From NCBI GenBank assembly GCA_910580185.1, contig CAJTWC010000003.1, positions 34,304 to 98,303 of the forward strand: a DNA stretch of 64,000 nt, given 5' to 3'. Positions 1 through 64,000 of the stretch are shown piece after piece. This DNA is from an uncultured Bacilli bacterium. GTDB lineage: Bacteria > Bacillota_I > Bacilli_A > RF39 > UBA660. A program made the position numbers and the translations under genes. The notes under the pieces were generated by a model, which saw only the letters and a program-made list of their open reading frames with translations, was not told where the DNA came from and did no database searches. Positions within the stretch are counted from its first letter, which is position 1. Each line of letters starts with the position of its first letter.

Positions 1-1
1 G

Positions 2-328
2 GATAGAATTTTAAACCCTGATTATCCAGAAAACTATTTAAAAGCAATAAATTCAAATATAGATAAATACAACATTATCTTAATAACTCCAGAAAAAATG
101 ATAAGGGATATATTAAGAGAAAAAAATATTGATTACTACGTAGCATATCCTAAAAATCCAGAATTTGTAATGGAAAGAGCTATAAAAAGGGGAAATAACA
201 TGCATTTTACCAATAGTTTAAAAATATCCTATGAGAAATGGTTTCCAGACAAAAATGAAAAAATATTAATTGTAAAAGATAATGAATATTTGGAAGATAT
301 TTTAAAGACATATAAAATATTAAAATAA
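2..328 (+). CDS. 3' end of a CDS that begins upstream of the window; hypothetical protein
   Basis: The reading frame is open from position 2 with no in-frame stop until the TAA at 326-328; the ORF track shows only the part from the ATG at position 98. Confidence 0.35.
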   Translation, partial: DRILNPDYPENYLKAINSNIDKYNIILITPEKMIRDILREKNIDYYVAYPKNPEFVMERAIKRGNNMHFTNSLKISYEKWFPDKNEKILIVKDNEYLEDILKTYKILK

Positions 329-437
329 AATTAATTGATTTAAAATCTTATTTAGTAGAAAAGGTTAATATTTTATTAATCTTTTTTATTTTTATAATAT
401 CTATGATAAAATGAAAGTACGTAGTAGGAGTGGTGTT

Positions 438-2204
438 ATGAAATTATTAAAAATAATGTTAGAGTGTATAAAGAAAAAGATAATATATGTTATTTTGTTT
501 ATAATATTTAGTATTTTTAGTATGTATTTATTAACCTATATACCAGTTGTAATTAGTTATGGTATAAACCATATAATGGGAAATAATGATAGTATATATT
601 TTTTAGATGAAGTCTTAAAAAACATAAATGATATAAAAATATACCTTGTTATTATTTGTTTAATATTACTTTTAATGCAAGGCATTATTTGCTTGCTTAA
701 TTATCTTAAATCAAGGGTGAAAGATAAGTTTATTCAAAAGTTTCAATATGAACTAAAGCATAATATATTTAATCATATACAAGAACTTACTTATACATCT
801 TTTTATAATAACTCAGTTGCTGACCTAGTTCAAAAAGCATCAAGCGACATAAATAAATTAGTTAGTTTCATTGACAAACAATTAATATTTTTTGTCGATT
901 TATTCTTACTTGTAATATTTATTGGCCTTAGATTATTTAAAATACATTACTTATTTTTAATTTTAATATTTTTTATATCACTTTTAATAATCGTAAGAAG
1001 TGTTTGGTACTTTAAGAAATGTAGTCCATTTTTAAACAAACTAATTGATGTATCAAACAAAGCGTATGAAAAACTAGAAGACAATTATAGAAACGTTAAG
1101 TTTATTAAATTAAATAATTTAGAAGAAAAAACAGTTGCAGACTTTGATGAAATAGCAGACGAAAATAAAAAGTATATGGATTTAAAATATTATTATGATG
1201 ATAAGTATTACTCATTTGTTATGTTTGTTTCGATGATTAATAGCCCACTTAACTTTATATTAGGTGCAGTGTTGCTTGCAGCAGGAGAAATAACCTTGCC
1301 GATTATGCTTGTAGTATTTGATTACTCATCAAAGATAATTAATCAGTTTAGTGAGTTCCACCACGTATTAGAAGAATTTAATGATTTTATAATATCTTAT
1401 AAAAGAATTTCTAATCTAGTTAATTTAACAATAGAAGATAATAAAATTAAGCGTATTACTTTAAATAATTATGATATAGAATTTACCAATGTAACTATAA
1501 CATTAAAAGATAAGGTAATATTAAAAGATTTAAATTTTAAAATAAATGAAAACGAAAAAGTATTAATAGTTGGTAAAACTGGTAGTGGTAAAACCATTTT
1601 ATTTAAGACTCTTATAGGTTTTTATGATTATTCTGGAAGCATTACTATAGGCGGTGTTGAAATAAAGGAAATGAACCGTAAAAACATAAGAGAGTACGTA
1701 TGTATGATCTTGCAAGACTCTTACATATATAGTAAAACAATCAGGGATAACATTAAAGTATTAGATCAATACATACCTGATAATTTTATGATTGATTTAT
1801 CAAAAGAGTTTATGCTTCATGATGATATTATAAATTTAAAAGAAGGATATAACACTATGCTAGGAAGTCATGGAATTAAACTATCTAAAGGACAAAATCA
1901 AAGGTTAATCCTTACCAGAAGTTTTGTTAAACCTAAAAACATTATGATATTTGATGATTCGTTTTCAGCGATAGATAATAAGAATAAAAAAGTTATTTTA
2001 AAGGATTTGCTAACTAAAAAAGATAATTTTACCAAGATAATTGTAACTTATGATATTTTAAATGCCCCTTTATTTGATAAGGTATTATACATTAATAATG
2101 GCAAGGTAAAAGTGGGTACTCATAATACTTTAATTAATAGTGATAAGACATATAAGAAGATATATGATATTGCAAGTGATAAAGTAGGTGATAGCTATGA
2201 ATAA
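438..2204 (+). CDS. ABC transporter, fused permease/ATP-binding subunit (first half of a heterodimeric exporter)
   Basis: N-terminal TM-rich domain; Walker A GKTGSGKT, ABC signature LSKGQNQRL, Walker B IMIFDDSFSAID; AGGAG RBS 8 nt upstream of the ATG at 438 (the ORF-track start at 411 is less likely). Confidence 0.85.
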   Translation: MKLLKIMLECIKKKIIYVILFIIFSIFSMYLLTYIPVVISYGINHIMGNNDSIYFLDEVLKNINDIKIYLVIICLILLLMQGIICLLNYLKSRVKDKFIQKFQYELKHNIFNHIQELTYTSFYNNSVADLVQKASSDINKLVSFIDKQLIFFVDLFLLVIFIGLRLFKIHYLFLILIFFISLLIIVRSVWYFKKCSPFLNKLIDVSNKAYEKLEDNYRNVKFIKLNNLEEKTVADFDEIADENKKYMDLKYYYDDKYYSFVMFVSMINSPLNFILGAVLLAAGEITLPIMLVVFDYSSKIINQFSEFHHVLEEFNDFIISYKRISNLVNLTIEDNKIKRITLNNYDIEFTNVTITLKDKVILKDLNFKINENEKVLIVGKTGSGKTILFKTLIGFYDYSGSITIGGVEIKEMNRKNIREYVCMILQDSYIYSKTIRDNIKVLDQYIPDNFMIDLSKEFMLHDDIINLKEGYNTMLGSHGIKLSKGQNQRLILTRSFVKPKNIMIFDDSFSAIDNKNKKVILKDLLTKKDNFTKIIVTYDILNAPLFDKVLYINNGKVKVGTHNTLINSDKTYKKIYDIASDKVGDSYE

Positions 2205-3915
2205 AAAAGAGAACATAAAGAAATTACTTACGTTTGGAGAAAATAAAAAAGCACTTACTTTTTGGTACATAGTAAGACTTTTACCAAGTATTTTAGTTTT
2301 TACTGGACCATTGTTAACTTCATTAATTCTTGATACGTATTTTCCAGACAATAATTATAAATACGTCTACTACTGTTCATTTATTTATATTGTTTTAACC
2401 ATTTTAAGAACTATGCAAATATTTTTCTATAACAACAAAAGAAATAAGATAATTTCAAAAGAGGAAAACACCATAAAGAAAAAAATGTATGAAAACGTAA
2501 TTAAATCAAAGGTATCATTAACGGATAGTTACCCAGTAGGTGAATTAATCGCACTTAACACTAGTGAATCTAAAAGTGCATCACTTCTTTTTGCATGGTC
2601 ATACATGAGAATTTACCCAATTGCTTATAAGGAAGTATTTTATACAATAATCGTAATGCTGTTTTTAGATTATAAACTTGCGATAATATCGACAGTAGTA
2701 TTCTTCTTAAGTTATTTTATGCTTAAACCACTTTATAAGAAAAACTATAAAGTAATAGAAAAATTACAAAAAATAAGATTAGAATTATCCTCTAAAACTA
2801 ATGAATTTATTAATAGTTACTCAACTAATAAATCACTTAGAATTGAAGAAAGTAATTTAAGTGAAATTGATGAGCTGCTTAAGAAAACATCAGATGAAGT
2901 ATTAAAATATAACAAAGTAATATACATTCATAAATACCTACTTAGCTTTATAAGCTTTATAAGCACCATTTTGATAGTTTACGTAGGCGGTGTAAACATT
3001 CTATCAGGAGTATCTTCTCTTGCTTTAATAATATTATTTAGAAACTATATAGCAAGTTTAGATTCGGCGATGAATATTATCGTAGAGTTTAAAAACGAAG
3101 CTAATAACAATTATAATGCTTATATGAAAATATATAATTTATGCTTAAATAAAAAAGAAGATAAAAAGGCTGGATTATTACTTAAAAAGGTAGATAGTAT
3201 AAAATTTAAGCATGTTAAGATGAGTTATGATGGTGTAAATGACATATTAAAAGATATTAATTTAGATATAACAAAACCAATGAAAATAGCCTTAGTTGGA
3301 AAAAGTGGTTGTGGTAAAAGTACGTTAGTTAACTTAATACCAAGGTTTTATGATATAACCGGTGGTTCTATTTTAATAAATGATACGGATTATAAAGAAT
3401 ATAGTTTAGAGACTTTAAGAAACAATGTTGGATATGTCTTTCAAGAACCAGTAATATTTCATATGAGTATTATGGATAATATAAAATATGGTCAAAATAG
3501 AAAAGTTACTAATAAAGAGGTAATAGAAGTTTGTAAAAGAATCGGCTTACACGATAAAATCACTTCGTTAGAAAATGGATATAATACTAAAATAGACATT
3601 TATAGTGATAAAATATCTTACGGTGAAAAACAGCTTTTAAATTTTGCTAGAGCGATATTAAAAAACGCTGATATTTTAATATTAGATGAAGTAACTTCAA
3701 ACCTTGATTTAGAATTTGAACAAAAAGTTATGAAAGCAACTAAAGAAGTTCTTAAAAATAAGTTTTCCTTTATCATTGCACACAGACTTAAAACCATTAA
3801 AGAAGCTGATTTAATTGTTTATATAGAAAATGGTAAGATAAAAGAAATGGGAACACATGATGAACTTATTAAAATGAATGGAAAATATAAGACATTATAT
3901 AACGATAAAAAATAA
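2197..3915 (+). CDS. ABC transporter, fused permease/ATP-binding subunit (second half of the heterodimer)
   Basis: Walker A GKSGCGKST, signature ISYGEKQLL, Walker B ILILDEVTSNLD; ATG at 2197 overlaps the upstream stop (ATGAATAA), suggesting translational coupling; the ORF track starts at a GTG at 2188. Confidence 0.85.
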   Translation: MNKKENIKKLLTFGENKKALTFWYIVRLLPSILVFTGPLLTSLILDTYFPDNNYKYVYYCSFIYIVLTILRTMQIFFYNNKRNKIISKEENTIKKKMYENVIKSKVSLTDSYPVGELIALNTSESKSASLLFAWSYMRIYPIAYKEVFYTIIVMLFLDYKLAIISTVVFFLSYFMLKPLYKKNYKVIEKLQKIRLELSSKTNEFINSYSTNKSLRIEESNLSEIDELLKKTSDEVLKYNKVIYIHKYLLSFISFISTILIVYVGGVNILSGVSSLALIILFRNYIASLDSAMNIIVEFKNEANNNYNAYMKIYNLCLNKKEDKKAGLLLKKVDSIKFKHVKMSYDGVNDILKDINLDITKPMKIALVGKSGCGKSTLVNLIPRFYDITGGSILINDTDYKEYSLETLRNNVGYVFQEPVIFHMSIMDNIKYGQNRKVTNKEVIEVCKRIGLHDKITSLENGYNTKIDIYSDKISYGEKQLLNFARAILKNADILILDEVTSNLDLEFEQKVMKATKEVLKNKFSFIIAHRLKTIKEADLIVYIENGKIKEMGTHDELIKMNGKYKTLYNDKK

Positions 3916-3972
3916 TTATAAAATCATATATAAAGTATGTTATAATATTATTAGTTAGGGAGGTTTTTGAAT

Positions 3973-4497
3973 ATGAAAACAATGGAAGAACATAAAAAAG
4001 AAAAATCAGAATTAATGAGAGAAAAAATAATAAATGAGATAAATGATTGTGATAATGATGAGCAAAAAGCAATGTTATTAGATAAAGCCGTAGCTTCTGA
4101 TGACCCAGTTTTAATTAGAGAGGTTTTAACAAAAACCAAATTATCAGAAACAGAGAATGATAAAGTTTTAAAAGCATTTCTTTCAAAAAACGACAGTGAG
4201 TATTTTACACAACAAATAGTTTACTTATATTTTAAGGATGCGGAATCTTTAGCTGCTTCATTTGGAAGTTCAAATAATTTTAGAGATTATGTATTATCTG
4301 ATACGTATCTTGATACAGAAAATATTCCTAAAGACTTTTTGGATAGTGTTGAGGCTATTGCTAAAAGTGAATCAAATAGTATGATGATAATAACAAGAAC
4401 AATGATAGAACAACATATACTTCCACATATAAACGAAGAAAAAATTCCAGTAGTTAATCTTCACTATAATTCAAATAAATCATATAGAAGTAGGTAA
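3973..4497 (+). CDS. hypothetical acidic protein
   Basis: GGGAGG RBS 9 nt upstream of the ATG at 3973 (the ORF track begins at a TTG at 3967); no recognisable motifs. Confidence 0.5.
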   Translation: MKTMEEHKKEKSELMREKIINEINDCDNDEQKAMLLDKAVASDDPVLIREVLTKTKLSETENDKVLKAFLSKNDSEYFTQQIVYLYFKDAESLAASFGSSNNFRDYVLSDTYLDTENIPKDFLDSVEAIAKSESNSMMIITRTMIEQHILPHINEEKIPVVNLHYNSNKSYRSR

Positions 4498-4558
4498 AAA
4501 AATCAAGGCTAGTAATAGCTTTGATTTTTTGCTATAATAACGTTATGAGGGTGGTTTT

Positions 4559-5530
4559 ATGGTGAATTATTTTAAGATGAGAAAAGAAGCAATCGATAAT
4601 ATAAAAGATGCCATAAACAATTTAAGTGGTGAAGGCGTTATTAATAAAAGATTAACCTATAATAGATTTTTTTATCCAAGAAACTATATAAATAAATTAC
4701 TTACTGAAATAGAAGATTATAAACATGGCATAGAATATACATCGTTTAATGGTAATGAAAAAAATAAAAGAATAATCGGATTTGGTTTTAGTCAAATGAA
4801 AAAACCATTAAATGCATTTATTATAAATGATATTCCTGATTTTGATAATACCATTTTGATAACTGGAGTAATGCACGGATTTGAAGGTGCTTTTTCACAT
4901 GATGGGAAGTTAATATATGATACCTTAAATGAAACTGCATATTATTATTCTAATAATAATGATATTTTGAATAAAACAAGAATTATAATAGTTCCATACT
5001 GTAATCCTGATGGTTTGTTTGATGGTAAATCAGATAAAGGCTTTGGTAGAAAAACTTCAAATAATACTGATATGAATAGGGATTTTGGACAATTTAACGC
5101 TCGTGAAACAGTCGAAATATCTAATCTCATGTTAAAGTATAAACCTAATATTTATATTGACGTGCATGGATGGTTAAATGCTTTATATGGTGATGATGAA
5201 ATATTAAAACCTTTTTATAATAATTGCCTAATAGATAGAAAATATCCTAACCAGTTTGGTCACGGGAAAGGATATGCTATATCTTATGCAAAAAATAATT
5301 TTAAAGCCAAATGTGCCTTAGTGGAGTTTAATAGTCCTGATGAAATATCACCGCAAAAAATGGTCATGGCATTAAATGAGTTACTTGGCTTGGATTCTAA
5401 ATACAGTTTCATAGATGAACAAACAATGAAAATAACTAAAGGATATTGTGATATGATAAGAGCTAGTAAAGATTTAGCCAAAACTTTACTTAGAAGAAAT
5501 GGAGGATTAAATGACAAAAATAAAAACTAA
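4559..5530 (+). CDS. M14-family zinc carboxypeptidase-like protein (gamma-D-glutamyl-diamino acid endopeptidase / AstE-AspA-like)
   Basis: HxxE zinc motif (MHGFEG), an NPDG motif about 55 aa later, and a second His (VHGW), all spaced as in M14 peptidases; GAGGGTGG RBS. Confidence 0.45.
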   Translation: MVNYFKMRKEAIDNIKDAINNLSGEGVINKRLTYNRFFYPRNYINKLLTEIEDYKHGIEYTSFNGNEKNKRIIGFGFSQMKKPLNAFIINDIPDFDNTILITGVMHGFEGAFSHDGKLIYDTLNETAYYYSNNNDILNKTRIIIVPYCNPDGLFDGKSDKGFGRKTSNNTDMNRDFGQFNARETVEISNLMLKYKPNIYIDVHGWLNALYGDDEILKPFYNNCLIDRKYPNQFGHGKGYAISYAKNNFKAKCALVEFNSPDEISPQKMVMALNELLGLDSKYSFIDEQTMKITKGYCDMIRASKDLAKTLLRRNGGLNDKNKN

Positions 5531-6323
5531 AGGAATTATTACTAAGAAAGATGTATTAAAATATGCCGCTGAACAAGGCTATGATATTAACTTATTTTTA
5601 GAATATTTAAAATTTCAGCAAAAAGAAGTAAACAAAAATGATGGAGAATTCAAAATGCCTGTTGAAGAATGCGCACTTGCTACTCTAGAATTAGACATGA
5701 ATAGTTTTGAAAACCTAGATTGGTATAGTAACTGGATGGGATTTGGAGACCGCGACTACATACCATCAGAATATGATTTTAAAACTTTTTGTACAAGAAG
5801 AGATAATTGGATGTATAAATCACATAGTTATGATATTCTTCAAAAAATAAATTCTGATAACGAAATATATGTGTTTCGTGATGATAATTTGCAGTCTTTA
5901 AAAATATCGGAAGCTGGTAATTCTTATAAAATTAATTTAAGGAGCAATGATAAATTAGACTTAAAAAACTTTAATCAAGGAAAAGTTTTGGCAATGGCGT
6001 TAGTAACCGAAAAAGCTGATGCTTTATGTGCTATTTTAGAAAAATTTTATAATAATTTAAGAGGAAATCCAATTACTTGTGACATTAGTTCTGGAATTAA
6101 AGGAAATATCGAAATCATTTCTGGGGTAAGAGGATTTTCTATGGTCGTAGATACAAATTATTTATCACGACCTCCAATTTCAATAAATATGGATATTAAT
6201 AAAGAAGATAATGAAGATGCTTTTTTAGCAACTAAAGAGTTATATAGTGATTTAGATGATATAAAAATAAAGAGTGAAAACATTAACACCCGTTTAAGTT
6301 TATTAAGAATAAAGGCAAAATAA
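5511..6323 (+). CDS. hypothetical protein
   Basis: GGAGG RBS; start overlaps the upstream gene by 20 nt; followed by the intrinsic terminator at 6311-6340. Confidence 0.5.
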   Translation: MTKIKTKGIITKKDVLKYAAEQGYDINLFLEYLKFQQKEVNKNDGEFKMPVEECALATLELDMNSFENLDWYSNWMGFGDRDYIPSEYDFKTFCTRRDNWMYKSHSYDILQKINSDNEIYVFRDDNLQSLKISEAGNSYKINLRSNDKLDLKNFNQGKVLAMALVTEKADALCAILEKFYNNLRGNPITCDISSGIKGNIEIISGVRGFSMVVDTNYLSRPPISINMDINKEDNEDAFLATKELYSDLDDIKIKSENINTRLSLLRIKAK

Positions 6324-6404
6324 AATGCCTTTTTAATTTTATGTTTACAAATACAATTGTTCGTGATAAAATTAACTTGTATTAAAAATAAATGAGGTGT
6401 ATTT

Positions 6405-6956
6405 ATGTATTCATACATTAAAGGTATTGTAACAATGATAGAACCCAGTTATGTGGTTATTGAAAATAACGGAATTGGTTATATGATATATGTAGCAAAT
6501 CCATATTCATATAAAATAAATGAGGAAGTATTAATTTACTTATATCAACAAATTAGAGAAGAAGAAAACACGTTATATGGTTTTAAGAATAAGGAAGATA
6601 AAAATTTATTTTTAAAATTAATTAGTGTTAAAGGTTTAGGTTGTAAAATGGCACTTCCAATGCTTTCAGGAGATAATAAAGATAGTATTTATGATGCTAT
6701 AGAAAGTGGAAATATTAACTACTTGAAAAAATTTCCTAAGATTGGTGATAAGGTTGCAAGACAAATTATCCTTGATTTAAAAGGAAAATTAGCGGTTGAC
6801 GTAAAAGAAGTAAAACAAGATTATACCGAACTTACCGAAACTCTTAAGTCTTTGGGATATAAACCAGCTGATATTAAAAAGATACTACCTAACATTGATA
6901 TTTCAAAAACGTTAGAATCTCAAGTTAAGGAAGCTTTAAAGTTATTATTAAAATAG
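6405..6956 (+). CDS. ruvA: Holliday junction DNA helicase RuvA
   Basis: Typical RuvA N-terminus MYSYIKGIV...; size 183 aa; sits upstream of ruvB; GAGGTG RBS. Confidence 0.9.
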   Translation: MYSYIKGIVTMIEPSYVVIENNGIGYMIYVANPYSYKINEEVLIYLYQQIREEENTLYGFKNKEDKNLFLKLISVKGLGCKMALPMLSGDNKDSIYDAIESGNINYLKKFPKIGDKVARQIILDLKGKLAVDVKEVKQDYTELTETLKSLGYKPADIKKILPNIDISKTLESQVKEALKLLLK

Positions 6957-6970
6957 AAAGGAATTAATTT

Positions 6971-7975
6971 ATGGATAACAGAATAATTACTTCTGAAAAA
7001 TTAAAAGAAGATAGTTTTGAATCAACTATAAGACCACAAAGCATTGATGAATACATCGGTCAGAAAGATATAGTAGAAAATTTAAAGGTGTTTATGAAAG
7101 CTGCTAAAATGCGTGGTGAAGCACTCGACCACGTCTTACTATACGGCCCTCCTGGTCTTGGTAAAACAACTCTTTCTTATGTAATAGCAAACGAGATGGA
7201 TGCCAATATTAAAACCGCATCTGGTCCATCAATTGAAAAATCAGGAGATTTAGCAGCGATTTTATCTTCGTTAGAAGAAGGCGACGTGCTATTTATTGAT
7301 GAAATACATAGAATGCCAAGGTTTGTTGAAGAAATACTTTATTCGGCAATGGAAGATTTTACCCTTGATATAATTGTTGGTGGAGAAGGATCTAATCGTA
7401 ATTTAAGAATCGATTTACCTAGGTTTACACTTGTTGGAGCAACAACAAGAGCTGGTGACTTGTCCGCACCTTTAAGGGACCGTTTTGGAATTGTATCGAA
7501 ACTTAATTATTATACTGAAGAAGAAATAACAGAAATAATTAAAAGAAGTGCAAGGGTGCTTGATTTAAGCATTGAAGATGAAGCTGCTAGTGAACTTGCT
7601 AACAGGTGTCGTAGAACCCCTAGAATAGCTAATAGATTACTTAAACGTGTAAGTGATTTTGCGTTAGTTAAAGGTAATGGAACAATTACCCTTGATATCA
7701 CGAAGTTTGCCCTTGATTCATTAAAAGTAGATAAACTAGGATTGGATGAGGTTGACTATGAATTATTAAAGACTATTATATATAAATTTAATGGTGGTCC
7801 CGTTGGAGTTGAAGCAGTTGCGGCATCCATCGGAGAAGAAGTATCAACAATAGAAGATGTATGTGAACCATATCTTTTACAGATTGGTTATTTAAAAAGA
7901 ACGCCAAGGGGGCGCATAGTAACTGATATGGCGTATAGACACTTAGGAATAGATAGGAATAGTAATAATGGCTAA
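6971..7975 (+). CDS. ruvB: Holliday junction branch migration ATPase RuvB
   Basis: AAA+ Walker [18 protein letters not shown] box, RuvB C-terminal winged helix; 334 aa. Confidence 0.95.
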
Positions 7976-8855
7976 CCAAATGCTTGAAAAATTAATTAGG
8001 GTATATGATGAAAATTTTGAAAAAGATAAAGAAGAATTTATGGACGCTGATTATTTAAAGAATTATATGTATTTAGTAAAAAATTATCGCGATTTAAATA
8101 AAACTTTTTTGAATGAGAAAAACGAGGAAATTAATAAAAATATTGATGCTTTTATTAGTTTAATATTAAATATGGTAAATAATTTTAAATTTTCAGTAGA
8201 AAAGGTATGGGCTATTTTGTATGCGTACAATTTATATAAATTATATGGGTTTAAAGTAAATAATTTAACATCTGCTGACATCAACTTATTGGTTAATTTA
8301 TATATGGGATTAGATAGAAAGTATTCTTTGTCATTTCTAAATAAAATAATGGATTTTATATTTGATGCTAATTTAAAAAATGAGCTTTATGATATGAATT
8401 TATCTTTAGGTGAATTAACAAATTTTTTATTAGAACCAATAGATGAATATATTGATGAGGGCATAAATTTTAATATTCCTTTAATTTTTTATATTAAAGA
8501 AGAAATTAAAAATAAAACACAAAATAAAGTAAGTACAAAGGAAACTTTAAGATTAAATTGGGATACACCCGAAGACATTTATGATAATTTAAAAAATAAA
8601 ATAACGTCCATGGCAAATTTGATGATAAATTCTGGTTATGAAAAACAAGAACAAGAAGGCTATGAACTTCTTTCTAATTTAGGAATGTTAGTATGTAAAT
8701 TAAAGAATATGTCAGAAGAAAACTTTGGTATTTGTAGAGAAACTATTAAAATTCTAATGGAAGATGAAAAAAGAAAACTTCAAGACAAATATTATCTAAT
8801 CTTTAGCTTGATTAATCAGCTTACTACATATAATTCTAATAAAGGTATGAAATGA
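7968..8855 (+). CDS. hypothetical protein inserted between ruvB and queA
   Basis: ORF of 295 aa; its start overlaps the ruvB stop; no known motifs. Confidence 0.45.
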
Positions 8856-8926
8856 TTTGAATTTTTAATTAAAATAATTTATAATAAGTACTTGCAATGT
8901 GCTTATTTTTGTTTGGAGGGATGTAT

Positions 8927-9949
8927 ATGAAGACTGATGATTTTGATTATGATTTACCAAAAGAACTTATCGCGCAAACGCCTCTTAAAAAAAGAGATTC
9001 TTCACGTATGATGGTGTTAGATAAAAAAACAGGCAAAACAGAGGATAAAATATTTACTGATTTAATCGATTATGTAGAAACAGGTGATACACTAGTTTTA
9101 AATGACACTAAGGTTATACCAGCAAGATTAATTGGACATAAGCCTGATACTGGTGCAGTGATAGAAGTTTTAATGTTAAAAGATTTAGGCGATGATGAAT
9201 GGGAATGCTTGACGAAACCTGCAAAGAGAATTAAAATCGGTACTACTGTTAAGTTTTCTGATGATTTATCTTGTAAGTGTACTTTTGTGGGAGAAGATGG
9301 AATTAGAAGGTATAAGTTTATTTATGACGGAATATTACTTGAAATATTAGATAAATTAGGGGAAATGCCACTTCCTCCATACATAACAGAAAAATTAAAT
9401 GAAAAAGATAGATATCAAACCGTTTATGCAAAAAATCCTGGTAGTGCAGCAGCGCCTACAGCAGGTCTTCATTTTACTGATGATGTTTTAAGTAAGATAA
9501 AAGAAAAGGGCGTTAGCATAGCATATGTAACACTTCATGTTGGACTTGGAACTTTTAGGCCAGTAAGTGTAGAAGATGTGACAAAACATGACATGCATCA
9601 GGAGTATTATGAAATGAGTGAAGATGTAGCTAATCTTCTTAATAAAACAAGAGATAATGGTAAAAGAATAATTGCAGTTGGAACAACATCAACTAGAGTA
9701 TTAGAAACAATTGCTGATGAAACGGGGCATTTTAAAGCACAATCAGGTAATACTAAAATATTTATATATCCTGGATATAAGTTTAAAGGAATTGATTGTT
9801 TACTAACTAATTTTCACTTACCTAAATCCACGCTGATAATGCTTATTAGTGCACTTGCGGGTAAAGAAAATGTTTTAAGTGCATATAAAAATGCAGTAGA
9901 CAAAAAATATAGATTTTTCTCTTTTGGAGATTGTATGTTAATAAAGTAA
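8927..9949 (+). CDS. queA: S-adenosylmethionine:tRNA ribosyltransferase-isomerase QueA
   Basis: Conserved N-terminus [20 protein letters not shown]; GGAGGG RBS 6 nt upstream of the ATG at 8927. Confidence 0.9.
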
Positions 9950-10134
9950 TGGAGGTATTATATGTTTATAGATAAAAAAGTTTTAGCTGATTTAAGAGAA
10001 GAAAAATGACCTTATCAAAAATTGATGAAGCCAAAGAAGTAAAAAAAGAAAATGTAAAGGTTTTAAGAAAAGAAAGAAAAAGATTAAAAACATTAAAAAG
10101 ACAATCAAAGAAATTAAATGATTAAGGAGAAAAA

Positions 10135-10380
10135 ATGTTAAAAAATAAATTAATTAATTTTAAAACAAAATTATCAAATTTAAGTATTAATTATTTTTAT
10201 AAAAACCTAATTAATAAAAGCCAAGGATTAGCTTTAAATGTAAAAGATACTTACACTGACGCTAATGGTTTTCACATAAAAAAAGGTAATGATGAAGTAA
10301 TAATTTCTAAAAGTGTAATTAAAGATCTTTGCAGGAAAAAAATTAAAAAAACATTAAAAAATAAAAAACACTTTAATTGA
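10135..10380 (+). CDS. small basic hypothetical protein
   Basis: AAGGAG RBS; 81 aa, Lys-rich; terminator hairpin overlaps its stop codon. Confidence 0.35.
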   Translation: MLKNKLINFKTKLSNLSINYFYKNLINKSQGLALNVKDTYTDANGFHIKKGNDEVIISKSVIKDLCRKKIKKTLKNKKHFN

Positions 10381-10404
10381 TAAAAGTGTTTTTTATGATA
10401 TAAT
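10377..10404 (+). promoter_or_regulatory. sigma70-like promoter for tgt (-35 TTGATA, 16-nt spacer, extended -10 TGaTATAAT)
   Basis: Read directly: TTGATA at 10377-10382 and TATAAT at 10399-10404 preceded by TG. Confidence 0.5.
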
Positions 10405-10424
10405 TGTTGAGGTAAAGAGGTTGA

Positions 10425-11549
<1,125 letters not shown>

Positions 11550-11918
11550 TTATTTAATGTCTGTTTCTTCTTGCATGTTTTTTCCAAGTATTCCGCCAAG
11601 TAAAGAAAATATAAGTAATACTAAGTAATATATTATATTTTTAAATGATAGATTTATTTTAAAAAACACTAACGATAAAAACAACATAATTATAATGCAA
11701 AATAAGAAGTATAATGCCCCAGAAACAATTCCTTTATAACTTAGGTTTTTACTCATTTTAATAGCGCCCACAAAGATTCCAAGCATACTTATAACATATA
11801 AGAATATATTATTTAATTTATCTGATGTTATATTAAAATAATATAACATGCTAGTTATTAATCCTCCTATTAATATAATACCCAGTGTATATAACATTGG
11901 AAATAAGTATTTTTTCAA
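11550..11918 (-). CDS. small 4-TM membrane protein, hypothetical (TTG start)
   Basis: Hydrophobic segments; GAGGTGA RBS upstream on the minus strand. Confidence 0.4.
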   Translation of the reverse strand: MKKYLFPMLYTLGIILIGGLITSMLYYFNITSDKLNNIFLYVISMLGIFVGAIKMSKNLSYKGIVSGALYFLFCIIIMLFLSLVFFKINLSFKNIIYYLVLLIFSLLGGILGKNMQEETDIK

Positions 11919-11991
11919 AATATCACCTCTGGTTAAATATATTATTTGTATATGAAAATATGAATAATACCATAATAAAATAGGTGATAAA

Positions 11992-12636
11992 ATGAATTAT
12001 TTAGAATTAATTATTAAAACCATATTTATTTATATGCTTGTTGCAGCAATATTTAGAATAATGGGAAAAAGAGAAGTAGGTCAATTAGGAACATTTGATT
12101 TAGTGGTTTTCATATTAATCGCCGAACTTATAGCAATGGCATTAGAGAAGAAAAATGGATTTATAATGGGATTAATACCGGTTGTTATTCTAGTTGTATT
12201 GCAAATTATAATTGCAAAAATATCTCTTAAAAGTTCTAATTTTAGAAAATTAATCGATGGGAAACCAAGCCTTATAATTAAAAATGGCATAGTAAATTTT
12301 AAATGCATGATAGATCAAAGATATACATTAGATGATTTACTTTTGCAGCTAAGAGAAAAAGATATTAGAAGTATTGATGAAGTTGAATATGCTATTTTAG
12401 AAACAAATGGAAAACTATCAGTGTTTAAAAAAGATGATAAAGATAAAAAGACCTATCCATTACCAATAATATTGGATGGTGAGGTTCAATTTGATAATTT
12501 ATATACTATTAATAAAACAAAACAATGGTTACTTAATATATTACGTAATAAAAAGTTAAACGCCGAAGATGTATTTTATGCTTTTAGTAAAAATGGTGAC
12601 TTATTTATAATTAAATATGATGAGGTAAATAAATAA
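11992..12636 (+). CDS. DUF421 (YetF-like) membrane protein
   Basis: N-terminus MNYLELIIKTIFIYMLVAAIFRIMGKREVGQL is characteristic of DUF421/YetF; AGGTGA RBS. Confidence 0.7.
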   Translation: MNYLELIIKTIFIYMLVAAIFRIMGKREVGQLGTFDLVVFILIAELIAMALEKKNGFIMGLIPVVILVVLQIIIAKISLKSSNFRKLIDGKPSLIIKNGIVNFKCMIDQRYTLDDLLLQLREKDIRSIDEVEYAILETNGKLSVFKKDDKDKKTYPLPIILDGEVQFDNLYTINKTKQWLLNILRNKKLNAEDVFYAFSKNGDLFIIKYDEVNK

Positions 12637-12713
12637 AAGGCATGTTACAATGTCTTTTATTTATTGTTAAAAATTATACGTTGTGATATACTATATTGGG
12701 ATGGGTGAATGTT

Positions 12714-13481
12714 ATGCATAAAAAGGATGACAATTTAAAAGATGCTTTAGATGAAATATTCGGCGATGATTTTATCGAAGTTGATATGGATGATAAAAAG
12801 GAAGAAAACGTGCCACTTATAGATAGAGTAATATTTACCGACTATGAATTAGAAGATGAAAAACAAGAACAACTAAAAAGGGCAAACACATCTACTGATA
12901 AAATAAAAAAAATTCCAGTATGGAATGAAGCAAAAAATAATACACCTATTACAAAGAACATCCCTAAAAAGAAGCCAACTAAAAAAATATATAAATCATT
13001 TATATTAATCGTTCTAATAATAACAATGATTTTGATAATTAGTTTATCAATTTATATAACTATTTTTGGAATAGAAAAAAAAGAGGTTTGTGAGTTAAAA
13101 GCAAAAGATGCAGGATATAATTTTAGTGATACATATATAATAGCTTACAAAAAAAATAATATTATTAAAATAAAAAGCTCATATGAATATAATGCAACAG
13201 ATAGTGAATTTACTGAGCAAGTTAAAATTATTAAAGAAAGTAAATTACCAGTTGTAATAAATTCTAATGGTATGAGTGGATTTACATACATAGTAGAAGA
13301 AAATGATAATAGTTTCAAAGTAAATGGCTACTTAGATTTTGAAAAAATGAATTTTAAAGAGGTTGATAAACAGAACTATGATTTATTTCCGATAGCATAT
13401 GAAAAAATAAATTCAAAAACAACTTATAATAATTTTATAAATAAATTAAAAAAACAAGGATATACTTGTAAGAATAAATAA
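12714..13481 (+). CDS. single-pass membrane protein, hypothetical (paralog of 15100-15849)
   Basis: Acidic N-terminus, one TM, extracellular domain with a conserved Cys pair and a C-terminal KGYTC motif; GGGTGA RBS 6 nt upstream of the ATG at 12714. Confidence 0.5.
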   Translation: MHKKDDNLKDALDEIFGDDFIEVDMDDKKEENVPLIDRVIFTDYELEDEKQEQLKRANTSTDKIKKIPVWNEAKNNTPITKNIPKKKPTKKIYKSFILIVLIITMILIISLSIYITIFGIEKKEVCELKAKDAGYNFSDTYIIAYKKNNIIKIKSSYEYNATDSEFTEQVKIIKESKLPVVINSNGMSGFTYIVEENDNSFKVNGYLDFEKMNFKEVDKQNYDLFPIAYEKINSKTTYNNFINKLKKQGYTCKNK

Positions 13482-13497
13482 AAAAGGAGTAGATAAA

Positions 13498-15003
13498 ATG
13501 AGAGAGTTAACAGAACAAGAAATAGTAAGAAGAGGAAAAAAAGAAAAAATTGAAGAATTAGGGATTGATCCATTTGGACATAGTTTTAAAAGAAATGCTT
13601 TTGCAAAAGATATAAAAGAAAAATATAAGGATGTAGAACACGATGAATTTGAAAACATAACTGATGAAGTTGTAGTGGCTGGTAGAATTATGTTTATAAG
13701 AAAAATGGGTAAAGCTTCATTTTTCTCACTTAGTGATAAAACAGGTCCAATTCAAGTATACATATCAATAAATGACATTGGCGAAGATAGTTATAATTTA
13801 TTTAAAAGTGCTGATTTAGGAGACATAGTAGGTGTTCGCGGTAAAGTTATGAAAACCAGAACTGGCGAAATTACAATTAAATGTTTAGAATATACTCATT
13901 TAGTTAAAGCCTTAAGACCACTTCCAGAAAAATTTCACGGATTGAAAGATAAAGAAGAAAGATACAGAAGGCGTTATTTAGATTTAATAACTAATGATGA
14001 GGCTAAACGTGTTGCATTTATGCGTCCAAAAATTATTAGATGTATTCAAAACTTCCTTGATGAAAGAGGTTTTACTGAAGTTGAAACTCCAATTTTAACA
14101 ACACTACTTACCGGTGCTTCCGCAAGACCATTTGTAACACATCATAATACACAAGACCTAGATATGTATTTAAGAGTTGCATTAGAACTTAGTTTAAAAA
14201 GGCTACTTGTCGGTGGCATGGAAAGTGTTTATGAAATAGGTAGAACATTTAGAAATGAAGGAATGGATCCTCAGCATAATCCGGAATTTACCCTAATGGA
14301 AATATATCAAGCATATTCAGATTTAGAAGGCATGATGGATTTAACCGAAGATATGTATCAAACAATTGCAAAAAAAGTATGTGGTAAGATGACATTTAAC
14401 TATCTAGGGCACGAAATAAACCTTGATGGTAAATGGAAAAGAGTTTCTATGGTAGATGCTATTAAAGAACAAACAGGAATAGATTTTAGTAAACAAATGA
14501 CAGATGAAGAAGCTATAAGATTAGCAGAAGAACACAATATAGAGCTTGAAGAACACGAAAAAAGCTTTGGACACGTAGTAAATTTATTCTTTGAAAAATA
14601 CGTAGAAGAAACATTAATTCAGCCAACGTTCCTTTACGATCATCCACTTGAAATTTCGCCGCTTACTAAAAAGAACCCAAAAGACCCTAGATTTGTAGAT
14701 AGATTTGAATTATTTATATCTGGACACGAATGTGCAAACGCATATACGGAATTAAATGATCCAATAGATCAATTAGAAAGATTTGAAGCGCAATTAAAAG
14801 AAAAAGAATTAGGAAATGATGAAGCAAACGATATAGATATGGACTTTATAGAAGCTTTAGAATATGGTATGCCTCCAGCAGGTGGTATAGGATATGGTAT
14901 TGATAGATTAATAATGCTATTTACAGAACAACCATCTATTAGGGACGTATTATTATTCCCATTAATGAAGCCTGAAAATGATCAAAATAAAAAAGAGAGT
15001 TAG
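13498..15003 (+). CDS. lysS: lysine--tRNA ligase (class II)
   Basis: Typical LysS sequence, 501 aa, class II motifs (FRNEG, GGIGYGIDRL); AAGGAG RBS. Confidence 0.95.
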   Translation: MRELTEQEIVRRGKKEKIEELGIDPFGHSFKRNAFAKDIKEKYKDVEHDEFENITDEVVVAGRIMFIRKMGKASFFSLSDKTGPIQVYISINDIGEDSYNLFKSADLGDIVGVRGKVMKTRTGEITIKCLEYTHLVKALRPLPEKFHGLKDKEERYRRRYLDLITNDEAKRVAFMRPKIIRCIQNFLDERGFTEVETPILTTLLTGASARPFVTHHNTQDLDMYLRVALELSLKRLLVGGMESVYEIGRTFRNEGMDPQHNPEFTLMEIYQAYSDLEGMMDLTEDMYQTIAKKVCGKMTFNYLGHEINLDGKWKRVSMVDAIKEQTGIDFSKQMTDEEAIRLAEEHNIELEEHEKSFGHVVNLFFEKYVEETLIQPTFLYDHPLEISPLTKKNPKDPRFVDRFELFISGHECANAYTELNDPIDQLERFEAQLKEKELGNDEANDIDMDFIEALEYGMPPAGGIGYGIDRLIMLFTEQPSIRDVLLFPLMKPENDQNKKES

Positions 15004-15019
15004 TAAAAACTCTTTTTTT
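14991..15019 (+). terminator. rho-independent terminator after lysS
   Basis: Hairpin AAAAGAGAGTT..AACTCTTTT followed by a T-run. Confidence 0.6.
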
Positions 15020-15099
15020 GTGTAAAATTTTATGAAAAAATAATATAATTATTCGTAAATAAAAAAATATGTGGTATTATAATAATACGGAGGAATAAG

Positions 15100-15849
15100 A
15101 TGATGGAAGAGCCAAATAAAAATGAAGAAATTAAAGAAGAAAATTATGAAATTGAAATAACTGAAGAAGATGTCACTAGGGAAATAAATTTAGATGATTT
15201 GTATGATGGTGCTGTTAATAATACGGTAGTAATAGATCCAATTACTAACAATGAAATTCTTTTGTCATCTAAAAAACCTAATTACACGTTAATTGGTGTT
15301 ATATTAGCAGTTATTATACTTTTAGGTTTATACTATATTAATAATAAAACAAACCTTGTGGGAACCACAAAAGAAGTTGAAACAAAAACTACAAAAAAAA
15401 CAACTATTGCAAAGAAAATCACTGATAAAGGAACGTTAACTTGTACTTATTCATCAAAAAGTGATGCTGAAACTCAAAATATAACTTATGTAGCAAACTA
15501 CTTATCTAATAAAGTTACTAATAGTAATTTTAATTATGTTGTAGTGTCAAATAACGATAACAAATCTGCAGTGGTAGAAAATTTAATTAGCCAATATGAG
15601 AATTTTTATTTAAATAATGTTACTGTACCAGCTAATAGTATAAATTTCAATAAAAATGAAAAAGGTTTTACCTTTAACATTGAAACTGATTATGAAAAAG
15701 AAGGATATGAAAATCTGGTAGTAAACGATGGCCAAACGGTTTTATTTGTTAAGCCAACCACATCTGATACAATAGATTTGCTAAAGAAAAATTATACGGA
15801 TAAAGGGTATGATTGTAATATAACTTATGGTGATGATGCAAATGAGTAA
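15100..15849 (+). CDS. single-pass membrane protein, hypothetical (paralog of 12714-13481)
   Basis: Same architecture as the 12714 protein (acidic N-terminus, TM, Cys pair, C-terminal KGYDC); GGAGG RBS. Confidence 0.5.
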   Translation: MMEEPNKNEEIKEENYEIEITEEDVTREINLDDLYDGAVNNTVVIDPITNNEILLSSKKPNYTLIGVILAVIILLGLYYINNKTNLVGTTKEVETKTTKKTTIAKKITDKGTLTCTYSSKSDAETQNITYVANYLSNKVTNSNFNYVVVSNNDNKSAVVENLISQYENFYLNNVTVPANSINFNKNEKGFTFNIETDYEKEGYENLVVNDGQTVLFVKPTTSDTIDLLKKNYTDKGYDCNITYGDDANE

Positions 15850-16027
15850 GAATAAATTAAAAATATATAGAAGTATACTTATTATAATAGACGTATTAGC
15901 AATAATTCAGCTATTAATACAAATTACTTTTAAAGAAATGACTTACGTAAATCATATCTTATTAATAATATTAAACATAGTTTTATTTACTATTAAACCA
16001 AATGATAAAGAGCCTAAAAATAATTAG
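15827..16027 (+). CDS. small membrane protein, hypothetical
   Basis: 66-aa hydrophobic ORF overlapping the upstream stop. Confidence 0.25.
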   Translation: MVMMQMSKNKLKIYRSILIIIDVLAIIQLLIQITFKEMTYVNHILLIILNIVLFTIKPNDKEPKNN

Positions 16028-17322
16028 GTTCTTTTATTTAGATTTTTTACAACGATTATAAACACCAATAACGTAGTAGTTACTATGCCAATTATAATAG
16101 AATATATTAAACTATTCATGCCATAACCAAGCTTGCAAAAAATAAATAGTAGGCTATATTTTAAAATTAAAGAAACAACGCTTGTAACAAATAATTTATT
16201 AGTTTTTCCCATTGCCTGTAGAGCAATTGATAAGGTAGGCTGCATGTATAAAATAATAAAGAAAGGCCCTAATAAATATATATAATTAACACCTAAATTA
16301 ACGTTATAAATAAGTTTTAATAATTTACTTGGAAAAATTAATATAAATGCTAAGCAAAAAGTACCTACCAGCATTGAAATGATCATTAGCTTAAGTAATT
16401 TATTATTAAATGCTTTGTATTTTTTGCCGGCATATAGCTTTGTTACATTAGGCAAAAGTGCAGATGCAATCGCTAATGAAAAAAAGCTAGGAAAAGAAAG
16501 TAGCGGAACTATGTATGAATTTATTATCCCATATTCTAAGGTTATATAATTAGAAGAATATCCTACCGAAAGCAAAGTGTTAGTAAGAATAATTGGCTCT
16601 AAAAAGAATCCAAAAGAAGATATTAACCTAATTAAGGTGGTTGGAAGAGAAATGTCAATTATATCTTTTAATATCTTTTTATTATGGCTGGATACTTTTT
16701 TTATATATTTTTTTACTCTTTGATTTAGTATTAAAATAGTAGAAAGTTCCATAAAAACGTTAAATAAAATTATAAATATAACCGCGGTAACATTTGATGC
16801 AGCTATTGCGTATGGAAGTAATACGACGATTAATATTATTTTAATAATTTCTTCTGTTATATTTGTTATGGCAGGCAAAAACATATCTTCTTTGCCATGT
16901 AAAAAACCTCTTTGTACGCTTGATATTGTAACAAAAGGTATAATTACACATATTGATCTAATAGCAGGCGCTAAAGCATTATTATGGATGAAAGATGCAA
17001 TTAAATTAGAAGATAGTATAACTATAATTATTAAGATTAAATCAATTGCTAAACCTAATTTATACGCCGTTTTAAGAAGTACGTTATTATCATATTTTCC
17101 TTCTGCGGATATCTTACTAATTGATATTGGAAAGCTAAACTGGGTAATTGTAATAATAAGCATAAACGTAGGAGTGAGCATAGTGTATAAACCAACTACG
17201 TTTATGCCAGCAGTTCTTGTGTATATGACTTTTCCAATCATGCCAATTACCTTACTAATACCACCAGATAATAACAATATAATTATGTTTTTAATAAGAA
17301 TGTTATTTTTAAATTTAGTCAT
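16024..17322 (-). CDS. MOP-superfamily flippase (SpoVB/MurJ/Wzx-like polysaccharide biosynthesis protein)
   Basis: 432 aa with about 12-14 TM helices; lies between tgt and secDF, as spoVB does in Bacillus. Confidence 0.55.
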   Translation of the reverse strand: MTKFKNNILIKNIIILLLSGGISKVIGMIGKVIYTRTAGINVVGLYTMLTPTFMLIITITQFSFPISISKISAEGKYDNNVLLKTAYKLGLAIDLILIIIVILSSNLIASFIHNNALAPAIRSICVIIPFVTISSVQRGFLHGKEDMFLPAITNITEEIIKIILIVVLLPYAIAASNVTAVIFIILFNVFMELSTILILNQRVKKYIKKVSSHNKKILKDIIDISLPTTLIRLISSFGFFLEPIILTNTLLSVGYSSNYITLEYGIINSYIVPLLSFPSFFSLAIASALLPNVTKLYAGKKYKAFNNKLLKLMIISMLVGTFCLAFILIFPSKLLKLIYNVNLGVNYIYLLGPFFIILYMQPTLSIALQAMGKTNKLFVTSVVSLILKYSLLFIFCKLGYGMNSLIYSIIIGIVTTTLLVFIIVVKNLNKRT

Positions 17323-17399
17323 AGTAAAGTATATGATTTTTTTTCTAATACTTGAACATTTTATTATGGTACTATATAATTAAATTGAGGTGAATTTAT

Positions 17400-17726
17400 A
17401 TGTATAAAATTAATAGATTTAAGTTGATAGATGTTGTATTATATGCGCAAGACAATAATGACCGAGAAAATTACCCATGGCTACTTGAACTATATAGAAC
17501 AGGCCTTAATCCATTTAAAGAAGAATATGAATTAGATGGATTAAACCAAAATCAAATGGATATTTTAATAAAATATTTAATAGAAGTTAATAGTTATGGT
17601 GAAGATACTGATCCTCAAAACCTTGATGATTTAATACAGTATGACATATTAATACCAATTAACAATATTGCCACATCTACTCCAGTTAAAAGCAAGAAAC
17701 ATAAAAAGAAGAAAAATGAAGACTAA
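17400..17726 (+). CDS. hypothetical protein
   Basis: GAGGTG RBS; followed by a terminator hairpin. Confidence 0.45.
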   Translation: MYKINRFKLIDVVLYAQDNNDRENYPWLLELYRTGLNPFKEEYELDGLNQNQMDILIKYLIEVNSYGEDTDPQNLDDLIQYDILIPINNIATSTPVKSKKHKKKKNED

Positions 17727-17746
17727 TTTTATAGTCTTTTTTCTTT
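17719..17746 (+). terminator. rho-independent terminator
   Basis: AAGACTA-loop-TAGTCTT followed by TTTTTTC. Confidence 0.55.
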
Positions 17747-17839
17747 TTGTCTTTGATTTTGTACTACATATGTTATATAATATTAAATGTACTAATGATG
17801 ATATAGACATCATTAAATATATTTATAAGGATGGTTAAA

Positions 17840-20014
17840 ATGAAAGGAAAATTTGTTAAAAGAATAATTATATTCTTTGTAGTCATAGCATTATTTAGTT
17901 TAATATACATTCCACTATTTAATGATATGAAGTTTGGCCTTGATTTAAAAGGCGGATTTGAAGTGTTATATCAAGTTAAAAGAAGTGATGGTAAAAAGCT
18001 TGCCTCTAGTGATATGAGTAGCACTTATGACGTTTTAAAAAGAAACGTTGATTCTTTAGGTGTATCAGAACCTGAAATAACAATGGAAGGGACTGATAGA
18101 ATAAGAGTAAAATTAGCAGGTGTAACTGATATTGAAGGTGCAAGACGTGCATTATCAAACGTTGCTAACATATCATTTAGGGATACCGATGATAAGTTAT
18201 TAATGGATGCTAGTGTTATAAGTGGAGCTAAATTATCTTATGATGAATCTGGAAAGCCTGCTATTTCTTTACAAGTAAAAGATAAGGAAAAGTTTTTAGC
18301 AGCTACTACGGAAATTAGTAAGAAAGAATCTGGCAAAAACTTAATGGTAATATGGTATAACTATGAAAATGGTGTTAACTCATATGCCAAAGATAGTGAA
18401 ACTTGTGGTGAAGAAGGAAGTCTATGTTTATCTGCCGCAACTGTTTCTCAAGGATTTTCATCTGATGTTATCATAACTGGTAATTTTGAAAAAGAAGAAG
18501 CAGAAAGCTTAGCAACTAGTATTAATGCTGGTTCTATTTCAACAAAGCTTACTGAAATATCTTCTCAAAACGTTAATGCATCATATGGTGAAGGAGTTCT
18601 TACTAAAACTTTTACCGCAGGCATCATAGGTATGATATTAGTTATATTATTCATGACGATACTATATAAGTTTTATGGCTTTATATCAGGTGTTAACTTA
18701 CTTTTATATATGTTATTAGTTATGGGAGTTTTTTGGTTAATAGGTGGAGTTTTAACTCTTCCTGGTATTGCAGCATTAGTCTTAGGTATAGGTATGGCGG
18801 TTGATTCTTGCGTTGTTACAAGTGAAAGAATAAAAGAAGAATTACAATCTGGTAAAAATTTAAAAACTGCTTATGAAAATGGAAACAAGGAGTCTTGGAG
18901 TACGATATTCGATGCTAATGTTACAACGTTTATAGTTGCAATCGTATTATTCATTTTTGGTGAATCTTCAATTAAAGGTTTTGCAACAATGCTTATGATT
19001 ACCATATTTGCAACTATGTTTATTATGGTATTTATAAATAGACAAATATTAAAGGCTTTTGTAAAAACAAACATTTTCGATAAAAAGCCTAATATATTTA
19101 TTAAGTTCGAAAAGAAAAATAATAAATCATTAAAGAAAATAAAGATAAATTCAATTAAGATAATTAAAAAATGCATTACTATTACCTTAATATACTTAGT
19201 TATAGGCGTTATATTTTTAGCAGTTAATGGTCTTAACTTAGGAATAGATTTTAAAGCTGGGTCAGATATTACTTTAAGCGCTGATAATATGAAAACATCG
19301 GAAGTAAAAAAAGATTTAGAGGATATGGGATATAAAGTAGCATCTATTACAAAACAAGAAAATAACGAAATATACGTAAGATTAAATAACGAATTAAAAG
19401 AAGATGGAATAAATAAAGTAAATAATCATTTCGAAGAAAAATATAATGCTAAAACTGAAATTAACGTTGTAACTAACATAGTTAAACAAGAACTTGTTAA
19501 AAACGCAATATATTCAGTTTTAATAGCAGCGGTTGCAATAATAATTTATATTTCATTTAGATTTAAATTTAGTTATGCAATATCATCAATATTAGCACTT
19601 GCACATGACGTTTTATTCGTAATAATATTATTTAGTATATTTAAAATAGAAGTTAATGTTATATTTATCGCAGCTTTATTAACAATAGTTGGTTACTCAA
19701 TTAATAATACGATAGTGGTATTTGATCGTATTAGAGAAAATCTTGGCAAATTTAAAAAGAAACTTACTAAAGAAGAATTAAAAGGCGTTGTAAATGATAG
19801 CATATCTAATACGTTTAATAGATCGTTATATACTACAATTACTACGTTAATACCAGTTATTTGCTTAATAATATTTGGTTCTAAAGGAATATTACCATTT
19901 AATATCGCAATGATATTTGGGCTTGTTGCTGGTTGCTATTCATCAATGCTTCTAGCAGGACAAATATGGTATTTAATTGAAAAGAAAAATTGTAAAAAAG
20001 AAAATAATAAATAA
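17840..20014 (+). CDS. secDF: protein translocase subunit SecDF (fused)
   Basis: Length around 725 aa with two SecD/SecF-type 6-TM bundles and periplasmic domains; start is the ATG at 17840 (AAGGA RBS) or at 17831. Confidence 0.9.
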   Translation: MKGKFVKRIIIFFVVIALFSLIYIPLFNDMKFGLDLKGGFEVLYQVKRSDGKKLASSDMSSTYDVLKRNVDSLGVSEPEITMEGTDRIRVKLAGVTDIEGARRALSNVANISFRDTDDKLLMDASVISGAKLSYDESGKPAISLQVKDKEKFLAATTEISKKESGKNLMVIWYNYENGVNSYAKDSETCGEEGSLCLSAATVSQGFSSDVIITGNFEKEEAESLATSINAGSISTKLTEISSQNVNASYGEGVLTKTFTAGIIGMILVILFMTILYKFYGFISGVNLLLYMLLVMGVFWLIGGVLTLPGIAALVLGIGMAVDSCVVTSERIKEELQSGKNLKTAYENGNKESWSTIFDANVTTFIVAIVLFIFGESSIKGFATMLMITIFATMFIMVFINRQILKAFVKTNIFDKKPNIFIKFEKKNNKSLKKIKINSIKIIKKCITITLIYLVIGVIFLAVNGLNLGIDFKAGSDITLSADNMKTSEVKKDLEDMGYKVASITKQENNEIYVRLNNELKEDGINKVNNHFEEKYNAKTEINVVTNIVKQELVKNAIYSVLIAAVAIIIYISFRFKFSYAISSILALAHDVLFVIILFSIFKIEVNVIFIAALLTIVGYSINNTIVVFDRIRENLGKFKKKLTKEELKGVVNDSISNTFNRSLYTTITTLIPVICLIIFGSKGILPFNIAMIFGLVAGCYSSMLLAGQIWYLIEKKNCKKENNK

Positions 20015-20030
20015 GAAAAGAGTGATTTTA

Positions 20031-22193
20031 ATGAAGCTAAAAGAAAAAGCATACACACTTGATGATTTAATTAAAAAAGCAAGTGAATATATAAAAATTG
20101 ATGAACAAATCGAAGTAATTAAAAAAGCTTATTCTTTTGCTTATAAAGCTCATTTTGGAGATAAGAGACTAACGGGTGATGATTTTATTCTTCACCCTTT
20201 AAACGTTGCTTTGATTCTTACTGAAATATACGCAGATTACGAAACCCTTGCAACCGCGTTATTGCACGATGTAATTAATTTTTCAAACATAACATTAGAA
20301 GAAGTAGAAAAAGAATTTGGCACTGAAATAAGAAATTTAGTTGATGGCATCTCAAAGATAAATAAGTTATCGTTATCGGCAGAATCTAATGCAACAGCTA
20401 CTTACTACAAAAAAATACTAGTTGGGTTATCTGGAGATGTACGTATAATTATATTAAAAGTCGCTGATCGTCTTCATAATATGAGAACTTTATGGGCTAT
20501 ACCAGAAAATAAAAGAAAAGAAAAAGCAAAAGAAACATTAGAAATACTTGTTCCAATAGCGCATGGTCTTGGTATTAATCATATAAAAAGTGAGTTAGAA
20601 GATTTATGTTTAAAATATTATAATCCTGATGTTTATAATGATATCTTAGAAAAATTAAACGAAACAAGGCAAGAGTTAGATGAATCTGTAAATCAAATGA
20701 TGCAAAGCGTATCAAAAGTATTAACAGAAAATAACATTCCTCATGAAATGAAGGGTAGAAGTAAAAGCGTTTATAGTATATATAGAAAACTTCAAAAAGG
20801 TAAATCATTTAATGAAATATATGATATATTAGCACTTCGCTTTTTTGTTAAAACAGAAGCTGAATGTTATTTAGCATTAGGCGCAATACACGCTAAATTT
20901 AAACCAGTTCCAAGAAGATTTAAAGATTATGTTGCAAGGCCAAAGGCAAATGGTTACCAATCTTTACATACTACGGTATTTGGAGTTGATGGTAAGTTAT
21001 TTGAAATTCAAATTAGAACCTATGATATGGATTATGTTGCAGAATATGGTTTTGCATCTCACTGGTCATATAAAGAAGGCACTGCAAAACGAAAAAATAA
21101 CCTAGAAGAAAAATTAATGTCTTTTAGAAATATAATTGAATTAAATGAACAGCAAGTAGAATCAGAAGAAGAATTTGTAAACGTAGTTAAAAACGAGGTA
21201 TTTAATTCTAAAAACATATACGTATATACGCCAAAAGGAGACGTATTTGAACTTCCTCTTGGATCTACACCAATAGATTTTGCGTATAGAGTTCACACTT
21301 CAATTGGGCACCAAATGGTAGGAGCAATTGTAAATAATATGATTGCGCCGCTTAATTACCAATTAAAAGATGGAGATATTGTTAAAATAAACACTAATAA
21401 AAATAGTAAGGGTCCATCTAAAGAATGGATTAATATAGCTTTTACAACTAGTGCTAAAAATAAAATAAAAGCTTTCTTTAGCAAAGTTGATAAAGATGAA
21501 ATGATTAATAAAGGAAAAGATGCTTTATTAAAAACCATACGAAGAAAAAAATTATCTATTAATGATGTACTAGACAATAAAGCAGTTGAAAAAGCACTTG
21601 TAGAATATAACTTAGATAGTGAAAATGATTTATATTATGAAATAGGTATAGGTAAATATAATCCTACTTCCATAATCAAAACTATAATTGGAATAACTAA
21701 TGATGAAAATGATTCAGTAAAGAAAATTCTAAAGAATGCATCTAACGTAAGCGACCCTAAAGGAGATGTATTAGTAGATGGTATAAATGGTATAAAAGTA
21801 TCCTTTGGTGGATGTTGTATGCCAGTTTATGGAGATGATATCGTTGGTTACATTTCAAAAGGCAATGGAATTACGATTCATAGAAAAAATTGCCATAATA
21901 TTTTTGAGGGAAATGATAGACTAATACACGTAGATTGGAATGAAAAACTAAATAAAAAATATATTACAAACGTTTTAATCTATGCTGACAAAAAAGATGA
22001 CTTATTAGCCAATATAATTACCAAAACAACTTCTATGGGAATTGGTGTTAAAAGTGTTAATACGATATTAAATAACGATATATACATATTTGATTTAAAT
22101 GTATTAGTTACTGATAATGAAGTGCTTGACAAATATATCGCTGCTATATCGAATGTAGCAGGGGTTAGTGAAGTTCAAAGGGGCAATAAATAA
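20031..22193 (+). CDS. relA: GTP pyrophosphokinase / (p)ppGpp synthetase-hydrolase RelA/SpoT
   Basis: HD-domain LLHDV motif, synthetase domain, TGS and ACT regions; about 720 aa; the start was chosen after the secDF stop. Confidence 0.9.
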   Translation: MKLKEKAYTLDDLIKKASEYIKIDEQIEVIKKAYSFAYKAHFGDKRLTGDDFILHPLNVALILTEIYADYETLATALLHDVINFSNITLEEVEKEFGTEIRNLVDGISKINKLSLSAESNATATYYKKILVGLSGDVRIIILKVADRLHNMRTLWAIPENKRKEKAKETLEILVPIAHGLGINHIKSELEDLCLKYYNPDVYNDILEKLNETRQELDESVNQMMQSVSKVLTENNIPHEMKGRSKSVYSIYRKLQKGKSFNEIYDILALRFFVKTEAECYLALGAIHAKFKPVPRRFKDYVARPKANGYQSLHTTVFGVDGKLFEIQIRTYDMDYVAEYGFASHWSYKEGTAKRKNNLEEKLMSFRNIIELNEQQVESEEEFVNVVKNEVFNSKNIYVYTPKGDVFELPLGSTPIDFAYRVHTSIGHQMVGAIVNNMIAPLNYQLKDGDIVKINTNKNSKGPSKEWINIAFTTSAKNKIKAFFSKVDKDEMINKGKDALLKTIRRKKLSINDVLDNKAVEKALVEYNLDSENDLYYEIGIGKYNPTSIIKTIIGITNDENDSVKKILKNASNVSDPKGDVLVDGINGIKVSFGGCCMPVYGDDIVGYISKGNGITIHRKNCHNIFEGNDRLIHVDWNEKLNKKYITNVLIYADKKDDLLANIITKTTSMGIGVKSVNTILNNDIYIFDLNVLVTDNEVLDKYIAAISNVAGVSEVQRGNK

Positions 22194-22639
22194 TGAGGGT
22201 AATTATTCAAAGAAGTAAAGAAGCAAGTGTAGAAGTAAATGATAAAATAATTGGTAAAATTACTCACGGCTATGTTTTGTTAATTGGCTTTACAAATGGT
22301 GATAACAAAGAAACAGTTGATAAGATGATTAATAAAATAATAAATCTAAGAATTTTTTCGGATACTAGCGATAAACTTAATCTTAGTTTAAAAGATGTAA
22401 ACGGAAGCGTTTTATCAATATCGCAATTTACTTTATATGCTAAATTAAATGGTAGAAGGCCTTCGTTTACTGATGCATTAAACTATAAAGAAGCTAAGGA
22501 ATTATATGAATACTTTAATCATAAATTAGAAATAGAAGAAATAAATGTTCAAACAGGAGAGTTTGGGGCGGATATGAAAGTTAGTTTAATAAACGATGGT
22601 CCAGTAACCATTATTATTGATAGCAAGGAGGATTTCTAA
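22193..22639 (+). CDS. dtd: D-aminoacyl-tRNA deacylase
   Basis: MRVIIQR N-terminus; 148 aa; immediately downstream of relA, as in Bacillus. Confidence 0.9.
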   Translation: MRVIIQRSKEASVEVNDKIIGKITHGYVLLIGFTNGDNKETVDKMINKIINLRIFSDTSDKLNLSLKDVNGSVLSISQFTLYAKLNGRRPSFTDALNYKEAKELYEYFNHKLEIEEINVQTGEFGADMKVSLINDGPVTIIIDSKEDF

Positions 22640-23700
22640 TGAAGAGTGTTAATTATAAATATTTAAACATACTCTTAATTTTAGGAATAGCTTACTTGCT
22701 ATTTTTAATGAAAGATGTATGGCTTGGGGTTGTAACTAAAATATTTAATATATCTTTTCCTTTTATAATAGCATTTGGTATAGCATATGTCTTTTATCCG
22801 TTTTTAAAGTTTTTAATAAAAAAAGGGATTCCTAAATGGTTATCTGTTTTAATAATAATTTTAAGCGTATTATTAATTGTTGGATTAACTACTTATTTTG
22901 TATTTCCTTTATTTATTGATCAATTAATAAATCTTTTATCTAGTATTTCTAAAGTAACCAGTGATTTAGGTTTAAAATATGGGATTGATATGAATACCAT
23001 AAATAGTTATGTAATCAATTTATCATCAAAATTATTAGAGTCAGTTGGAACATTTATATCAAGCGGAAGTTTAATTAAAGTTTTATCAGGTTGGGTTGAT
23101 GTAATAACTAAATTTATAATAATATTTATTGTTAGTATATATTTCTTATCTGATATGCCTAAAATAAGATTGAAAATAAAAGACTTTATGAAGAAAAAAG
23201 ACAAAAAGAAATATGAACTTATTAAGAATATAGATAATGAAATATATAGCTATCTTAAAGGCCTTGGAATATTTATGATAATTCAATTTTTTGAATATAC
23301 GTTATTGTTCTTAATAATAGGACATCCAAACTTCTTACTTATCGGCATCTTAGCATGTATCACAACCGTTATTCCTTATTTCGGAGGTATCATAACAAAC
23401 TTAATTGCCCTTGTAATAGCATCAGTTATATCTTCTAAGTTGTTTATATTAACACTTATAATCACACTGGTATTTCCAAATATTGATGGTTATGTTATAT
23501 CACCTAAAATATACGGTAAAACAAATGAATTGCCAGCTATTCTAACCGTGTTTGTGGTGTTTGCAGGTGGAGCCTTATTTGGCTTTACCGGAATAGTAAT
23601 TGCAGTACCACTTACCATTATATTAATGGCTATTATAAAAGCATATAAGCCTGAAATAGAAAAAGGTTTTAAAAAGATTAAAAATAAAAATAAATTATAA
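22639..23700 (+). CDS. AI-2E family transporter (PerM/UPF0118)
   Basis: 353 aa with 8 TM helices and typical AI-2E topology; AAGGAGG RBS. Confidence 0.6.
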   Translation: MKSVNYKYLNILLILGIAYLLFLMKDVWLGVVTKIFNISFPFIIAFGIAYVFYPFLKFLIKKGIPKWLSVLIIILSVLLIVGLTTYFVFPLFIDQLINLLSSISKVTSDLGLKYGIDMNTINSYVINLSSKLLESVGTFISSGSLIKVLSGWVDVITKFIIIFIVSIYFLSDMPKIRLKIKDFMKKKDKKKYELIKNIDNEIYSYLKGLGIFMIIQFFEYTLLFLIIGHPNFLLIGILACITTVIPYFGGIITNLIALVIASVISSKLFILTLIITLVFPNIDGYVISPKIYGKTNELPAILTVFVVFAGGALFGFTGIVIAVPLTIILMAIIKAYKPEIEKGFKKIKNKNKL

Positions 23701-23729
23701 AAAAGTGGTAAAAAAATATCACTTTTTTC
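23700..23729 (+). terminator. intrinsic terminator after the AI-2E gene
   Basis: AAAAGTG-loop-CACTTTTTT. Confidence 0.4.
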
Positions 23730-23834
23730 ATATTTTTAGGGGATTTTTAAAATTTTTGACTAACAATTAATTAGGAGGCAATAGAAACTAGCTTTGTTTT
23801 CCATCTTACTAGAATAGGAAGGTGGGTGATATTT

Positions 23835-23924
23835 ATGAGGTTTAGATTTGAAATAAAATTTAGTCCAAAATTAATTATCATATTATTACTTGTAATAGCC
23901 CTAGTGTTAATTACTAGTATATAA
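23835..23924 (+). CDS. 29-aa hydrophobic peptide (MRFRFEIKFSPKLIIILLLVIALVLITSI), candidate type I toxin-like small membrane protein
   Basis: Strong SD AAGGTGG 9 nt upstream; single predicted TM helix; stop codon abuts a 16-bp bidirectional terminator hairpin; missing from the ORF track because of its size. Confidence 0.4.
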   Translation: MRFRFEIKFSPKLIIILLLVIALVLITSI

Positions 23925-24005
23925 GAAAAACAGAGTTAGTGACAAACTAGCTCTGTTTTTCAATAAACAAAACATATGGAAAACAACTAGTAATGTTGCT
24001 TCCTT
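23918..24005 (-). ncRNA. candidate convergent antisense small RNA overlapping the terminator of the 29-aa ORF
   Basis: Minus-strand promoter with -35 TTGAAT (plus 24036-24041), 17-nt spacer and -10 TATAAT (plus 24013-24018); transcription runs into the bidirectional terminator, giving an RNA of about 85 nt. Confidence 0.3.
23925..23961. terminator. bidirectional intrinsic terminator (16-bp stem, GACAA loop)
   Basis: GAAAAACAGAGTTAGT / ACTAGCTCTGTTTTTC pair perfectly apart from one G-U pair. Confidence 0.6.
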
Positions 24006-24098
24006 CATTTATATTATATATTAAATTTTGTAGTTATTCAATTATTTTATCTTTCTTTTTTTTAAATAATGATATATAATTAAATCATAGGAGGATAT

Positions 24099-24653
24099 AT
24101 GAAAATAGCATTAATAATTATTTTAGTAATCGTAGTATTAATAGTAATGTATTTAATATCTACGTATAATTCACTTGTTGGATTAAGAAATAAGGTAAAG
24201 GATCAATGGTCACAAATCGATGTTGTGTTAAAAAACAGAAACGATTTAATACCAAATCTAGTTGAAACTGTTAAAGGTTATGCAAAACATGAAAAAGAAA
24301 CTTTAGATGCTGTTATAAACGCAAGAAGTAAAGCTGCTAACGCAACTTCTGTTGAAGAAGAAATGAAAGCTGCTGGTGAAGTTACACAAGCTTTAGGTCG
24401 TTTATTTGCAATCGCTGAAAGTTATCCAGATTTAAAAGCTAATACTAACTTTTTAGATTTACAAAGTAAATTAAATGAAGTTGAAGAAAAAATACGTTTT
24501 GCAAGACAGTTTTATAATGATACAGTTTTAAATTATAAAAACAAACTTGAAATGTTTCCATCTAATATAGTAGCTAATATGTTTGGCTTTAAACCAGAAG
24601 CTTTCTTTGAAGCTACTGAAGAAGAAAGAAAAAACGTACAAGTTAAATTTTAG
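24099..24653 (+). CDS. lemA: LemA family protein
   Basis: N-terminal TM, then the YNSLVGLRNKVKDQWSQIDVVLKNRNDLIPNLV signature typical of LemA; 184 aa. Confidence 0.85.
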   Translation: MKIALIIILVIVVLIVMYLISTYNSLVGLRNKVKDQWSQIDVVLKNRNDLIPNLVETVKGYAKHEKETLDAVINARSKAANATSVEEEMKAAGEVTQALGRLFAIAESYPDLKANTNFLDLQSKLNEVEEKIRFARQFYNDTVLNYKNKLEMFPSNIVANMFGFKPEAFFEATEEERKNVQVKF

Positions 24654-24680
24654 TCTACTAACAAAGTAGACTTTTTTCTT
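24652..24680 (+). terminator. intrinsic terminator or attenuator between lemA and the DUF2207 gene
   Basis: AGTCTACT-AACAA-AGTAGACT followed by TTTTTTC. Confidence 0.5.
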
Positions 24681-24702
24681 TTAAAAGGAGGAGAAAAAGT
24701 GT

Positions 24703-26427
24703 ATGAAAAAAATATTTAAATTCATATCAATTGCTATACTATTATTTATTTTTCCGCTTGTTGTAAAAGCAAATAGTATATCTTCCATTGATATGGATAT
24801 ATACGTAGATGAAAGTGGCACTGCACACGTAACAGAAACTTGGAGTGCTAATTTAAATCAAGGTACCGAAGGATATAAACCATATTATAATCTTGGTAAC
24901 GCAAAAATATCAAATTTTAAAGTTAGTGAAAATGGTAAAACATATACATATAATGACTATTGGAACACTAATGATAGTTTTGATAAAAAAGCATATAAAA
25001 ATGGTATTAATTATATTTCGGATGGTTTAGAGCTGTGCTGGGGTATAAGTAGTTACGGATACCATAATTATGTTTTAACTTATGATATAGAAGGATTTGT
25101 AGCAACCCTTGATGATGCTGATATGATTTATTGGACGCTTATTCCATACGAATTGTCATCGAAACCAGATGACGTACATATTAAAATACACACTGATAAT
25201 TATTTAAGTGATAGTGTGCCAGTTTGGGGATATGGAAATTATGGTGGTACTGCATACGTATATGATGGTTATATAGAAATGAATTCTGAAGGCACATTAG
25301 AATCAAATGAGTACATGACCATATTAGTTAAATTTGATAAAGGAACGTTTAATACATCTAATACATTAAGTGAAGATTTTGATTACTATCATGATATGGC
25401 AGATGTTGGTGCAACAAAATATAAGGATGATAAAAAATCAAGCTTTTTAGATATTATAATGTCCATCTTTGCAATCGTTTTTCATTTTTTTATTTGGGTT
25501 GTTGTTGTAATAACTATCTCTAAAAGTATGAAGAATGCTGCTAATAGAGTTGGCACTAAGACCTTTAATTTTGGTCCACAAGGGAAAGTATTACCAAAAG
25601 ATATACCTAACTATCGTGATATACCATTTAATAAAGACATATTTAGAACTTTTTGGATAGCAGAAGGCTATAAATTAAATAAAAACAAAACAGATTTTTT
25701 AGGAGCAATTTTACTTAAATGGTTAAAAGAACAAAAGATATCTATAAAAAAAGTAGAAGCTGGTTTTATAAAGAAAAAGGAAGAAACCGCAATTGATTTA
25801 ACCAAGGAAATAACCTTTGATGAAGTATTAGAACAAGAATTATTTGATATGATGAAAGAAGCAAGTCGTGATGGTATCCTTGAATCTAAAGAATTTGAAA
25901 ACTGGTGTGATGATAATTATAGTGAAATTTTAACCTGGTTTGATAAGGTAATAGATAAGGAAACTGATGAATTAATTCTTGAAGGAAAAATAACCGTAAC
26001 AGAAAAAACTAACCTTAAAGTATTTAAGTCCAAGGAATACGTAGTTGATCCATCGATGAAAGAGGAAGCTATTAAATTAAAAGGATTAAAGAACTTTTTA
26101 GAAGAGTTCTCAAGAATAGATGATAAAGAAGCGATTGAAGTAAATATGTGGGAATATTATTTAATATATGCACAAATACTTGGAATTGCAGATAAGGTTG
26201 CTAAACAATTTAAGAAATTATATCCTGAAATTATCGATAATCCAGAACTTGGTTATACATATACTGACATTATGTTTATACATATGGTAAGTCATAGTGG
26301 AATGCGCACAGCAACTACATCACAACAAAGAGCACAAAGCTATTCATCTGGCGGCGGCGGATTCTCTTCTGGAGGAGGTGGAGGCGGCTCCTTCGGTGGT
26401 GGTGGAGGCGGAGGAGGCTTTAGATAG
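24703..26427 (+). CDS. DUF2207-domain membrane protein (LemA partner) with a Gly-rich C-terminal tail
   Basis: Signal peptide, central TM, and C-terminal SSGGGGFSSGGGGGGSFGGGGGGGGFR typical of DUF2207; encoded directly downstream of lemA. Confidence 0.7.
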   Translation: MKKIFKFISIAILLFIFPLVVKANSISSIDMDIYVDESGTAHVTETWSANLNQGTEGYKPYYNLGNAKISNFKVSENGKTYTYNDYWNTNDSFDKKAYKNGINYISDGLELCWGISSYGYHNYVLTYDIEGFVATLDDADMIYWTLIPYELSSKPDDVHIKIHTDNYLSDSVPVWGYGNYGGTAYVYDGYIEMNSEGTLESNEYMTILVKFDKGTFNTSNTLSEDFDYYHDMADVGATKYKDDKKSSFLDIIMSIFAIVFHFFIWVVVVITISKSMKNAANRVGTKTFNFGPQGKVLPKDIPNYRDIPFNKDIFRTFWIAEGYKLNKNKTDFLGAILLKWLKEQKISIKKVEAGFIKKKEETAIDLTKEITFDEVLEQELFDMMKEASRDGILESKEFENWCDDNYSEILTWFDKVIDKETDELILEGKITVTEKTNLKVFKSKEYVVDPSMKEEAIKLKGLKNFLEEFSRIDDKEAIEVNMWEYYLIYAQILGIADKVAKQFKKLYPEIIDNPELGYTYTDIMFIHMVSHSGMRTATTSQQRAQSYSSGGGGFSSGGGGGGSFGGGGGGGGFR

Positions 26428-26507
26428 CCTTCTTTTTTCTTATAATCAATTATAAATAAAGTAAAGTATTAAAAAATAGAAAAAGTATAGTATAATTAAT
26501 TATAGAG

Positions 26508-26753
26508 GTGATATTTTTGGCTAATAAATCTAATAATTATAGTGATAGTAACTTAAACGAGTATGATATTAGAAATTTTTTAAAAAAAGATGAAGAAAGA
26601 AAAGCTTTTCAAAGGGATAAAGTAAAAATAGAAGTTGGAGATCTTCCTAATATTCTTGATGGATCAAGTTTTTATGATCCGTATAAAAAGGGAGTTTCTT
26701 TTAAAAGCCCTGATGGAAAATCAAAAGTTTTTTCTAAAGACTGTATTATATAA
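26508..26753 (+). CDS. small hypothetical protein (TTG start)
   Basis: AGAGGTG RBS 6 nt before the TTG; 81 aa. Confidence 0.3.
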   Translation: MIFLANKSNNYSDSNLNEYDIRNFLKKDEERKAFQRDKVKIEVGDLPNILDGSSFYDPYKKGVSFKSPDGKSKVFSKDCII

Positions 26754-26759
26754 TAGTAT

Positions 26760-26788
26760 TTGACTAATCTTTAAAAATATAATAAAAT
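26760..26788 (+). promoter_or_regulatory. sigma70-like promoter (-35 TTGACT, 17-nt spacer, -10 TAAAAT) driving the T-box leader
   Basis: Read directly from the sequence. Confidence 0.45.
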
Positions 26789-26793
26789 ATATT

Positions 26794-26935
26794 TAGTTTT
26801 TAGTAAGAAGTGACAACTTACAAATAAAATAAAAACTAGACAATTAAATAATATAAACAAAGAGCACTTATGTGAAATAGGGTGGCACCGTGGACAGATT
26901 TGTTCATCCCTATAACTTTAAGGCTCTTTTTATTT
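26794..26935 (+). promoter_or_regulatory. T-box-like leader RNA upstream of the GATase-hisS-ORF-aspS operon
   Basis: AAUAGGGUGGCACCGUGG at 26876-26893 matches the T-box consensus AAUUAGGGUGGNACCGCGG. A candidate antiterminator can be drawn as AGGG / 7-nt bulge UGGCACC / 7-bp helix GUGGACA:UGUUCAU / CCCU. A short stem-loop at 26794-26838 has a GAC (Asp) codon in its apical loop. A U-run lies at 26925-26935. A canonical terminator helix could not be drawn. Confidence 0.45.
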
Positions 26936-26949
26936 AATAAGGAGTGCTT

Positions 26950-27570
26950 ATGAAAAAAGTAGCAATATTACTTAGACTTAATAGAAAAGAAGAAAACGCT
27001 AAAGAAACGTTTTGGATAAAAGAAGACGTGATTAATGTTTTCAAAAATTATGATGTTAACTATTTTCTAATTCCTATGAATACCGCTTCGAATGATGATT
27101 ATGATAACATCATTGAAAAGATAAAGATGGCAGACGGTGTTATTATTCCAGGAGGAGTACGTGGTGGTTCTAAAATGGAACTAGATATTGTTAAATATTT
27201 ATATGATAATGATATCCCAACCATCGGTGTTTGCTTCGGACATCAAAGTATGGGCGTAGTATTTGGTGGTAAAAAAGAAAACGTAGAGGGCCACCATAAA
27301 TTAGGAGAAAAATATGTCCATTATGTTAATATAAATAAGGATTCTTTATTATATAAGATAATAGGTAAAGAAAGATTACTAGTTAATAGTAAACATAAAA
27401 AAATAGTTGTTGGTACAAGCTTGGATATTTCAGCATATAATGATGAAAATATGCCAGAAGCATTTGAAGATAAAACTAAAAAATGTTTTATAGGAGTACA
27501 ATGGCATCCAGAAAGTATAATGGATCTTGATAACAAAAAAATATTTGATTACTTTATAAGTAAGTTATAG
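26950..27570 (+). CDS. class I glutamine amidotransferase-like protein (peptidase C26 / gamma-glutamyl hydrolase family)
   Basis: GVCFGHQ nucleophile motif and QWHPE; AAGGAG RBS 7 nt upstream of the ATG at 26950. Confidence 0.65.
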   Translation: MKKVAILLRLNRKEENAKETFWIKEDVINVFKNYDVNYFLIPMNTASNDDYDNIIEKIKMADGVIIPGGVRGGSKMELDIVKYLYDNDIPTIGVCFGHQSMGVVFGGKKENVEGHHKLGEKYVHYVNINKDSLLYKIIGKERLLVNSKHKKIVVGTSLDISAYNDENMPEAFEDKTKKCFIGVQWHPESIMDLDNKKIFDYFISKL

Positions 27571-27583
27571 AAAGGAAGATATT

Positions 27584-28939
27584 ATGATAACTAAACCAAA
27601 AGGAACAAAAGATATTTATGGGGTAGAAGCTAAAAGATGGCAGTACGTATCTAAGGTAATAGACGAGGTAATGGAAAAGTATAATTATAACTTTATACGT
27701 GTTCCAGTATTTGAAGCAAGCGAATTATTTCATAGAGGAGTTGGAGAAACAACTGATATAGTAACAAAAGAAACTTATGATTTTACTGATCGTGGTGGTC
27801 GATGCATGACTCTTAGACCAGAAGGTACTGCGGGAGTTGCTAGATGTTTCATTGAAAATAAAATGTATGGTGATAATAACCAGCCAATAAAACTTTATTA
27901 TAATTGTCCGATGTATCGATATGAAAGACCACAAGCAGGAAGATATAGAGAACTTACTCAATTTGGTTATGAACTTATTGGAAGTGATGATCCACTAGCA
28001 GATGCTGAAGTAATAAGCCTTGCCGTTAACATATATAAAATACTTGGTTTAAAGGGAATTAAAGTTAATATTAACTCATTAGGGGATGCTGAATCTAGAA
28101 ATAACTATAGAGAAGCTTTAATTAATCACTTTAAACCACATATAGATGAGTTATGCTCTGATTGCAAAGAAAGATTAGAGAAAAACCCTTTAAGAATACT
28201 TGATTGTAAAGTTGATGCTGATAAAGAAGTTATGAAGACGGCTCCTAAAACAATAGATTACCTAAATAAAGAATCTAAAGAAAGATTTGAGAAAGTAAAA
28301 GAGTATTTAGAAGTTATGGGCGTTGAATACATAGTTGATCCATCAGTAGTTAGGGGTCTTGATTATTATAATCATACCGTGTTTGAAGTAGAAGCTGATA
28401 TTGAAGGATTTGGTGCTCAAAACGTTATTGGTGGTGGAGGCCGTTATAATGGCATGATAGAGCAGTTAGGCGGGCCTAGTACTCCAGCGATTGGTTTTGC
28501 AGCAGGCTTTGATAGACTAATGCTTGCTTTAGAGTATGAAAAGGTAAATATACCGGTAAATGAAAGCGTAGATTTGTTCTTACTATACGTAAATGATGAT
28601 GAGAAAAAATACGCTGCATACTTAACTAATGAACTTAGAATGAATGGTTTTGTTGTAGAAACCGATTATTTAAATAGAAGCTTAAAAGCAGGATTTAAAC
28701 AAGCCGATAGGTTAAATAGTAAATTCACTATCGTACTTAATAGTGAAATGTTAGAAAATAACGAAGTCAAAATTAAAAATAATAAAACTAAAGAAGAAGA
28801 AACTATATCAATAGATGCACTAATTTATTATTTAGATGAAAATATAATAGAAGATGAAAATTGTGGATGCTCGCATGATGATCATGAATGTGGTTGTGGT
28901 GATTCATGCAAGTGTCACAACAAGGATAATAATGAATAA
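27584..28939 (+). CDS. hisS: histidine--tRNA ligase with an unusual Cys/His-rich C-terminal tail
   Basis: Typical HisS N-terminus MITKPKGTKDIYG and class II motifs; 451 aa; C-terminus ENCGCSHDDHECGCGDSCKCH. Confidence 0.95.
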   Translation: MITKPKGTKDIYGVEAKRWQYVSKVIDEVMEKYNYNFIRVPVFEASELFHRGVGETTDIVTKETYDFTDRGGRCMTLRPEGTAGVARCFIENKMYGDNNQPIKLYYNCPMYRYERPQAGRYRELTQFGYELIGSDDPLADAEVISLAVNIYKILGLKGIKVNINSLGDAESRNNYREALINHFKPHIDELCSDCKERLEKNPLRILDCKVDADKEVMKTAPKTIDYLNKESKERFEKVKEYLEVMGVEYIVDPSVVRGLDYYNHTVFEVEADIEGFGAQNVIGGGGRYNGMIEQLGGPSTPAIGFAAGFDRLMLALEYEKVNIPVNESVDLFLLYVNDDEKKYAAYLTNELRMNGFVVETDYLNRSLKAGFKQADRLNSKFTIVLNSEMLENNEVKIKNNKTKEEETISIDALIYYLDENIIEDENCGCSHDDHECGCGDSCKCHNKDNNE

Positions 28940-29495
28940 TTTCGAAATAAAAGAGCTTATAAGACAAAAATTTAATGCTATATCAGATCCAGTAGTTGCT
29001 AAAAACTATGATGGTTTTATTGATCAAGATGGATACTTTTATGCATCTGCCCTTAAGTATCGACATGAACCAAGTCATGCTGATTTAGCCCTTGATATAT
29101 TAACTTACTATGATATCATAGTAAATGATGAAAAAGGTGGAATCTTTAGCAAGGTAAAAGAATTCATGTTTTCATATGTAAAAGATGATTATGAAAGAAA
29201 AAAATTGGCGCATTTAAAAGCTCACGTTAATCCAACTAAAGAATTAATTGAAAAATTAAAATTTATGTATTATAGTCATTCTCAAAAAGCCAACAGAAGG
29301 CCTATTATAGAAATAAATGATATGGGAATAGTAAGTAGAGAACAAAAAAATATGTTGATAAGTATTTTACAATTAAATAATGAGTTATCTTTTTTACCAG
29401 ATGATTTAATAGGCGCTAAAAAAGAAGAAATGCACCAAAGATATGTTGATAACTATATTATAAAAAATATGAATAAGGAGAATATAAACAAATGA
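28932..29495 (+). CDS. hypothetical protein inserted between hisS and aspS
   Basis: The ATG overlaps the hisS stop (ATGAATAA); 187 aa; no known motifs. Confidence 0.45.
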   Translation: MNNFEIKELIRQKFNAISDPVVAKNYDGFIDQDGYFYASALKYRHEPSHADLALDILTYYDIIVNDEKGGIFSKVKEFMFSYVKDDYERKKLAHLKAHVNPTKELIEKLKFMYYSHSQKANRRPIIEINDMGIVSREQKNMLISILQLNNELSFLPDDLIGAKKEEMHQRYVDNYIIKNMNKENINK

Positions 29496-30793
29496 TTAAT
29501 TATAAAGAATGTATAAATAAAAAAATTACAATATCTGGCTTTGCTGAAAAGGTTAGAAATCTTCAATGGGTACAATTTATAGTACTTAGAAATGAAGGTC
29601 AAAGAATTCAAGTCACTATTGAAAAGTCTGATGAAAAAAATAAAGAAATGGTTGAAATTGTAGATAAGTTAACCAACGAGTCAACCATTACGGTAACTGG
29701 AACAATAAAGGAAAATGAAAAAGTTAAGATGGGCGGTATGGAGCTAATCCCAGAATCTATTACCGTAACTAGCTTATCAGCGCCTGAACTTCCTATTAAC
29801 ATAACTAATAAGGATGCAGCAGCAATTGATACTAGAATGGATAATAGATTTATTGACCTTAGAAACGATGTTAATTTTCATATATTTAAAATACAAACTG
29901 AATTCGTAAGAGCGATGAGACAGTATTTATATCAAGAAGATTTCACTGAAATTCATACTCCAAAATTAATTGGAGCAGCATCAGAATCAGGTAGTGAAGT
30001 ATTCGAAGTTGATTACTTTGGAGATAAAGCATATCTTGCTCAATCACCACAATTTTATAAACAAATGGCAATAGCAGCAGGATATGAAAGGGTATTTGAA
30101 GTAGCGCCAGCATTTAGAGCAGAAAATTCAAACACTAATAGACACGCAACAGAATTCACTTCATTTGACTTAGAATTTGCTAACATAAGATCATATGAGG
30201 ATGTTATGGCCGTCGAAGAAGACCTTTTAGTAGAAGGCCTTACTGCAGTTAAAGAAAAATATGGAGATTTAATAAAAGAATTATATGGCGTTGACGTAGT
30301 AGTTCCAACTAGGCCATTCCCTAGAATAGACTTACAAGATTTATATAAAGAATTAAGTGAAAGATATGGTTATAAAGTACCCGATCATGATATTGGTGAT
30401 ATGAATGCCGAAGCAGAAAAATTAACTAGTCGTTATGCGATGGACGTATATGGTCATGAATTTATCTTTGTAACTGGTTTTAGTAAAGCAAAAAGACCAT
30501 TCTACCACATGAGAAAAGATGGTATTCCTCAAGGTTATGACCTTATCTGGAAAGGTACTGAAATAACAACTGGGGCACAAAGAGAACATAGATACGATGT
30601 GTTAGAAGCTCAAGCAAACGAAAAAGGTTTAGGAGAGGATATTAAATTTTATAAAGACTTCTTTAAATATGGATGTCCACCACACGGAGGCTTTGCGCTT
30701 GGAATTGATAGAATGACAATGTTACTTTTAGGATTACCATCATTAAAAGAAACAATGTTCTTATTTAGAGGGCCAAACAGAATTACACCTTAA
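29492..30793 (+). CDS. aspS: aspartate--tRNA ligase, archaeal/type-2 (short, about 433 aa)
   Basis: Class IIb motifs (FRAENSNTNRHATEF; GGFALGIDRMTMLLLGL); C-terminal ...FRGPNRITP ending typical of AspRS2; much shorter than the roughly 590-aa bacterial AspS. Confidence 0.8.
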   Translation: MINYKECINKKITISGFAEKVRNLQWVQFIVLRNEGQRIQVTIEKSDEKNKEMVEIVDKLTNESTITVTGTIKENEKVKMGGMELIPESITVTSLSAPELPINITNKDAAAIDTRMDNRFIDLRNDVNFHIFKIQTEFVRAMRQYLYQEDFTEIHTPKLIGAASESGSEVFEVDYFGDKAYLAQSPQFYKQMAIAAGYERVFEVAPAFRAENSNTNRHATEFTSFDLEFANIRSYEDVMAVEEDLLVEGLTAVKEKYGDLIKELYGVDVVVPTRPFPRIDLQDLYKELSERYGYKVPDHDIGDMNAEAEKLTSRYAMDVYGHEFIFVTGFSKAKRPFYHMRKDGIPQGYDLIWKGTEITTGAQREHRYDVLEAQANEKGLGEDIKFYKDFFKYGCPPHGGFALGIDRMTMLLLGLPSLKETMFLFRGPNRITP

Positions 30794-30817
30794 TGCTGGT
30801 AAAAAATAGGAGGGTTT

Positions 30818-31384
30818 ATGGAAAATAAAAATAATAATTATGTAAAAGAAGCATTTGATAAAATTGAACATAGAAAAATTTTACTTAATAATAGAGCAAT
30901 TGAAGCAGATAATTATATAAATAAATTAAATAATTTCATTTTGTATAATAATATGGAAATAAGCTCAATAGTATGTGAAGAAATGCAGTATTACGTAGGA
31001 AATTTAATATGTAATATTTTATTAATTGAAAATGCTATATTAGCTAATATAGTTACAGCTAATGGCTCAGATCCTAATATAATATTTATGTCTTTAAGTA
31101 TTTGTGAGTCTATAAGATTAGCAGATAATAATAATTTTTCTAGAAAATTCATACCTTCTCTTAAGGATTTGTTAAGTAATATATTTGAATTAAAAAAAAT
31201 GAATCGTATTGCACGTAGGCAAATTAATAATAAAGATATTGAGTTAGAAAAATATAGAAAAGAATGTGAATTAAAGGCCCACGAAATAATAAACAACATA
31301 TTTTCAGAAGAAAATATGTATTACGACGGAAACGTCATAAATGAAGAAATAGATAAAGCTAAATCAATAGGTAATAATAATTAA
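30818..31384 (+). CDS. hypothetical protein
   Basis: GGAGGG RBS; 188 aa. Confidence 0.45.
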   Translation: MENKNNNYVKEAFDKIEHRKILLNNRAIEADNYINKLNNFILYNNMEISSIVCEEMQYYVGNLICNILLIENAILANIVTANGSDPNIIFMSLSICESIRLADNNNFSRKFIPSLKDLLSNIFELKKMNRIARRQINNKDIELEKYRKECELKAHEIINNIFSEENMYYDGNVINEEIDKAKSIGNNN

Positions 31385-31525
31385 AATTACAAGTAAGTAT
31401 GAAATATCAAAAAATAATATAGATTAGTATATTATTTTTTTATTTACAAGATATAACCATTTATTATTGTTTTTTAATTTAAAATAATATATAATTATCT
31501 TAGAATGAATAGGAGTGGGATTATG

Positions 31526-32173
31526 AAAGAAGAAATGCTTAGTTTAGAAGCTGATTTTGCAAACAATGAATATTTTGGCACCAACGTATGGACTGATGAA
31601 AAATACCGTGTATTAAGCGGTAATGTTCCTGTCCTTCTTTCAGCACCCCACACTGTTAATCAAATAAGAGGCGATGATGTTAGGGATGCCGAGAAATTTA
31701 CTGGAGCACTAGTAAGATATTTATCTTCTGCAACCAATTCATACGCAATATTTCAAATTTTTACTCACTCTGATCCAAATACTGATAAAGAAAATGATTA
31801 TAAAAATGGTATTATAAACATCATAAATGGTTTTAATATAAAATTATTACTTGATATACATTCTAGTACATTTAAAGATGATACTGATATTGACATTGTT
31901 ACAAACAATAGAGAATCATTAAGGGGAATGGATACTTTAGTTGATAAATTAAAAGAGTTAGGTATAAAATATGATGTTAAATTTGATGAAATGAACGAAC
32001 CAAATAAACAAAAAGAAAACGAAATAATATATGCATCATCATTACTATGTAACATCCCATCTATAAGATTAGTTATTAATAATAAAAGATTAAACATAGA
32101 AGAAGATGATTCATCAATTAAAAAAATAGAAGAATTATTAGAGGAGTTTATATCGTATTTTAATTATTCATAG
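31526..32173 (+). CDS. hypothetical protein
   Basis: AGGAGTGGG RBS upstream of the ATG at 31526; the ORF track begins at 31505. Confidence 0.45.
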   Translation, partial: KEEMLSLEADFANNEYFGTNVWTDEKYRVLSGNVPVLLSAPHTVNQIRGDDVRDAEKFTGALVRYLSSATNSYAIFQIFTHSDPNTDKENDYKNGIINIINGFNIKLLLDIHSSTFKDDTDIDIVTNNRESLRGMDTLVDKLKELGIKYDVKFDEMNEPNKQKENEIIYASSLLCNIPSIRLVINNKRLNIEEDDSSIKKIEELLEEFISYFNYS

Positions 32174-32194
32174 TGTAAAGTTTTGTCTTTACTA

Positions 32195-32224
32195 TTGAAT
32201 AAAATATTACATAAGTGATATAAT
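32195..32224 (+). promoter_or_regulatory. strong sigma70-like promoter (-35 TTGAAT, 18-nt spacer, extended -10 TGaTATAAT)
   Basis: Read directly; the transcription start is predicted near G32231. Confidence 0.5.
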
Positions 32225-32230
32225 ATAAAT

Positions 32231-32409
32231 GCCTAAAGGTATCGGGCGCTAGCACATTTAACCCGCTAAGATTTAATAGGGAATCAGAATCAATAGTGGT
32301 GTTCATGCTTAAATTTATTTAAGAAGTCTAAAACTATTGTGGGATGCCCACCTGCGAGAATTGCAGGTTTATCTTGTTAGCAAACGACCCTTTGGGTTCT
32401 TTTTTTTTA
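32231..32409 (+). ncRNA. candidate stand-alone structured small RNA of about 180 nt, identity undetermined
   Basis: The locally GC-richer segment lies between a strong promoter and an intrinsic terminator (ACGACCC-UUU-GGGUUCU followed by U9). It contains adjacent hairpins GUGGG-AUGC-CCCAC and CCUGC-GAGAAUU-GCAGG. There is no long ORF, and the downstream gene has its own TTGACG/TAACAT promoter. Confidence 0.35.
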
Positions 32410-32500
32410 CAAAAAAACGTTTGTTCATAATTTTTTAATAAATGATTTGACGAAGAAGCTCTTTTTTGTTAACATAATTTTTATAAAAAGGAGAAATTTT

Positions 32501-33136
32501 ATGGCCATATATGAAAAATTAAGTCATAATCAAAACGTAGTTTATCATAAAACTTCAAAAACTTCTGATAAATACAATAGTTATTTAACTCATGAGTGGC
32601 TATTTATTAATTTGTTGTACAAGGAAGAAATAAAAAAAGATCTTGAGCTTGCTAAAAAGTTTTTAATGTATATGATACAATATCATCCAGAGTATAAATG
32701 GACTAGCTTAGATTTAAACAATCCCGTTGGAACAGTTATATTAGAAAGCGATATTTCAGATAAAACTTTTAGTGGAATTAACATATTTAAAGACGAGGAA
32801 GAAGCTAAAACGAAAGCAATGGAATACGGGGAAAATGTCACAGACTTTTTAATACGTTATAGAGGTTATTCTTTAATAAAATGCCAAAATGAAAACATTA
32901 TAATTACAGCCCAAAGTAATTGTGATAAAATATTTGAAGAAGAATTATATAATGGATATTCACTCCAAAGGAAAGCAAAACTCCGTTATGTAAAAACAGA
33001 TGATATAATTAGAAAAACGTATCCTATGATTGATGGATATTTTACTCATTTACCGGTTCTTCCAACAAAAGAAATTGGAATTGAGATAGATGAAATGATT
33101 GAAAATACTGATGGTGTTTTTGTAAAAGTAAAATAA
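32501..33136 (+). CDS. hypothetical protein
   Basis: AAAGGAG RBS upstream of the ATG at 32501 (the ORF-track start at 32447 is unlikely). Confidence 0.45.
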   Translation: MAIYEKLSHNQNVVYHKTSKTSDKYNSYLTHEWLFINLLYKEEIKKDLELAKKFLMYMIQYHPEYKWTSLDLNNPVGTVILESDISDKTFSGINIFKDEEEAKTKAMEYGENVTDFLIRYRGYSLIKCQNENIIITAQSNCDKIFEEELYNGYSLQRKAKLRYVKTDDIIRKTYPMIDGYFTHLPVLPTKEIGIEIDEMIENTDGVFVKVK

Positions 33137-33166
33137 AATTAATATTTTATAATAAGGAAATTAGTT

Positions 33167-33844
33167 ATGGAACAAAGTAGAACAGAAAAAATTATAGGAA
33201 TAGATAATATAAATAAATTAAATAACACTAGCGTGTTATTAGTTGGTATAGGTGGGGTAGGAGGATCTGCTCTTGAAATGCTTGTTAGGTCAGGCGTAAA
33301 TAACATTACAATAGTTGATTTTGATAAGTTTGAAAAAAGCAATTTAAATAGACAAATACTTAGTTTAGAAACTAATATAAATAAATATAAAGTAGATATT
33401 GCAAAAGAAAGGGTATTTTTGATAAATCCAAAATGCAACGTAATTACTTACAATAAGAAAGTTGATAAACATTTTATAAATATATTAGATAATAATTATG
33501 ATTATATTATTGATGCCTGTGATGATGTAAATGCAAAGGTAATACTTGTGAAATATGCAATTAAAAAGGGCATCAAAATAATATCATGTTGTGGTACCGG
33601 TAATAAAATTGATCCTAGTAAATTATATATTACTAACATTTGGAAAACAGAGTATGATCCGCTAGCAAAAAAACTTAGATCAGAATTAAAAAAAGAAAAA
33701 ATAAATTATAAATTACCGGTTGTTACCTCAAGTGAGCAACCTTTAATAAAAACTGGGGGTTTTGTTGGTTCTATGGCAATGGTTCCCAATAGTGCCGGAA
33801 TCCTTCTTGCAAGTTATGTAATAAATGATGTAATTGATAAATAA
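33167..33844 (+). CDS. tcdA: ThiF/MoeB-family E1-like protein, likely tRNA threonylcarbamoyladenosine dehydratase TcdA
   Basis: Rossmann motif LLVGIGGVGGSALEMLVRSGV...IVDFDKFEKSNLNRQ; 225 aa. Confidence 0.7.
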   Translation: MEQSRTEKIIGIDNINKLNNTSVLLVGIGGVGGSALEMLVRSGVNNITIVDFDKFEKSNLNRQILSLETNINKYKVDIAKERVFLINPKCNVITYNKKVDKHFINILDNNYDYIIDACDDVNAKVILVKYAIKKGIKIISCCGTGNKIDPSKLYITNIWKTEYDPLAKKLRSELKKEKINYKLPVVTSSEQPLIKTGGFVGSMAMVPNSAGILLASYVINDVIDK

Positions 33845-33907
33845 ATTTTATTGTAATTTATAAAATAAAATGTTACAATACCTTATGTAAAATAGGAGTT
33901 GAATAAA

Positions 33908-35260
33908 ATGAAAAAAAGAAATTTATTTATAACATTTTTGCTGGTTTTCTTTGCATCACTTACGACGATTAATGCGGAAGAAAAACTAGATTGTACTAAA
34001 ACCGTTGAAGTAGGTAATACTGTTACATGTACATTTACACTTGGTGAAGAAACTAAAATGATAGAAACTGATTCAGAATGTCTTAAAATCGAGTCTGTAA
34101 GCGGAAATGGTAATACGCAGTTGAATGATTATCAGGCAATTTTTCAATCATCCGGAAAAATAAAATTCACTGCGAAAAAAAGTGGAAATGCCCACGTATA
34201 TGTTAGTTCGGAAGATGGCATCTTTGGCTATGAGGAATTAGAACAAATAGTTAAAATAACTGAAAAAACTACTACTACAAAAACCACTACGACAACAACT
34301 ACTAAAGCAAAATCTGATAATAATTATTTATCATCAATAACAATAGATGGTATAGAAATCGAAGATTTTTCAAAAAATACTACAAAGTATTTCGTTGATG
34401 TTGAAAATGACACTAAGAAAGTAACAATTAAAGCACAAGCCGAAGATAGTACCGCAACAATATCAATTGATGGGCCTAAAACACTTAACGTTGGTGATAA
34501 TGAATATACTATATCAGTTACTTCTGAAAGCGATATCACAAAATATTATAAAATAATCATTACTAGAGCTGATGTAGAAGAATCTTCTAGTACTGAAATA
34601 AAAAGTATAAAAATAAGAGGCTACAAATTAAATTTTGATAAAACGTCTAAAACATTTCATTTAAATATTAAGCCTGAAGATAGTCAGTTAGACATAACCA
34701 TAACTTTAAAAGATAAAAAGGCAAATTATGAAATAGAAAATAATGATAATTTAAAAGATGGTAGTGTAATTAAAATAATTGTTACTGCGGAAGATGATAC
34801 TACTGATACATATAGAATAATAATTTCTAAAAAAAGTAATAATGTTATGCCAATCATTATTGGATCACTAATAATAGTAGTTGCAATCATAGTTATAGTT
34901 TTAGTAATTATCAATAAAAAAAGAAAAAATTATAAAGATAATAAAAAAGCTAATAATGTTGATGAAAAAAAAGATAGCAAAGATAAAATTGAAAAAGAAA
35001 ACATTATTGATGAGAAAACAATAGAAATGCCTGCGATAAATGAACCGGAGCAAACTTCTGAAACTAGTTTTGATGAAGAAGATTATAGTATACCTTATGA
35101 TAATGATGAGGAAGAAGAAACTAGAATACTTTCATACGCAGAAAAAAAAGAATTAGAAAAAGCTAATAAAGAAGAAAATGAAAAAACTAGTATAGAAATT
35201 GATAAAGCGCTAGAAAATATGCTTAGTTTTGAATATGAATCTGATGAAGATGATGAATAA
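33908..35260 (+). CDS. surface-anchored protein with signal peptide, Thr-rich linker, cadherin-like beta-sandwich repeats, C-terminal TM and acidic tail
   Basis: Signal peptide MKKRNLFITFLLVFFASLTTINA; TTTTKTTTTTTTK linker; repeated YxSxITIDG..YxIxV motifs; TM IIIGSLIIVVAIIVIVLVII. Confidence 0.5.
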   Translation: MKKRNLFITFLLVFFASLTTINAEEKLDCTKTVEVGNTVTCTFTLGEETKMIETDSECLKIESVSGNGNTQLNDYQAIFQSSGKIKFTAKKSGNAHVYVSSEDGIFGYEELEQIVKITEKTTTTKTTTTTTTKAKSDNNYLSSITIDGIEIEDFSKNTTKYFVDVENDTKKVTIKAQAEDSTATISIDGPKTLNVGDNEYTISVTSESDITKYYKIIITRADVEESSSTEIKSIKIRGYKLNFDKTSKTFHLNIKPEDSQLDITITLKDKKANYEIENNDNLKDGSVIKIIVTAEDDTTDTYRIIISKKSNNVMPIIIGSLIIVVAIIVIVLVIINKKRKNYKDNKKANNVDEKKDSKDKIEKENIIDEKTIEMPAINEPEQTSETSFDEEDYSIPYDNDEEEETRILSYAEKKELEKANKEENEKTSIEIDKALENMLSFEYESDEDDE

Positions 35261-35265
35261 TTAAT

Positions 35266-35297
35266 AAAGAGCAAGAAATTAATTTTCCTTGCTCTTT
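35266..35297. terminator. bidirectional terminator between the convergent surface-protein and rarA genes
   Basis: Perfect 10-bp stem AAAGAGCAAG / CTTGCTCTTT. Confidence 0.6.
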
Positions 35298-36496
35298 ATG
35301 TTTTCTATATTATCAATTGTCATCTTAAATACCTTTTCATATTTATTATTCTTTGGTTTATAATAAACTCTGTTTTTTAAATTATCAGGTAAGTATTGTT
35401 GTACGACATAGCTGCCAGGATAATCATGAGGATACTTATATCCAAAGGCCTGAGCGTTAATATGAGATGGTACATCTCCAATATTTCCATTTTCGATATC
35501 TTTCATTGCTAAGTCAATAGCTGCTTCAGCACTATTAGATTTAGGAGATAATGCTAATTCTATAACCGTTTTAGCAAGTGGTATTCTAGCTTCTGGTAAC
35601 CCAACCCTTTCAGATGCATTAATCGCTGCTTCAACTTTTACGCCCATACTAGGATTTGCAAGCCCAATATCTTCATATGCAATAACCGTCATCCTTCTAT
35701 ATATGCTATCTAAATCTCCCGAAGAAATTAATCTTGCCAAATAATGCAGTGAGGCATTAACATCTGATCCTCTAATTGACTTTTGAAAAGCGGATAAAAC
35801 GTCATAATGACCTGATTCATCTTCATCCATTGGATTAGATGATTTAGTATTTACACCTTTTACAACATCACAATCAACTTTTTTATCAGATGTACTATAA
35901 TAGGCTACTTCTAGTAAGTTTATTGCAAATCTAAAATCTCCATTTGCCATAGTGGAAATTAAATTTAAGGTTTTAGTATCTATTTTTATATTTTCTAATG
36001 CTTTAGAAGCTTTTTTTAGTCCCTTTACAATATCTTCTTTGGTTAAAGCCTTAAGTTCAAATATCTGACATCTACTTCTTATCGCCGGATTTATTTTATG
36101 ATAGGGATTCGATGTAGTAAGACCAATTAATGTTATCTTACCATTTTCAAGCATAGGAAGTAATAAATCTTGCTTATCTTTATTAAGCCTATGAATTTCA
36201 TCTACCACAAGAACTATGTTTCCATAAATTTTTGTTTCCTCAAATACTATTTCAAAGTCTTTCTTATTGTTAACAACCGCGTTTAAAAACCTATGTTTAA
36301 TGCCTAACTCTTCGGTAATTGCATTTGCAATAGACGTTTTGCCAATTCCAGGAGGCCCAAATAATATCATTGAAAATATTTTTTTATTCTTAACTAAATT
36401 AGACAATATTTTATCTTTACCAATTAAATGTTCCTGGCCAATTACATCATTTAACTTTTTAGGTCTTAAATAATTTGCTAAAGGCTCATTTTTCAT
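35279..36496 (-). CDS. rarA: replication-associated recombination protein A (RarA/MgsA AAA+ ATPase)
   Basis: Walker A FGPPGIGKTS, Walker B VVDEIHRLNK, MgsA C-terminal domain; GGTGA RBS upstream of the ATG at 36496. Confidence 0.9.
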   Translation of the reverse strand: MKNEPLANYLRPKKLNDVIGQEHLIGKDKILSNLVKNKKIFSMILFGPPGIGKTSIANAITEELGIKHRFLNAVVNNKKDFEIVFEETKIYGNIVLVVDEIHRLNKDKQDLLLPMLENGKITLIGLTTSNPYHKINPAIRSRCQIFELKALTKEDIVKGLKKASKALENIKIDTKTLNLISTMANGDFRFAINLLEVAYYSTSDKKVDCDVVKGVNTKSSNPMDEDESGHYDVLSAFQKSIRGSDVNASLHYLARLISSGDLDSIYRRMTVIAYEDIGLANPSMGVKVEAAINASERVGLPEARIPLAKTVIELALSPKSNSAEAAIDLAMKDIENGNIGDVPSHINAQAFGYKYPHDYPGSYVVQQYLPDNLKNRVYYKPKNNKYEKVFKMTIDNIENIKSKEN

Positions 36497-36578
36497 TAAT
36501 ATCACCAATAATAATTATATCACATATTGACAATTAAGTCTTTTGCTGATAATATAATTCTGCAAAAAAGGTGACGAA

Positions 36579-37085
36579 ATGGAAAATGAAAATGTAATTG
36601 CAGTAAAAAAATATATTTTATCTCTTAATATTGAAAATAAAACTAAAATAGTGATTTTAAATGAATTTAATGAATTTATTAAATCGCTTAAAAATTTCTA
36701 TGATAAAATATTACAAAACAATTCAGAAACTGCAGAAATGTACATAAAAATTAATTGTGAAAAATTTAAAAACAATTTAGATACTTATGTTTTTTCAAAT
36801 AATAATCCTACAAAGCATATAAAGTACATTAAAAAACATATTTCTAAGGAAAATGAAAGAAAAATAAAAAATGATAAGCTAGAAGCGATATATACATTAA
36901 TAAAAACAGATAATTTAAATAATACGTTTTACAAAAGAATTCTAACATGCTCTACTGTAAATTATGATACTTTATGTGCTGATATAAGAAATTTAGCATA
37001 TTTTTTAGGATATAGTGACCTAATAGATAATAATGAAAATTATACGGACTTAGATATTCAAACAACAATAGATAAACACCAATAA
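36579..37085 (+). CDS. hypothetical protein
   Basis: ORF of 168 aa; followed by the palindromic terminator at 37088-37112. Confidence 0.4.
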   Translation: MENENVIAVKKYILSLNIENKTKIVILNEFNEFIKSLKNFYDKILQNNSETAEMYIKINCEKFKNNLDTYVFSNNNPTKHIKYIKKHISKENERKIKNDKLEAIYTLIKTDNLNNTFYKRILTCSTVNYDTLCADIRNLAYFLGYSDLIDNNENYTDLDIQTTIDKHQ

Positions 37086-37178
37086 AATTAAAAGCTAATT
37101 AGCTTTTTTATTTACGATTTTATTATTTAAAATTTGACAAATATTAATAGCTATCGTAACATTAAATGGGAGGATTTT

Positions 37179-37682
37179 ATGAAACCAGATTATAAAACAA
37201 GAGAAATAAATAAATTAGTTATTAATTTAGAAACACTAGGTATAGGAAAAAAAGCAATTAACTATATAAAATTAAAATTTAGTGATATTCAAAATAATCA
37301 GCATGAAAAAATAAAATCATATAACAATATACAATTTGAAAAACAGGAATATTATGCTACACAAATTAAATTCTTTAAAAAAATTGAGAATATCTATAAT
37401 TCAATAAATAGTATTGTTAAATTAACCAATTCACTTCCTGAGGTAGTGCTTAAAAACAATAAATTATATTATATAAATAAAATTAAAAATTTAAGTGAAG
37501 ATAAAGATGAAATTTTACTATTTATATTAAAAACAGGAATTAAAACAGATGATTTAATAAGCCTGCTTCACTTATTAATAAAGTCGCATAATGATCTAAC
37601 AAATGCAACAGTAAGTAAATATATTGATAAAATAAATAATGAAATAAGCTATAGCGCAAAAAATTCAACACCTAAAAGGTAA
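37179..37682 (+). CDS. hypothetical protein
   Basis: GGGAGG RBS upstream of the ATG at 37179. Confidence 0.4.
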   Translation: MKPDYKTREINKLVINLETLGIGKKAINYIKLKFSDIQNNQHEKIKSYNNIQFEKQEYYATQIKFFKKIENIYNSINSIVKLTNSLPEVVLKNNKLYYINKIKNLSEDKDEILLFILKTGIKTDDLISLLHLLIKSHNDLTNATVSKYIDKINNEISYSAKNSTPKR

Positions 37683-37686
37683 TAAT

Positions 37687-38571
37687 ATGAATAGAAATAT
37701 TGAAGAATATATAAATTATATATATATTGAAAAAAAACTAAGTGATAATACAAAAGATGCATATCAAAGGGATTTATTATCATTCTCTAATTTTTTAAAT
37801 AACAAAAAAATTAATAACATTACTACTAATGACATAAGAGATTATATAAACCATTTAAGTGATAATAATGATAAGGATAAAACGATTGCAAGAAAAGTAG
37901 TTAGTATAAGAACCTTTTTTGATTATTTGATGAGAGAAAATAAAATAAGTACTAATCCTTGTGAAAAAATAGAATTACCAAAAATCAAAAAAACTCTTCC
38001 TAAAACGTTATCAGAAGAAGAAATAAATATGCTATTAGATTTTAAGCCTAATACGGCGTTAGAGCATCGTAACAAAGCAATGCTTGAGCTTGCATATGGT
38101 TGTGGTTTACGTGTCTCAGAACTTGTTAATTTGTCCTTAAATGATATTAATTTAGAAGATGATTATATAAGAATATTTGGTAAAGGGAAAAAAGAAAGAA
38201 TAGTACCTATGGCAACTATTACTACTAATATATTAGAAGAATATATAAACGTATATAGAAATAGTCTATTAAAAGGATATCTTACTGATAAACTATTTAT
38301 CAGTAGCTATGGAAAGGCTATAACAAGACAGGGATTCTTTAAAATGCTTAAAAAGCATGCTAAAGAAATGGGAATAGAAAAAGACTTTTCTCCTCATACT
38401 TTAAGACATTCTTTTGCAACTGAATTACTGGAATATGGTGCAGATCTTAGAAGTGTAGGAGAGATGTTAGGCCATGAAAATATTAAAACTACTCAAATAT
38501 ATACACATTTATCAAATAATAAATTAAAAAAAGATTATGAGGAATATCATCCTAGAAATAAAAAAATATAA
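37687..38571 (+). CDS. xerD: site-specific tyrosine recombinase, XerD/XerC-like
   Basis: C-terminal catalytic region HTLRHSFATELLEYGADLRSVGEMLGHENIKTTQIYTH with the R..H..R..Y residues; 294 aa; N-terminal core-binding domain. Confidence 0.8.
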   Translation: MNRNIEEYINYIYIEKKLSDNTKDAYQRDLLSFSNFLNNKKINNITTNDIRDYINHLSDNNDKDKTIARKVVSIRTFFDYLMRENKISTNPCEKIELPKIKKTLPKTLSEEEINMLLDFKPNTALEHRNKAMLELAYGCGLRVSELVNLSLNDINLEDDYIRIFGKGKKERIVPMATITTNILEEYINVYRNSLLKGYLTDKLFISSYGKAITRQGFFKMLKKHAKEMGIEKDFSPHTLRHSFATELLEYGADLRSVGEMLGHENIKTTQIYTHLSNNKLKKDYEEYHPRNKKI

Positions 38572-38658
38572 TTTCCGAAAATCTTACGATTAAATAAAAA
38601 ACATTGCTAATAAAAATATAATTTGTTATAATAACCACCATATAAGGTGGTTATTATT

Positions 38659-40527
38659 ATGGAGCAAAAGGAAAAAACAATTTTATTCGTCATAGATGTT
38701 AGTGAAATAATAAATTCAAATGTTAATTATGATGATATTAAATATTTCTATGAAAAAATAAATAATAAAAGAGAATATGAAAAGGCAGATAAAATAACCA
38801 TAGTTATAACTGATTTTAAGTGTAATAGCACACGTGATGACTTATGTGAATATGGATTGCAATTAAAACAAATATTAGGACATGATATTAATTTTTATCG
38901 TTATAATTATACTCAAGCTGATAAAAACACTGACTTTTCTAATATGACAAGCTATCAAATGCAGTGCACTAACAATCATCATAAATATAATTTTATACTT
39001 AATATAATTAATAAAGTTAGTAAAAAATATAACGTAGTATATACTGCTTTAATGCATGATTTAAATATTTTTGATACATCAGAGGAATTCCAAGCTAAAG
39101 AAGAGATAAAAGCCATAAATAATATTTGTAAATTTGATTTATTACTTAACTCTAACAGAGTAAATAATTTACAAAATACTTACAATGATCATCTAGTTAT
39201 ATCAAGTAATAATAACCTATATGGATATGCTGAAAGTTTAGCGGTTAAGATGGATTTCGACAATGGTATAATGCCAAATGAAACATACCGAGAATATAAT
39301 TTAAAAAATAAAAAACAAAAGAAAGATATGCTAATTATAATTGATGCATACAATATGGGTATGTATGAAGATTTATATGATGATTTATTAAATAATATTA
39401 TTTCTAAAAAACAAGAAGTAGGAGCTGATGATATATATATCGTAGTTTCTAGTCGAGTGCCTAACTATTTTACAAAAGATGAATTAAAAGAAATAGGACG
39501 TGAGATCCGATATATATTAGGGGATGAAGCTAAATATTACGTTAATGAATACGCTTCTAATGATAATCATCAATCAACTCTTAATTCATCTAATAATCTT
39601 TATTTAAATCATGCAATTGAAACAAAAAATTCATTTTCAAAAAAATATAAAGCTAATTTTATATATACTGCATACTTTACTAACGCTTTATCTTATAATA
39701 ATATTAACATATTTAATAAAGAGAAAATGAATGATTCAAAAATAGATTTTTTTGCTCATAGTGCTGAAAAAGATATAAATGGCGTAGTATGTTCAAATGT
39801 TAATGGGCTTGATGCGCTTAATGATTGCTTAATATACTCTATGAATAAAGATAATTATAAAGATAATGATACATCAGTTAATAATAAAGAAATAACTGTA
39901 TTTTACTGTGATATAGCTGGTACTATAGATTATATAACTCATAATAAGGATATGATTAAAACTTTAAATGATAAATTAATAGAATTAAACCAAACTCATG
40001 GTACTAATAAAATATTGTTATGTTTAATAACTAATGATAGTGATTTAAATTATTTGAATGGTTTCATAAATGAATTAAAAAATAAAATAGATTCTAGTAT
40101 TATTTTTACTGACCATTTCTATGTTGAAGGAGCATTAATAAATGGAAAATTAGTACAAGAAGGTGGAAGTGTTGGATATAACAAATTTGGAAAAATTAAA
40201 TATCACCTAAATAAATTAATAAACAATGGATATAAAATCAACTATGTATATTTTGCAGATGATAATATGGATGAATATGATGTATTTAGTTTTGATGAAT
40301 ATTTGCCTAATGAGACTAATGGCCGGTTATTAATCCCAGATAATAATTGTAATATAATAGAAAATTATATAATCCCATCTGAATTCCAAAATATAGATGG
40401 ATTAATAGATTGCATAAACAAGAGTATTGAATTAGAATGTTCTAAAGAAAAAGGAATAGCATATAAAAAACAATACATTGCAAAAACAACCGAGGTAGAA
40501 GATGACGATGATGATTTACCATTTTAA
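38659..40527 (+). CDS. large Asn-rich protein with three internal repeats of a HAD-like domain (paralog family member 1)
   Basis: Repeats begin ILFVIDVS, LIIIDAYNMG and ITVFYCDIAGT; the last repeat has DxxGT, a downstream LITND motif, YFADD, and a C-terminal GLIDCINK motif shared with the next two genes; AGGTGG RBS lies inside the hairpin at 38632-38653. Confidence 0.45.
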   Translation: MEQKEKTILFVIDVSEIINSNVNYDDIKYFYEKINNKREYEKADKITIVITDFKCNSTRDDLCEYGLQLKQILGHDINFYRYNYTQADKNTDFSNMTSYQMQCTNNHHKYNFILNIINKVSKKYNVVYTALMHDLNIFDTSEEFQAKEEIKAINNICKFDLLLNSNRVNNLQNTYNDHLVISSNNNLYGYAESLAVKMDFDNGIMPNETYREYNLKNKKQKKDMLIIIDAYNMGMYEDLYDDLLNNIISKKQEVGADDIYIVVSSRVPNYFTKDELKEIGREIRYILGDEAKYYVNEYASNDNHQSTLNSSNNLYLNHAIETKNSFSKKYKANFIYTAYFTNALSYNNINIFNKEKMNDSKIDFFAHSAEKDINGVVCSNVNGLDALNDCLIYSMNKDNYKDNDTSVNNKEITVFYCDIAGTIDYITHNKDMIKTLNDKLIELNQTHGTNKILLCLITNDSDLNYLNGFINELKNKIDSSIIFTDHFYVEGALINGKLVQEGGSVGYNKFGKIKYHLNKLINNGYKINYVYFADDNMDEYDVFSFDEYLPNETNGRLLIPDNNCNIIENYIIPSEFQNIDGLIDCINKSIELECSKEKGIAYKKQYIAKTTEVEDDDDDLPF

Positions 40528-40547
40528 TAAAGAAGGAAAATGATAAT

Positions 40548-41162
40548 ATGAAACATAATAAAGAAAAAGTGATGGTATTTTTTAGTGATATATCGGGCAC
40601 TTTCAATTTAGACTTAATGTCTATAAATAATTTTGATATATATAATGAAATAAAAGTTTTATTGGAACAAGCAAGAAGAAAATTAGGTTTAGATAAAATT
40701 ATTTTCTGCTTTATTACCGCTGATGAAAGAATTAATCTTTTATTAAATTATGTAAAAATTTTTCAAGAACATATCGAAACAGATAACATAGTTTTAGGAT
40801 TACAATTTTATATGACTGGCAAAATTAAATTATTAAAGAATAGAAACTTTATAGTTAAAAAAGACTATGATGACACTTTAAAGGAAAATAAAATAAAAAG
40901 ATACGTAGAAGAATTAAAAAATGAATACATAGTATCCAACGTGGTCTTTGCGGATGATTTTGCTAATTATGATACAGAAAATAATATTAAAGAATTATTA
41001 AATGATGATAAAATTGAAACAACTGTTTTAATACCTTGTGCAAGTGGTAATTTTAATAATAAAACATTTACTTCATCATTAGTTGGAATAAGCGGATTAA
41101 TTGAATGTATAAAAAAATATGATTCATACATAGATGACGCAGATAATCTCAAAATAAAATAA
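40548..41162 (+). CDS. HAD-like paralog 2 (degenerate motif I DxxGT)
   Basis: VMVFFSDISGTFNLD (motif I-like), IIFCFITAD (motif II-like), VVFADDFANYD (motif IV-like), C-terminal GLIECIKK. Confidence 0.45.
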   Translation: MKHNKEKVMVFFSDISGTFNLDLMSINNFDIYNEIKVLLEQARRKLGLDKIIFCFITADERINLLLNYVKIFQEHIETDNIVLGLQFYMTGKIKLLKNRNFIVKKDYDDTLKENKIKRYVEELKNEYIVSNVVFADDFANYDTENNIKELLNDDKIETTVLIPCASGNFNNKTFTSSLVGISGLIECIKKYDSYIDDADNLKIK

Positions 41163-41212
41163 CCACCTATCAGTATAATTTATAATTCTAATAAAAAGGA
41201 GACAAAAAGGAA

Positions 41213-41875
41213 ATGGAAAATGAAAGACTAGTATTATTTTTTAGTGACGTAGAAGGAACACTAAACAAATTAGACTATGATAGTGCGCAAAAACTAAAAG
41301 CATTATTAGAAAAGAAAAGATTACATTATAAAGCCGATAAAGTAGTAGTATCTTTAGTTAGTAATTGTATGAACTGTTTCTTAGAAGAATATATTGAAAC
41401 TTTAGCTAAACCATTAGAGGATAATGAAACAATAGTTTTAGGAAGATGTTTTTCTCACGATGACATTATAGAAAATGGAGAAACCATTTATGCTTATGGA
41501 GGCGATAGTAAACCTGGGAAAATATCTAGGTATACAAATGATATAACCTTTGAGCAAGGTGCCATAGTTGCCTACGCTATGTACGCTGATGATGAAATGA
41601 CTAATGATATTATGCAAACCGTAAATGATTCATTAAAATGGGATGTAGAGTCAAAAGTTGATTTCTTTATTCCTGGCGCTAAAAAAGATAAAAACTATTT
41701 TATTGAAGAAAGAGAAAATAATAATCCCTTTATTATAGGAGGACATAAAACAAAAAAAGATAATATATTTACTTCTTCAAAACCTAACGTAAATGGTTTA
41801 ATAGAATGTATGAAAAAAAGTAGTTTTAAAGATAGTGACCCATACGAAGTTCCAACTGAAAATATAATTAAGTAA
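41213..41875 (+). CDS. HAD-like paralog 3 (degenerate motif I DxxGT)
   Basis: LVLFFSDVEGTLNKLD, VVVSLVSNC, AMYADDEMTND, C-terminal NVNGLIECMKK. Confidence 0.45.
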   Translation: MENERLVLFFSDVEGTLNKLDYDSAQKLKALLEKKRLHYKADKVVVSLVSNCMNCFLEEYIETLAKPLEDNETIVLGRCFSHDDIIENGETIYAYGGDSKPGKISRYTNDITFEQGAIVAYAMYADDEMTNDIMQTVNDSLKWDVESKVDFFIPGAKKDKNYFIEERENNNPFIIGGHKTKKDNIFTSSKPNVNGLIECMKKSSFKDSDPYEVPTENIIK

Positions 41876-41885
41876 ATATTCGTTT

Positions 41886-41916
41886 AAAAAAGTATCGATT
41901 TTTGATACTTTTTTGT
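41886..41916 (+). terminator. rho-independent terminator after the paralog cluster
   Basis: AAAAAGTATC-loop-GATACTTTTTT. Confidence 0.55.
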
Positions 41917-42026
41917 TTAAGAAAAAAGAAAGTCTACCATATTTTTAAAAGTATACGCATTGTAGGTTGAAAAAAATATGTAGAAATTTTAAAATAGTAG
42001 AGTAAAGTATGAGAGGAGTAAACATT

Positions 42027-42926
42027 ATGGACGCAAAAAAAATAGGCGAACTAATTAAGAAAAAAAGATTAGAATTAGAACTAACGCAAAATGAACTTGC
42101 CAGCAAATTAAATATAACAGATAAAGCAATTTCAAAATGGGAACAAGGATTAGGTTGCCCTGATATATCAATTGTTAAATATCTTTCTAATATATTAGGA
42201 ATTAGCACTGAAGAGCTTTTAGAAGGAGAAGAAAAAGAAGGAGGAAGTATAAATTATATTAAGAAATATAGTAATGTAAGAACAAGAAATAAAGATAGAT
42301 CGGAATCTATAATAAAATTTTGTATACTTTTCTTAGTGATATTCGCATTGTTGGGTACTATTATAAGTCTCTTAGGTAATACGTTAAAGATTTATAGCCC
42401 AGTTGATGATTTATATTTAGTGATATATGATGAGGATAATATGTCTGAATTATATAAAGATACTAAGAAAAAAATAGAAGTAATAAAAAAAGATGATAAG
42501 ATTTTATATACTAATGAAGAAAAACAAGTAATAGTAGACTATCTAACATATTTAGATAACAACATAAATGAATTAATAAAAATTATGGATAAAGATAGCA
42601 AAATTAATTTTTATAAAATACCACAATTATTTAATGACGTTTTCTCAATGTCCGGGCCTGACAAAAAAAATAAATTATCAAATATAGCTAAAATTATGAA
42701 AAAGTATACTAACAAAGGTTTTAATGACCATATAAAAACTTTTGATTCTTATGAAGAATATAGGTTGAATTTTTACAAATCATCTTTATTATCAGAGCAA
42801 TTTAATAAACCAAAATTATATTATAAAAATTACGTATCAAACGTTGATTTTAATATAGATTGGAAAATTAAGTATTTTAATGAAATTACTAATTTCTTAA
42901 TGGAAGTAGGTGAAGTAAATGAATAA
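42027..42926 (+). CDS. membrane-anchored XRE-family HTH transcriptional regulator (copy 1)
   Basis: N-terminal HTH LTQNELASKLNITDKAISKWEQG, one TM (FCILFLVIFALLGTIISLL), extracytoplasmic domain; GAGAGGAG RBS. Confidence 0.65.
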   Translation: MDAKKIGELIKKKRLELELTQNELASKLNITDKAISKWEQGLGCPDISIVKYLSNILGISTEELLEGEEKEGGSINYIKKYSNVRTRNKDRSESIIKFCILFLVIFALLGTIISLLGNTLKIYSPVDDLYLVIYDEDNMSELYKDTKKKIEVIKKDDKILYTNEEKQVIVDYLTYLDNNINELIKIMDKDSKINFYKIPQLFNDVFSMSGPDKKNKLSNIAKIMKKYTNKGFNDHIKTFDSYEEYRLNFYKSSLLSEQFNKPKLYYKNYVSNVDFNIDWKIKYFNEITNFLMEVGEVNE

Positions 42927-43353
42927 TAAAAAATTTACTATATTAACAACAGTATCAACTATAATAATTTGGATTATCCTTAGTTTGCTTATAAGTATTA
43001 GTAATAACATTCATTATGATTATAATGTTTATTATTATTTAATTGAACATCCATATTTTATAATAACTTTCACAATATTAATAATTTTTCTTTTGGTTTA
43101 TTTATTTTATAATAAATACAAAATAAGGTTTTTTTATTCGAAAAATTTAAATATATATATAAACGTAGTAAATATAACGTTCATCTTACTTAGTTTGATA
43201 GATTTATGTTTATCAATTTATTTAACTAATATATATAATACAGAATTTTATTATGAGAATTTTTACATGGTGCAATGCTCAATAATATATAACATCATTT
43301 ATTTGCTACTTATCATATGGATATTTACTTTAAAGAAAAAGAGGATAAAATAA
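42919..43353 (+). CDS. small polytopic membrane protein partner of the XRE regulator (copy 1)
   Basis: 144 aa with 4 TM helices; its start overlaps the regulator stop by 8 nt. Confidence 0.4.
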   Translation: MNNKKFTILTTVSTIIIWIILSLLISISNNIHYDYNVYYYLIEHPYFIITFTILIIFLLVYLFYNKYKIRFFYSKNLNIYINVVNITFILLSLIDLCLSIYLTNIYNTEFYYENFYMVQCSIIYNIIYLLLIIWIFTLKKKRIK

Positions 43354-43354
43354 G

Positions 43355-44500
43355 ATGAAAAAAACAGATATAGGCAAAATAATAAAAGAAAATAGATTAA
43401 AACTTGGAATAACACAAGAAGAACTTGCAAAAAAATTAAAAGTAAGTAATAAAGCTGTCTCTAAGTGGGAATCTGGAAAATCATCACCTAAAGTAAACAT
43501 TTTAAAAGAATTATCAAGCATTTTAGATGTAGATTTTTCTAATTTCATAGAAGAAAATGAGAAAAACAACATAAATGAATATGAATATTCAATCACGTAT
43601 AAAACTGATACAAATTTTTATAAGATAAGAAACACTTTAAAATCTATCCTTATGGTTTTAATGATAAGTATTCTATCAATATATGTGTCAATAATTTATA
43701 TGCAAGAAAAAGGTGCAAATATAAATAATGAATATTTAACTCTAAACGGATATAAAGCATTAAAAAAAGAAAATAATGAAATAATAAATAAATGCGATTA
43801 CATACTAAATAACTATGAAAAAGTAAAATTTAGTAAAAATGAAAATAAAGTAATTAAAAAAAACGGAAAAAATTATAGAGGAAAATATGAAATAATTAGA
43901 GAATATTATGATTTATTTAGTTATGAAACTTATTCATATATTAATGATGATGAAAATTTTGAAGAAGAAGAGGCCGAAAAACTTTCATTATATAATTATA
44001 TATATTGGAATGTAAAAAGACTCAAAGATTTTACAATATATAAGCAAGAATTACTAGATGAATTATGGAATAATAAAAAAGAAAGCAATTATAATTCTAG
44101 GTTTACTCTTGATTTTATAAATAAATATATAAACTATAAGGACAAAAATCTATTAAAAGGTAATACTAGCTGTCTTTATGGCATTGACGGATATTCAGAT
44201 GGTGAGTATTGTTCTAACATTGATATAAATGGTATTTATGATATTTTATGGTATTATGGAAATAAAGAAGAAATGAAAAAGGAATTAACTAATCAAAAAA
44301 GAAATAGAAAAGCCTCTGGTAGTATTATCTCGGATAATTATCAATATAATGCTTTTTCATATAAAGTTATGAAGTTAAATGCACTAGGACGTTTTTCTGA
44401 CAATTCAATTGCTGATTTGCAAAATGCTTTATTAGTAATTGATGATGCGAACATAAAACTATTAGATGATATTATTAAAGTAGGTGGAATAAATGAATAA
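43355..44500 (+). CDS. membrane-anchored XRE-family HTH transcriptional regulator (copy 2)
   Basis: HTH ITQEELAKKLKVSNKAVSKWESG, TM, larger C-terminal domain. Confidence 0.65.
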   Translation: MKKTDIGKIIKENRLKLGITQEELAKKLKVSNKAVSKWESGKSSPKVNILKELSSILDVDFSNFIEENEKNNINEYEYSITYKTDTNFYKIRNTLKSILMVLMISILSIYVSIIYMQEKGANINNEYLTLNGYKALKKENNEIINKCDYILNNYEKVKFSKNENKVIKKNGKNYRGKYEIIREYYDLFSYETYSYINDDENFEEEEAEKLSLYNYIYWNVKRLKDFTIYKQELLDELWNNKKESNYNSRFTLDFINKYINYKDKNLLKGNTSCLYGIDGYSDGEYCSNIDINGIYDILWYYGNKEEMKKELTNQKRNRKASGSIISDNYQYNAFSYKVMKLNALGRFSDNSIADLQNALLVIDDANIKLLDDIIKVGGINE

Positions 44501-44912
44501 AATTTTAAAAATACTAATTTACTTATTATCTATTACGTCAACTATTTTATTGATTTACTATTATAAGTCTTATGATACTATTTATATATCTGATATCGTA
44601 AAATTAATTATATTGGTTTTATTTATTAACCTATATATTACAATAATTAATATTAAGAAAAACATAAATAAATACAAAGTATATAATAATTCATATATAT
44701 TTTATTTGATAATATCATTAGCTTTAATAGGAAGTATAATATATGGAATGCATTTAAACAATATATATTTAAATTTAACATCTTATGATCAATATGTAGG
44801 TACAACGTTTGATAGCTTTTTTATAAAAACTTTTAAATCTTTATATTTTATTTTTTCTATATATTTAATTTTAAGTTTCAAAAGTAAAAAAATAATAATA
44901 AAAAAAAGATAA
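44493..44912 (+). CDS. small polytopic membrane protein partner (copy 2)
   Basis: 139 aa with 4 TM helices; overlaps the upstream stop by 8 nt. Confidence 0.4.
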   Translation: MNKILKILIYLLSITSTILLIYYYKSYDTIYISDIVKLIILVLFINLYITIINIKKNINKYKVYNNSYIFYLIISLALIGSIIYGMHLNNIYLNLTSYDQYVGTTFDSFFIKTFKSLYFIFSIYLILSFKSKKIIIKKR

Positions 44913-44993
44913 TTTAATAAATTATAATAATGTTGTCTTTATATCTAATATAATTAATATTTTAAAGCATATAATTAGTTAGGAGGAAAATTC

Positions 44994-45755
44994 ATGCCAA
45001 ATAGCACATTATATGCTTTTATTTTGTCTTTTTTAGCGGGTATATCAACCGTTATAGGGGCTTTTCTTATATTTTTTGATAAAAATAGGAATAATAAACT
45101 AGTAACAATAAGTTTATCTTTTGCTGCAGGAGTTATGATATGCGTATCATTAACTGACTTGCTACCAAATAGTTTTAATATGATTTTAAGTAGTAATAAC
45201 TCTTTTCCAAAACTAATATTAACACTTATATTTATGGTTATTGGAATAATTATTTCTATGTTAATCGATAAATACTTACCAAGCGAATACGAAAACAAAG
45301 ATAACAAAGGATTATATAAAATAGGAATAATAAGCATGGTTGCAATTATTCTTCATAATATTCCAGAAGGTATTGCAACGTTTATCACTTCTACTAATAA
45401 TTTAAGTTTAGGAATAACACTAACACTTGCAATAGCACTTCATAATATTCCGGAAGGAATATCAATTGCCGTTCCAATATATCATTCTACTGGTAATAAG
45501 TTAAAAGCAATTATGTATGCACTATTATCTGGTATGAGTGAGGTAGTAGGAAGCATATTAGCATACCTTTTTTTAGCGCCTTTTATAAACGATCACATAA
45601 TGGCCTCTTTATATGCGATAATAGCAGGTATAATGATTCATATATCAGTTTATGAACTTATTCCAGGAGCATATAAAGATAGCACTTTAAAAACGGTCAT
45701 TAAGTTTTTTTTAATAGGTACAATCGTAATGTTACTAAGTCATGTTTTAATGTAA
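44994..45755 (+). CDS. zupT: ZIP-family zinc transporter ZupT
   Basis: Two HNIPEG motifs (HNIPEGIATF, HNIPEGISIA); 8 TM helices; AGGAGG RBS. Confidence 0.85.
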   Translation: MPNSTLYAFILSFLAGISTVIGAFLIFFDKNRNNKLVTISLSFAAGVMICVSLTDLLPNSFNMILSSNNSFPKLILTLIFMVIGIIISMLIDKYLPSEYENKDNKGLYKIGIISMVAIILHNIPEGIATFITSTNNLSLGITLTLAIALHNIPEGISIAVPIYHSTGNKLKAIMYALLSGMSEVVGSILAYLFLAPFINDHIMASLYAIIAGIMIHISVYELIPGAYKDSTLKTVIKFFLIGTIVMLLSHVLM

Positions 45756-45850
45756 TATGATGTTAATTTTTAATAGAGATAGATAAAAGTGAGGTTAATA
45801 TAGACATTTAAATGCGTTTTTGATAAAATAATTGCATTTAGGAGGCTTTT

Positions 45851-46942
45851 ATGAAAGACGGAATCGTAGAACTTTTAAACACTCTAAGTATAAAAACAGG
45901 ATATTCATATACCACCTTATCATCAGTAAACAAAAGAATTACATGGACTTTTCCTAACATGAGTTTTGACGAAAAATCAAAATTATTATTAAGTATAACA
46001 GAACTAGATGAATTTATTTTTAGAGAAGATAATAAAAGAATCCGCGTAAACGGGTATCAACTAGATATGGTTACATATGCTGTTTTAAGTGACATTTTAA
46101 CAAAAAAATACAATGAGAAAAATAAGATGATAGGAGAAATATTAGATGAATATTTAATAGAAAATAAAGATTCTTTAATGATAACACCAGAATTAAAAAA
46201 TAATTTAAAAAGCACGTTGGGAATAGGTGAAGAAACTCTTACAAAGTGTTTTTATCGGTTAAAAAAAGACCATAAAGATTTGAATTATAAAGAAATAATT
46301 GATGTAATAAAATTTTTATTACAATTTAAAGGAAAGTTTAGTTTTGTTCCGCATAAGCGTCTGGTAAAGATTAAAGATAATTTTTATAATACAACTCAAA
46401 TATCATTTATTAACACAATAATAAATATAAAAATAAATGACAAAATTGCAAATCCAGATGAAATAATTAATATTTATATGGAAATTTATGACCATAACAA
46501 AAAAATTATAGATGAACCAAAAATAAATGAAAGCATAGAAGAAACGACAAAGTTAAGAGAGTTAGAAGCTCAAATAAGTAAAAATTTAGGATATTCACCA
46601 GTTTTCTTTAAACAATTATTTAATATGTTAAAATGTAGAAATTCATCCATTAAAGATTATGATTATTTTAGTTGCTTAAATATGGTTCTAAATTTATCCT
46701 CATATGTTTATTATGAAGAATCTAAACGTTATAAAGTTGTTATTGAAAAATACAACTACAAATATAACGCTTCTACATTCTGGATAATGCTATTTGAATT
46801 AAAACTTAAAAATCCTTCTTTATCCTTAGATGATGCAGTTTTAAAAGTTATAGAACAAACTGATGGTAATATTCATTTTTCTGACGATGGAAAACAATCA
46901 AAAAATAAAGGTGCATCTATAACTAAAAAAGGTAAAATATAA
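45851..46942 (+). CDS. hypothetical protein
   Basis: AGGAGG RBS; 363 aa. Confidence 0.45.
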   Translation: MKDGIVELLNTLSIKTGYSYTTLSSVNKRITWTFPNMSFDEKSKLLLSITELDEFIFREDNKRIRVNGYQLDMVTYAVLSDILTKKYNEKNKMIGEILDEYLIENKDSLMITPELKNNLKSTLGIGEETLTKCFYRLKKDHKDLNYKEIIDVIKFLLQFKGKFSFVPHKRLVKIKDNFYNTTQISFINTIINIKINDKIANPDEIINIYMEIYDHNKKIIDEPKINESIEETTKLRELEAQISKNLGYSPVFFKQLFNMLKCRNSSIKDYDYFSCLNMVLNLSSYVYYEESKRYKVVIEKYNYKYNASTFWIMLFELKLKNPSLSLDDAVLKVIEQTDGNIHFSDDGKQSKNKGASITKKGKI

Positions 46943-46945
46943 ACT

Positions 46946-47758
46946 ATGAATTATGAATTATTAAATGAAATCATAAATTATATAGAAAAAAATTTAACAA
47001 ATAATATTGATATTAAAAAACTAGCTAAAAAGTTAGGATTAAATGATTTTATAATGGGAAGGGTATTTAGCATTGTAACTAATATATCAATTAGTGAATA
47101 CATAAGAAAAAGAAGACTATCACTAGCTTTTGAAGAACTTAAATTAACCGATAATAAAATTATTAATATAGCCTTAAAATATGGATATGATTCACACATT
47201 TCTTTTTCAAGAAGTTTTAAAAAAGAATTTGGAATAACACCTAGTAATTTAAGAAAAACAAAAGAAGAAAATTATAAGTTATTTCCTAGAATTAAATTCG
47301 GAAGTGAATTTCAAAGCAAGAACATCATTAATTATGAAATTAAAAAGATAAATGGGTTTACCATTTATGGAAAAAGTGTAAATGCTAAAACTTTTGATGA
47401 CTTGCACTATAAGATTAGAAAATTATATAATGAGCTTAGAGAAAATGGCACTTATGAACGATTTTTAAAAAGTGGGTACTATGCTTTAACATGTTATAAT
47501 AACGATCCTTTAATATACTTAGTTGGAAGCAAGCTAAAAGATAATAATCTTGATAGTTATGATGTAAAAAAAGGTGAATATGCTATATTCGAAGTTGGTT
47601 CTAAAAATCAAAAAGATATTATCAAAACGATAAAATTCATAAATGAGATATACTGTGGATCTACAAAATTAGAAATTAAAGAAGATCCGTATATTGAATG
47701 TTATACAAAAGATAATTGTTATATATACGTCCCAATAGAAAAAAAGAAACAAAACTGA
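46946..47758 (+). CDS. AraC-family transcriptional regulator with GyrI-like effector-binding domain
   Basis: N-terminal AraC HTH (ISISEYIRKRRLSLAFEEL...YGYDSHISFSRSFKKEFGITPS) and a C-terminal GyrI-like fold. Confidence 0.75.
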   Translation: MNYELLNEIINYIEKNLTNNIDIKKLAKKLGLNDFIMGRVFSIVTNISISEYIRKRRLSLAFEELKLTDNKIINIALKYGYDSHISFSRSFKKEFGITPSNLRKTKEENYKLFPRIKFGSEFQSKNIINYEIKKINGFTIYGKSVNAKTFDDLHYKIRKLYNELRENGTYERFLKSGYYALTCYNNDPLIYLVGSKLKDNNLDSYDVKKGEYAIFEVGSKNQKDIIKTIKFINEIYCGSTKLEIKEDPYIECYTKDNCYIYVPIEKKKQN

Positions 47759-47816
47759 TATATAAAATGTTTCTTTTTTTATTGATTTAATTGCTAAAAT
47801 CATAATGGTGGTATTA

Positions 47817-49505
47817 ATGATTAAAAGGTATTATAATATTTGTAAAAAAACAAGATGTATACTTTATTTCTTTTTGTTATGTTTAATTGTTTTAGGAGTA
47901 TTGAATTTAATTTTACCAATTTATGCATCTAAAATAATTGATTATTTAACCATTAAAAACTTAAATATGTTTGTTAAAACGATTATTATTTTAACAATTC
48001 TTTTTTTAGTAACAAATTTGTTTTCCTATTTTGCAAAAAAACTGTATTCAGTATTTTTTAGAGAAACGTTTATAGACGTTCATAAGATGATTATAAATAA
48101 ATTATATGATTATAATGATGAGTTAATAAACATCCCAAAAGGAAAAATAATTAGTACAACAAACATAGATGCTATTAACATAGCAGAAATGCCTGATTAT
48201 ATGTTTAACGTTTTATTTAACTTTTTACTAATAATATGCATGTTAATATTTTTTATGAAAATTAGTTTAATATTTGGTATTATTTTATTATTAGTAATTA
48301 TTATATATATGTTTTTAGCAAGCAGACTAATCAAAAAAGAGGCTCATTACATGGGAGGGCAAAGAGGATACCAAGATAAACTAACTAACTTACTTGGTCA
48401 AACATTAAATGGTATAAGAGAGATAAAAACCTTTAATATGAAATCTGGTTTAAATAGAAAATATGATACTTTAAGACGCGGTTGGGCTAGAAAATACATG
48501 TTAAAAAGAAAGTACGTAATAGCACATCAAGTTCATTTAAAGTACATAACTTATGTATCAAAAATTATCTTATACGTAGTATCAGCATATCTTTTATTTA
48601 ATAATAAAATAACTATTGGTGTAATAATTTTATTAATAAATTATTTTAATAACATTTTTTCATATGCATCTGAATTAGTAAGTGACGCATCAACCGTTAG
48701 AAATTACAATATATCATTAGATAGAGTATGTAATTTATTAGAAAATGGTAACGAAAAAAATGTATATGGAAGTGTTAATAATAATTACATTGATGGTAAA
48801 GTACTATTTAAAAACGTATCATTTTCTTATAAAGATATACCAACCATTAAGAATATTAGTTTTGAATCTAACCCTAACAAGATAACCGTTATAGCGGGTA
48901 AAACCGGGAGTGGTAAAACAACCATATTTAATATCTTATTAAGGTTATATAAACCTAATAAAGGATATGTTACCATAGATGATATAAAAATAGACGAATA
49001 TACTAAAGATGTATATTATAATAACGTATCAGTAGTTAACCAGGAAAGTTTTTTATTTAACATGAGTATCAAAGATAATTTATCTATGATTAGTAAAGAC
49101 ATTAATAAACAAATAGAAGTATGTAAAAGAGTAGGAATACATGATTTAATAGTTAAACTACCTAAAGGCTATGACACTATTTTAAGTGAGAATGCGGGCA
49201 ATTTATCAGGAGGGCAGAAAAGACTACTATCTCTTGCTAAAACACTTCTAACTGGCTCTGAAATACTTTTATTTGATGAGGTAACATCATCACTTGATCC
49301 AGGAACTACCAAAGAGATAATAAAGGTATTAAAAGACTTAAAAAAAGATCATACAATAATTATTATTACTCATAAAGAAGAGATGATGAAAATAGCCGAT
49401 GAACTAATTATATTAAATAAGGGAAGAATCGTTCAAAAAGGAAATTATAAAAGTTTAATAAATAACGCACATTTAAAAAATTTAATTGGAAAAGAAGGTA
49501 AATAA
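47817..49505 (+). CDS. ABC transporter fused permease/ATP-binding protein (multidrug-type exporter)
   Basis: Walker A GKTGSGKTT, signature LSGGQKRLL, Walker B ILLFDEVTSSLD; start is the ATG at 47817 (GGTGG upstream) or at 47805. Confidence 0.85.
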   Translation: MIKRYYNICKKTRCILYFFLLCLIVLGVLNLILPIYASKIIDYLTIKNLNMFVKTIIILTILFLVTNLFSYFAKKLYSVFFRETFIDVHKMIINKLYDYNDELINIPKGKIISTTNIDAINIAEMPDYMFNVLFNFLLIICMLIFFMKISLIFGIILLLVIIIYMFLASRLIKKEAHYMGGQRGYQDKLTNLLGQTLNGIREIKTFNMKSGLNRKYDTLRRGWARKYMLKRKYVIAHQVHLKYITYVSKIILYVVSAYLLFNNKITIGVIILLINYFNNIFSYASELVSDASTVRNYNISLDRVCNLLENGNEKNVYGSVNNNYIDGKVLFKNVSFSYKDIPTIKNISFESNPNKITVIAGKTGSGKTTIFNILLRLYKPNKGYVTIDDIKIDEYTKDVYYNNVSVVNQESFLFNMSIKDNLSMISKDINKQIEVCKRVGIHDLIVKLPKGYDTILSENAGNLSGGQKRLLSLAKTLLTGSEILLFDEVTSSLDPGTTKEIIKVLKDLKKDHTIIIITHKEEMMKIADELIILNKGRIVQKGNYKSLINNAHLKNLIGKEGK

Positions 49506-50068
49506 TGGAAACAATTGATAGCATAAAAACAAGGTGGAGTAACTATAAATATAAAAATAAAGATATTCCAAAAGATGTTATAGAAGACATATTAAATTGT
49601 GGTAGGCTTGCTCCTTCTGCTAAGAATAGACAACCTTGGTACTTTGTAGTTACAACAGGTAATACAAAGAATGAAATTACAAACATAATGCTTAGTGAAG
49701 TGGGAAGAATCACTGATAAGGATGAAATAAAAAGAATAGGGCATCCTTGTAGTCTTTTATCAACCGCAAGGACAATAAAAAAAGTTCCTGTATTAATTTT
49801 AATATTTAGACCAAATGATAAAGCTTGGGCTAAAGGAGATAGATTATCACTTGGTGCGTGTATAGAAAACATGTGCTTAAAAGCAACTGAGTTAGGTATT
49901 GGTTCTTTATGGATATTAGATACCGTATACGTTGAAAAAGAAATACAAAAAGTTACTAACCATGAAGACATGGAATTAGTGTGTGGTTTATTACTAGGAT
50001 ATCCAGATCAAAAACCCAGAAAAAAGATTAGAAAAAAATTAAAAGATATGATGGAGTGGCAAATATAA
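49505..50068 (+). CDS. nitroreductase family protein
   Basis: RLAPSAKNRQPWYFVV motif; 187 aa. Confidence 0.75.
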   Translation: METIDSIKTRWSNYKYKNKDIPKDVIEDILNCGRLAPSAKNRQPWYFVVTTGNTKNEITNIMLSEVGRITDKDEIKRIGHPCSLLSTARTIKKVPVLILIFRPNDKAWAKGDRLSLGACIENMCLKATELGIGSLWILDTVYVEKEIQKVTNHEDMELVCGLLLGYPDQKPRKKIRKKLKDMMEWQI

Positions 50069-50565
50069 TGTACGAAATAAAAGAAGTAAAACATAGTAAT
50101 AAAGACTTTATAAATTTATGCAAAAAAATAGATGAGTATCAAAACGATTTAATTCCATTAAGAAAAAATTGGGGTTTTTCTTCTCTAGATGAAATAGATG
50201 TTTTAGATAAAATATTATTAATGTATGATAATGAAAAAGCAGTAGCATCAGCTTCTATTAGAAAAGTTGATAATAATACTGCTGAATTATGCTCTATATA
50301 TACAGAAGAAGAATATAGAAATAAAGGAATATGCACTTTACTTATAAATGAGTTAATAAAGTATTTAGCCTCCAATAACTACAAGAAACTTATATTATAT
50401 ACTCTAAAAGGAAGTATACCTGCTATTTCTTTGTATAATAAGTTTGGTTTTGTAAAAATAAATATAGAAGAAAAGAAAGAAGATATGGATCACATGTCTT
50501 ATTTAAATAATGATACGTTAGAAGAAATAGATAAGTATACAGTTTATATGGAAAAGATATTATAG
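50056..50565 (+). CDS. GNAT family N-acetyltransferase
   Basis: Acetyl-CoA binding region RNKGICTLLINELIKY; 169 aa. Confidence 0.7.
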   Translation: MANIMYEIKEVKHSNKDFINLCKKIDEYQNDLIPLRKNWGFSSLDEIDVLDKILLMYDNEKAVASASIRKVDNNTAELCSIYTEEEYRNKGICTLLINELIKYLASNNYKKLILYTLKGSIPAISLYNKFGFVKINIEEKKEDMDHMSYLNNDTLEEIDKYTVYMEKIL

Positions 50566-50608
50566 TTAAAAATATAATGGTCTTTTTTATTTATAATATT
50601 AAAAAGCA

Positions 50609-50637
50609 TTGACAAAACAATAAGAATTTGTTAATAT
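50609..50637 (+). promoter_or_regulatory. near-consensus sigma70 promoter (-35 TTGACA, 17-nt spacer, -10 TAATAT)
   Basis: Read directly; lies upstream of the ORF at 50670. Confidence 0.5.
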
Positions 50638-50669
50638 AACGCCGTTAGGTTACTTAAGAGGGGGATACA

Positions 50670-51071
50670 ATGAAAATATTTAAAAACTTTGAAAATGATG
50701 AAACTAATAAATATATGATTAAAAATTACAATTTAAAAAATGTCAATAAAAAAAAGCTTGCATATTTAATTTTGGTTCCAGTGATTATTTGTGGTAGTAT
50801 TATTGGTACAGCTACCACCGTTAAAGCTTCGCAAATAGAGGATAATTATTATAATAAAAAAGAAACTAGTAGTATAATGTATGTTGATGAAAATACGAAC
50901 AAATTAGCATATCAAACAGATAAAAGTCATAAAGAAAATAATAATCTGCGTTTTATTGATTCTGAAGAGAATAGTGAATTATTAGATTATATTGCGCTTG
51001 GTGTAAGTTGTACAGCATTAGGATTATCAGTAGCCAATTTTGCAAACATACTAAGTAAAAGAAAAAGATAA
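50670..51071 (+). CDS. hypothetical secreted or membrane protein
   Basis: N-terminal TM or signal peptide and a C-terminal hydrophobic segment plus KRKR; AGAGGGGGA RBS. Confidence 0.4.
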   Translation: MKIFKNFENDETNKYMIKNYNLKNVNKKKLAYLILVPVIICGSIIGTATTVKASQIEDNYYNKKETSSIMYVDENTNKLAYQTDKSHKENNNLRFIDSEENSELLDYIALGVSCTALGLSVANFANILSKRKR

Positions 51072-51257
51072 ATAGCTAAACATTTTGGCTATTTTTATTA
51101 TAAAATAATTAAAAAAATGATTTAAGAAAAGATTATGAATAACAATATTATAGATAAAGTTATTAGAAAAAATCATATTAAATTAATAAAAGATAAATTC
51201 AATCAATAAGTCCCCTATTATTTATTAAAATTTAAGTAGGGGAGTTAAGTATAAAAA

Positions 51258-51296
51258 CATAGATGCAACACATATCAATTGCATCTATGTTTTTAT
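51258..51296 (+). terminator. strong intrinsic terminator inside a 670-bp noncoding region
   Basis: 10-bp stem ATAGATGCAA / TTGCATCTAT followed by GTTTTTATT. Confidence 0.55.
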
Positions 51297-51740
51297 TATT
51301 AATTTTCAATATATTGTTTTTATAATAAAACTAGCATGCATTTTAACGCATTTTTTATTTAAAAGATGCATAGTTGTTCATTCGGGTTTGTCTAGTGAAC
51401 TACTATTTTTCGTGATACTTCCCCTACTATGTAATTAAAACATGATAAAAAGGGGAGTAGGAGACTAATACAGCCACTTTTTTTAATAAGAGTGATGATT
51501 TATATATAATTTTTTCAAAACCATTTAAGATAGGTTAAAAATAATTAATAATAATTTTAAAAGATTTATATTTGAGTTTAGTTGCTTATACAGATAACAC
51601 ATATAACACAATCACGAAAGTGGATTTAATAGATTAGTAAATAAACATAATAAAAAGATAACTATAAAATAGCTATCTTAAATTCAAAATTAAAATGTTA
51701 ACATAATATGTATTATACGAACTAAAATATAGTAGTGTAC

Positions 51741-52508
51741 TTAAACATCGCGAGACTGTATTTCAGCTATCTTAGCTAATACTTCCGATGCATTTGTTTG
51801 ATTGATTTCTGTGTATCCTAACTCATGTAATGCTTGTATCTTAGCTGAATTTATTTCTTGAGTTCTAGAAAGTTTTTCTTCGTTCTTGTGTTCTATTTCT
51901 GCTACAAACTTCTTATGTTGTTCGGCAAGTTTTGTTTTTGATGCGCCACCATTACGGTATAAAGTCATTGCTGAATGCATAATACTTTCAAAAATAAATT
52001 GTTCTTCCTCATTAAATGTATATTCTTCTGGATCAACAAAGCCTAATAGTTTATCAATATATCCCATCATATATTTTAACTCTTTAACATTTTCTAATCC
52101 TTGGACAAAATTAAGTAAATATTTATATGTTAAATATGCGTCATTAGAATTTTCTATAAAACGTTCTTTTATTAAGAAAATAATGTCATTTAATAATTCT
52201 TGTTCTCTTGGCTTTAATTCTTTAAATTCTATTGATTCTGAATGAGTTACACTTATATTAGATGCGTCACCATTTAATACCATATCAACCTTATTTATAA
52301 ATTCAGCATCTACTTTTATATTATCTATATCAGTAGCCTCTTTAATATCCAATAAATTAAATAATTTCATTTTTTTATCTTTTGGCCATCTAGAAATATC
52401 ATTCATTTCTAAATAATTATAAATCATTTGGCGAGATACACCTAAATATTTTGCAAGTTTAACTTTAGAAATCCCTACCTCTTGTAAAATTTCGTTAAGT
52501 TTATCCAT
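51741..52508 (-). CDS. putative DNA-binding protein with N-terminal HTH
   Basis: N-terminus VGISKVKLAKYLGVSRQMIYNYL is a helix-turn-helix; GAGGAG RBS. Confidence 0.45.
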   Translation of the reverse strand: MDKLNEILQEVGISKVKLAKYLGVSRQMIYNYLEMNDISRWPKDKKMKLFNLLDIKEATDIDNIKVDAEFINKVDMVLNGDASNISVTHSESIEFKELKPREQELLNDIIFLIKERFIENSNDAYLTYKYLLNFVQGLENVKELKYMMGYIDKLLGFVDPEEYTFNEEEQFIFESIMHSAMTLYRNGGASKTKLAEQHKKFVAEIEHKNEEKLSRTQEINSAKIQALHELGYTEINQTNASEVLAKIAEIQSRDV

Positions 52509-52617
52509 AATTCTCTCTCCTCTACTCTATCTACTCTAACTATAATTTTACACTTTTTTACATTTTTGTCAACTTTTGTACAAAAAAATAATAGAATTAT
52601 AAATTCTATTATTGGTT

Positions 52618-53250
52618 TCATATTAAAAACGTAAATAATTTTAATAATACCGGTGTTATATAAGCATCAACTAATGATATAGTTATAATTAAAATCAATG
52701 ATATTATAAAAGCTAGAAAATATCTACCAATAAAAGTTTTGAAATCTAAACTTTTTTTAGTAAGTAAAGATTTTAAAAATTTAATAGATACATATACTGA
52801 GAAAAATGATAAAAATAAATAAATCAGTATAAATGCTACATGGCAAGGAAATATATATAATAATGAACCTAAAATACCTTTTAATGAATATTTATATATT
52901 ATAGTTCCTATTGTAAGACCAGTTGTAAAACCCTTAAAAAATAATATCAGAATAACCGCAAATATACCTATCATAGAAATTCCTAAAATAAAAATTATAG
53001 TAATTTGAATTATATTATTTATCAAAATACTTTCAAATGCACCTAGTCCAAATATACTTTTATCAAGAGTTTTAACACAAGTAAAAAATTCTCCTACTTC
53101 ATCTACTAATATTTTTTTATCAGCATTTCCAATAAAATTTATAAAGAGTGAGCCAAATATTAATCCTACCAAAAATATTATTATATTAAATATTATAATT
53201 TTCTTTTCTTTTTTTAATAGTTCGTTTAAATAGTTTATTAATTTCTTCAT
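52618..53250 (-). CDS. SpoIIM/DUF95-like polytopic membrane protein
   Basis: 210 aa, about 6 TM helices, N-terminal pattern resembling stage II sporulation protein M; AGGGAG RBS. Confidence 0.35.
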   Translation of the reverse strand: MKKLINYLNELLKKEKKIIIFNIIIFLVGLIFGSLFINFIGNADKKILVDEVGEFFTCVKTLDKSIFGLGAFESILINNIIQITIIFILGISMIGIFAVILILFFKGFTTGLTIGTIIYKYSLKGILGSLLYIFPCHVAFILIYLFLSFFSVYVSIKFLKSLLTKKSLDFKTFIGRYFLAFIISLILIITISLVDAYITPVLLKLFTFLI

Positions 53251-53345
53251 TTTAATCTCCCTAATAAACTATATTAATAATATTTAATATTATGACTTTT
53301 ATTTTAATGATTTTTATATTATAATTATCCTAAGAGGTGAATAAA

Positions 53346-53489
53346 TTGGCTAAAAACATTAGTGAAAACAAAAAGAAAAAGAAAAAATTCAAAATAAATT
53401 GGAGTAAAGTTTTAGTTTGGTTTGCGCTAATCGCAATGGTCGGATCAGCTATAATAGCAATACTATCCCCTATCATGTATAATAACTAG
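53346..53489 (+). CDS. 47-aa small membrane protein (TTG start), hypothetical
   Basis: AGAGGTG RBS 6 nt upstream of the TTG; poly-Lys N-terminus followed by one TM helix; not in the ORF track. Confidence 0.3.
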   Translation: MAKNISENKKKKKKFKINWSKVLVWFALIAMVGSAIIAILSPIMYNN

Positions 53490-53529
53490 AATACTGTCGT
53501 ATTCTTTTTTTTATTAAATATAATTTAGT

Positions 53530-53931
53530 ATGACAAACGAAGAAAAAATAAATAATCAAAAAATAAAATTTTTAGATCTTCAAATGGTAGCAACTATAGG
53601 ATTTATTTTAACTCTTATAATATCTTTTTTACTATCCTATGATAAAAAATTATCTTTAGAAAAAAAAGATAGATTATTCACAGAAGAAAACGCTCAAAAT
53701 TTAGCTCTTTTTCAAACTATCTTAGTATTTGTAATAGCCATATGCTTTTTATATATAAATTATAAACAATATAATATCGCTAAAGAAAATCATGGTAATG
53801 ATGAAAATGACTTTCTTCTTCAAATAGAAACTTCAATATTCGCTATAATATCAGCTATCATTGGATTATATATTGTATTTAAAAATTACCGAAATAAAAA
53901 TCTTAATATATCAGAAACGGAACCGTTTTAA
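53530..53931 (+). CDS. hypothetical membrane protein
   Basis: 3 predicted TM helices. Confidence 0.35.
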   Translation: MTNEEKINNQKIKFLDLQMVATIGFILTLIISFLLSYDKKLSLEKKDRLFTEENAQNLALFQTILVFVIAICFLYINYKQYNIAKENHGNDENDFLLQIETSIFAIISAIIGLYIVFKNYRNKNLNISETEPF

Positions 53932-54485
53932 TTATCATATTTATAATTTAAACTTTTTTCAGCATACTCTAAAGCTTTATCTCTGTCAAAAAAATATTCA
54001 TCAGGAATTATAAAACAGCTAGTTTTACGATAACCATTTGATATTTCAAAAGAAAGTGCAATTCCAATTATTTGTTCATCATTAAGTTTTTTTAAATGCT
54101 TCAATAGTTCTTTATCATAATGTTTAATAATATCAATTTTTAAATTTTCTTCAATGTACACTCTTTTTACAGATGCTTTTAAAGTTTCTAAATAATTATT
54201 ATCTACGTTTACTTTTCTTTTAATTAAATAATAAGTATATGCTTCACAAAAACCATCTATACATAAAAGAAAATTAGTATGACTATTAGGATATGGTAAA
54301 GTTAGATTAATATTATATATTTTATTATTTTTAAAATTTACCATACATATATTCTGATTATTACTTAAATTTCTAACAAACTTAGCTTTATCTTCCATAT
54401 AACTTATAAACTTTTTATCGAAAAAACGTAACTTTTCTAAAAAGGTTATAACCTTTAAATAATAATTTTTAGTTTTTTTATCCAT
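53928..54485 (-). CDS. hypothetical protein
   Basis: AGGTGA RBS upstream of the ATG at 54485; the ORF track begins at a TTG at 54491. Confidence 0.4.
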   Translation of the reverse strand: MDKKTKNYYLKVITFLEKLRFFDKKFISYMEDKAKFVRNLSNNQNICMVNFKNNKIYNINLTLPYPNSHTNFLLCIDGFCEAYTYYLIKRKVNVDNNYLETLKASVKRVYIEENLKIDIIKHYDKELLKHLKKLNDEQIIGIALSFEISNGYRKTSCFIIPDEYFFDRDKALEYAEKSLNYKYDN

Positions 54486-54545
54486 ATGCAAATCACCTGG
54501 TAAAATATAATATCACAAAAAAAGAAAAAAAGGAACTAAACGTTC

Positions 54546-55535
54546 CTAATTTTCCGCTTCTTTAAGCATTGTTGTAATTAATATCCCATATCCTCTTTTA
54601 GGATTATTAACTACTACGTTCGTTACTGCACCTATTATATTATCTCCTTGAATTATAGGAGAACCACTCATTCCTTGAACAATTCCACCAGTTTTTTCAA
54701 CTAAATTATCATCTGTTACTTCAAATAATATATTTTTATTACTATTACCATCATTAGTTACCTTAATTATGTTTATTTCGTATTCTGTTTTTATATCATC
54801 TTTTAATACCGTTATAATTTTAGCTTTGCCTAGTTTTATATCTTCATAATCAACTACTTTATATAAACTATTTTTATTTATTTCTTTCGTATAGCTACCA
54901 AATATTCCTGATGTTGTATTTTCTTTTATATCACCAAATACTTCATTTGAATTTACATTAGCATTTTTAGCACCAGGTTCTCCTCTGGTAGATTTATCAA
55001 TAGACGTTACGTTTGAATCATAAATTTTACCGTCTTTTACATTTAACATAACACCGCTTGTTCCTTCTATTACTTCGTGCCCTAATGCACCATAAAGTTT
55101 AGTTTTTGGATCGATAAATGTTAAAGTTCCTATTCCTGAGACCATGTCTTTAACATAAAGCCCAGTTTTTAATGTATTATCTTCATTTATTAAATTTAAA
55201 GTCGTATCGCTATTTTTTTTATTTCTCTTATACGTAATTTTTAAACTTCTTTGATTACTATTTTTTATCGAGGTAATAAAATCATCTATTGTTTTAACAT
55301 TATTATCATCTACTTTAACTATAGTATCTCCTGCTTTTAAATTAGCTTCTACTCCTGGAGACATATCACCTACTTTATAAAAACCTGCTATTATAACTCC
55401 GTTATTATTAATTTGAAGCCCTATGTTTTCTCCGCCTGCTATTATATAATCAGAATAAGCAAATAAAGTTTGTGGCATAATAAATGTAGCAACTATAAAA
55501 ATTGCTATAAAACTTTTAATTTTTTTAAAAAACAT
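54546..55535 (-). CDS. SpoIVB-like S55 serine peptidase with PDZ domain
   Basis: Signal peptide, PDZ-like region (GDTIVKVDDNNV), S55-type motifs SGIGTLTF and GMSGSPI; AAGGAG RBS. Confidence 0.55.
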   Translation of the reverse strand: MFFKKIKSFIAIFIVATFIMPQTLFAYSDYIIAGGENIGLQINNNGVIIAGFYKVGDMSPGVEANLKAGDTIVKVDDNNVKTIDDFITSIKNSNQRSLKITYKRNKKNSDTTLNLINEDNTLKTGLYVKDMVSGIGTLTFIDPKTKLYGALGHEVIEGTSGVMLNVKDGKIYDSNVTSIDKSTRGEPGAKNANVNSNEVFGDIKENTTSGIFGSYTKEINKNSLYKVVDYEDIKLGKAKIITVLKDDIKTEYEINIIKVTNDGNSNKNILFEVTDDNLVEKTGGIVQGMSGSPIIQGDNIIGAVTNVVVNNPKRGYGILITTMLKEAEN

Positions 55536-55629
55536 TTTTTATGCTCCTTTTGTAATTCGAACTACATTATTATTATGTTTCAAATATTTTTAATAATTAG
55601 TGATAAAAAATGGTAATAAAAAAAGGAAA

Positions 55630-56532
55630 TTAATCCCATAAATTTTTAGGATATTTTCCTTCTTCTATCATTTTATTAATAGCATTAACTAAGTCTTCTT
55701 TATCTTCTTTATAAGTAACACCATACCATTTTTCATCAGTGTCCAATACTTTAACATTTATTTTACCTTCGTCAATTCTTTTAAACACACTAGTTGGTAT
55801 TAAGAATTCACATTTGTCTAAATCATTTTTATGATTTTCAAAAAATTCTATCATTTCTTCTTCTAAATAATTAAATATAGAAGGTTTAAATCCAAAGAAG
55901 TTCATTGATACTAAATCGTTTTCATTTATTTCAAAAATATTGTTTTCATCTTCTAAAGATGTAGCCATTATCTTATCACCATTTTTTTCTATACTAGATT
56001 CAATTAGACTAGTTAAGTTTCCGTTGCTATCTTTTTCGCAAACTCCTCTTTTAACAGATCCGTTTTCACTCATGGTGTTTATTACGTTATATCCTACCAT
56101 AGCATATTCATTACTATCTGTTACTTTATCGAAGTATTCCTTTGTTTTTACATATGGATCAAGTCCATAAAAATCATCTGCATTTATTATAGAAAATGGT
56201 TCATTTACATACTTTTTAGCAGATAAAATCGCATGTGATGTTCCCCAAGGTTTTACTCTTCCAACAGGTATTTCAACACCTTCAGGTACATCTTCTATTT
56301 TCTGGAATGCATATTCAACTTTTATTTTAGATTCTATTCTTTTTCCAATAGTATCTCTAAATAAATCGTAGTTTTCTTCTTTTATTATGAAAACAACTTT
56401 ATCATATCCAGCTCTTATTGCATCATATACTGAATAATCTAAAATAAATTCTCCATTTGGTCCTACTGGTTCTACTTGTTTTAATCCGCCGAATCTAGAA
56501 CCCATTCCGGCAGCCATAATTACTAATGTCAT
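55630..56532 (-). CDS. sugar-phosphate nucleotidyltransferase (NTP_transferase family)
   Basis: N-terminal MAAGMGSRFGGLKQ nucleotide-binding loop; AGGAGG RBS. Confidence 0.6.
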   Translation of the reverse strand: MTLVIMAAGMGSRFGGLKQVEPVGPNGEFILDYSVYDAIRAGYDKVVFIIKEENYDLFRDTIGKRIESKIKVEYAFQKIEDVPEGVEIPVGRVKPWGTSHAILSAKKYVNEPFSIINADDFYGLDPYVKTKEYFDKVTDSNEYAMVGYNVINTMSENGSVKRGVCEKDSNGNLTSLIESSIEKNGDKIMATSLEDENNIFEINENDLVSMNFFGFKPSIFNYLEEEMIEFFENHKNDLDKCEFLIPTSVFKRIDEGKINVKVLDTDEKWYGVTYKEDKEDLVNAINKMIEEGKYPKNLWD

Positions 56533-56533
56533 A

Positions 56534-56938
56534 TTATTTTCCTCCTTTATTTACAATATCTATAACATATTTTTTTAAGTCACTTGTAATATCAATTTGA
56601 TAGCTATCATCATTTTTTAAGTTATGAAGATACGTAACTCCACATTCTGTGTTATCAAAAGTAATCTTATAATTACCAAACTTAACTATATACATACCAA
56701 TTCCAATACAATTTGTAATATGTTTAGTTTCCTTTAAATCCTCTTTTTTTAAATATTTTTTAATTATATTCTGATTTTTTTTTGTTAACTTAATTTTTTT
56801 AGTTCTATCAGTTTGATAATCAAGCCTTTTATAGACTTCAACATTATTAGAACTATTACTCTTATTTAACATTAAAATACTTATTATAATTACTAATATT
56901 AACAAAATCATAATAATTATTTTTTTAATATTTCTCAT
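56534..56938 (-). CDS. hypothetical protein with N-terminal TM
   Basis: 134-aa ORF. Confidence 0.4.
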   Translation of the reverse strand: MRNIKKIIIMILLILVIIISILMLNKSNSSNNVEVYKRLDYQTDRTKKIKLTKKNQNIIKKYLKKEDLKETKHITNCIGIGMYIVKFGNYKITFDNTECGVTYLHNLKNDDSYQIDITSDLKKYVIDIVNKGGK

Positions 56939-56943
56939 TATGT

Positions 56944-57165
56944 TTACTCCGCAGTAAAGTCTTCTTCACTACCATTTTCCGTTAATATTTTATTAACATT
57001 TTCTTCTGCGGTTTTAAGCTTTAATGAGCATTCCTTAGCAAGTTTCATAGCAGTAGTATATTTTTCTATTGCATCATCTAAATCTACATCGCCTCGTTCT
57101 AACTCACTTACCATTTTTTCAAGTTCATTTAACTTATCTTCAAATTTTGTTTCTTCTTTTTCCAT
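56944..57165 (-). CDS. xseB: exodeoxyribonuclease VII small subunit
   Basis: FEDKLNELEKMVSELERGDVDLDDAIEKY is typical XseB; GGAGGA RBS upstream of the ATG at 57165. Confidence 0.85.
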   Translation of the reverse strand: MEKEETKFEDKLNELEKMVSELERGDVDLDDAIEKYTTAMKLAKECSLKLKTAEENVNKILTENGSEEDFTAE

Positions 57166-57173
57166 GTTTCCTC

Positions 57174-57458
57174 CTACATACATTTATATATTCCTAAAAT
57201 GCAAAGTATAATTGATACTATGACAAGTCCCAAATGATAATATTTATCATCTTTATCTTTAACTTTAAACATCCCAAATATATTATATATAATTGATATT
57301 GTCATAGATAAAACTATTATCGTAAATAATAATTTACCAAATAAATTATTATAACTAATTCTAGCGTTAAATAAAGCCATTACAACTTCTATTAAAAGAA
57401 GTATAAAAGTAAGCGTTGTACCTATAATCGCACTATTTGCTTTTTTATTATTTTTCAT
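57174..57458 (-). CDS. small membrane protein between xseA and xseB
   Basis: GGAGG RBS 6 nt upstream of the ATG at 57458; 3 TM helices. Confidence 0.4.
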   Translation of the reverse strand: MKNNKKANSAIIGTTLTFILLLIEVVMALFNARISYNNLFGKLLFTIIVLSMTISIIYNIFGMFKVKDKDDKYYHLGLVIVSIILCILGIYKCM

Positions 57459-58719
57459 GTAAAACCTCCATAACCTTAGCATTTATTTTACCATCTTTTA
57501 ACATAATATTAATATTATCTTCTATTTTTAAATCATTAACGCTTGATATGCAAATATCATCTTTTTTTGTTACAGAGTATCCTCTTTTTAAAGCGTTTAG
57601 TGGATTTAATATTTCTAACTTTTCAATTAAATGGTTAGTTTTCTTTAATTTGTTTTCATATAGAATATTTGGATTTTTAAATATAATACTATTTTCTATT
57701 ATTTCTAATTTAGATTTACTAGTATATATAATAGTATTCATACACGTATTTAACTTATCTATTATGTTGTCTAACTTCTGTTCTTTTATTTCGTATAAAC
57801 TTAAAGGATTTTTTAAAACATAACTTTCCGATAGTTTTTTTAGTCTTAATTTATTATTTTCTAAAATTCTTTTAACACTATTTGTAAGCCTTGCCTCATT
57901 ATTACTTATTTCTAATAACAAATCAGTTAAAATAGGCACCGCACGCTCTGCTGCTCCCGTTGGAGTTTCAGCTCTTACATCCGCTACAAAATCGCATATC
58001 GTAAAATCTATTTGATGGCCAACGCCACTTATTATAGGTGTTTTACAAGAAAAAACTTTACGAGCAACTACTTCTTCGTTAAAAGGCCATAAATCCTCGA
58101 TAGAACCTCCTCCACGTCCAAGTATAATAACGTCTAAATCGTAATTATCAGCAATATCTAACTTTTTTACAATGTCATCTTTAGCAAGCTCTCCTTGTAC
58201 TAAACAAGGAAATAAAATTGTTTTACAAATTGGAAACCTTCTTTTAATGGTAGATAAAATATCTTTTACCGCCGCTCCAGTAGATGCTGTAATGATACCT
58301 ACCCTCATAGGAATTTTTGGAATTTCCTTTTTATATTTAGGGTCAAATAAACCTTCTTCACCTAGTTTTTTCTTTAACTGTTCAAACGCAATATGCAAAT
58401 TACCAACGCCATCTTCTAACATTTCACTTACGTATATTTGATAATTACCAGTTGATTCAAAAACACTTATTTTACCCTTTACCAATATCTTCATACCATC
58501 TTCTGGTATAAATTTAAGTTTAGAGGCGTTAAAACTAAACATAATGGCATTTATTCTTGAGTTTTCATCCTTAATAGTAAAATAGAAATGACCACGAGTA
58601 TGTGCTTTAAAATTAGATATTTCTCCTTTTAAGTACACTTCTTGCAGGTTTTTATCATTATCAATTTTATACTTAATGTATCTAGTAAGTGCGGTTACAC
58701 TCAAATATTTATCATCCAT
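57448..58719 (-). CDS. xseA: exodeoxyribonuclease VII large subunit
   Basis: OB-fold N-terminus LSVTALTRYIKYKID...VYLKGEISNF; AGGTGA RBS upstream of the ATG at 58719 (the ORF track begins at a GTG at 58728). Confidence 0.9.
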   Translation of the reverse strand: MDDKYLSVTALTRYIKYKIDNDKNLQEVYLKGEISNFKAHTRGHFYFTIKDENSRINAIMFSFNASKLKFIPEDGMKILVKGKISVFESTGNYQIYVSEMLEDGVGNLHIAFEQLKKKLGEEGLFDPKYKKEIPKIPMRVGIITASTGAAVKDILSTIKRRFPICKTILFPCLVQGELAKDDIVKKLDIADNYDLDVIILGRGGGSIEDLWPFNEEVVARKVFSCKTPIISGVGHQIDFTICDFVADVRAETPTGAAERAVPILTDLLLEISNNEARLTNSVKRILENNKLRLKKLSESYVLKNPLSLYEIKEQKLDNIIDKLNTCMNTIIYTSKSKLEIIENSIIFKNPNILYENKLKKTNHLIEKLEILNPLNALKRGYSVTKKDDICISSVNDLKIEDNINIMLKDGKINAKVMEVLHEK

Positions 58720-58801
58720 ATCTTTCACCTATTTTTCTTACAATTACATTGTATCATTTTTTAGAATTAGGTGCAATTTATATCACAAAAAAAGTATCTC
58801 A

Positions 58802-59506
58802 TTAGATACTTTTTAATGTTTTTTCAATCTCTTTTATTTTCTTATTTGAGATTTTTTTGTTTTTTCTTCTTAATTCTTTAGAAATCCCATTCACAGCGTT
58901 TCTTATAATAATTTCTTCATCCGTATCTTTATAACAATTAAGTGTAAATGTCAATGCTTTTGAAAAATCTTCTATTCCTCTATTTAAAATATGATTGGCA
59001 AAATCTCTTGACAACCTTTTACAATATAAGTATTCCCACATGTTATCAGGATTTGCGTAAAAGGTAGCATACATTCCTGGATTATAAACAGGTCTAATCA
59101 TTTTTTCACGTTTAGGCAAATTAGAATATTCGCTATACATTTCATCTAATTCGTCATATAAATCACAAATATATTCTTTTCTTAAATTTTCTTTAATCAT
59201 ATGAAATTCTAACATTATCTCATTGTTATTCTCAAACTCATCTATTTCCATTCCATGAAAAAATCTTTCTTTAATATATTCTTCATATTCATTAGCAAAT
59301 TTTGAAACAGCATATACCGTTGGTACTTTCATTTCTTCTTTTGGAACTGACATAATTGCTAATGCTTCTAAATTTAACGCCGCTTCAAAACTTGCTTTGG
59401 TTTTAAAAGCAGAAGATATTATATCTTCACACTTTTGGTCAACCCTTTTTCTATATCCAACACCGTCATTTTTATCGGATTCTTCTCTCTTAAAATAATT
59501 AAACAC
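58802..59506 (-). CDS. hypothetical protein (GTG start)
   Basis: AGGAGG RBS 8 nt upstream of the GTG. Confidence 0.4.
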   Translation of the reverse strand: MFNYFKREESDKNDGVGYRKRVDQKCEDIISSAFKTKASFEAALNLEALAIMSVPKEEMKVPTVYAVSKFANEYEEYIKERFFHGMEIDEFENNNEIMLEFHMIKENLRKEYICDLYDELDEMYSEYSNLPKREKMIRPVYNPGMYATFYANPDNMWEYLYCKRLSRDFANHILNRGIEDFSKALTFTLNCYKDTDEEIIIRNAVNGISKELRRKNKKISNKKIKEIEKTLKSI

Positions 59507-59600
59507 CTTAAAACCCTCCTTTTAAGTAATATTATTATAAATGGAATTATAATAATTTGCAATATTTTTGTTTATGATATATCATTATCTTGGTGATTTT

Positions 59601-60377
59601 ATGAATGAAGAAAACTTAATTACTTACTATAATAAATTTAACGAAGATAAAAGATTAACTCATCGTCATGGTATTGTAGAATATGTAACCGCTATGAAAT
59701 ATATTCATGATTTATTAAAAAAATACAAAAATCCTAAAATATTAGACGTGGGAGCTGGTACTGGTAGGTATTCGGTTACATTAGCAAATGAAGGTTATGA
59801 TGTAACTGCTATCGAGCTTGTAAAACATAATTTAATGACGTTAAAATCAAAAAACAGCACTGTTAAAGCACATTTAGGTAATGCTACTAACCTTTCCTTA
59901 TTTAAAGATAATTCGTTTGATGTGGTGCTTTTATTTGGGCCACTATATCATTTAATTAATAAAGAAGATAAATTAAAAGCTATAATAGAAGCTAAAAGGG
60001 TTTTGAAAAAAGATGGTGTTATATTAATTAGTTATTATATGAATGAATATGCAATAATTACCCATGGATTCAAAGATAATAATATATTGGATGCAATTAA
60101 AAACAATGAAATTGATGAAAACTTTCATGTTACGCCTAAAGAAACCGACCTTTATAGCATGGTTAGATTAGAAGATATTAATGAATTAAAAGATTTATCA
60201 GAATTAAATAGAATTAAAATATTATCCCAAGATGGCCCTTCTGATTATATTAGGCGGGTAATTAATAAAATGGATGAAAAAACTTTTAATACGTATATAA
60301 AATACCATCTGTCAACGTGTGAAAGGCCTGAACTTTTAGGCGCATCAAGTCATGTTTTAGATATATTAAAAAAATAA
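59601..60377 (+). CDS. class I SAM-dependent methyltransferase
   Basis: Motif I ILDVGAGTGRYSVTLA; the start could be further upstream (the ORF-track start is 59568; 59574 is another option). Confidence 0.7.
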   Translation: MNEENLITYYNKFNEDKRLTHRHGIVEYVTAMKYIHDLLKKYKNPKILDVGAGTGRYSVTLANEGYDVTAIELVKHNLMTLKSKNSTVKAHLGNATNLSLFKDNSFDVVLLFGPLYHLINKEDKLKAIIEAKRVLKKDGVILISYYMNEYAIITHGFKDNNILDAIKNNEIDENFHVTPKETDLYSMVRLEDINELKDLSELNRIKILSQDGPSDYIRRVINKMDEKTFNTYIKYHLSTCERPELLGASSHVLDILKK

Positions 60378-60380
60378 TAT

Positions 60381-60408
60381 TTACATAAATATAATATTTT
60401 TGTATAAT
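60381..60408 (+). promoter_or_regulatory. sigma70-like promoter (-35 TTACAT, 16-nt spacer, TG-TATAAT) driving a short plus-strand RNA
   Basis: Read directly. Confidence 0.45.
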
Positions 60409-60415
60409 TTAATTA

Positions 60416-60503
60416 GTGAGAGCACCTAACTTAAGGTTAGTAGCTTTCCTTAAATTTGTTTAGGGAAAAAGCGTAACTCCCCCCTGGGTATAGTTACGCT
60501 TTT
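60416..60503 (+). ncRNA. candidate ~88-nt small RNA convergent with the 26-aa peptide gene
   Basis: Starts at the left inverted repeat, contains the hairpin CUAAC-UUAAG-GUUAG, and ends at the bidirectional terminator at 60466-60504. Confidence 0.3.
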
Positions 60504-60504
60504 T
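60466..60504. terminator. bidirectional intrinsic terminator
   Basis: AAAAAGCGTAACT-loop-AGTTACGCTTTTT. Confidence 0.55.
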
Positions 60505-60507
60505 CTT

Positions 60508-60588
60508 TTATATTTTAAAAATTAGTATTGCTAATAATAAAATTAAAAGGATAATTATTACTCTTTGAAACTTAGTTTCACTTTTCAT
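60508..60588 (-). CDS. 26-aa hydrophobic peptide (MKSETKFQRVIIILLILLLAILIFKI), candidate type I toxin-like small membrane protein
   Basis: AGGTGGTG SD 6 nt upstream; single TM helix; stop codon abuts the bidirectional terminator; sequence-similar to the 29-aa peptide at 23835. Confidence 0.4.
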   Translation of the reverse strand: MKSETKFQRVIIILLILLLAILIFKI

Positions 60589-60752
60589 AAACATCACCAC
60601 CTTTCTATTCTTCATAAAAAGACGGAAAGCTAAACTAACCCACTATTAGGTGTTCTCATATTTATTATTAGATAAAACTTTTAAATATCCCCTAAAATTA
60701 AATAAAAAAATTAAAAAATACAAGAATTATTTAATATCTTGTACTTTTTTTA

Positions 60753-61583
60753 TTATCTATAATATTTATAACGTTCATTAAGAGGAACCATTTTTTTGAT
60801 TGATTCTATCTCATCTTTTAATATTAACTCGCTTTCTGGAACTAAAAACTCATTTAATCTATATTCTTTATACATTTTTTCATCATCACTATAAATCATT
60901 TTTGGTATTCTTACCACATTAAAATCATTCAAGAAATAATTATAAAAAGTTTCATATATTTTAAATTCAGATGTAGTTATAGTTTTAGGCAAACGTTCAA
61001 CCCTATGATAGCCTAAATATTGAACGTATATATCATTTAAATAATATAGCATTTGACGATATTTATAATCATCATAATATATATCTAAAGTGCGCTCATT
61101 ACTTTGATTTTTTAAATATAAGATATTATAGCTTTCTTTATCTAATAAATTTACATCTTTACCAAAACCTTTAGTAAAATATTTATTTTTATAGCAATTA
61201 TTAAAAAATGTCAATAAATTCTTTTTTAATAAGGTAATAGGGTATTCACCAAAACGACTTTCAAACCTAATTTCAGAATTAACTCTACTTATACATTCAA
61301 GAATATAATCTCTACTTGCATCAGTAATATATTCTTCATCACGCTTATTTCTTAGTATTAGTTGTTCTTTATCCATATTTATATCTATTTCATTGACATA
61401 GAAAATGTCTAAAAATAATTCGGTAACAGGATTAATATCATGCCCTCCAATTCCAAATGGACAAGAGTAATCAATAGGCCTTCCACTTGGATCTAAAAAA
61501 CCAATAAACTTTGCTGCAAAATTAAAATTATCTGGTGTAATTTCAGTATCGTTGATAACATTCTTATTAAATGATAATGTCAT
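60753..61583 (-). CDS. hypothetical protein
   Basis: ORF of 276 aa. Confidence 0.4.
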   Translation of the reverse strand: MTLSFNKNVINDTEITPDNFNFAAKFIGFLDPSGRPIDYSCPFGIGGHDINPVTELFLDIFYVNEIDINMDKEQLILRNKRDEEYITDASRDYILECISRVNSEIRFESRFGEYPITLLKKNLLTFFNNCYKNKYFTKGFGKDVNLLDKESYNILYLKNQSNERTLDIYYDDYKYRQMLYYLNDIYVQYLGYHRVERLPKTITTSEFKIYETFYNYFLNDFNVVRIPKMIYSDDEKMYKEYRLNEFLVPESELILKDEIESIKKMVPLNERYKYYR

Positions 61584-61605
61584 TTAAATCGCATCCTTCT
61601 CTTTT

Positions 61606-62178
61606 TTATACTCCCATTTTAGCTTTAATAAGTTTGGTTTTTCTTTTTCTACCCAATTCACCTACTGATATTTCGTAGTCTTTGTCGCCAAAAATATGTT
61701 CTTGCAATATTGTTTCCTCATAACCATTAGTAAGAGGAACAATAATCTCTTTAGTTTGTTTTAACTTTGGTATTTTTAAAGCACCATCACTATATACTAT
61801 TTTATGCTTAATATCATTTAGTTTAGATTCTTTTAACAATTCACCAGTAGTTCTAACTTCTAGATTATATAATCTATTTGCAAGTTCTTGCAACTCAGTA
61901 ACAGCCTCTTCTTCCCTTATTTTACTAAAGTTCTTTAAAACTTTATTAGTTATTAATGCACTGCCACCACAAATTCCAGCACACCCCAAAATCGTTAGTA
62001 TTATGCCAATTTTTTTATCTAATATAAAACCGGCTACGTAAGCTGCTAATAAGTTAAAATTAACAAACTTAAACACAGGTTCATTTAACATTGCTTTAAC
62101 TTCTGATTTATATAATTTCGCTCCGTTTTTAGACTGGCGTATTTTATCTAATAAGTCATAATTTATCTTTAGTTTCAT
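61606..62178 (-). CDS. hypothetical membrane-associated protein
   Basis: AAGGAG RBS; central hydrophobic segment with GxxxG repeats. Confidence 0.4.
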   Translation of the reverse strand: MKLKINYDLLDKIRQSKNGAKLYKSEVKAMLNEPVFKFVNFNLLAAYVAGFILDKKIGIILTILGCAGICGGSALITNKVLKNFSKIREEEAVTELQELANRLYNLEVRTTGELLKESKLNDIKHKIVYSDGALKIPKLKQTKEIIVPLTNGYEETILQEHIFGDKDYEISVGELGRKRKTKLIKAKMGV

Positions 62179-62218
62179 ATGTTTCAGCTCCTTTAAATGC
62201 GTCTATTATAACATATAA

Positions 62219-62869
62219 TTAGGATTTCAAAAAATTATTTACACTTTCTTTTATTAGTTCTAAATCCTTACCAGTTGCTTGGCACGTGTTCCAACCTCTT
62301 TTTTTAGCTACTTCAATATTTTCTTTTGTATCATCTATTAATAATATATCGTCAGGTTTAAAACCAGAAAGTTTTTCTACTTTTTCATAAATTTTTTCAT
62401 CTGGTTTTATTAAACCCATCTCAAATGATAAAAAAACATAATCAAAATCAGATAACGCCATTTGCTTATCAATTCTTTCTTTATCGATTAGCATTAAATT
62501 GGACAATATGGCAATTTTGCATTTACTTTTAACACTCTTAATAAAATTTACTACATCCTGATATGAATAAATTAAATCATGAGTCCTTCTATAATCTTCT
62601 AAGAATTTACCATAAGATACATTTATTTTAAAATTATCATTTATCCTATCAATCCATTCATATATATCATTAATTGTTCCTAATTCACCTATATCTTTAC
62701 CATTTCTATTAATGGAACATTTATTAAATATTGTTAATATTTCTTCATCACTATACTTATTAGTATATAATTTTATAAAATCTATGCTTGCTTGAAAAAC
62801 TGAGTAAACACCATGGTGACTTTCTACTACTCCGCCCCAATCAGAAATAATTATTTTTCCCTTCTTCAT
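62219..62869 (-). CDS. HAD-superfamily hydrolase (subfamily IA-like)
   Basis: HAD motifs: IIISDWGGV (motif I-like), ILSN (motif II), LLIDDTKENI (motif IV); GGAGG RBS upstream of the ATG at 62869. Confidence 0.7.
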   Translation of the reverse strand: MKKGKIIISDWGGVVESHHGVYSVFQASIDFIKLYTNKYSDEEILTIFNKCSINRNGKDIGELGTINDIYEWIDRINDNFKINVSYGKFLEDYRRTHDLIYSYQDVVNFIKSVKSKCKIAILSNLMLIDKERIDKQMALSDFDYVFLSFEMGLIKPDEKIYEKVEKLSGFKPDDILLIDDTKENIEVAKKRGWNTCQATGKDLELIKESVNNFLKS

Positions 62870-62904
62870 TATATCCTCCAAAAAAAAGAGTATCAAAGAT
62901 ACCC

Positions 62905-63303
62905 TTATGCTATTTTTTCATGATATACCTTATCAAGTACACCATTAATCATATTTTTAACTTTATCATCAGAATATTTTTTGGCAAGCTCAACAGCTTC
63001 GTTTATCGCTACCACATCTGGTGTATCAGTATATAATAGTTCATATATTCCAAGCGATAATATTGCTTGATCAGTTAAACCTAAACGATCCATTTTCCAA
63101 TCTTTTAAATTATCATTTGCAATACTAAATAACTCTTCTTTTTTTTCTAATACACCCTTTGACATTTCTTTAACAAATTCATTATCTATTTCAAGGTTTT
63201 CTTTTATAATTTCATCTGTATCATACTTAATACCATTTTTTTGATACATAAATATTTGATACAAAATAGTCATTATAACTACTCTTGATTCATTACGATT
63301 CAT
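62905..63303 (-). CDS. nusB: transcription antitermination factor NusB
   Basis: Typical NusB sequence (ILSLGIYELLYTDTPDVVAINEAVELAK); 132 aa. Confidence 0.9.
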   Translation of the reverse strand: MNRNESRVVIMTILYQIFMYQKNGIKYDTDEIIKENLEIDNEFVKEMSKGVLEKKEELFSIANDNLKDWKMDRLGLTDQAILSLGIYELLYTDTPDVVAINEAVELAKKYSDDKVKNMINGVLDKVYHEKIA

Positions 63304-63319
63304 TTATATCACCCTATTT

Positions 63320-63955
63320 CTATAAACTACTATCAAATTTCTTCATACACTTTTGTCTTAATTCATCAGTGGTTACTAAGGCACAAAAGGCAAAGTAATT
63401 TTGATCCATTTTTGTAAACATATCATTTACTATTATTTGATACTTATCAAGCAATTCTTTTTCTTTCTCACTAGGTTGATTCATTACCTTTCTTTGAATG
63501 TACATAATAGTTAGATTATCAAGTACTTGTAATAATAAATTAGTATTACTATCGTTTGGAAGTACTCTTTTTATTACCGTATCATAACCTTCAAAATACA
63601 TATCGTGAATTACTCTATTTTCGTTTATTCCTTTACAAATAAAGAATTGTTTTAATAAAGATATAACTAAATTATAGTTCATATACCCAGCACGAATTTG
63701 TATTTGTACATTATTAAATAACATTTCATTATCAGTCTTAGGCATAACTATTCTAGAAGCATTAACATCCATATTATATATTTTTTCAGCAGTCATATTA
63801 GTTAATGCGTTAGAAAGTCCCATATGATTATCATTCGTACCAAAAATAGTTTCACTAACAGCCTTATAAAAATTTATTTGATAAAAGGCATCATTAGTAT
63901 CTTTTAAAGCACCATTTATGTATAAAACACCATTACTAATTACATAGTAATCCAT
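63320..63955 (-). CDS. hypothetical protein upstream of nusB
   Basis: ORF of 211 aa. Confidence 0.4.
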   Translation of the reverse strand: MDYYVISNGVLYINGALKDTNDAFYQINFYKAVSETIFGTNDNHMGLSNALTNMTAEKIYNMDVNASRIVMPKTDNEMLFNNVQIQIRAGYMNYNLVISLLKQFFICKGINENRVIHDMYFEGYDTVIKRVLPNDSNTNLLLQVLDNLTIMYIQRKVMNQPSEKEKELLDKYQIIVNDMFTKMDQNYFAFCALVTTDELRQKCMKKFDSSL

Positions 63956-64000
63956 TTTATTAACATTGTTATAATTTAGTACGATAAACTTTACTTTACT

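Follow-up and report, generated by a model that had tools for sequence, protein, structure and literature searches.

In Bacillus, Lactobacillus and other Firmicutes, the hisS-aspS operon lies downstream of a T-box whose specifier contains GAC and which is thought to read tRNA-Asp, as stated in PMC5313534, which cites Gutierrez-Preciado 2009. A GAD insertion domain is the mark of the bacterial-type aspartyl-tRNA synthetase (AspRS), and according to a published survey this type is vertically inherited and extra AspRS genes are rare (PMC4206432). The same source describes archaeal-type AspRS in bacteria as a rare extra copy for asparagine synthesis; Thermus thermophilus and Deinococcus radiodurans each have it as an extra, non-discriminating copy alongside the bacterial-type enzyme (PMC4206432).

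The window analysed here, the whole 64-kb stretch of DNA from an uncultured Bacilli bacterium, shares with the Firmicutes operon the hisS-before-aspS order, a single upstream T-box and the UGGC bulge. It differs from that operon in three extra genes (ORF187, an amidotransferase-like gene and ORF188) and in its archaeal-type aspS. Its leader, at about 125 nt, also departs from the Firmicutes T-box in that it lacks the Stem I distal platform and falls under the Rfam threshold. The wider neighbourhood, with queA-tgt, secDF, relA and dtd upstream and tcdA and rarA/mgsA downstream, is one that we take to match B. subtilis. The reading that we favour, and hold to be probable though far from assured, joins three elements: a T-box(Asp) unit, an accessory gene of a genuine new family (ORF187), and an archaeal-type aspS in a housekeeping slot that is prone to swapping.

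Gene order and the T-box leader

The leader is followed by the amidotransferase-like gene, hisS, ORF187, aspS, ORF188 and ORF222 (Table 1). From the sequence alone, a 187-aa ORF had been placed between hisS and aspS with its start over the hisS stop, and the coordinates confirm this. The 8-nt overlap ATGAATAA at 28932-28939 holds the ORF187 ATG and the hisS TAA, and at the other end the ORF187 TGA (29493-29495) and the aspS start share the string ATGA (29492-29495). AAGGA is found 5 nt 5' of the ORF187 ATG and AAGGAG 11 nt 5' of the aspS ATG. The earlier presumption of co-translation agrees with these overlaps at both ends of ORF187, an arrangement that would suit translational coupling: ribosomes ending hisS could start ORF187, and ribosomes ending ORF187 could start aspS. 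The ORF187 product would then be made together with HisRS and AspRS, irrespective of the AspRS type encoded downstream. The premise that hisS and aspS are normally adjacent also holds among the relatives, as the two genes abut (overlapping or no more than about 65 nt apart) in 60 of the 77 related loci that have both.

Table 1 Features of the hisS-aspS region, in positions of the window
Feature	Position	Strand	Evidence or remark
Promoter-like site TTGACT-17-TAAAAT, upstream of leader	26760..26788	+	pattern scan only
Shortened T-box leader	26790..26935	+	Rfam T-box 31.6 bits, conservation, folding
Class I glutamine amidotransferase / Peptidase_C26-like gene, leader-hisS interval	26950..27570	+	Pfam GATase 1.4e-22, Peptidase_C26 2.3e-22
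hisS, histidyl-tRNA synthetase (HisRS), 451 aa	27584..28939	+	TIGR00442 488 bits (cutoff 287); Pfam tRNA-synt_His and HGTP_anticodon
ORF187, 187 aa, clade-restricted family	28932..29495	+	start overlaps hisS stop, stop overlaps aspS start
aspS, archaeal-type (type 2) AspRS, 433 aa, without GAD domain	29492..30793	+	Pfam, NF003483, PDB relatives
ORF188, second orphan gene, directly 3' of aspS	30818..31384	+	no family match
ORF222, conserved unannotated gene 3' of aspS	31505..32173	+	62-94% identical copies in L008-L027

The nearest terminator-like hairpin 5' of the promoter-like site is located at 26410-26435. Between 26436 and 32350 no terminator-like site was found on the + strand besides the leader's own helix and U-run, and the interval between aspS and ORF188 is free of terminators. 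The best explanation is that the region from the leader through ORF222 forms a single T-box(Asp)-controlled transcription unit in this uncultured gut bacterium.

The amidotransferase-like gene is found at the same place only in some of the related loci, which are designated here by L numbers (window, L005, L008-L010, L023 and L027). ORF188 had no match in Pfam, NCBIfam, PHROG or PADLOC, and the sole homologue found lies at the same place in L010, with 63% identity. ORF222, without a match in Pfam or NCBIfam, is located 3' of aspS in most close relatives and anchors the swapped aspS cassette described below on its downstream side. Many neighbouring ORFs in the lineage likewise belong to no family. 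The C-terminal tail of HisRS is acidic and rich in Cys and His.

In the leader, GUAAG and CUUAC pair into a hairpin of 5 bp whose loop, AAGUGACAA, contains GAC (Asp) followed by A. Next come an A-rich linker and AUAGGGUGGCACCGUGG, the T-box sequence, which carries the UGGC bulge. A U-run stands after the outer helix formed by AAGAGCACUU and AAGGCUCUU. The T-box sequence (26875-26891) is identical in 21 relatives, and the UGGN bulged helix that identifies a T-box is predicted. The leader itself is kept in 21 relatives, its hairpin shows a single compensatory change, and the predicted fold has an MFE of -35.2 kcal/mol (z -4.1). Compared with Rfam RF00230 it scores 31.6 bits (E 6.7e-5), where the gathering score is 93. 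In this match 74 model positions are deleted, and the distal platform with its AG bulge and distal loop is absent. More distant relatives have canonical T-boxes above the gathering score (98 in L056 and 95.7 in L032), and these carry GAA-GAC-A. When terminator/antiterminator exclusivity was compared, the outer helix and U-run were found to enclose the bulged helix and not to compete with it.

The GAC of the hairpin loop is only the probable specifier, since another conserved GACAA occurs 25 nt further downstream. With this specifier the leader would read tRNA-Asp and not tRNA-Asn, since the codon is GAC, as in the canonical T-boxes of the relatives and in the published hisS-aspS leaders. The sequence-only reading had pointed out that the UGGC bulge is compatible with both tRNAs. 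The bulge does fit tRNA-Asp and tRNA-Asn alike, but the GAC codon points to tRNA-Asp and away from tRNA-Asn.

T-boxes with an ultrashort Stem I were reportedly described upstream of actinobacterial ileS by Sherwood et al. 2015. The leader in the window resembles them in its short Stem I helix, in a specifier placed in the terminal loop and in the lack of a distal tRNA-elbow platform. It differs from them in belonging to Bacilli and to another gene, in having no obvious Stem II or IIA/B, in the U-run after the outer helix, and in the nesting of the bulged T-box helix within the outer helix, which is predicted from folding.

Type and specificity of the AspRS

The window AspRS consists of the Pfam domains tRNA_anti-codon (residues 13-92) and tRNA-synt_2 (113-423), i.e. 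an OB-fold and a class II D/K/N core. Pfam detected no GAD domain in it; this domain is present in the 580-582-aa AspRS of L016, L020, L056 and L040. The enzyme scored 454 bits with NF003483 (cutoff 353) and 381 bits with TIGR00458 (cutoff 368), and its best PDB relatives are 3nel/1b8a from Thermococcus (1e-91 to 4e-90) and 1n9w from Thermus (E 8e-80, full length). The proposal of a short archaeal/type-2 enzyme of 433 aa, ending in ...FLFRGPNRITP, is borne out by the OB-fold and class II core, the lack of GAD and the NF003483 score above cutoff.

The closest solved structure is the AspRS of Thermococcus kodakarensis (1b8a, 3nel), with which residues 6-433 align and Lys at K85 is common; it is an archaeon's enzyme, and its W26 is replaced by Glu in the window enzyme. 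The AspRS2 of T. thermophilus and D. radiodurans (1n9w) has the same OB-fold and class II core and also lacks GAD. Unlike AspRS2, the window enzyme is encoded in the canonical hisS-aspS slot, where it alternates with the bacterial type in sister species.

Homology to 1n9w, which is labelled non-discriminating, bears on the earlier suggestion that the window AspRS charges tRNA-Asn as well as tRNA-Asp. GatCAB would then make Asn-tRNA-Asn, and the operon, possibly with ORF187, would serve asparagine supply. We find this reading doubtful. Both best NCBIfam models are named 'aspartate--tRNA(Asn) ligase', and the UGGC bulge fits G73 in both tRNAs. A search of the 64-kb window, about 5 kb past its left end and the right-end contig (from another assembly) revealed no asnS, as this reading would have it, but gatCAB was unseen there as well. 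That search returned no gatA/B and no second aspS, and no tRNA-Asn gene was found in the sequence examined.

The residues thought to set specificity argue the other way. Feng et al. 2003 reportedly found that acceptance of tRNA-Asn by archaeal-type AspRS is decided by His and Pro in the places of Thermococcus W26 and K85, respectively. We take E19 and K79 of the window AspRS to be these positions. In the alignment, Thermus AspRS2 has His and Pro in the W26 and K85 columns, where the window enzyme has E19 and K79; E or D in the first column and K in the second occur in each of the group's 35 archaeal-type enzymes. The window enzyme thus does not carry the His/Pro signature reported for non-discriminating AspRS. 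In addition, the leader codon is GAC rather than AAC, and the bacterial-type enzyme occupies the same slot in sister species, so that the two types seem functionally interchangeable. The label 'non-discriminating' here reflects no more than how the NCBIfam models are named, and given E19/K79 in place of His/Pro and the GAC specifier, the suggestion that this type-2 AspRS is non-discriminating went unsupported. Because it occupies the housekeeping slot, and because the types alternate there as precise cassettes, the window AspRS is most likely the cell's main AspRS, rather than an extra paralogue that charges tRNA-Asn.

Recurrent replacement of aspS among relatives

Xenologous (non-orthologous) displacement of aminoacyl-tRNA synthetases by horizontal transfer is known, e.g. 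for drug-resistant copies of IleRS or TrpRS. At least 17 switches between archaeal- and bacterial-type aspS were counted among the 79 tips of a neighbour-joining tree; this tree is built from HisRS alone and could be distorted by recombination. L015 and L016, whose HisRS are 95% identical, have AspRS of different types. In this pair and in L032/L056, the DNA ceases to be homologous precisely across aspS, and homology returns within ~25 nt of its stop. L040 equals L041 with a frameshifted archaeal aspS added ahead of the bacterial one, so that both types stand in tandem. In this bacterial group the aspS position is a replacement hot spot: between hisS and the gene that follows aspS, archaeal and bacterial types take turns as precisely bounded cassettes. 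Replacement seems to go either way, and L040 represents a tandem intermediate.

As in known xenologous displacement, one type is swapped for a distantly related one of equal specificity. Here the exchange takes place in situ, is precise to the coding region and recurs, with at least 17 events in 79 species. A literature search found no paper on recurrent in situ replacement of aspS.

The ORF187 family

With a G+C content of 26% in the window, a stop is expected every ~11 codons and the probability of 187 open codons is ~1e-8. The GC3 of ORF187, 0.18, is like that of its neighbours, and its codon composition is native. Its dN/dS was 0.10-0.25 against three relatives and 0.17-0.36 in eight further pairs, compared with 0.06-0.14 for hisS. 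Between the window and L009, HisRS is 93% and AspRS 95% identical, and ORF187 only 28%. Selection on ORF187 is purifying yet relaxed, and the gene evolves ~10 times faster than its neighbours.

Spacer that happens to lack stops, or the relic of a decaying gene, would agree with the lack of an annotated homologue and with the poor AlphaFold model (pLDDT 41) obtained from five close sequences. This is almost certainly not what ORF187 is, in view of the ~1e-8 chance of an open frame, dN/dS far under 1 in 13 comparisons, invariant residues in the 31-sequence family alignment and a confident model once the alignment was deepened to those 31 sequences. On these sequence-level grounds the non-gene explanation was rejected, and ORF187 qualifies as a genuine protein-coding gene.

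The sequence-only reading had described the inserted ORF as having no known function, and homology searches gave no ordinary annotated homologue. Pfam, NCBIfam, PHROGs and PADLOC were without match, an ORF187 profile found nothing among PDB sequences up to E 10, and a fold search against solved structures produced no significant match. Relatives amounted to just 4 matches in 5.8e9 proteins and 15 clusters in 1.84e9. The family is previously undescribed and has no detectable sequence or fold relative. Weak Foldseek matches to tRNA-His guanylyltransferase (E about 8, TM 0.22) were discarded as noise.

All 25 family copies examined sit between hisS and aspS, the most divergent (23-27% identity) included. 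No paralogue was found in the 1.08 Mb examined; the gene is always a single copy in the hisS-X-aspS slot. The family is confined to one sub-clade, with HisRS at least 80% identical, and on the HisRS tree its presence and absence require 5 changes, according to which it was lost several times. Repeated loss and relaxed constraint show that ORF187 is not essential. In L016 and L020 a family member is located 5' of a GAD-containing bacterial-type aspS, so the family is not tied to the archaeal enzyme. A link to the Cys/His tail of HisRS or to the amidotransferase gene was also considered and rejected, as presence and absence do not track.

AlphaFold2 with the 31 family sequences gave a model with pLDDT 83.9 and pTM 0.74. 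The product is predicted to be a soluble protein of ~22 kDa with a four-stranded sheet and helices. It is near-neutral and therefore unlikely to be a classical RNA binder. The conserved residues H45, H49, H116, Y26, Y37, Y114 and Q138 plausibly form a metal- or ligand-binding site, as read from the alignment and the predicted secondary structure. Our best guess is that ORF187 encodes a dispensable cytoplasmic accessory protein with a conserved His/Tyr site, which would be co-expressed with both synthetases.

A single ancestral insertion followed by vertical descent would account for the strict position of ORF187 just as well. The protein may have nothing to do with aminoacylation: a lineage-specific gene could have landed once in a gap of an essential operon that is both permissive and well expressed, and stayed because the operon never splits. 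We regard this as a credible alternative, though one rated below even. In L042, L058, L061 and L087, which belong to another sub-clade, the same slot is filled by an unrelated family of 133-135-aa ORFs; a distant relationship of these ORFs to ORF187 was rejected (hhalign probability 1%). The presence of an unrelated family in the same gap favours a permissive slot over a functional link. An entire aspS gene was inserted at the junction in L040, other orphans occupy other junctions of the unit, namely the amidotransferase-like gene 5' of hisS and ORF188 3' of aspS, and the several losses, the relaxed selection and the many family-less ORFs nearby fit the same explanation. Less easily accommodated by it are the persistence of the gene down to 23% identity without ever being relocated, and the start and stop overlaps with hisS and aspS, which almost every member retains or has formed anew, even where aspS was replaced (L020).

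A patchy, fast-diverging gene between two conserved essential genes, at a junction of frequent recombination, could also be a selfish or mobile insert, either free-standing and homing-endonuclease-like or phage-derived, that drives the cassette exchange. As we read the prediction, a beta-hairpin followed by conserved His residues loosely recalls His-Me finger nucleases. We consider such an origin very unlikely. Neither Pfam nor the fold search matched HNH, GIY-YIG or other nucleases, which speaks against a free-standing homing endonuclease of these types; PHROGs, PADLOC and viral contigs offered no support for a phage or defence origin, with no relatives on viral contigs or in PHROGs. GC3 is native and selection purifying, and aspS switches no less often in the large clade from which the ORF187 family is wholly absent.

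The most far-reaching reading gives the accessory protein a direct role. The family would be a new kind of small synthetase-associated protein with a His/Tyr site and a new fold, produced in stoichiometric amounts to HisRS and AspRS; it would tune the aminoacylation of the His and Asp tRNAs or shield the two enzymes or their tRNAs. It would sit at a junction where two non-orthologous AspRS genes are exchanged as cassettes, perhaps because selection acts on Asn/Asp-tRNA metabolism or because gut toxins target synthetases. We put this forward as speculation and think it unlikely.

The ORF187 family, which has no relatives and a well-folded predicted structure and lies inside a very conserved Gram-positive synthetase operon, is a target in the search for new translation-associated factors of uncultured gut bacteria. 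The archaeal-type AspRS here holds the housekeeping slot and alternates with the bacterial type across species whose HisRS are 94-95% identical. This alternation of aspS is a natural experiment on the interchangeability of the two enzyme types and on what drives the replacement of synthetases. It leads to a testable prediction: across genomes, the AspRS type either correlates with asnS/gatCAB content or does not.

The orphan gene between hisS and aspS

Between hisS, whose product is a full equivalog of TIGR00442, and aspS lies an orphan gene, ORF187. Its start and the hisS stop are contained in ATGAATAA (28932-28939) and its own stop and the aspS start in ATGA (29492-29495), with Shine-Dalgarno-like AAGGA and AAGGAG upstream of the ORF187 and aspS starts, respectively; translation would be coupled from hisS through ORF187 to aspS. 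The aspS product scores above the cutoffs of NF003483 and TIGR00458, lacks the GAD domain, and has Thermococcus AspRS and then Thermus AspRS2 as its nearest solved structures. The ORF list, the sequence, the family models and the nearest structures therefore bear out the sequence-only reading, which had described a 187-aa frame overlapping the hisS stop and followed by a short, archaeal-type AspRS of roughly 433 aa.

ORF187 is a gene on several grounds. An open frame of 187 codons has a chance of about 1e-8 in this window of 26% G+C, and independent metagenome contigs carry copies 63-99% identical at this position. Its dN/dS (Nei-Gojobori) is 0.10-0.25 in the window's subgroup and 0.17-0.36 in eight further pairs, while values for hisS and aspS are 0.06-0.14 and 0.03-0.07, and its GC3 is that of the neighbouring genes. 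An AlphaFold2 model built on the 31-member family alignment is confident (pLDDT 83.9, pTM 0.74), with four strands (residues 26-30, 36-41, 112-116 and 124-127) packed with helices; about 18 inserted residues particular to the window's subgroup are modelled at low confidence. Beside these grounds, we give little weight to the reading of ORF187 as a non-gene stretch.

Earlier described as a protein of unknown function, the ORF187 product found no annotated homologue in homology searches. None of the 31 family members matched Pfam; ORF187 matched nothing in NCBIfam, PHROGs or PADLOC, and its profile, run against PDB sequences with E values up to 10 allowed, matched none. Four relatives came from 5.8 billion proteins searched by a word index, 15 from 1.84 billion cluster representatives searched exhaustively with a profile, and 23 from a second profile search. 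The position is conserved in relatives: all 25 placeable loci carry the copy between hisS and aspS, with overlapping or nearly abutting stop and start codons, and this holds in the most divergent members (23-27% identity) despite differing upstream genes. That ORF187 is a selfish element is given little weight; no relatives were found on viral contigs. The 1.08 Mb of sequence examined contains no second copy.

The family is limited to one sub-clade of the HisRS tree (HisRS at least 80% identical to that of the window) and is missing there from L010-L012, L014, L021, L022, L025 and L026 (L numbers designate hisS-carrying loci of related species), a distribution that needs five gains or losses. 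Its sequence changes much more quickly than those of the adjacent genes: between the window and L009, HisRS is 93% and AspRS 95% identical but the ORF187-family protein 28%, and between L023 and L024 the values are 94%, 88% and 48%.

G28, I30, G34, H49, A53, L105 and H116 are invariant in the family, Y26, F36, Y37, Y114, Q138 and Y171 nearly so; in a set of 15 sequences H45 and N149 are also nearly invariant. A putative His/Tyr ligand or metal site may be present. With a predicted pI of 5.6-8.8, the product is unlikely to be an RNA-binding protein of the classical basic kind. An adaptor specific to archaeal-type AspRS is ruled out, since the aspS behind the family member in L016 and L020 is of the bacterial type, with a GAD domain. 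The product may have a dispensable accessory role, and we weight roughly equally that it acts on the synthetases and that it merely rides the operon.

A second orphan family (133-135 aa; motif '...GFLVNKNKMIGYTSYMEY...'), unrelated to ORF187, occupies the same gap in four species of another sub-clade, where it precedes bacterial-type aspS; it had no match in Pfam or PADLOC.

Coordinates of features in the window and in related loci
Feature	Sequence	Positions	Remarks
DUF2207 membrane protein gene	window	24703-26427	glycine-run end GGGGFSSGGGGGGSFGGGGGGGGFR
78-81-aa ORF	window	26508-26753	called as gene on metagenome contigs
T-box leader	window	26790-26935	same kind upstream of hisS in L005, L008-L027
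Amidotransferase-like gene	window	26950-27570	glutamine amidotransferase / Peptidase_C26-like
hisS	window	27584-28939	451 aa
HisRS tail	window	28851-28936	residues ~423-451
ORF187	window	ATG 28932 (conserved), stop 29493-29495	187 aa
aspS	window	29492-30793	433 aa, C-terminal end FLFRGPNRITP
ORFs without Pfam match	window	30818-31384, 31505-32173, 32447-33136, 36579-37085, 37134-37682, 38647-40527	the first two are ORF188 and ORF222; one ORF of 626 aa
6S RNA gene	window	32227-32402	Rfam 65 bits
6S promoter-like site	window	32195-32224
6S terminator-like hairpin	window	32386-32398
Second orphan family	L042; L058; L061; L087	5234-5641; 7368-7769; 7393-7794; 7393-7800
hisS - archaeal-type aspS - bacterial-type aspS (582 aa)	L040	7360-10438	tandem, compared with L041

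The T-box leader and the surrounding genes

The leader gives a weak Rfam T-box match (26790-26914; 31.6 bits against a gathering score of 93) and has a TTGACT-17-TAAAAT site upstream. GGUGGCACC occurs in the leaders of all relatives. Distant relatives have canonical T-box leaders, those of L056 and L032 above the gathering score, with the specifier loop GAA-GAC-A, often GACAC, a motif that has been described in hisS-aspS operons and assigned there to tRNA-Asp (PMC5313534). Members of the window's sub-clade have only about 125 nt of leader, in which Stem I is reduced to a 5-bp hairpin without the distal platform. This hairpin displays AAGUGACAA, with GAC in the loop, and has one compensatory change (G-C to A-U, in L013); about 25 nt past it there is another GACAA, also conserved. 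In the predicted fold, an outer helix followed by a U-run encloses the bulged UGGC T-box helix, which does not compete with a terminator. The bulge does fit both tRNA-Asp and tRNA-Asn, as first proposed, but the codon in the hairpin loop, GAC, is that of Asp. The leader would be read through when tRNA-Asp is uncharged.

From the leader to the 6S RNA gene no terminator-like site was found, so the amidotransferase-like gene, hisS, ORF187, aspS and the unannotated ORF188 and ORF222 are probably co-transcribed. The amidotransferase-like gene, curious under a tRNA-Asp-sensing leader, has this place in the window, L005, L008-L010, L023 and L027; in relatives without it, 60-80 nt separate T-box and hisS. 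Most close relatives keep ORF222 downstream of aspS, and ORF188 was found outside the window only in L010. The 6S RNA gene, with its own promoter-like site and terminator-like hairpin, is found at the corresponding position in L009, L015, L016, L023, L032 and L056. Upstream, a LemA gene precedes the DUF2207 gene, and the 78-81-aa ORF lies between the terminator of the latter and the T-box promoter.

HisRS throughout the group (L005-L087) carries an acidic, Cys/His-rich C-terminal tail, ENCGCSHDDHECGCGDSCKCHNKDNNE in the window, which reaches about 60 residues of CxC/HxH repeats in some species (e.g. CGDDCSCGDDCSC) and is lost in L021-L025 and L027. It looks like a metal-binding appendage; we know of no description of it.

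The genes around the operon (queA-tgt, lysS, secDF, relA, dtd, tcdA, rarA/mgsA) match those of the B. subtilis neighbourhood. The lineage is rich in unannotated proteins, and the downstream ORFs without a Pfam match had no NCBIfam match where tested. All HisRS relatives on GTDB contigs (one genome per species) belong to MAGs of uncultured gut bacteria, which carry the labels Bacilli, Tenericutes, Mycoplasmatota, Candidatus Aphodocola (Bacilli incertae sedis in NCBI taxonomy), Candidatus Faecimonas, Clostridium sp. CAG:451 or Mycoplasma sp. CAG:877.

tRNA specificity and replacement of AspRS

The suggestion that the window's archaeal-type AspRS is non-discriminating is not supported. Acceptance of tRNA-Asn is reportedly decided at the positions of Thermococcus W26 and K85 (work of Feng et al., 2003). 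The window has E19 and K79 in these columns, and all 35 archaeal-type enzymes of the group have E/D and K, whereas His and Pro are found in the Thermus AspRS, which was deposited as a non-discriminating enzyme. The NCBIfam name of the AspRS model follows a convention and does not test this property. The window holds lysS; asnS, gatA/B and a second aspS were found neither in its 64 kb nor in about 5 kb past its left end, nor on a right-end contig from another assembly, where only mutS and unannotated genes stand beside nusB. No tRNA-Asn gene occurred in any of the sequences examined.

Behind hisS, aspS is of the archaeal type in 41 of 79 species (433-439 aa) and of the bacterial type in 38 (579-584 aa), with the same kind of T-box over both. 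The types are dispersed across the HisRS tree, and Fitch parsimony requires at least 17 switches, against 26.6 +/- 2.4 for randomly shuffled labels. In the closest mixed-type pairs (L015/L016 and L032/L056, HisRS 95% and 94% identical), aspS has been replaced as a clean cassette: L015 and L016 share 88.7% DNA identity across hisS and nearly the whole ORF187-family gene, homology ends 40 nt before the ORF stop and returns within 5 nt past the aspS stops, and L032/L056 follow the same pattern. L040 equals its sister L041, which has only bacterial-type aspS, plus a 1.34-kb insert between hisS and that gene; this insert consists of an archaeal-type aspS in two pieces (243 and 196 aa), broken by a frameshift that may be an assembly error. 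This tandem is a replacement intermediate or a remnant.

AspRS identity correlates with HisRS identity at r 0.78 for the archaeal type but much more weakly (r 0.43) for the bacterial type, which falls to 45% at 80-85% HisRS identity; this suggests several donors. In L033 and L047 (HisRS 68-70% identical), aspS is absent within 6 kb downstream of hisS and GGUGGNACC within 1.5 kb upstream; either hisS-aspS linkage is therefore non-universal, or these are second hisS copies.

In a survey of 547 genera, archaeal-type AspRS was a rare additional copy in bacteria and bacterial-type AspRS was vertically inherited (PMC4206432). Here the archaeal-type enzyme would be the main AspRS, and our literature search found no description of archaeal- and bacterial-type aspS alternating behind hisS. 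The observation holds and goes beyond a gap in annotation: here a T-box-led hisS-aspS operon carries an orphan family embedded in it and shows recurrent in-situ replacement of the AspRS type.

Follow-up and report, generated by a model that had tools for sequence, protein, structure and literature searches.

6S RNA is a well-known small RNA: by imitating an open promoter, it keeps RNA polymerase sequestered. Among the described systems closest to the locus considered here, the 6S-1 gene of Bacillus subtilis is located between aspS and yrvM, according to the title of Suzuma et al. 2002, as cited in PMC10578484. In the Lactobacillales, the 6S gene is usually monocistronic with a terminator downstream, and rarA lies near the 6S locus throughout that group; in B. 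subtilis, too, it is close by, in opposite orientation (PMC8414754). The product RNA (pRNA) associated with these RNAs has recognizable hallmarks, namely an adenine beside the start site, GG at positions 5/6 (or 4/5) and AA at positions 9/10 (PMC8414754). For the Mollicutes, a search of the literature on 6S RNA turned up no item specific to the group.

Against this background, we analyzed a 64,000-nucleotide stretch of DNA (henceforth the window) from an uncultured Bacilli bacterium documented solely by metagenome-assembled genomes. In this DNA, an earlier note had pointed to an "orphan", "unidentified" RNA, listing a 6S RNA, a riboswitch or a lineage-specific sRNA as options and proposing an Infernal search against Rfam as a check. 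That search, run against all 4227 Rfam families, returned a sole above-threshold family in the 64-kb window: RF00013 (6S/SsrS), which matches 32227-32402 on the plus strand with 65.0 bits as against a gathering score of 46.4 (E 1.4e-10) and does so at full length, i.e., across model positions 1-187 of 187. The question is hence settled as 6S/SsrS at 65 bits: the orphan label is wrong because a curated Rfam model matches the RNA above its gathering score, the 6S option stands, and the riboswitch and lineage-specific sRNA options become unneeded. With a probability that we put at roughly 95%, the segment 32227-32402 (plus strand) is the organism's 6S RNA (ssrS), an orthologue of B. subtilis 6S-1/bsrA. 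The ssrS locus thus belongs to an already-known, canonical RNA family, and it is the host lineage that is little studied. The observation is real yet ordinary, since the RNA is the well-known 6S and its neighbourhood is shared with B. subtilis 6S-1. The description of a GC-rich, structured plus-strand RNA of ~180 nt held between a promoter and a terminator proved sound, with a GC content of 39% as against 22-30% in the surrounding window and a minimum free energy of -49.4 kcal/mol (z = -2.8 relative to dinucleotide shuffles). No tRNA or tmRNA was detected in the window. The RNA lies among the following genes:

27584-28939, plus strand: hisS
29492-30793, plus strand: aspS (non-discriminating type)
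30818-31384, plus strand: ORF of 188 aa, no family match
31505-32173, plus strand: ORF of 222 aa, no family match
32227-32402, plus strand: 6S RNA (ssrS; 6S-1/bsrA-like), given as the extent of the Rfam match
32501-33136, plus strand: ORF of 211 aa, no family match
33167-33844, plus strand: ThiF-family tcdA-like gene
33899-35260, plus strand: gene for a cadherin-like-domain protein of 453 aa (PF12733, beta-sandwich)
35279-36508, minus strand: rarA/mgsA

The order may hence be written as hisS-aspS-(188 aa)-222 aa-6S-(211 aa)-tcdA-cadherin-like-rarA, with rarA reversed, and yrvM of B. subtilis is what we take to be this same ThiF-family tcdA gene. Gene order establishes the synteny: the aspS-6S-tcdA arrangement with rarA nearby is found in the window and in the 17 close relatives with flank enough to show tcdA. 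The flanking ORFs of 188, 222, 211, 213 and 168 aa have no match in NCBIfam, Pfam or PHROGs. Two of them are confined in their distribution, the 188-aa ORF recurring in only one of 20 close RNA-carrying relatives (L023) and the 211-aa ORF likewise in only one of the 20 (L002), which gives the spaces around the 6S gene the look of sites where genes have been inserted in particular lineages. The 222-aa ORF, on the other hand, sits directly upstream of 6S in every close relative, at identities of 63-94%; to our knowledge, the arrangement in B. subtilis does not include it.

Several further features of this neighbourhood are recorded in their own right. The gap between hisS and aspS measures ~550 nt (28940-29491) here and in some relatives and ~5 nt in others; it is occupied by an ORF of 213 aa (28854-29495) that overlaps the end of hisS, matches no family and could be either a variable insertion or spurious. 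At the Rfam threshold, the window (1-64000) contains no T-box leader, not even ahead of hisS-aspS. L025, a relative at greater distance, has a strong T-box (4351-4560, 141 bits) that precedes its aspS by ~1.8 kb; in the lineage of the window, T-box control of the hisS-aspS operon may have been lost, or a divergent leader may be present. The cadherin-like protein keeps its position among close relatives at identities of 39-87%, as against 76-93% for rarA, a fast divergence that would fit a surface protein. On a larger scale, the GC skew passes from positive to negative near 52 kb (~50000-54000), at the maximum of the cumulative skew, and this switch could mark a replication terminus or simply a change in gene orientation.

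The phyletic spread of the RNA was traced through aspS. The AspS search of one-genome-per-species contigs drew in only MAGs of uncultured gut bacteria under the labels Bacilli, Tenericutes or Mycoplasmatota, along with some obviously mislabelled bins, at identities from 95% down to ~60%; Candidatus Aphodocola, a relative that has a name, is assigned to Bacilli incertae sedis. Rfam 6S matches of 65.7-75.9 bits were recovered in eight of the 11 related genomes sampled, in each case on the aspS strand and 0.8-2.6 kb downstream of aspS. A new covariance model, built from these Rfam-found sequences together with that of the window, then yielded 29 copies in 81 sources (the window included), all on the plus strand and downstream of aspS. 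Wherever the flank downstream of aspS is long enough, close relatives (aspS identity of 78% or more) invariably have the RNA. At aspS loci of lower identity (~60-68%), mostly no 6S was seen within 6 kb, and the aspS-6S synteny is therefore not universal. Of the contigs L001, L004, L021, L022, L026, L044 and L072, several are titled "uncultured Muribaculaceae" (Bacteroidota) and one "Paratractidigestivibacter" (Actinomycetota); all carry Bacilli-type aspS genes that are 59-95% identical, several of them also with the 6S locus, and probably represent mislabelled or contaminated MAG bins.

The homologous loci establish that the signals bounding the RNA are conserved. These signals are:

32195-32200, plus strand: -35 hexamer TTGAAT of the 6S promoter
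32216-32224, plus strand: extended -10 element TGaTATAAT (TG at 32216-32217, TATAAT at 32219-32224)
32386-32398, plus strand: terminator-like hairpin GACCC/GGGUU, GACCCTTTGGGTT, followed by C and nine T to 32408
32399-32408, plus strand: C plus T9 tract, the intrinsic-terminator U-tail, directly after the closing stem

With a spacer of 18 nt between TTGAAT and TATAAT, 32195-32224 forms a near-consensus extended -10 promoter, as had been read from the window. Each of the 29 sequences has a TGnTATAAT-type element directly before the RNA (with one hexamer mismatch in three distant loci), and a TTG(A/T)AT-like -35 hexamer stands at an equal distance upstream in most of the 29 homologous loci. A U-tract likewise follows the RNA in 29 of 29 sequences, and terminator-like sites in the 3-kb region number 4 as against 0.5 expected from shuffles. 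The terminator with its U9 tail, claimed for the 3' end, is thus present at 32386-32408, but its hairpin overlaps the closing stem of the RNA. The local GACCC/GGGUU pairing is 86% paired, three of its pairs showing compensatory change in a few sequences, and its GGG also belongs to the closing stem of the 6S RNA, on the 3' side; on account of this double use, the hairpin is probably not a separate, appended element. The local hairpin and the closing stem probably alternate, or else the closing stem itself is the terminator stem. We infer a primary transcript that probably runs from ~32230-32232 into the U-tract, ending at ~32405-32408, and the conserved promoter and terminator predict that it is discrete, stable and abundant.

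Coding potential was considered and rejected. Three mechanical ORFs overlap the region: 28 aa (ATG, 32344-32430, plus strand), 33 aa (TTG, 32337-32438, plus strand) and 48 aa (32160-32306, minus strand). The assertion that no ORF exceeds a few codons therefore fails to the letter, while its substance, a noncoding RNA, holds: the plus-strand ORFs cross the helix-8 loop, whose length varies by 1-2 nt among relatives, so that no plus-strand reading frame is conserved.

A different kind of dependence on a protein-coding gene would obtain if the RNA were a leader acting in cis, be it a riboswitch, a T-box or an attenuator, whose terminator regulates read-through into the 32501 gene or tcdA. The geometry lends this some plausibility: the RNA is on the strand of the downstream genes, its terminator ends 92 nt before the ATG at 32501, and tcdA starts only ~40-65 nt after the RNA in most relatives. 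In some distant loci, a ribosome-binding site follows almost directly after the U-tract, and some read-through co-transcription is hence possible. However, the next gene is not constant among close relatives: the window and L002 have the 211-aa ORF at this place, the others with enough flank have tcdA, and in the distant loci L061, L063 and L066, tcdA is itself ~0.6-0.95 kb from the RNA. As only one of the 20 close RNA-carrying relatives possesses the 211-aa gene, the RNA is not its leader; moreover, that gene has a promoter-like site of its own at 32447-32475, in keeping with what had been proposed for it. No riboswitch or other leader family reaches the Rfam threshold in the window, the 6S model matches at full length, what is conserved is a rod closed by long-range pairing between the two ends of the RNA rather than a terminator/antiterminator, and the equivalent B. 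subtilis arrangement is that of an established trans-acting 6S RNA. A leader or riboswitch for the 32501 gene was accordingly rejected, and a cis-acting leader in the wider sense appears extremely improbable. The earlier note was right to favor an independent noncoding sRNA, its promoter and U-tract being kept in 29 of 29 sequences.

The 6S RNA at this locus folds, in the RNAalifold consensus, into the rod of its family: a closing stem, a large central bubble extending from the closing stem to H5, an internal arm and an apical hairpin. Its parts are as follows:

32231-32250 (32231-32238, 32242-32245, 32248-32250), plus strand: 5' strand of the closing stem (H1-H3), pairing with 32379-32397
32253-32267, plus strand: predicted pRNA template, on the 5' side of the central bubble, placed by homology
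32279-32349, plus strand: internal arm, comprising H5, H6 and the apical hairpin H7
32279-32285 with 32343-32349, plus strand: H5, 100% paired
32291-32297 with 32333-32339, plus strand: H6, internal stem, seven of seven pairs compensatory
32308-32312 with 32319-32323, plus strand: H7, apical hairpin, four of five pairs compensatory
32350-32356 with 32362-32368, plus strand: H8, hairpin of the 3' bubble strand (ACCUGCG/UGCAGGU)
32379-32397 (32379-32381, 32384-32387, 32390-32397), plus strand: 3' strand of the closing stem, overlapping the hairpin at 32386-32398

Covariation establishes this fold. The search for compensatory changes in related genomes that had been suggested as a check finds them in 31 of 43 base pairs in the 29-sequence alignment A2 (28 loci plus the window), an alignment fitted to the covariance model, by which such pair counts are biased towards the structure. 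Standard pairs nevertheless occupy 94.2% of cells as against 32-43% when the partners are slid by 1-3 columns, the observed values are reached by none of 500 shuffles on any of five measures, and the fold also emerges from a plain MAFFT alignment of nine sequences (A1), where 13 of 43 pairs are compensatory; both this alignment and the slid controls argue for a genuine signal. The closing stem is 97% paired, with all 15 of its pairs varying and 14 of the 15 doing so in compensatory fashion.

The bubble region is less straightforward. H8 is 93.6% paired with two compensatory pairs, and it competes for GGU with an alternative AACC/GGUU helix (32258-32263 with 32366-32371) that is formable in 84% of cells and whose core never varies. 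Nearly all homologues could adopt either pairing. Because the core shared by both pairings is invariant, covariation neither supports nor contradicts a pRNA-driven switch between them. Two adjacent hairpins had been named from the letters of the window, and both can be drawn (32339-32351 and 32350-32368), the second being H8; the first, GUGGG/CCCAC, is not a conserved structure. It shows zero compensatory changes, its 5' arm decays in distant relatives while CCCAC is invariant, and the CCC of the latter pairs at long range with the invariant GGG at 32279-32281 in a helix that is 100% paired. The GUGGG/CCCAC hairpin was consequently rejected as a functional element.

The 5' strand of the bubble bears a predicted pRNA template. 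By analogy with its family, pRNA synthesis is predicted to start opposite U32267 and to give the product 5'-AGCGGGUUAAAUGUG-3', which would begin 5'-AGCGGGUUAAAU and is antisense to 32253-32267. At the level of sequence, 5'-AGCGGGUUAAAUGUG-3' displays all three of the hallmarks, i.e., the adjacent A, GG at 5/6 and AA at 9/10. Across the homologues, the flanking A (A32268 in the window) is present in 28 of 29, the GG at pRNA positions 5/6 in 28 of 29 and the AA at 9/10 in 21 of 29, the lone outlier reflecting a one-column shift in the alignment; within the 21 close homologues, the template block TTTAACCCGCTAA does not vary.

These features also bear on the idea that the locus encodes a lineage-specific base-pairing sRNA, or some other polymerase-associated RNA, that is 6S-like only in shape and performs no promoter mimicry. 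There is a precedent of sorts in Weissella, where non-canonical 6S-like transcripts come from the syntenic locus (PMC8414754), indicating that this position in the genome can hold divergent RNAs. In the present case, however, the RF00013 match is canonical, full length and well above the gathering score, and rod, central bubble, template hallmarks and synteny are all present together. The invariant blocks, moreover, sit in the strands of the bubble, where contacts with the polymerase and use as a template would lead one to expect them. We regard such a merely 6S-shaped RNA as very unlikely.

For the 6S RNA so delineated, a course of action can be sketched, in which polymerase binding, pRNA synthesis, its start site and the ensuing refolding and release are all projected from what is established for the 6S family. 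A strong extended -10 promoter of its own, of the sigma-A type, would drive transcription of the RNA, which would end at the U-tract after the closing stem, and the rod shape of the RNA resembles an open promoter. The RNA would then bind in the active-site cleft of the housekeeping holoenzyme of RNA polymerase, in competition with DNA promoters, such that under nutrient scarcity sigma-A-dependent transcription would be damped. Upon recovery of NTPs, the polymerase would copy the 5' bubble strand from 32267 leftwards into a pRNA of ~14-15 nt. The resulting pRNA-6S duplex is expected to displace the AACC/GGUU pairing, allowing the 3'-bubble hairpin at 32350-32368 to form or extend, and the refolded 6S would release the polymerase. 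The part assigned here to H8 and to AACC/GGUU as a pRNA-driven switch is modelled on the B. subtilis and E. coli 6S RNAs.

Considered as a whole, the locus has little consequence beyond correct annotation, in that an RNA is named and its boundaries and parts are fixed, and it makes no open question newly testable. It does extend the Bacillus aspS-6S-tcdA-rarA arrangement to an uncultured low-GC gut lineage that goes by Bacilli, Tenericutes or Mycoplasmatota labels, and the 29-sequence alignment with its strong covariation could refine 6S models for the clade. Its peculiarities are only mildly unusual: the predicted A-start pRNA, the overlap of closing stem and terminator, and the small ORFs inserted beside the gene in some genomes. 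These might be tied together in a tentative proposal, which we hold to be rather doubtful, whereby a reduced-genome lineage of ~26% GC keeps a single 6S RNA with a closing stem that doubles as the terminator stem and with an A-start pRNA, so that release could be sensitive to ATP rather than GTP, while the flanking spaces may serve as a recurrent insertion site for small genes (188 aa, 211 aa).

The locus can be compared with known 6S RNAs. With E. coli 6S (ssrS), it shares the family and, by analogy, the general mechanism of holoenzyme sequestration and release via pRNA synthesis; in the Rfam alignment, its template start, U then A, falls within one position of the E. coli start. Outside the bubble strands, the sequence similarity to E. 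coli 6S is low. In E. coli, ssrS and ygfA are co-transcribed and the RNA matures from a longer precursor, whereas here the RNA has its own promoter near its 5' end and an intrinsic terminator.

The 6S RNAs of the Lactobacillales resemble it in canonical structure, proximity to rarA, mostly monocistronic organization with a terminator and a conserved pRNA motif, but they lie between rarA and uspA (PMC8414754), while the gene described here has the Bacillus-type placement, flanked by aspS and the 222-aa ORF on one side and tcdA on the other.

The comparison extends to the orthologue, B. subtilis 6S-1 (bsrA/ssrSA). Certain differences set the two apart: the B. subtilis pRNA starts with G, whereas the one predicted here starts with A opposite U, as in E. 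coli and in B. subtilis 6S-2; small ORFs intervene here between aspS and the RNA and, in the genome of the window, also between the RNA and tcdA; and the host is a ~26% GC uncultured gut lineage of Bacilli/"Tenericutes". On the side of likeness, both match RF00013, both have a rod with a central bubble and an apical hairpin, a sigma-A-type promoter and a pRNA (here a predicted one) with GG at 5/6 and AA at 9/10, and in both genomes aspS precedes the RNA, yrvM/tcdA comes after it and rarA is nearby in opposite orientation; their pRNAs, GUUCGGUCAAAACU in B. subtilis and the predicted AGCGGGUUAAAUGU here, are identical at positions 5-7 and 9-11.

Follow-up and report, generated by a model that had tools for sequence, protein, structure and literature searches.

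The question raised by this locus is what a repeated pair of genes, encoding a membrane-anchored regulator and a small membrane protein, does for the cell, and how the two copies came to lie side by side. The window, that is, the whole stretch of 64,000 nucleotides that was analysed, comes from an uncultured Bacilli bacterium, and an earlier note had described in it a recent tandem duplication of this two-gene module next to a recombinase island. Taking the evidence together, we lean slightly towards two paralogous co-component cassettes, in which membrane-bound XRE regulators and their 4-TM partners would respond to a surface or membrane input, with autoregulation through a CTAC-N5-GTAG site.

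Organization of the operon and its gene junctions

The four ORFs that had been delimited from the sequence, reg1 (42027..42926), mem1 (42919..43353), reg2 (43355..44500) and mem2 (44493..44912), were all found with those boundaries on the + strand, and the same four were called in other assemblies by an independent gene caller. They are tightly packed, with 1 nt separating the mem1 stop from the reg2 start, and judging from this layout they form a single operon. The operon consists of two modules, each pairing a single-pass membrane protein that carries an XRE HTH with a 4-TM protein whose gene overlaps the end of the first, and the repetition in architecture described earlier is thereby confirmed.

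Upstream of the operon, direct reading revealed an AT-rich hairpin with a T-run (AAAAAAGTATC-N7-GATACTTTTTT, 41886..41914, + strand), which forms a perfect 11-nt inverted repeat and was not flagged by a terminator scan biased towards G+C. This hairpin is the likely terminator of the preceding gene and would in that case set the 5' boundary of the operon. A promoter-like site of sigma-70 type (TTGAAA, 17-nt spacer, TAAAAT), recognized solely by its consensus match of 10/12, occupies 41967..41995 on the + strand. The intergenic region before reg1 shares 95% identity with the corresponding locus of a sister species (L005; relatives of the module are referred to here by locus numbers). A Shine-Dalgarno sequence, GAGAGGAG, at 42011..42018 (+ strand) supports the start of reg1 at 42027 and not at 42009, and the reg1 product is likewise 299 aa long in the gene calls made on other assemblies.

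Within each module, the end of the regulator gene carries the translation start of its partner. At the first junction (42908..42926, + strand) an AGGTG Shine-Dalgarno at 42908-42912, embedded in Val-Gly codons of reg1, precedes the 8-nt overlap ATGAATAA at 42919-42926; at the second (44482..44500, + strand) AGGTG lies at 44482-44486 and the same overlap, ATGAATAA, at 44493-44500. Translational coupling by an 8-nt overlap, as first proposed, holds accordingly for both gene pairs. The type of junction seen in module 1 recurs in L005, L006, L008, L009, L010, L013, L015 and L017. The 8-nt overlap itself, present in both modules of the window, is found in L005, L006, L008, L009, L010, L013/L015, L017 (both modules) and L019, with deviating lengths in L018 (17 nt) and L023 (4 nt).

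Regulators and partner proteins

Both regulators begin with an XRE-type HTH that matches HTH_3 (PF01381) in Pfam, with an E-value of 9e-13 for reg1 and 7e-16 for reg2. In reg1 (299 aa, + strand) this domain spans residues 1-65 (42027-42221) and is followed by a linker, a TM helix at residues 95-117 (42309-42377) and an extracytoplasmic domain at residues 118-299 (42378-42923, + strand) that is all-alpha in the structural model. In reg2 (381 aa, + strand) the HTH lies at 43355-43549 and the TM helix at residues 97-116 (43643-43702), beyond which extends an orphan outer domain of 265 aa with 3 Cys. Each regulator shows one hydropathy peak (2.94 in reg1 and 2.50 in reg2, over 19 residues), flanked by 5 (reg1) or 4 (reg2) K+R on its N side and by just 1 K+R on its C side, and from these flanks both are predicted to be N-in/C-out. 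The AF2 model of reg1 (pLDDT 82.5 for the full protein) contains a continuous helix at residues 87-120, and the outer domain modelled alone (pLDDT 79.5, pTM 0.76) folds as a six-helix bundle.

The partners, mem1 (144 aa) and mem2 (139 aa), both on the + strand, have four predicted TM segments each with an N-in/C-in topology, as judged by hydropathy and charge, since K/R are restricted to the N-terminus, loop 2 and the C-terminus. Their outer loops measure 11-22 residues, reaching up to 40 in the partner of L006.

An N-in single-pass protein with an outer domain also has the layout of substrates of regulated proteolysis, and the regulators might be conceived as a tethered store from which a surface cue, through site-1 and then site-2 cleavage, frees or destroys the HTH, the partner acting as a shield. 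Close to the outer TM end, the family alignment has an almost invariant polar residue, Asn, and helix-destabilising residues favour site-2 proteases; reg1, however, has Thr at that position and reg2 no Asn, and in none of the loci inspected is a protease gene linked to the module. The shielding would have a precedent in TcpH, which controls TcpP abundance by inhibiting TcpP proteolysis (PMC11323476). Although sequence alone cannot tell proteolytic release apart from DNA binding at the membrane, we regard release as unlikely, and DNA binding by a regulator that stays in the membrane is the reading followed below.

Searches for known domains in the four proteins and their neighbours returned no match but the HTH in Pfam, NCBIfam and PADLOC. 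A sequence search of the PDB gave nothing significant for the reg2 outer domain or for the profiles of the family outer domain and of the partner, and for the reg1 outer domain the PDB offered no specific fold match, only generic helical bundles. The statement of the earlier note that no sensor or partner domains can be recognized consequently stands for Pfam, NCBIfam, PADLOC and PDB, while its comparison to anti-sigma-like or peptide-sensing systems was not borne out, as Pfam and NCBIfam contain no anti-sigma domain matching these proteins and the outer domain resembles generic helical bundles only. For the reg2 outer domain no relatives were found among 5.8 billion clusters, the search beyond the HTH recovering its own cluster only; likewise, when this domain and the two small proteins were compared locally by phmmer with all fetched sequences, only self-matches came up.

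Small, tightly coupled gene pairs of this kind could also suggest a toxin-antitoxin, immunity or defence function, with mem1 and mem2 acting as holin-like toxins or as immunity proteins and the XRE regulators serving as their repressors or antitoxins, and the HTH indeed gave sub-threshold matches to the MqsA, HipB, spr1629, RmrA and CapH models. Those matches, however, cover the HTH only and lie far below curated cut-offs (39 vs 335 bits for spr1629), and antitoxins are soluble, whereas the regulators considered here are anchored and bear a large outer domain. Moreover, 50,697 phage and 72,556 plasmid records yielded no relatives, the phages none for the linker, TM and outer domain; the neighbouring genes showed neither toxin nor effector domains (Pfam, NCBIfam, PADLOC), and the module is chromosomal, with conserved synteny and no compositional anomaly, all of which makes such a function very improbable. 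The recombinase island that had been proposed as its neighbour is not supported: the recombinase is the chromosomal XerD (TIGR02225, 346 bits vs a cut-off of 330), located in conserved synteny without a compositional break.

A family of paired regulators and partners

A profile built from the linker, TM helix and outer domain of reg1-type proteins retrieved 56 clusters among 1.84 billion proteins. Members are mostly ~300-330 aa long, with a few truncated and none >334 aa, and the matches mostly begin at residue 66; among the matches listed, the sources are MAGs of uncultured Mollicutes, Tenericutes and Bacilli. The score of reg1 against this profile (238 bits, E 1e-65) includes the contribution of reg1 itself to the query alignment, the independent members being ~31% identical to reg1 over the full length. 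The signature of the family is an HTH, a linker, a TM helix and a helical outer domain with an EVGxINE ending. A polytopic partner gene directly follows the regulator in every family locus for which downstream sequence is available, and fused polytopic forms are absent among the reg1-family matches.

The partner family is characterized by the motifs IKDIIKKN..NK.YNIL, R.L.D..FL.NN, YL.QN..YF and IYRKIN, and mem1 and mem2 resemble it in size, four TM segments, charge pattern and gene position. Against a partner-family profile from which the window sequences were excluded, mem2 aligned colinearly over residues 1-70 (hhalign probability 70.6, E 3.9e-5) and gave a weak hmmsearch match (E 0.056 among 2360 ORFs), pointing to a possible, weak membership; mem1 had no significant match to that profile. 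Although a singleton cluster, mem2 is called as a gene in both the NCBI and Logan assemblies, while mem1 is 94% identical to its L005 orthologue, with an in-frame 3-codon indel, vs 82% for reg1 in the same comparison. This pattern indicates that mem1 is under purifying selection and conserved beyond reg1, and the comparisons support the small membrane ORFs as conserved coding sequence.

Pfam found nothing consistent in 41 outer domains and 30 partners of the family, and literature searches on XRE-type membrane regulators with partners brought up no characterised relative. The regulators thus lie outside any well-characterised family, as the reading of the earlier note requires. As far as these searches extend, the reg1 family, borne by uncultured Mollicutes-like bacteria of the gut, is small, coherent and uncurated, and its outer domain and partner are new to Pfam, NCBIfam and PDB.

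The genomic contexts vary by lineage, with polysaccharide clusters in L006, L008 and L009, PBP-MraY-FtsW in L010 and parB-uvrB in L013 and L015, and no conserved target genes accompany the module across the family loci inspected. The fused polytopic domains of Clostridial relatives were considered as homologues of the partners and rejected on the basis of the partner profile and Pfam.

One of the known systems that come close is BcrR, the bacitracin sensor of the Firmicute Enterococcus faecalis, which like the regulators described here has an N-terminal, membrane-tethered XRE-type HTH. In BcrR a single chain contains four TM segments and there is no large outer domain; the regulators here combine one TM helix with 180-265 aa of outer domain, four TM segments being left to a separate protein. 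The cassettes might then be a split version of such a sensor, with the regulator TM helix and the four partner helices detecting perturbation of the lipid-II cycle or the membrane and switching on transporter or envelope genes. In close Clostridia relatives of the HTH, the same HTH type is fused to 5-7 TM segments (e.g. DUF6320 in L024), some of the family loci adjoin the cell-wall or polysaccharide genes mentioned above, and the window contains an ABC exporter 3 kb downstream of the operon; BcrR itself requires its membrane part for DNA binding, as cited in PMC13384398. Nevertheless, the fused polytopic domains were not matched by the partner profile and DUF6320 occurs in no partner (Pfam), and an outer domain of 180-265 aa would be left unexplained by a purely intramembrane sensor. 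In addition, between the operon and the ABC exporter lie ZIP, an unknown gene and an AraC-type gene, so that the exporter has its own AraC-type regulator interposed, and no operator-like site elsewhere in the window rises above chance. We consequently hold a split BcrR-like sensor to be quite unlikely.

A candidate operator at the operon promoter

The region upstream of 42027, which the earlier note had singled out as a place to look for palindromes, contains a phylogenetically conserved operator-like site. This palindrome, ATACGCATTGTAG (CTAC-N5-GTAG with 1 mismatch; 41953..41965, + strand), is recognized by its conservation and position: it recurs unchanged in the sister-species locus, L005, it is separated by a 1 nt gap from the −35 hexamer, and its centre falls at ~−43 from the inferred transcription start. 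CTAC-N5-GTAG occurs in the same register before related XRE genes at 24 loci, about 20 of them independent, with perfect palindromes in L013, L047, L064 and L093. Its density is 1.83/kb upstream of such genes vs 0.166/kb elsewhere (binomial P 2e-16, and 9e-12 after collapsing related loci), the palindrome having been found first by eye across loci and the positional enrichment test applied afterwards.

Generic enumeration of inverted repeats did not exceed shuffled controls, and upstream of reg2 and downstream of mem2 only AT-rich chance repeats were seen. Across the whole window CTAC-N5-GTAG is at chance level, so that no regulon can be named. A conserved palindrome abutting a −35 box points nonetheless to DNA binding and autoregulation, and from its position and conservation the site is a candidate operator for reg1-type regulators, although another factor could bind there. 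Lambda cI bound at OR2 activates PRM from a position near −43; with the site centre at a similar distance, positive autoregulation appears plausible here.

An operator-like site also bears on a likeness to RodZ, in which an HTH, one TM helix and an outer domain follow in the same order. If the proteins were morphogenetic anchors of that kind, the HTH would engage a cytoskeletal protein in place of DNA, with the outer domain reaching the machinery of wall synthesis. RodZ, however, has HTH_25 and DUF4115, whereas the regulators here have HTH_3, an all-alpha outer domain and the operator-like site; HTH_25 reached only E 0.057 in reg2 (13.7 bits vs a cut-off of 24.6) and was absent from reg1, and Pfam detected no DUF4115 in reg1, reg2 or the 41 family outer domains. 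We find an anchoring role scarcely credible. Taken with the palindrome at their own promoter, reg1 and reg2 appear instead as candidates for proteins that regulate transcription while in the membrane.

Divergence of the two modules

How the two modules are related was approached by pairwise and profile alignment. BLASTP aligned reg1 and reg2 through the HTH only (49% identity over 59 aa, E 4e-15) and detected no similarity between mem1 and mem2. With hhalign, reg2 matched the reg1 family with a probability of 98.8, confined to residues 3-109 (HTH, linker and TM start), and at the C-terminus over the last 13 residues only, which coincide with the coupling junction. Homology of module 2 to module 1 is thus limited to the HTH, linker, TM helix and coupling junction, plus a weak partner-family signal, and because it is confined to those parts the duplication must be regarded as old and strongly diverged. 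Homology of the whole module is only partly demonstrated, as the reg2 outer domain is without relatives and mem1 without a profile match. Of the tandem duplication originally claimed, the event itself is retained, resting on N-terminal homology, the conserved junction and comparative evidence; the pairwise alignment did not reveal similarity along the whole module, which plays no part in this assignment. Its supposed recency, on the other hand, does not survive: the HTHs are 45-49% identical, nothing is detectable between the outer domains, and the arrangement is already tandem in the sister species (L005), whose reg1 is 82% identical to that of the window.

A second tandem pair, L017, is present in another MAG. 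Judging from these comparisons, it represents an intermediate stage, and the series from L017 to the window traces diversification after duplication. Of five pairs compared, four have an HTH identity of 88-94%, whereas the outer domain and partner drop together; between L010 and L017A, for instance, identity is 91% in the HTH, 37% in the outer domain and 40% in the partner. The comparisons thus indicate a conserved HTH and a diverging sensor side.

Relation to known membrane regulators

The likeness to membrane-bound one-component transducers that was noted at the outset agrees with the published definition of transmembrane transcription regulators (TTR; PMC10269533), since reg1 and reg2 have a predicted DNA-binding domain and at least one TM segment. 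Such membrane-tethered regulators are widespread, the HTH being their commonest DNA-binding domain, 56% being single-pass and about 57% having no other recognisable domain, and reg1 and reg2 fall in these commonest categories (HTH, single-pass, no other recognisable domain; PMC10269533). As the TTR class is defined by architecture only, membership is silent on the outer domain, the partner and the operator.

A closer parallel is offered by ToxR/ToxS, VtrA/VtrC and TcpP/TcpH, which share with the cassettes a regulator that crosses the membrane once, between a DNA-binding domain in the cytoplasm and an outer domain, a partner gene immediately downstream with partial overlap, and a fast-evolving sensor side next to a conserved DNA-binding side (PMC9214523, PMC11323476). 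VtrA and VtrC, in particular, are the products of genes that partially overlap; they form an obligate heterodimer, and their superfamily is a fast-evolving one (PMC9214523). The differences are nevertheless substantial. ToxR-type regulators use an OmpR/ToxR winged helix, whereas Pfam assigns the regulators here to the XRE/Cro-C1 type HTH_3, without Trans_reg_C; partners of VtrC/ToxS type are single-pass with a lipocalin-like barrel, in contrast to the 4-TM polytopic proteins with short loops found here; and the outer domain of the regulator here is a six-helix bundle in the reg1 model. Furthermore, ToxR, VtrA and TcpP are hosted by enteric Gammaproteobacteria, the cassettes by low-GC Bacilli/Mollicutes-like MAGs. 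The likeness to ToxR/ToxS is best described as analogy, not homology.

Further systems were also compared. HdrRM and BrsRM of Streptococcus mutans are likewise two-gene cassettes of a transcription factor and a co-transcribed membrane protein that controls it at the membrane, but in those cassettes a soluble LytTR protein is sequestered by its partner, whereas here the factor is anchored and has an XRE HTH (on these LytTR systems, see PMC8177103). The repressors P22 c2, 434 repressor and lambda cI differ from the present regulators in being soluble and in having C-terminal oligomerisation/peptidase domains.

Proposed mechanism and significance

According to the model that we favour, a cytoplasmic XRE HTH would be tethered through one TM helix to an extracytoplasmic domain, a helical bundle in the reg1 family model. 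The 4-TM partner would be made in step with the regulator, its Shine-Dalgarno sequence and start codon lying within the final codons of the gene before it. The regulator, dimeric and still in the membrane, would most likely bind CTAC-N5-GTAG beside its own −35 box and thereby tune its own expression, possibly upwards. The outer domain and the partner, presumably in contact, would form the input side, and a surface or membrane cue might alter the regulator-partner complex and, with it, dimerisation or DNA binding. The two cassettes, presumably with different inputs, would then have arisen from a tandem duplication after which outer domain and partner diverged fast.

To our knowledge, of the many membrane-tethered transcription regulators only a very small number have received study, and those co-component systems of two genes that are well understood all come, as far as we know, from Gram-negative enteric pathogens. 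A broader proposition, which we advance tentatively and consider possible but less than probable, is that the cassettes represent a Gram-positive/Mollicutes-type co-component system. It would comprise an obligate complex of regulator and polytopic partner, unrelated in sequence to ToxRS and VtrAC and diversifying its inputs by duplication and co-divergence, and would extend to a wider Firmicutes XRE clade, with soluble, polytopic-fused and propeller-fused members, sharing CTAC-N5-GTAG at ~−43. The locus provides three testable handles, namely the candidate operator, the partner protein and two natural paralogues with which to address specificity. An operator common to a broad XRE clade would aid the annotation of many Firmicutes regulators and, if the proposition is true, the cassettes would be a founding example of Gram-positive/Mollicutes-type co-component signalling.

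Organization of the tandem module

The locus comprises four genes on the + strand, reg1 (42027-42926, 299 aa), mem1 (42919-43353, 144 aa), reg2 (43355-44500, 381 aa) and mem2 (44493-44912, 139 aa). All four ORF positions listed in the earlier note were confirmed, and independent gene calls in four further assemblies of this organism gave the same products. A Shine-Dalgarno sequence, GAGAGGAG, at 42011-42018 of the + strand argues for 42027, and not the upstream ATG 42009, as the start of reg1. At 41886-41914 the end of the upstream gene is marked by an AT-rich hairpin with a T-run after it, and a promoter-like TTGAAA-17-TAAAAT lies at 41967-41995. Since the genes are packed with spacings of -8, +1 and -8 nt, they appear to form one operon. 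Both regulators contain an HTH_3 domain (E 9e-13 in reg1, 7e-16 in reg2) and a single hydrophobic helix with a K/R-rich N-flank, from which the HTH is predicted to be cytoplasmic and the C-terminal domain (hereafter, outer domain) external. Each mem product has four hydrophobic segments, with K/R only in the N-terminus, loop 2 and C-terminus, and its predicted topology is N-in/C-in.

Regulators and partners as families

A reg1 orthologue with 82% identity occurs in the metagenome assembly GCA_037194205.1 (locus L005, from a sister species), in the same order of XerD, reg1, mem1 and start of reg2, while further full-length relatives share about 31% identity. A full HMMER search of 1.84 billion representative proteins with a profile of linker, TM and outer domain retrieved 56 clusters, most of about 300-330 aa with a few truncated, and most matches starting at residue 66; reg2 was absent from these clusters. 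Full-length members, among the matches listed in the genome scan, come from MAGs of uncultured Mollicutes, Tenericutes and Bacilli whose G+C content is about 25-29%. The outer domain matched no Pfam model or PDB sequence, and no relatives of the reg2 outer domain were found in 5.8 billion clusters or in the fetched loci. At least 90% of the family have an Asn close to the outer end of the TM helix (...LLNI...; alignment A5, column of reg1 residue 111), which is replaced by Thr in reg1 and is missing from reg2; this residue could make a polar contact with the partner or, alternatively, confer susceptibility to a protease.

Wherever a family locus includes downstream sequence, a polytopic membrane gene directly follows the regulator gene. 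The two genes overlap by 8 nt in L005, L006, L008, L009, L010, L013/L015, L017 (twice) and L019, by 17 nt in L018 and by 4 nt in L023. These partners constitute a family of their own, with 150-aa 4-TM and 223-230-aa 6-7-TM forms that have the motifs IKDIIKKN..NK.YNIL, R.L.D..FL.NN, YL.QN..YF and IYRKIN in common, and they matched no Pfam model or PDB sequence. The window and L005 copies of mem1 are 94% identical, against 82% for reg1, with an in-frame 3-codon indel, so that mem1 is conserved as coding sequence.

The AF2 model of reg1, built on a 51-sequence alignment, is confident (pLDDT 82.5). In it, the HTH domain consists of five helices, the linker is poorly defined, residues 87-120 form one long helix, and the outer domain is all-alpha. 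Modelled by itself, this domain forms a six-helix bundle (pLDDT 79.5, pTM 0.76). It resembles only generic helical bundles such as Rsd, GPCR/rhodopsin cores and designed bundles (Z up to 9.3, identity up to 12%), and Foldseek returned nothing under E 0.33; hence, no known sensor fold was assigned to it.

Duplication and divergence

The two-gene module is repeated in architecture, as the earlier note claimed, but in sequence the likeness covers part of its length. By BLASTP, the HTH was the only match between reg1 and reg2 (49% identity over 59 aa) and mem1 and mem2 did not match. Residues 3-109 of reg2, covering HTH, linker and TM start, nevertheless align to the 51-sequence family profile with a probability of 98.8, and past residue 109 the last 13 residues alone align. 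The C-terminal ...VG.INE of reg2 falls on a DNA junction, GTAGGTG[A/G]A[G/A]TAAATGAATAA, which is near-identical in both modules and carries the start codon and Shine-Dalgarno AGGTG of the partner gene; the conserved peptide is therefore at least partly an imprint of translational coupling. Against a partner profile from which the window sequences had been left out, mem1 gave no match, and mem2 gave a weak match colinear from residue 1 (probability 70.6, E 3.9e-5; hmmsearch E 0.056). As judged from sequence, module 2 is homologous to module 1 in the N-terminal third and the junction, the two partners are plausibly homologous, and the outer domains have diverged past detection.

A second tandem pair was found in L017 (CAMYVW010000002.1, 4001-6858), from an uncultured Tenericutes MAG. 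There, regA/memA (4001-5417) precede regB/memB (5502-6858); regA and regB share 54% identity over residues 1-199 and are unalignable afterwards, and memA and memB share 40% identity in the last 54 residues only. This pair is, by alignment, less diverged than that of the window, and the latter seems to represent a more advanced stage of one and the same process. Family-wide, HTH identities are mostly 88-94%, and those of outer domain and partner drop together, as between L010 and the first module of L017 (HTH 91%, outer domain 37%, partner 40%). The duplication had been thought recent, but the tandem arrangement is common to the sister species and must consequently be old.

A candidate operator

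Comparison of the regions upstream of family loci yielded the palindrome CTAC-N5-GTAG (at most one mismatch). Twenty-four copies lie in the 150 nt that precede the XRE gene at the 88 loci examined, a density of 1.83/kb against 0.166/kb elsewhere (736 kb), that is, an 11-fold enrichment (binomial P 2e-16, or 9e-12 with related loci collapsed). It is always 56-98 nt upstream of the start codon, and the TTG of the -35 box lies one base after it. Perfect copies occur in L013/L015, L047, L064 and L093. Besides the window, L013 (4028-4042) and L093 (about 3924-3938), about 20 further loci (L019-L094) carry the palindrome. A palindrome upstream of 42027, whose search had been recommended, was found in the window with the same placement at 41953-41965 (ATACGCATTGTAG), abutting TTGAAA at 41967-41972, and is identical in L005. 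The intergenic promoter region (window 41860-42040, L005 7830-8014) is 95% identical, compared with 82% for the reg1 protein, and the regulatory DNA upstream of reg1 seems to be under constraint.

The same palindrome precedes genes of Clostridial relatives in which a similar HTH is joined to DUF6320 or to a BNR/sortilin propeller, and thus characterizes a broad XRE clade. In Firmicutes this clade includes soluble forms of about 195 aa, together with fusions to a polytopic DUF6320 or to a BNR/sortilin propeller. Because the XRE gene is the sole feature common to all palindrome loci, the simplest reading is that the palindrome is a candidate operator for autoregulation. With the inferred start of transcription as reference, its centre lies near -43, the position from which lambda cI at OR2 activates PRM, and by this analogy the use of the site for activation is plausible. 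Elsewhere in the window the palindrome occurs 9 times against 8.7 expected by chance, so that further targets cannot be named. A RodZ-like scaffold, in which the HTH would contact a cytoskeletal protein instead of DNA, is scarcely credible given the different HTH subtype, the all-alpha outer-domain model and the operator-like site.

Genomic neighbourhood

The neighbouring gene, taken earlier as part of a recombinase island, encodes the chromosomal XerD (TIGR02225; 346 bits, cut-off 330) in conserved synteny, and no compositional break was found at the locus, which is no part of an island. The modules of the family lie between polysaccharide clusters (L006, L008, L009), adjoin PBP, MraY and FtsW (L010) or are near gidAB, parB and uvrB (L013, L015), and no conserved target operon is apparent. 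A toxin-antitoxin, immunity or defence pair is very improbable: the regulators are tethered and carry a large outer domain, matches were HTH-only and sub-threshold, and the module was not found in 50,697 phage and 72,556 plasmid records.

Three adjacent paralogous genes at 38647-41875, conserved in L005, matched no Pfam, NCBIfam or PADLOC model. Residues 411-593 of the 626-aa product, in its C-terminal third, match the 204-aa and 220-aa neighbours (BLASTP E 1e-10 to 6e-13), its N-terminus matches them weakly too, and the N-terminal FFSD[IV][SE]GT of the paralogues is reminiscent of HAD motif I. Downstream of the operon, a ZIP transporter gene (44994-45755) precedes that of a 363-aa protein (45851-46942) without a family match in Pfam, NCBIfam or PADLOC, followed by an AraC/GyrI-like regulator (46946-47758) and an ABC exporter (47805-49505). 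Within about 50000-53000, cumulative GC skew peaks (near 50-52 kb) and genes switch from almost all + to almost all - strand; the window may therefore span the replication terminus, which would fit the nearby XerD (37687-38571). The window has a single Rfam match, a 6S RNA (RF00013, 32227-32402; 65 bits, gathering score 46.4), and yielded no tRNA genes.

Proposed function

We consider it somewhat probable that the modules are XRE regulators tethered to the membrane, each of which would bind an operator at its own promoter, with its activity set by the outer domain together with the co-translated polytopic partner. The VtrA/VtrC and ToxR/ToxS co-component systems, with partially overlapping genes and fast evolution (PMC9214523), offer a functional parallel in both features. 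Their DNA-binding domain is a winged helix and their partner single-pass and lipocalin-like, whereas here the former is XRE and the latter polytopic, which rules out membership in that superfamily. Proteolytic release of the regulator, from which the partner would protect it as TcpH does TcpP (PMC11323476), appears rather unlikely, and a split BcrR-like envelope sensor more unlikely still.

The architecture described in the earlier note stands, and its interpretation stands in part, without the recent duplication or the island. The class of transmembrane transcription regulators (PMC10269533) and the co-component logic are already known; the XRE-based family with a helical outer domain, a polytopic partner and a candidate operator is an uncharacterised and uncurated one.

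Follow-up and report, generated by a model that had tools for sequence, protein, structure and literature searches.

A candidate type I toxin-antitoxin-like cassette with matching 5′ hairpins and a shared terminator in an uncultured Bacilli bacterium

The stretch of DNA analyzed here, 64,000 nucleotides long and called the window below, holds a cassette which is probably a chromosomal type I toxin-antitoxin-like module. It belongs to a family that is absent from Pfam, NCBIfam and Rfam and that occurs in gut and rumen Firmicutes. A weak minus-strand promoter would give a toxin mRNA of ~200 nt containing, in this order, a 5′ hairpin (HP1m), a 12-bp hairpin which buries the SD, an ORF of 26 codons and a terminator. 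A near-consensus plus-strand promoter would give an RNA of ~94 nt with a 5′ hairpin of its own (HP1s) followed by a U-rich linker, ending in the same terminator read the other way. The “35-bp inverted repeats” around the ORF are, judged from the sequence, these matching 5′ hairpins and not the ends of a mobile element. As in type I systems generally, the peptide gene is small (<60 aa), stands alone and codes for a hydrophobic product, and an antisense RNA gene complementary to the mRNA is predicted. Transcription, toxicity, the actual RNA contacts and the effect of these contacts are what we infer from the features in Table 1. A first-pass annotation had proposed a gene for a toxin-like peptide which shares its terminator with a convergent sRNA, and this is supported by a conserved peptide, the promoter, the two-hairpin RNA and a paralogue.

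Table 1. Features of the cassette and of its paralogue, in positions of the window.
Feature	Position	Strand	Remarks
sRNA promoter	60380..60408	+	-35 TTTACA, 17-nt spacer, -10 TATAAT
Candidate antitoxin sRNA	60416..60510	+	~94 nt; 5′ hairpin, U-rich linker, terminator hairpin; ends predicted
Left “inverted-repeat arm”, sRNA 5′ hairpin HP1s	60416..60449	+	paired 60418-60448
Shared bidirectional terminator	60465..60505	both	perfect 14-bp stem 60465-60478/60492-60505
Terminator 5′ half and loop (AAAGCGUAACUAUACCCA)	60485..60502	-	partner of HP1m; predicted target of the sRNA terminator 3′ half too
Candidate membrane toxin ORF	60588..60508	-	26 codons and stop, MKSETKFQRVIIILLILLLAILIFKI
SD AGGTGGTG	60602-60595	-	within extended SD AGAAAGGTGGTGAT; 6 nt upstream of ATG
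SD-sequestering hairpin	60597..60625	-	12 bp, CCGUCUUUUUAU / GAAGA / AUAGAAAGGUGG
Right “inverted-repeat arm”, toxin mRNA 5′ hairpin HP1m	60624..60659	-	
HP1m loop and 3′ half (UGGGUUAGUUUAGCUUU)	60626..60642	-	complement of 5′ half and loop in the terminator of the same mRNA
Putative toxin promoter region	60660..60695	-	holds conserved G-rich box TTAGGGGATATTT (60683-60695)
Paralogous cassette, locus 1	23736..24041	+	ORF 23835-23924 (MRFRFEIKFSPKLIIILLLVIALVLITSI)
Locus 1 terminator	23925-23961		
Locus 1 sRNA	~24007 down to ~23920	-	TTGAAT (24041-24036), 17-nt spacer, TATAAT (24018-24013)

About 15 related cassettes were found in Clostridium-like and Erysipelotrichaceae metagenomic contigs. 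The same layout is present in the relatives L005, L007, L004, L006 (two copies), L009, L011, L013 and L014, and further in L015, L020, L021, L024, L026 and L027; the closest named record is L005, a MAG of an uncultured Clostridium sp. Shared by all are a peptide of 25-30 aa, an extended SD in a local hairpin, a strong convergent promoter and an sRNA of two hairpins which ends at the terminator of the toxin. The family statistics used below come from these ~15 related and non-independent loci, mostly metagenome assemblies. The parallel drawn earlier with a locus at 23.8 kb goes deeper than architecture: locus 1 is a true collinear paralogue in the opposite orientation (nhmmer E ~1e-6), and we refer to cassettes as locus-1-type or, like the present one, locus-2-type. 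Pattern scans for the extended SD and start codon also gave L003/L012 and L008/L010, which are unrelated genes with a perfect SD and not members of the family; the core of the extended SD does little more than complement the 16S rRNA 3′ end and therefore does not define the family by itself.

The minus-strand ORF is present as first described and is a candidate for a single-helix hydrophobic toxin peptide. The hydrophobic core is only ~15 residues long (Kyte-Doolittle mean 3.9 across 15 aa) and the charged residues are N-terminal. In-frame starts further upstream would give versions of 28 or 35 aa, but the start of the 26-aa version is taken to be the conserved one because the orthologue L005 has no upstream ATG. 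The peptide is under purifying selection: L013 and L014 differ by 3 synonymous and 0 non-synonymous codon changes, L004 and L021 by 12 synonymous and 4 non-synonymous ones, with 15 differences in third and 2 in second codon positions. Four versions of the peptides of both loci gave no family in Pfam and NCBIfam, and the sole Pfam match of the peptide at E <= 10 was a chance one to a viral family. The 35-aa version has no record in the gene index, a full-text literature search for the peptide motifs returned no relevant paper, and a search with these motifs and in the text of T1TAdb found no type I report for Erysipelotrichaceae.

The leader of the presumed toxin mRNA contains the SD with the 6-nt spacer that had been claimed, and the extended SD around it is kept in all relatives. 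All 5′ UTRs tested (6/6, from three subfamilies) are predicted to form an equivalent of the SD-sequestering hairpin, in the MFE as well as in the centroid structure. HP1m is weakly stable as a hairpin, and neither HP1m nor the complete 5′ UTR is of unusual stability (z = -0.5 to -1.6). A consensus scan of the toxin strand found no sigma-70-type promoter and no consensus -35, and the start of the toxin mRNA (~60659-60652) is therefore placed solely by alignment with relatives; the toxin promoter would be weak and non-consensus. The G-rich box in this region, which can also be written TTAGGGGAT, occurs in just two exact copies in the window, each ahead of one of the toxin genes, and is kept in L005, L013 and L026.

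On the opposite strand the promoter agrees with the consensus at 11 of 12 positions; a scan of 2.2 kb gave no better promoter-like site. The first-pass annotation had read it as TTACAT-16-TATAAT at 60381-60408 and had proposed an RNA of ~88 nt; the promoter and the RNA both stand as predictions, with the reading changed to TTTACA-17-TATAAT (60380-60408) and the length to ~94 nt (60416 to ~60510). This promoter is conserved as TTTACA/TTGnnn-17-TATAAT, followed by TTAATTAGTGA, in L005, L013, L014 and L024. Folded with RNAfold the sRNA reaches -36.2 kcal/mol (z = -5.7; none of 200 shuffles equally stable), and the folds of its relatives have z values of -3.4 to -6.6. HP1s is almost invariant in the four closest locus-2-type relatives and differs at several positions in L024. 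It holds G.U pairs which become A.C mismatches if read on the other strand, which favours the sRNA strand. At the gathering threshold Rfam gave no match at the locus when the entire window was searched, with 6S RNA found elsewhere. A search of the locus at E <= 10 likewise returned nothing at threshold; the best sub-threshold scores, to the SR6 antitoxin (21.4 bits, threshold 55) and the Enterococcus A9 antisense RNA (29 bits, threshold 49), arise from the terminator alone. A second small hairpin (HP2) in the linker, suggested by covariation seen by eye in four sequences, was discarded, being absent from the MFE and centroid structures.

Both RNAs would end at the same terminator, first placed at 60466-60504 and corrected here to a stem of 60465-60505, which has an A-run upstream and a T-run downstream and so provides a U-tract in either direction. 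The proposal that the two RNAs are complementary across it holds at the sequence level. Overlap ceases 2 nt before the stop codon of the ORF (stem 60505, stop 60508), and perfect complementarity between mRNA and sRNA is confined to the terminator, ~45 nt, so the sRNA most likely acts there. The terminator stem varies among relatives; the loop is ACCCAGGGGG in the four closest, with ACCCA in 5/5 (mRNA sense). For 3′-overlapping antitoxins of Gram-positive bacteria a duplex forms at the mRNA 3′ end and is followed by decay or locking. The sRNA of the cassette most likely acts in the same way, by a loop-loop contact and a duplex at the mRNA 3′ end, after which the mRNA would be degraded or locked. 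An accessibility-corrected duplex search was abandoned since RNAduplex admitted huge interior loops and gave meaningless long-range duplexes.

Pairing at the terminator leaves one trait without explanation, namely that HP1s copies HP1m. The imperfect inverted repeats of ~35 bp that had been reported are real (60416-60449 against the reverse complement of 60624-60659): a gapped alignment gives 28 identities across 34/36 nt, and the local score of 40 is reached by none of 300 shuffles (19.7 +/- 3.0). A gapless repeat finder missed the arms because of two indels. It had also been noted correctly that both RNAs would start nearly alike, and this is a family-wide trait, the sRNA 5′ hairpin copying the mRNA 5′ hairpin in every subfamily examined. 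The likeness is specific to the subfamily, with a mean score of 25.7 for cognate arms against 13.2 +/- 2.5 (maximum 21) for 58 cross-subfamily pairs. In two of the subfamilies the arms also show parallel substitutions. The loops of the arms are distinct yet conserved between species, UGGGU in the mRNA arms and CUUAAGG in the sRNA arms.

HP1m also resembles the terminator in the sRNA sense (score 20 vs 11.2 +/- 2.0; 1 of 300 shuffles), a likeness that is found in 5/5 locus-2-type loci and follows the stem sequence of each locus. Since its loop and 3′ half copy the terminator of the antitoxin, they form the complement to 5′ half and loop of the terminator in the mRNA itself, where UGGGU of HP1m (60642-60638) faces ACCCA (60489-60485). 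The score of this complementarity is 26 against 16.3 +/- 3.4, reached by 5 of 300 shuffles, and it is seen in 8/8 loci of the locus-2 and locus-1 types together, where 1-19 of 300 shuffles reach the score. For locus-2-type cassettes the pairing in cis is computed at -17 to -20 kcal/mol and the pairing in trans at -11 to -17 kcal/mol. In MFE structures of 3′-truncated mRNAs 12-18 nt of the arm pair with the 5′ half of the terminator (7/7 loci). The complement of the arm is the mRNA's own terminator in the Erysipelotrichaceae subfamily too, and full-length mRNAs from there (n = 3) have 12-27 of their first 35 nt paired with the 3′ end in the MFE structure. A match of L011 to its own 5′ UTR downstream was excluded; this contig is GC-rich after the ORF, shows no visible promoter and is maybe chimeric.

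This complementarity would give the mRNA the option of a 5′-3′ fold-back that would compete with the antitoxin, both needing this one site, and that could also oppose formation of the terminator. The terminator hairpin (-22 kcal/mol) is stabler than the duplex with HP1m (-19.7 kcal/mol), and fold-back would thus depend on timing during transcription, on trimming of the 3′ end or on a kissing contact. The most likely mode of control, as far as sequence and folding tell, is the combination of SD occlusion, 5′-3′ fold-back and antisense pairing at the shared terminator. A more specific and distinctly speculative version hypothesizes that HP1m is a built-in mimic of its own antitoxin, which docks on or blocks the mRNA terminator through UGGGU/ACCCA and competes with the antitoxin. 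If it is valid, control of the toxin is a three-way contest of a cis mimic, the terminator and a trans antitoxin, which sets termination against read-through and a closed, inert mRNA against an open one. To our knowledge such a cis-mimic design is undescribed for type I systems.

The strongest competitor to a toxin module, which we nevertheless consider unlikely, is that the peptide is an ordinary small membrane protein and that its expression is tuned by an antisense RNA in cis together with a leader that occludes the SD. The peptide is without known family and was assigned as a toxin from sequence features, its hydrophobic segment is short, many small membrane proteins of Gram-positive bacteria are described in the literature, and inheritance at a core chromosomal site is stable; all this would suit such a protein. 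Yet the gene stands alone with its own promoter, SD and terminator, the unrelated neighbourhoods across genomes point to no conserved protein partner, and there are several diverged copies per genome, two in the window and two within 2 kb in L006. The combination predicted here, of an antisense promoter that is strong and a sense promoter that is weak, an SD hidden by pairing and an mRNA rich in structure, is moreover the typical design of a type I toxin locus.

Within the toxin-antitoxin reading the sRNA could be thought to pair through its 5′ domain in trans with the ribosome-binding site of the toxin, as in SprA1/SprA1AS or par (DRa/DRb), the shared 5′ sequences being anti-SD elements. The ORF does lie outside the overlap as in Fst/RNAII and SprA1/SprA1AS, both arms contain CACCU and CUUUCC, resembling pieces of an anti-SD, and for the paralogous locus-1 type the complementarity between 5′ UTR and sRNA is significant (score 44-45 vs 22-25 +/- 4; 0/200 shuffles). 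We find this improbable, since for the present locus and its orthologues the non-overlapping part of the sRNA is complementary to the toxin region -45..+30 only at the level of shuffled sequences (7/7 loci), the likeness of the arms ends exactly where the real anti-SD of the mRNA begins (CCGUCUUU in the mRNA, CCUUAAAU in the sRNA), and a stable hairpin hides those bases of the sRNA that could serve as an anti-SD.

A shade less probable still is that the arms have no function at the RNA level and are kept alike by template switching or gene conversion, or serve as recombination sites which invert the ORF-terminator segment. Parallel substitutions in both arms, seen in L024 and L026, are what gene conversion would give, and the arms are positioned just downstream of both promoters, where an inversion would swap the promoter driving the toxin. 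Wholesale conversion would, however, erase the conserved loop difference of UGGGU and CUUAAGG, and transitions between the arms are biased 29 to 10 (in non-independent loci) towards keeping G.U pairing on the toxin strand, which points to a constraint on RNA. As recombination substrates the arms would be poor (~78% identity and indels), there is no adjacent recombinase gene, and all relatives found have one and the same orientation. It is possible that the likeness came about through functionless concerted evolution of nearby inverted repeats.

The cassette lies next to a methyltransferase gene, and the same site is occupied in a contig of a related species with ~80% DNA identity, where the divergence of the cassette is about equal to that of the neighbouring genes. 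L007 and L026 are syntenic too, and read from these contigs the cassette sits in a core chromosomal region and is stably inherited. Cassettes of the same subfamily in L005, L014 and L024 have different gene neighbourhoods. One Erysipelotrichaceae copy adjoins an IS110 transposase, and contigs assembled from short reads tend to end within or close to a cassette.

The least probable reading is that of a MITE-like mobile cassette, suggested initially, with the ~35-bp repeats as the terminal inverted repeats of a non-autonomous small transposon that carries a toxin-like gene. The repeats around the ORF, the differing neighbourhoods, the transposase beside one copy and the contig breaks would fit, but homology between cassettes continues well past the arms and takes in both promoters, which makes the arms internal parts and not termini; they also differ by indels and by arm-specific loops which are conserved between species. 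The orthologous site and the synteny described above speak against mobility as well, and there is no evident target-site duplication. A search of the 64-kb window for further copies of the repeat at <=2 mismatches gave 6 matches where 4.8 are expected, of which the two arms alone are real. In 72,556 plasmids and 50,697 phages blastn with the cassette gave AT-rich promoter-like chance matches or none, and nothing similar was found in 2.9 million viral contigs.

Of the known systems par (Fst/RNA II) of Enterococcus and other Firmicutes has much in common with the proposed module. In par the promoters converge on one intrinsic terminator which serves both directions and whose stem-loops, being complementary, can initiate contact between the RNAs, the SD is sequestered in an intramolecular stem-loop at the 5′ end, the toxin is small and hydrophobic, and repeats are present at the 5′ ends of both genes (PMC7472228). 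The cassette has counterparts of all of these, the toxin promoter being a predicted one and the SD stem-loop having 12 bp (60625-60597). The par repeats, DRa and DRb, are direct in the DNA, which makes the RNAs complementary over SD and start codon, whereas here the repeats are inverted, which makes the RNAs alike, and start-site complementarity is no better than shuffled. The peptide has neither PXXXG(C) in its hydrophobic domain nor a charged C-terminal tail as in Fst; it gave no Fst match in Pfam, and the cassette gave no match at threshold in Rfam.

In SprA1AS the acting domain is the 5′ one, which is complementary to the ribosome-binding site of the toxin; such complementarity is absent from our sRNA. 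The likeness to SprA1/SprA1AS of Staphylococcus aureus is in the overlap, which there too covers only the mRNA 3′ end and leaves out the ORF; the RNA interaction of this system and of Fst/RNAII lies outside the overlap (T1TAdb paper, PMC8594479). The cassette shares with the Bacillus subtilis systems a Gram-positive host and a convergent 3′-overlapping antitoxin RNA. In TxpA/RatA, BsrG/SR4, BsrE/SR5 and YonT/SR6 these RNAs trigger decay of the mRNA. The top sub-threshold Rfam scores given above, to SR6 and A9, are to antisense RNAs of this sort. Antisense RNAs of the TxpA/RatA and Bsr/SR type overlap the ORF (PMC8594479), whereas in the cassette the terminator alone is shared, no Rfam antitoxin model matches at threshold, and the toxins are unrelated. 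The predicted SD occlusion and the computed 5′-3′ complementarity are instead reminiscent of the Gram-negative systems hok/Sok and AapA1/IsoA1. There the SD is occluded, the mRNA 5′ end is complementary to the 3′ end, and the full-length mRNA is inert. Their antitoxins overlap the 5′ part of the mRNA while the sRNA of the cassette is on the 3′ side; the toxins are unrelated, and the peptide has no match to Hok in Pfam. The toxins of Clostridioides difficile are ~34-53 aa long with charged C-termini, and many are in prophages or beside CRISPR arrays. These modules (e.g., CD2517.1/RCd8), the only experimentally validated type I ones in Clostridia (PMC6563280), likewise combine a small hydrophobic toxin and an antisense RNA. 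The cassette differs in its core chromosomal location and showed no sequence similarity to them in Pfam, NCBIfam and Rfam.

The family would add a compact toxin type of 25-30 aa with relatives in gut and rumen Firmicutes, and UGGGU/ACCCA, the SD hairpin and the shared terminator are elements that can be mutated for studying how an mRNA is silenced when the antisense RNA touches the terminator alone. For the scanning of genomes it suggests that inverted repeats around a small ORF can be RNA structure elements and not transposon ends. In automatic annotation the ORFs of the cassettes are left uncalled, or are called with false N-terminal extensions which translate the leader.

The arrangement of locus 2, the cassette at 60380-60700, which was proposed in the first-pass annotation, is confirmed (see the table). 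In a window with a G+C content of 26%, a minus-strand small ORF with a Shine-Dalgarno sequence (SD) is present between two genes, the bidirectional terminator is a perfect 14-bp stem whose flanking A-run and T-run make it able to terminate transcription both ways, and the plus-strand promoter is the top site in a promoter scan of 2.2 kb. The scan shows no consensus site on the toxin strand and the 5' end of the toxin mRNA is thus only inferred. The imperfect inverted repeats of ~35 bp (the arms) are not detected by a gapless repeat finder; a gapped alignment of the sRNA arm with the reverse complement of the mRNA arm has 28 identities over 34/36 nt, and its local score of 40 was reached by none of 300 shuffled sequences (19.7 +/- 3.0).

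Features of locus 2 and other features of the window
Feature	Position	Strand	Remarks
Methyltransferase gene	59568-60377	+	Left neighbour of the cassette; stop at 60377
sRNA promoter	60380-60408	+	TTTACA-17-TATAAT, 11/12 positions matched
sRNA arm	60416-60449	+	5' hairpin of the sRNA
Predicted sRNA	60416 to ~60510	+	
Terminator	60465-60478/60492-60505	both	Perfect inverted repeat; A-run before, T-run after
Small ORF	60588..60508	-	Peptide MKSETKFQRVIIILLILLLAILIFKI
SD	60602-60595	-	AGGTGGTG; 6-nt spacer to small ORF
Predicted SD hairpin	60625-60597	-	12 bp, CCGUCUUUUUAU/AUAGAAAGGUGG
mRNA arm	60624-60659	-	5' hairpin of the toxin mRNA
Toxin mRNA	60659 to ~60462	-	
Hypothetical gene	60753-61583	-	276 aa; other neighbour of the cassette; no Pfam domain on record
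Locus 1	23.8 kb		Same SD context GAATAGGAAGGTGGGTGATATTTATG; 29-aa peptide MRFRFEIKFSPKLIIILLLVIALVLITSI; terminator; convergent TTGAAT-17-TATAAT promoter
G-rich box	60683-60695	-	TTAGGGGAT(A/T)TTT, then AAAA
G-rich box	23736-23748	+	TTAGGGGAT(A/T)TTT, then AAAA
Small hydrophobic ORF	53346-53489	+	47 aa, MAKNISENKKKKKKFKINWSKVLVWFALIAMVGSAIIAILSPIMYNN; GAGGTG ahead of start
6S RNA	32227-32402	+	RF00013, 65 bits

The parallel drawn earlier with locus 1 also holds: that locus is paralogous to locus 2 and collinear with it, and runs in the opposite direction (nhmmer E about 1e-6). Relatives were sought with a degenerate DNA pattern (SD and start codon) and then with two profile searches (5.8-billion-protein collection), and about 15 further cassettes were recovered. 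These are locus-2-like (contigs L005, from an uncultured Clostridium sp. MAG, L011, L013, L014 and L024), locus-1-like (L007, L015 and L026), or belong to a rumen Erysipelotrichaceae group with the peptide MTKREFSQFIIILLLFLVV.ILLLK (L004, L006 in two copies, L020, L021 and L027); one cassette, in L009, has a 41-aa peptide. The peptide codons of L013 and L014 have three synonymous differences only; between L004 and L021 there are 12 synonymous codon changes and 4 non-synonymous ones, with 15 differences at third codon positions against 2 at second positions. The comparison indicates that purifying selection acts on the peptides and that locus 2 is a conserved pair of genes rather than an ORF that arose by chance. 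Pfam, NCBIfam and Rfam contain no family matching the cassette, and nothing similar was found in plasmid, phage and viral collections. The two diverged cassettes of L006, a rumen Erysipelotrichaceae MAG, lie 2 kb apart (180-514 and 2426-2762), and in L021 (394-2749) a cassette is next to an IS110-family transposase and a SymE-like gene.

The conserved core of the SD, AGAAAGG(U)GGUGAU, is almost the entire complement of the 16S rRNA 3' end, which is why the pattern scan also gave unrelated genes. These matches (L003 7913-7935/L012 739-761 and L008/L010) were discarded as they share only a near-perfect extended SD, ATAGAAAGGTGGTGATATTTATG; one such gene occurs both in a viral contig and in Clostridium sp. 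ASF356, and the second comes from a Woesearchaeota MAG.

The predicted sRNA folds into a 5' hairpin, a U-rich linker and the terminator hairpin (-36.2 kcal/mol, z = -5.7), and the sRNAs of the relatives have the same fold (z = -3.4 to -6.6). Its stems hold G.U pairs where the other strand would have A.C mismatches. For the toxin mRNA the folding z is -3.5, and in both the MFE and the centroid structures the SD is buried in a hairpin; six loci, spread over three subfamilies, have 5' UTRs with an equivalent predicted hairpin.

The suggestion that the arms are the ends of a MITE-like mobile cassette is rejected. Homology between cassettes continues outside the arms on both sides and takes in both promoters, neither arm recurs within the 64-kb window, and in L013, a contig ~80% identical in DNA (methyltransferase 85% identical in protein), the cassette is found at the same place beside the methyltransferase gene with a divergence about equal to that of its flanks. 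Synteny is also seen between L007 and L026; the cassettes of L005, L014 and L024 have different gene neighbourhoods. The left halves of the cassettes in L013 (3001-3300) and L014 (697-1000) are identical and the two diverge from mid-ORF on, with only synonymous changes in the ORF and different right flanks, a pattern that points to recombination among paralogous copies or else to a chimeric assembly. Such behaviour, the varied neighbourhoods included, is usual for multi-copy type I loci and does not require transposition. Several short-read contigs stop inside or just past cassettes (3' ends of L001/L002 and of L015-L019); together with the L013/L014 pattern this suggests that a genome has several similar copies, which recombine or mislead the assembly.

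The arms are instead a conserved, co-evolving trait of the cassette. As had been noted for locus 2, the two RNAs start nearly alike. All subfamilies examined show this likeness, read in the same sense, between the start of the toxin mRNA and the first 12-35 nt of the sRNA, except that in the Erysipelotrichaceae group it lies in an internal sRNA hairpin and not at the sRNA start. The arm sequence itself varies from subfamily to subfamily, and arm similarity within cognate pairs has a mean of 25.7 against 13.2 +/- 2.5 (maximum 21) for 58 cross-subfamily pairs. Both arms have the same substitutions in L024 compared to the window (CACC to AACT, TAGC to TTGC) and in L026 compared to locus 1 (CCAT to CTC). 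Across species each arm keeps its own loop, UGGGU on the mRNA side and CUUAAGG on the sRNA side, and this difference speaks against simple gene conversion. Where the arms differ by transitions, the changes favour the direction which would keep toxin-strand G.U pairs (29 vs 10), a bias that is only suggestive because the loci are related.

What could the arms do? Anti-SD pairing in trans, as in par or SprA1AS, is not supported: complementarity between the non-overlapping part of the sRNA and the toxin ribosome-binding site is at the level of shuffled sequences in seven of seven loci, and arm similarity stops exactly where the real anti-SD of the mRNA begins. Complementarity is found between the two ends of the mRNA itself. 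The loop and 3' half of its 5' hairpin, UGGGUUAGUUUAGCUUU (60642-60626), resemble the sRNA-sense terminator hairpin TGGGTATAGTTACGCTTT (score 20 vs 11.2 +/- 2.0; 1/300 shuffles as high) and are thus complementary to the 5' half and loop of the mRNA's own terminator, 60502-60485 (score 26 vs 16.3 +/- 3.4; 5/300). This complementarity is present in all eight locus-2-type and locus-1-type loci, and the arm segment matching the terminator varies together with each locus's terminator stem. In the locus-2 group the 5'-loop UGGGU and the terminator-loop ACCCA are both invariant; a contact between them would explain a conserved loop although its complementarity to the sRNA is automatic. The cis duplex of locus-2-type loci (-17 to -20 kcal/mol) is better than that in trans with the sRNA (-11 to -17), whereas in locus-1-type loci the trans duplex is equal or better and the complementarity of the 5' UTR to the sRNA is significant. 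When the mRNAs are cut after the terminator loop, the predicted folds pair the 5' arm with the 5' half of the terminator in 7/7 loci, with the SD hairpin intact in at least six.

Toxin-strand transcripts that read through as far as the arm's complement would form a panhandle between their 5' and 3' ends, pairing 26-28 of their first 35 nt (six constructs: locus-2-type, locus-1-type and L009). In the Erysipelotrichaceae subfamily this panhandle is the predicted natural state: the hairpin past the stop codon lacks a U-tract in the direction of the mRNA, the mRNA's own terminator is the complement of the arm, and differences between the arms in a 12-nt 5' segment are G.U-compatible. At locus 2 and its relatives the terminator comes before the arm's complement.

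The sequence and its comparison with relatives establish that the small ORF is conserved and its SD occluded, that the antisense promoter is both strong and conserved and the predicted antisense RNA structured, that sRNA and mRNA are perfectly complementary only across the shared terminator, and that the 5' end of the mRNA is complementary to its 3' end. The toxin/antisense reading is well supported on comparative grounds. The model proposes that the peptide would be a membrane-active toxin and that the sRNA would bind the mRNA terminator by a loop-loop contact, followed by a duplex of about 40 bp which would mark the mRNA for decay or lock it; Gram-positive 3'-overlapping antitoxins act by such a duplex at the mRNA 3' end. 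The mRNA 5' hairpin would copy in cis the surface by which the antitoxin binds, docking on or pre-empting the terminator so that the mRNA is closed or read-through favoured. At -22 kcal/mol the terminator hairpin outweighs the 5'-3' duplex, and the fold-back would therefore depend on 3' trimming, a kissing contact or co-transcriptional timing. The model is weakest in explaining why the 5' hairpin of the sRNA must mirror that of the mRNA.

SD occlusion and 5'-3' complementarity recall hok/Sok and AapA1/IsoA1, whose antitoxins overlap the 5' end, unlike locus 2. The closest layout is that of par (Fst/RNA II), in which the promoters are likewise convergent, contact is made at a bidirectional terminator, a 5' stem-loop covers the SD and repeats lie at both 5' ends (PMC7472228). 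The par repeats are however direct and lie over the start site, neither of which holds at locus 2, and the peptide is without the PXXXG motif and charged C-tail of Fst. In SprA1/SprA1AS the overlap likewise excludes the ORF (PMC8594479), but the 5'-domain pairing of SprA1AS is absent here. We file the cassette as a new family outside every named one, which would work in the manner of a par-type or 3'-overlap type I module that has a fold-back element. Validated modules of this class in Clostridia are from C. difficile only (PMC6563280). The candidate type I family, with an unusual and testable RNA design, occurs in gut and rumen Firmicutes and is invisible to annotation: its ORFs are missing from the databases or have false N-terminal extensions which translate the leader.

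The methyltransferase stop lies 3 nt ahead of the sRNA -35 box, an arrangement also seen in L013, and the gene has no terminator of its own. Its transcript probably reads through the sRNA and ends at the cassette terminator, so the sRNA could also come from the 3' UTR of that mRNA. The 276-aa hypothetical gene is missing from L013, which means an insertion or deletion difference right beside the cassette. A G-rich box lies ~25-45 nt upstream of the inferred start of each toxin mRNA, with no other exact copies in the window; it is also upstream of the relatives in L005, L013 and L026, with a variant in L011. Because the toxin promoters have no consensus -35, it may be bound by a regulator or by an alternative sigma factor. 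The ORF at 53346-53489 is the sole other small hydrophobic ORF with an SD in the window, and the 6S RNA, its sole Rfam family above threshold, confirms that the region is core chromosomal.
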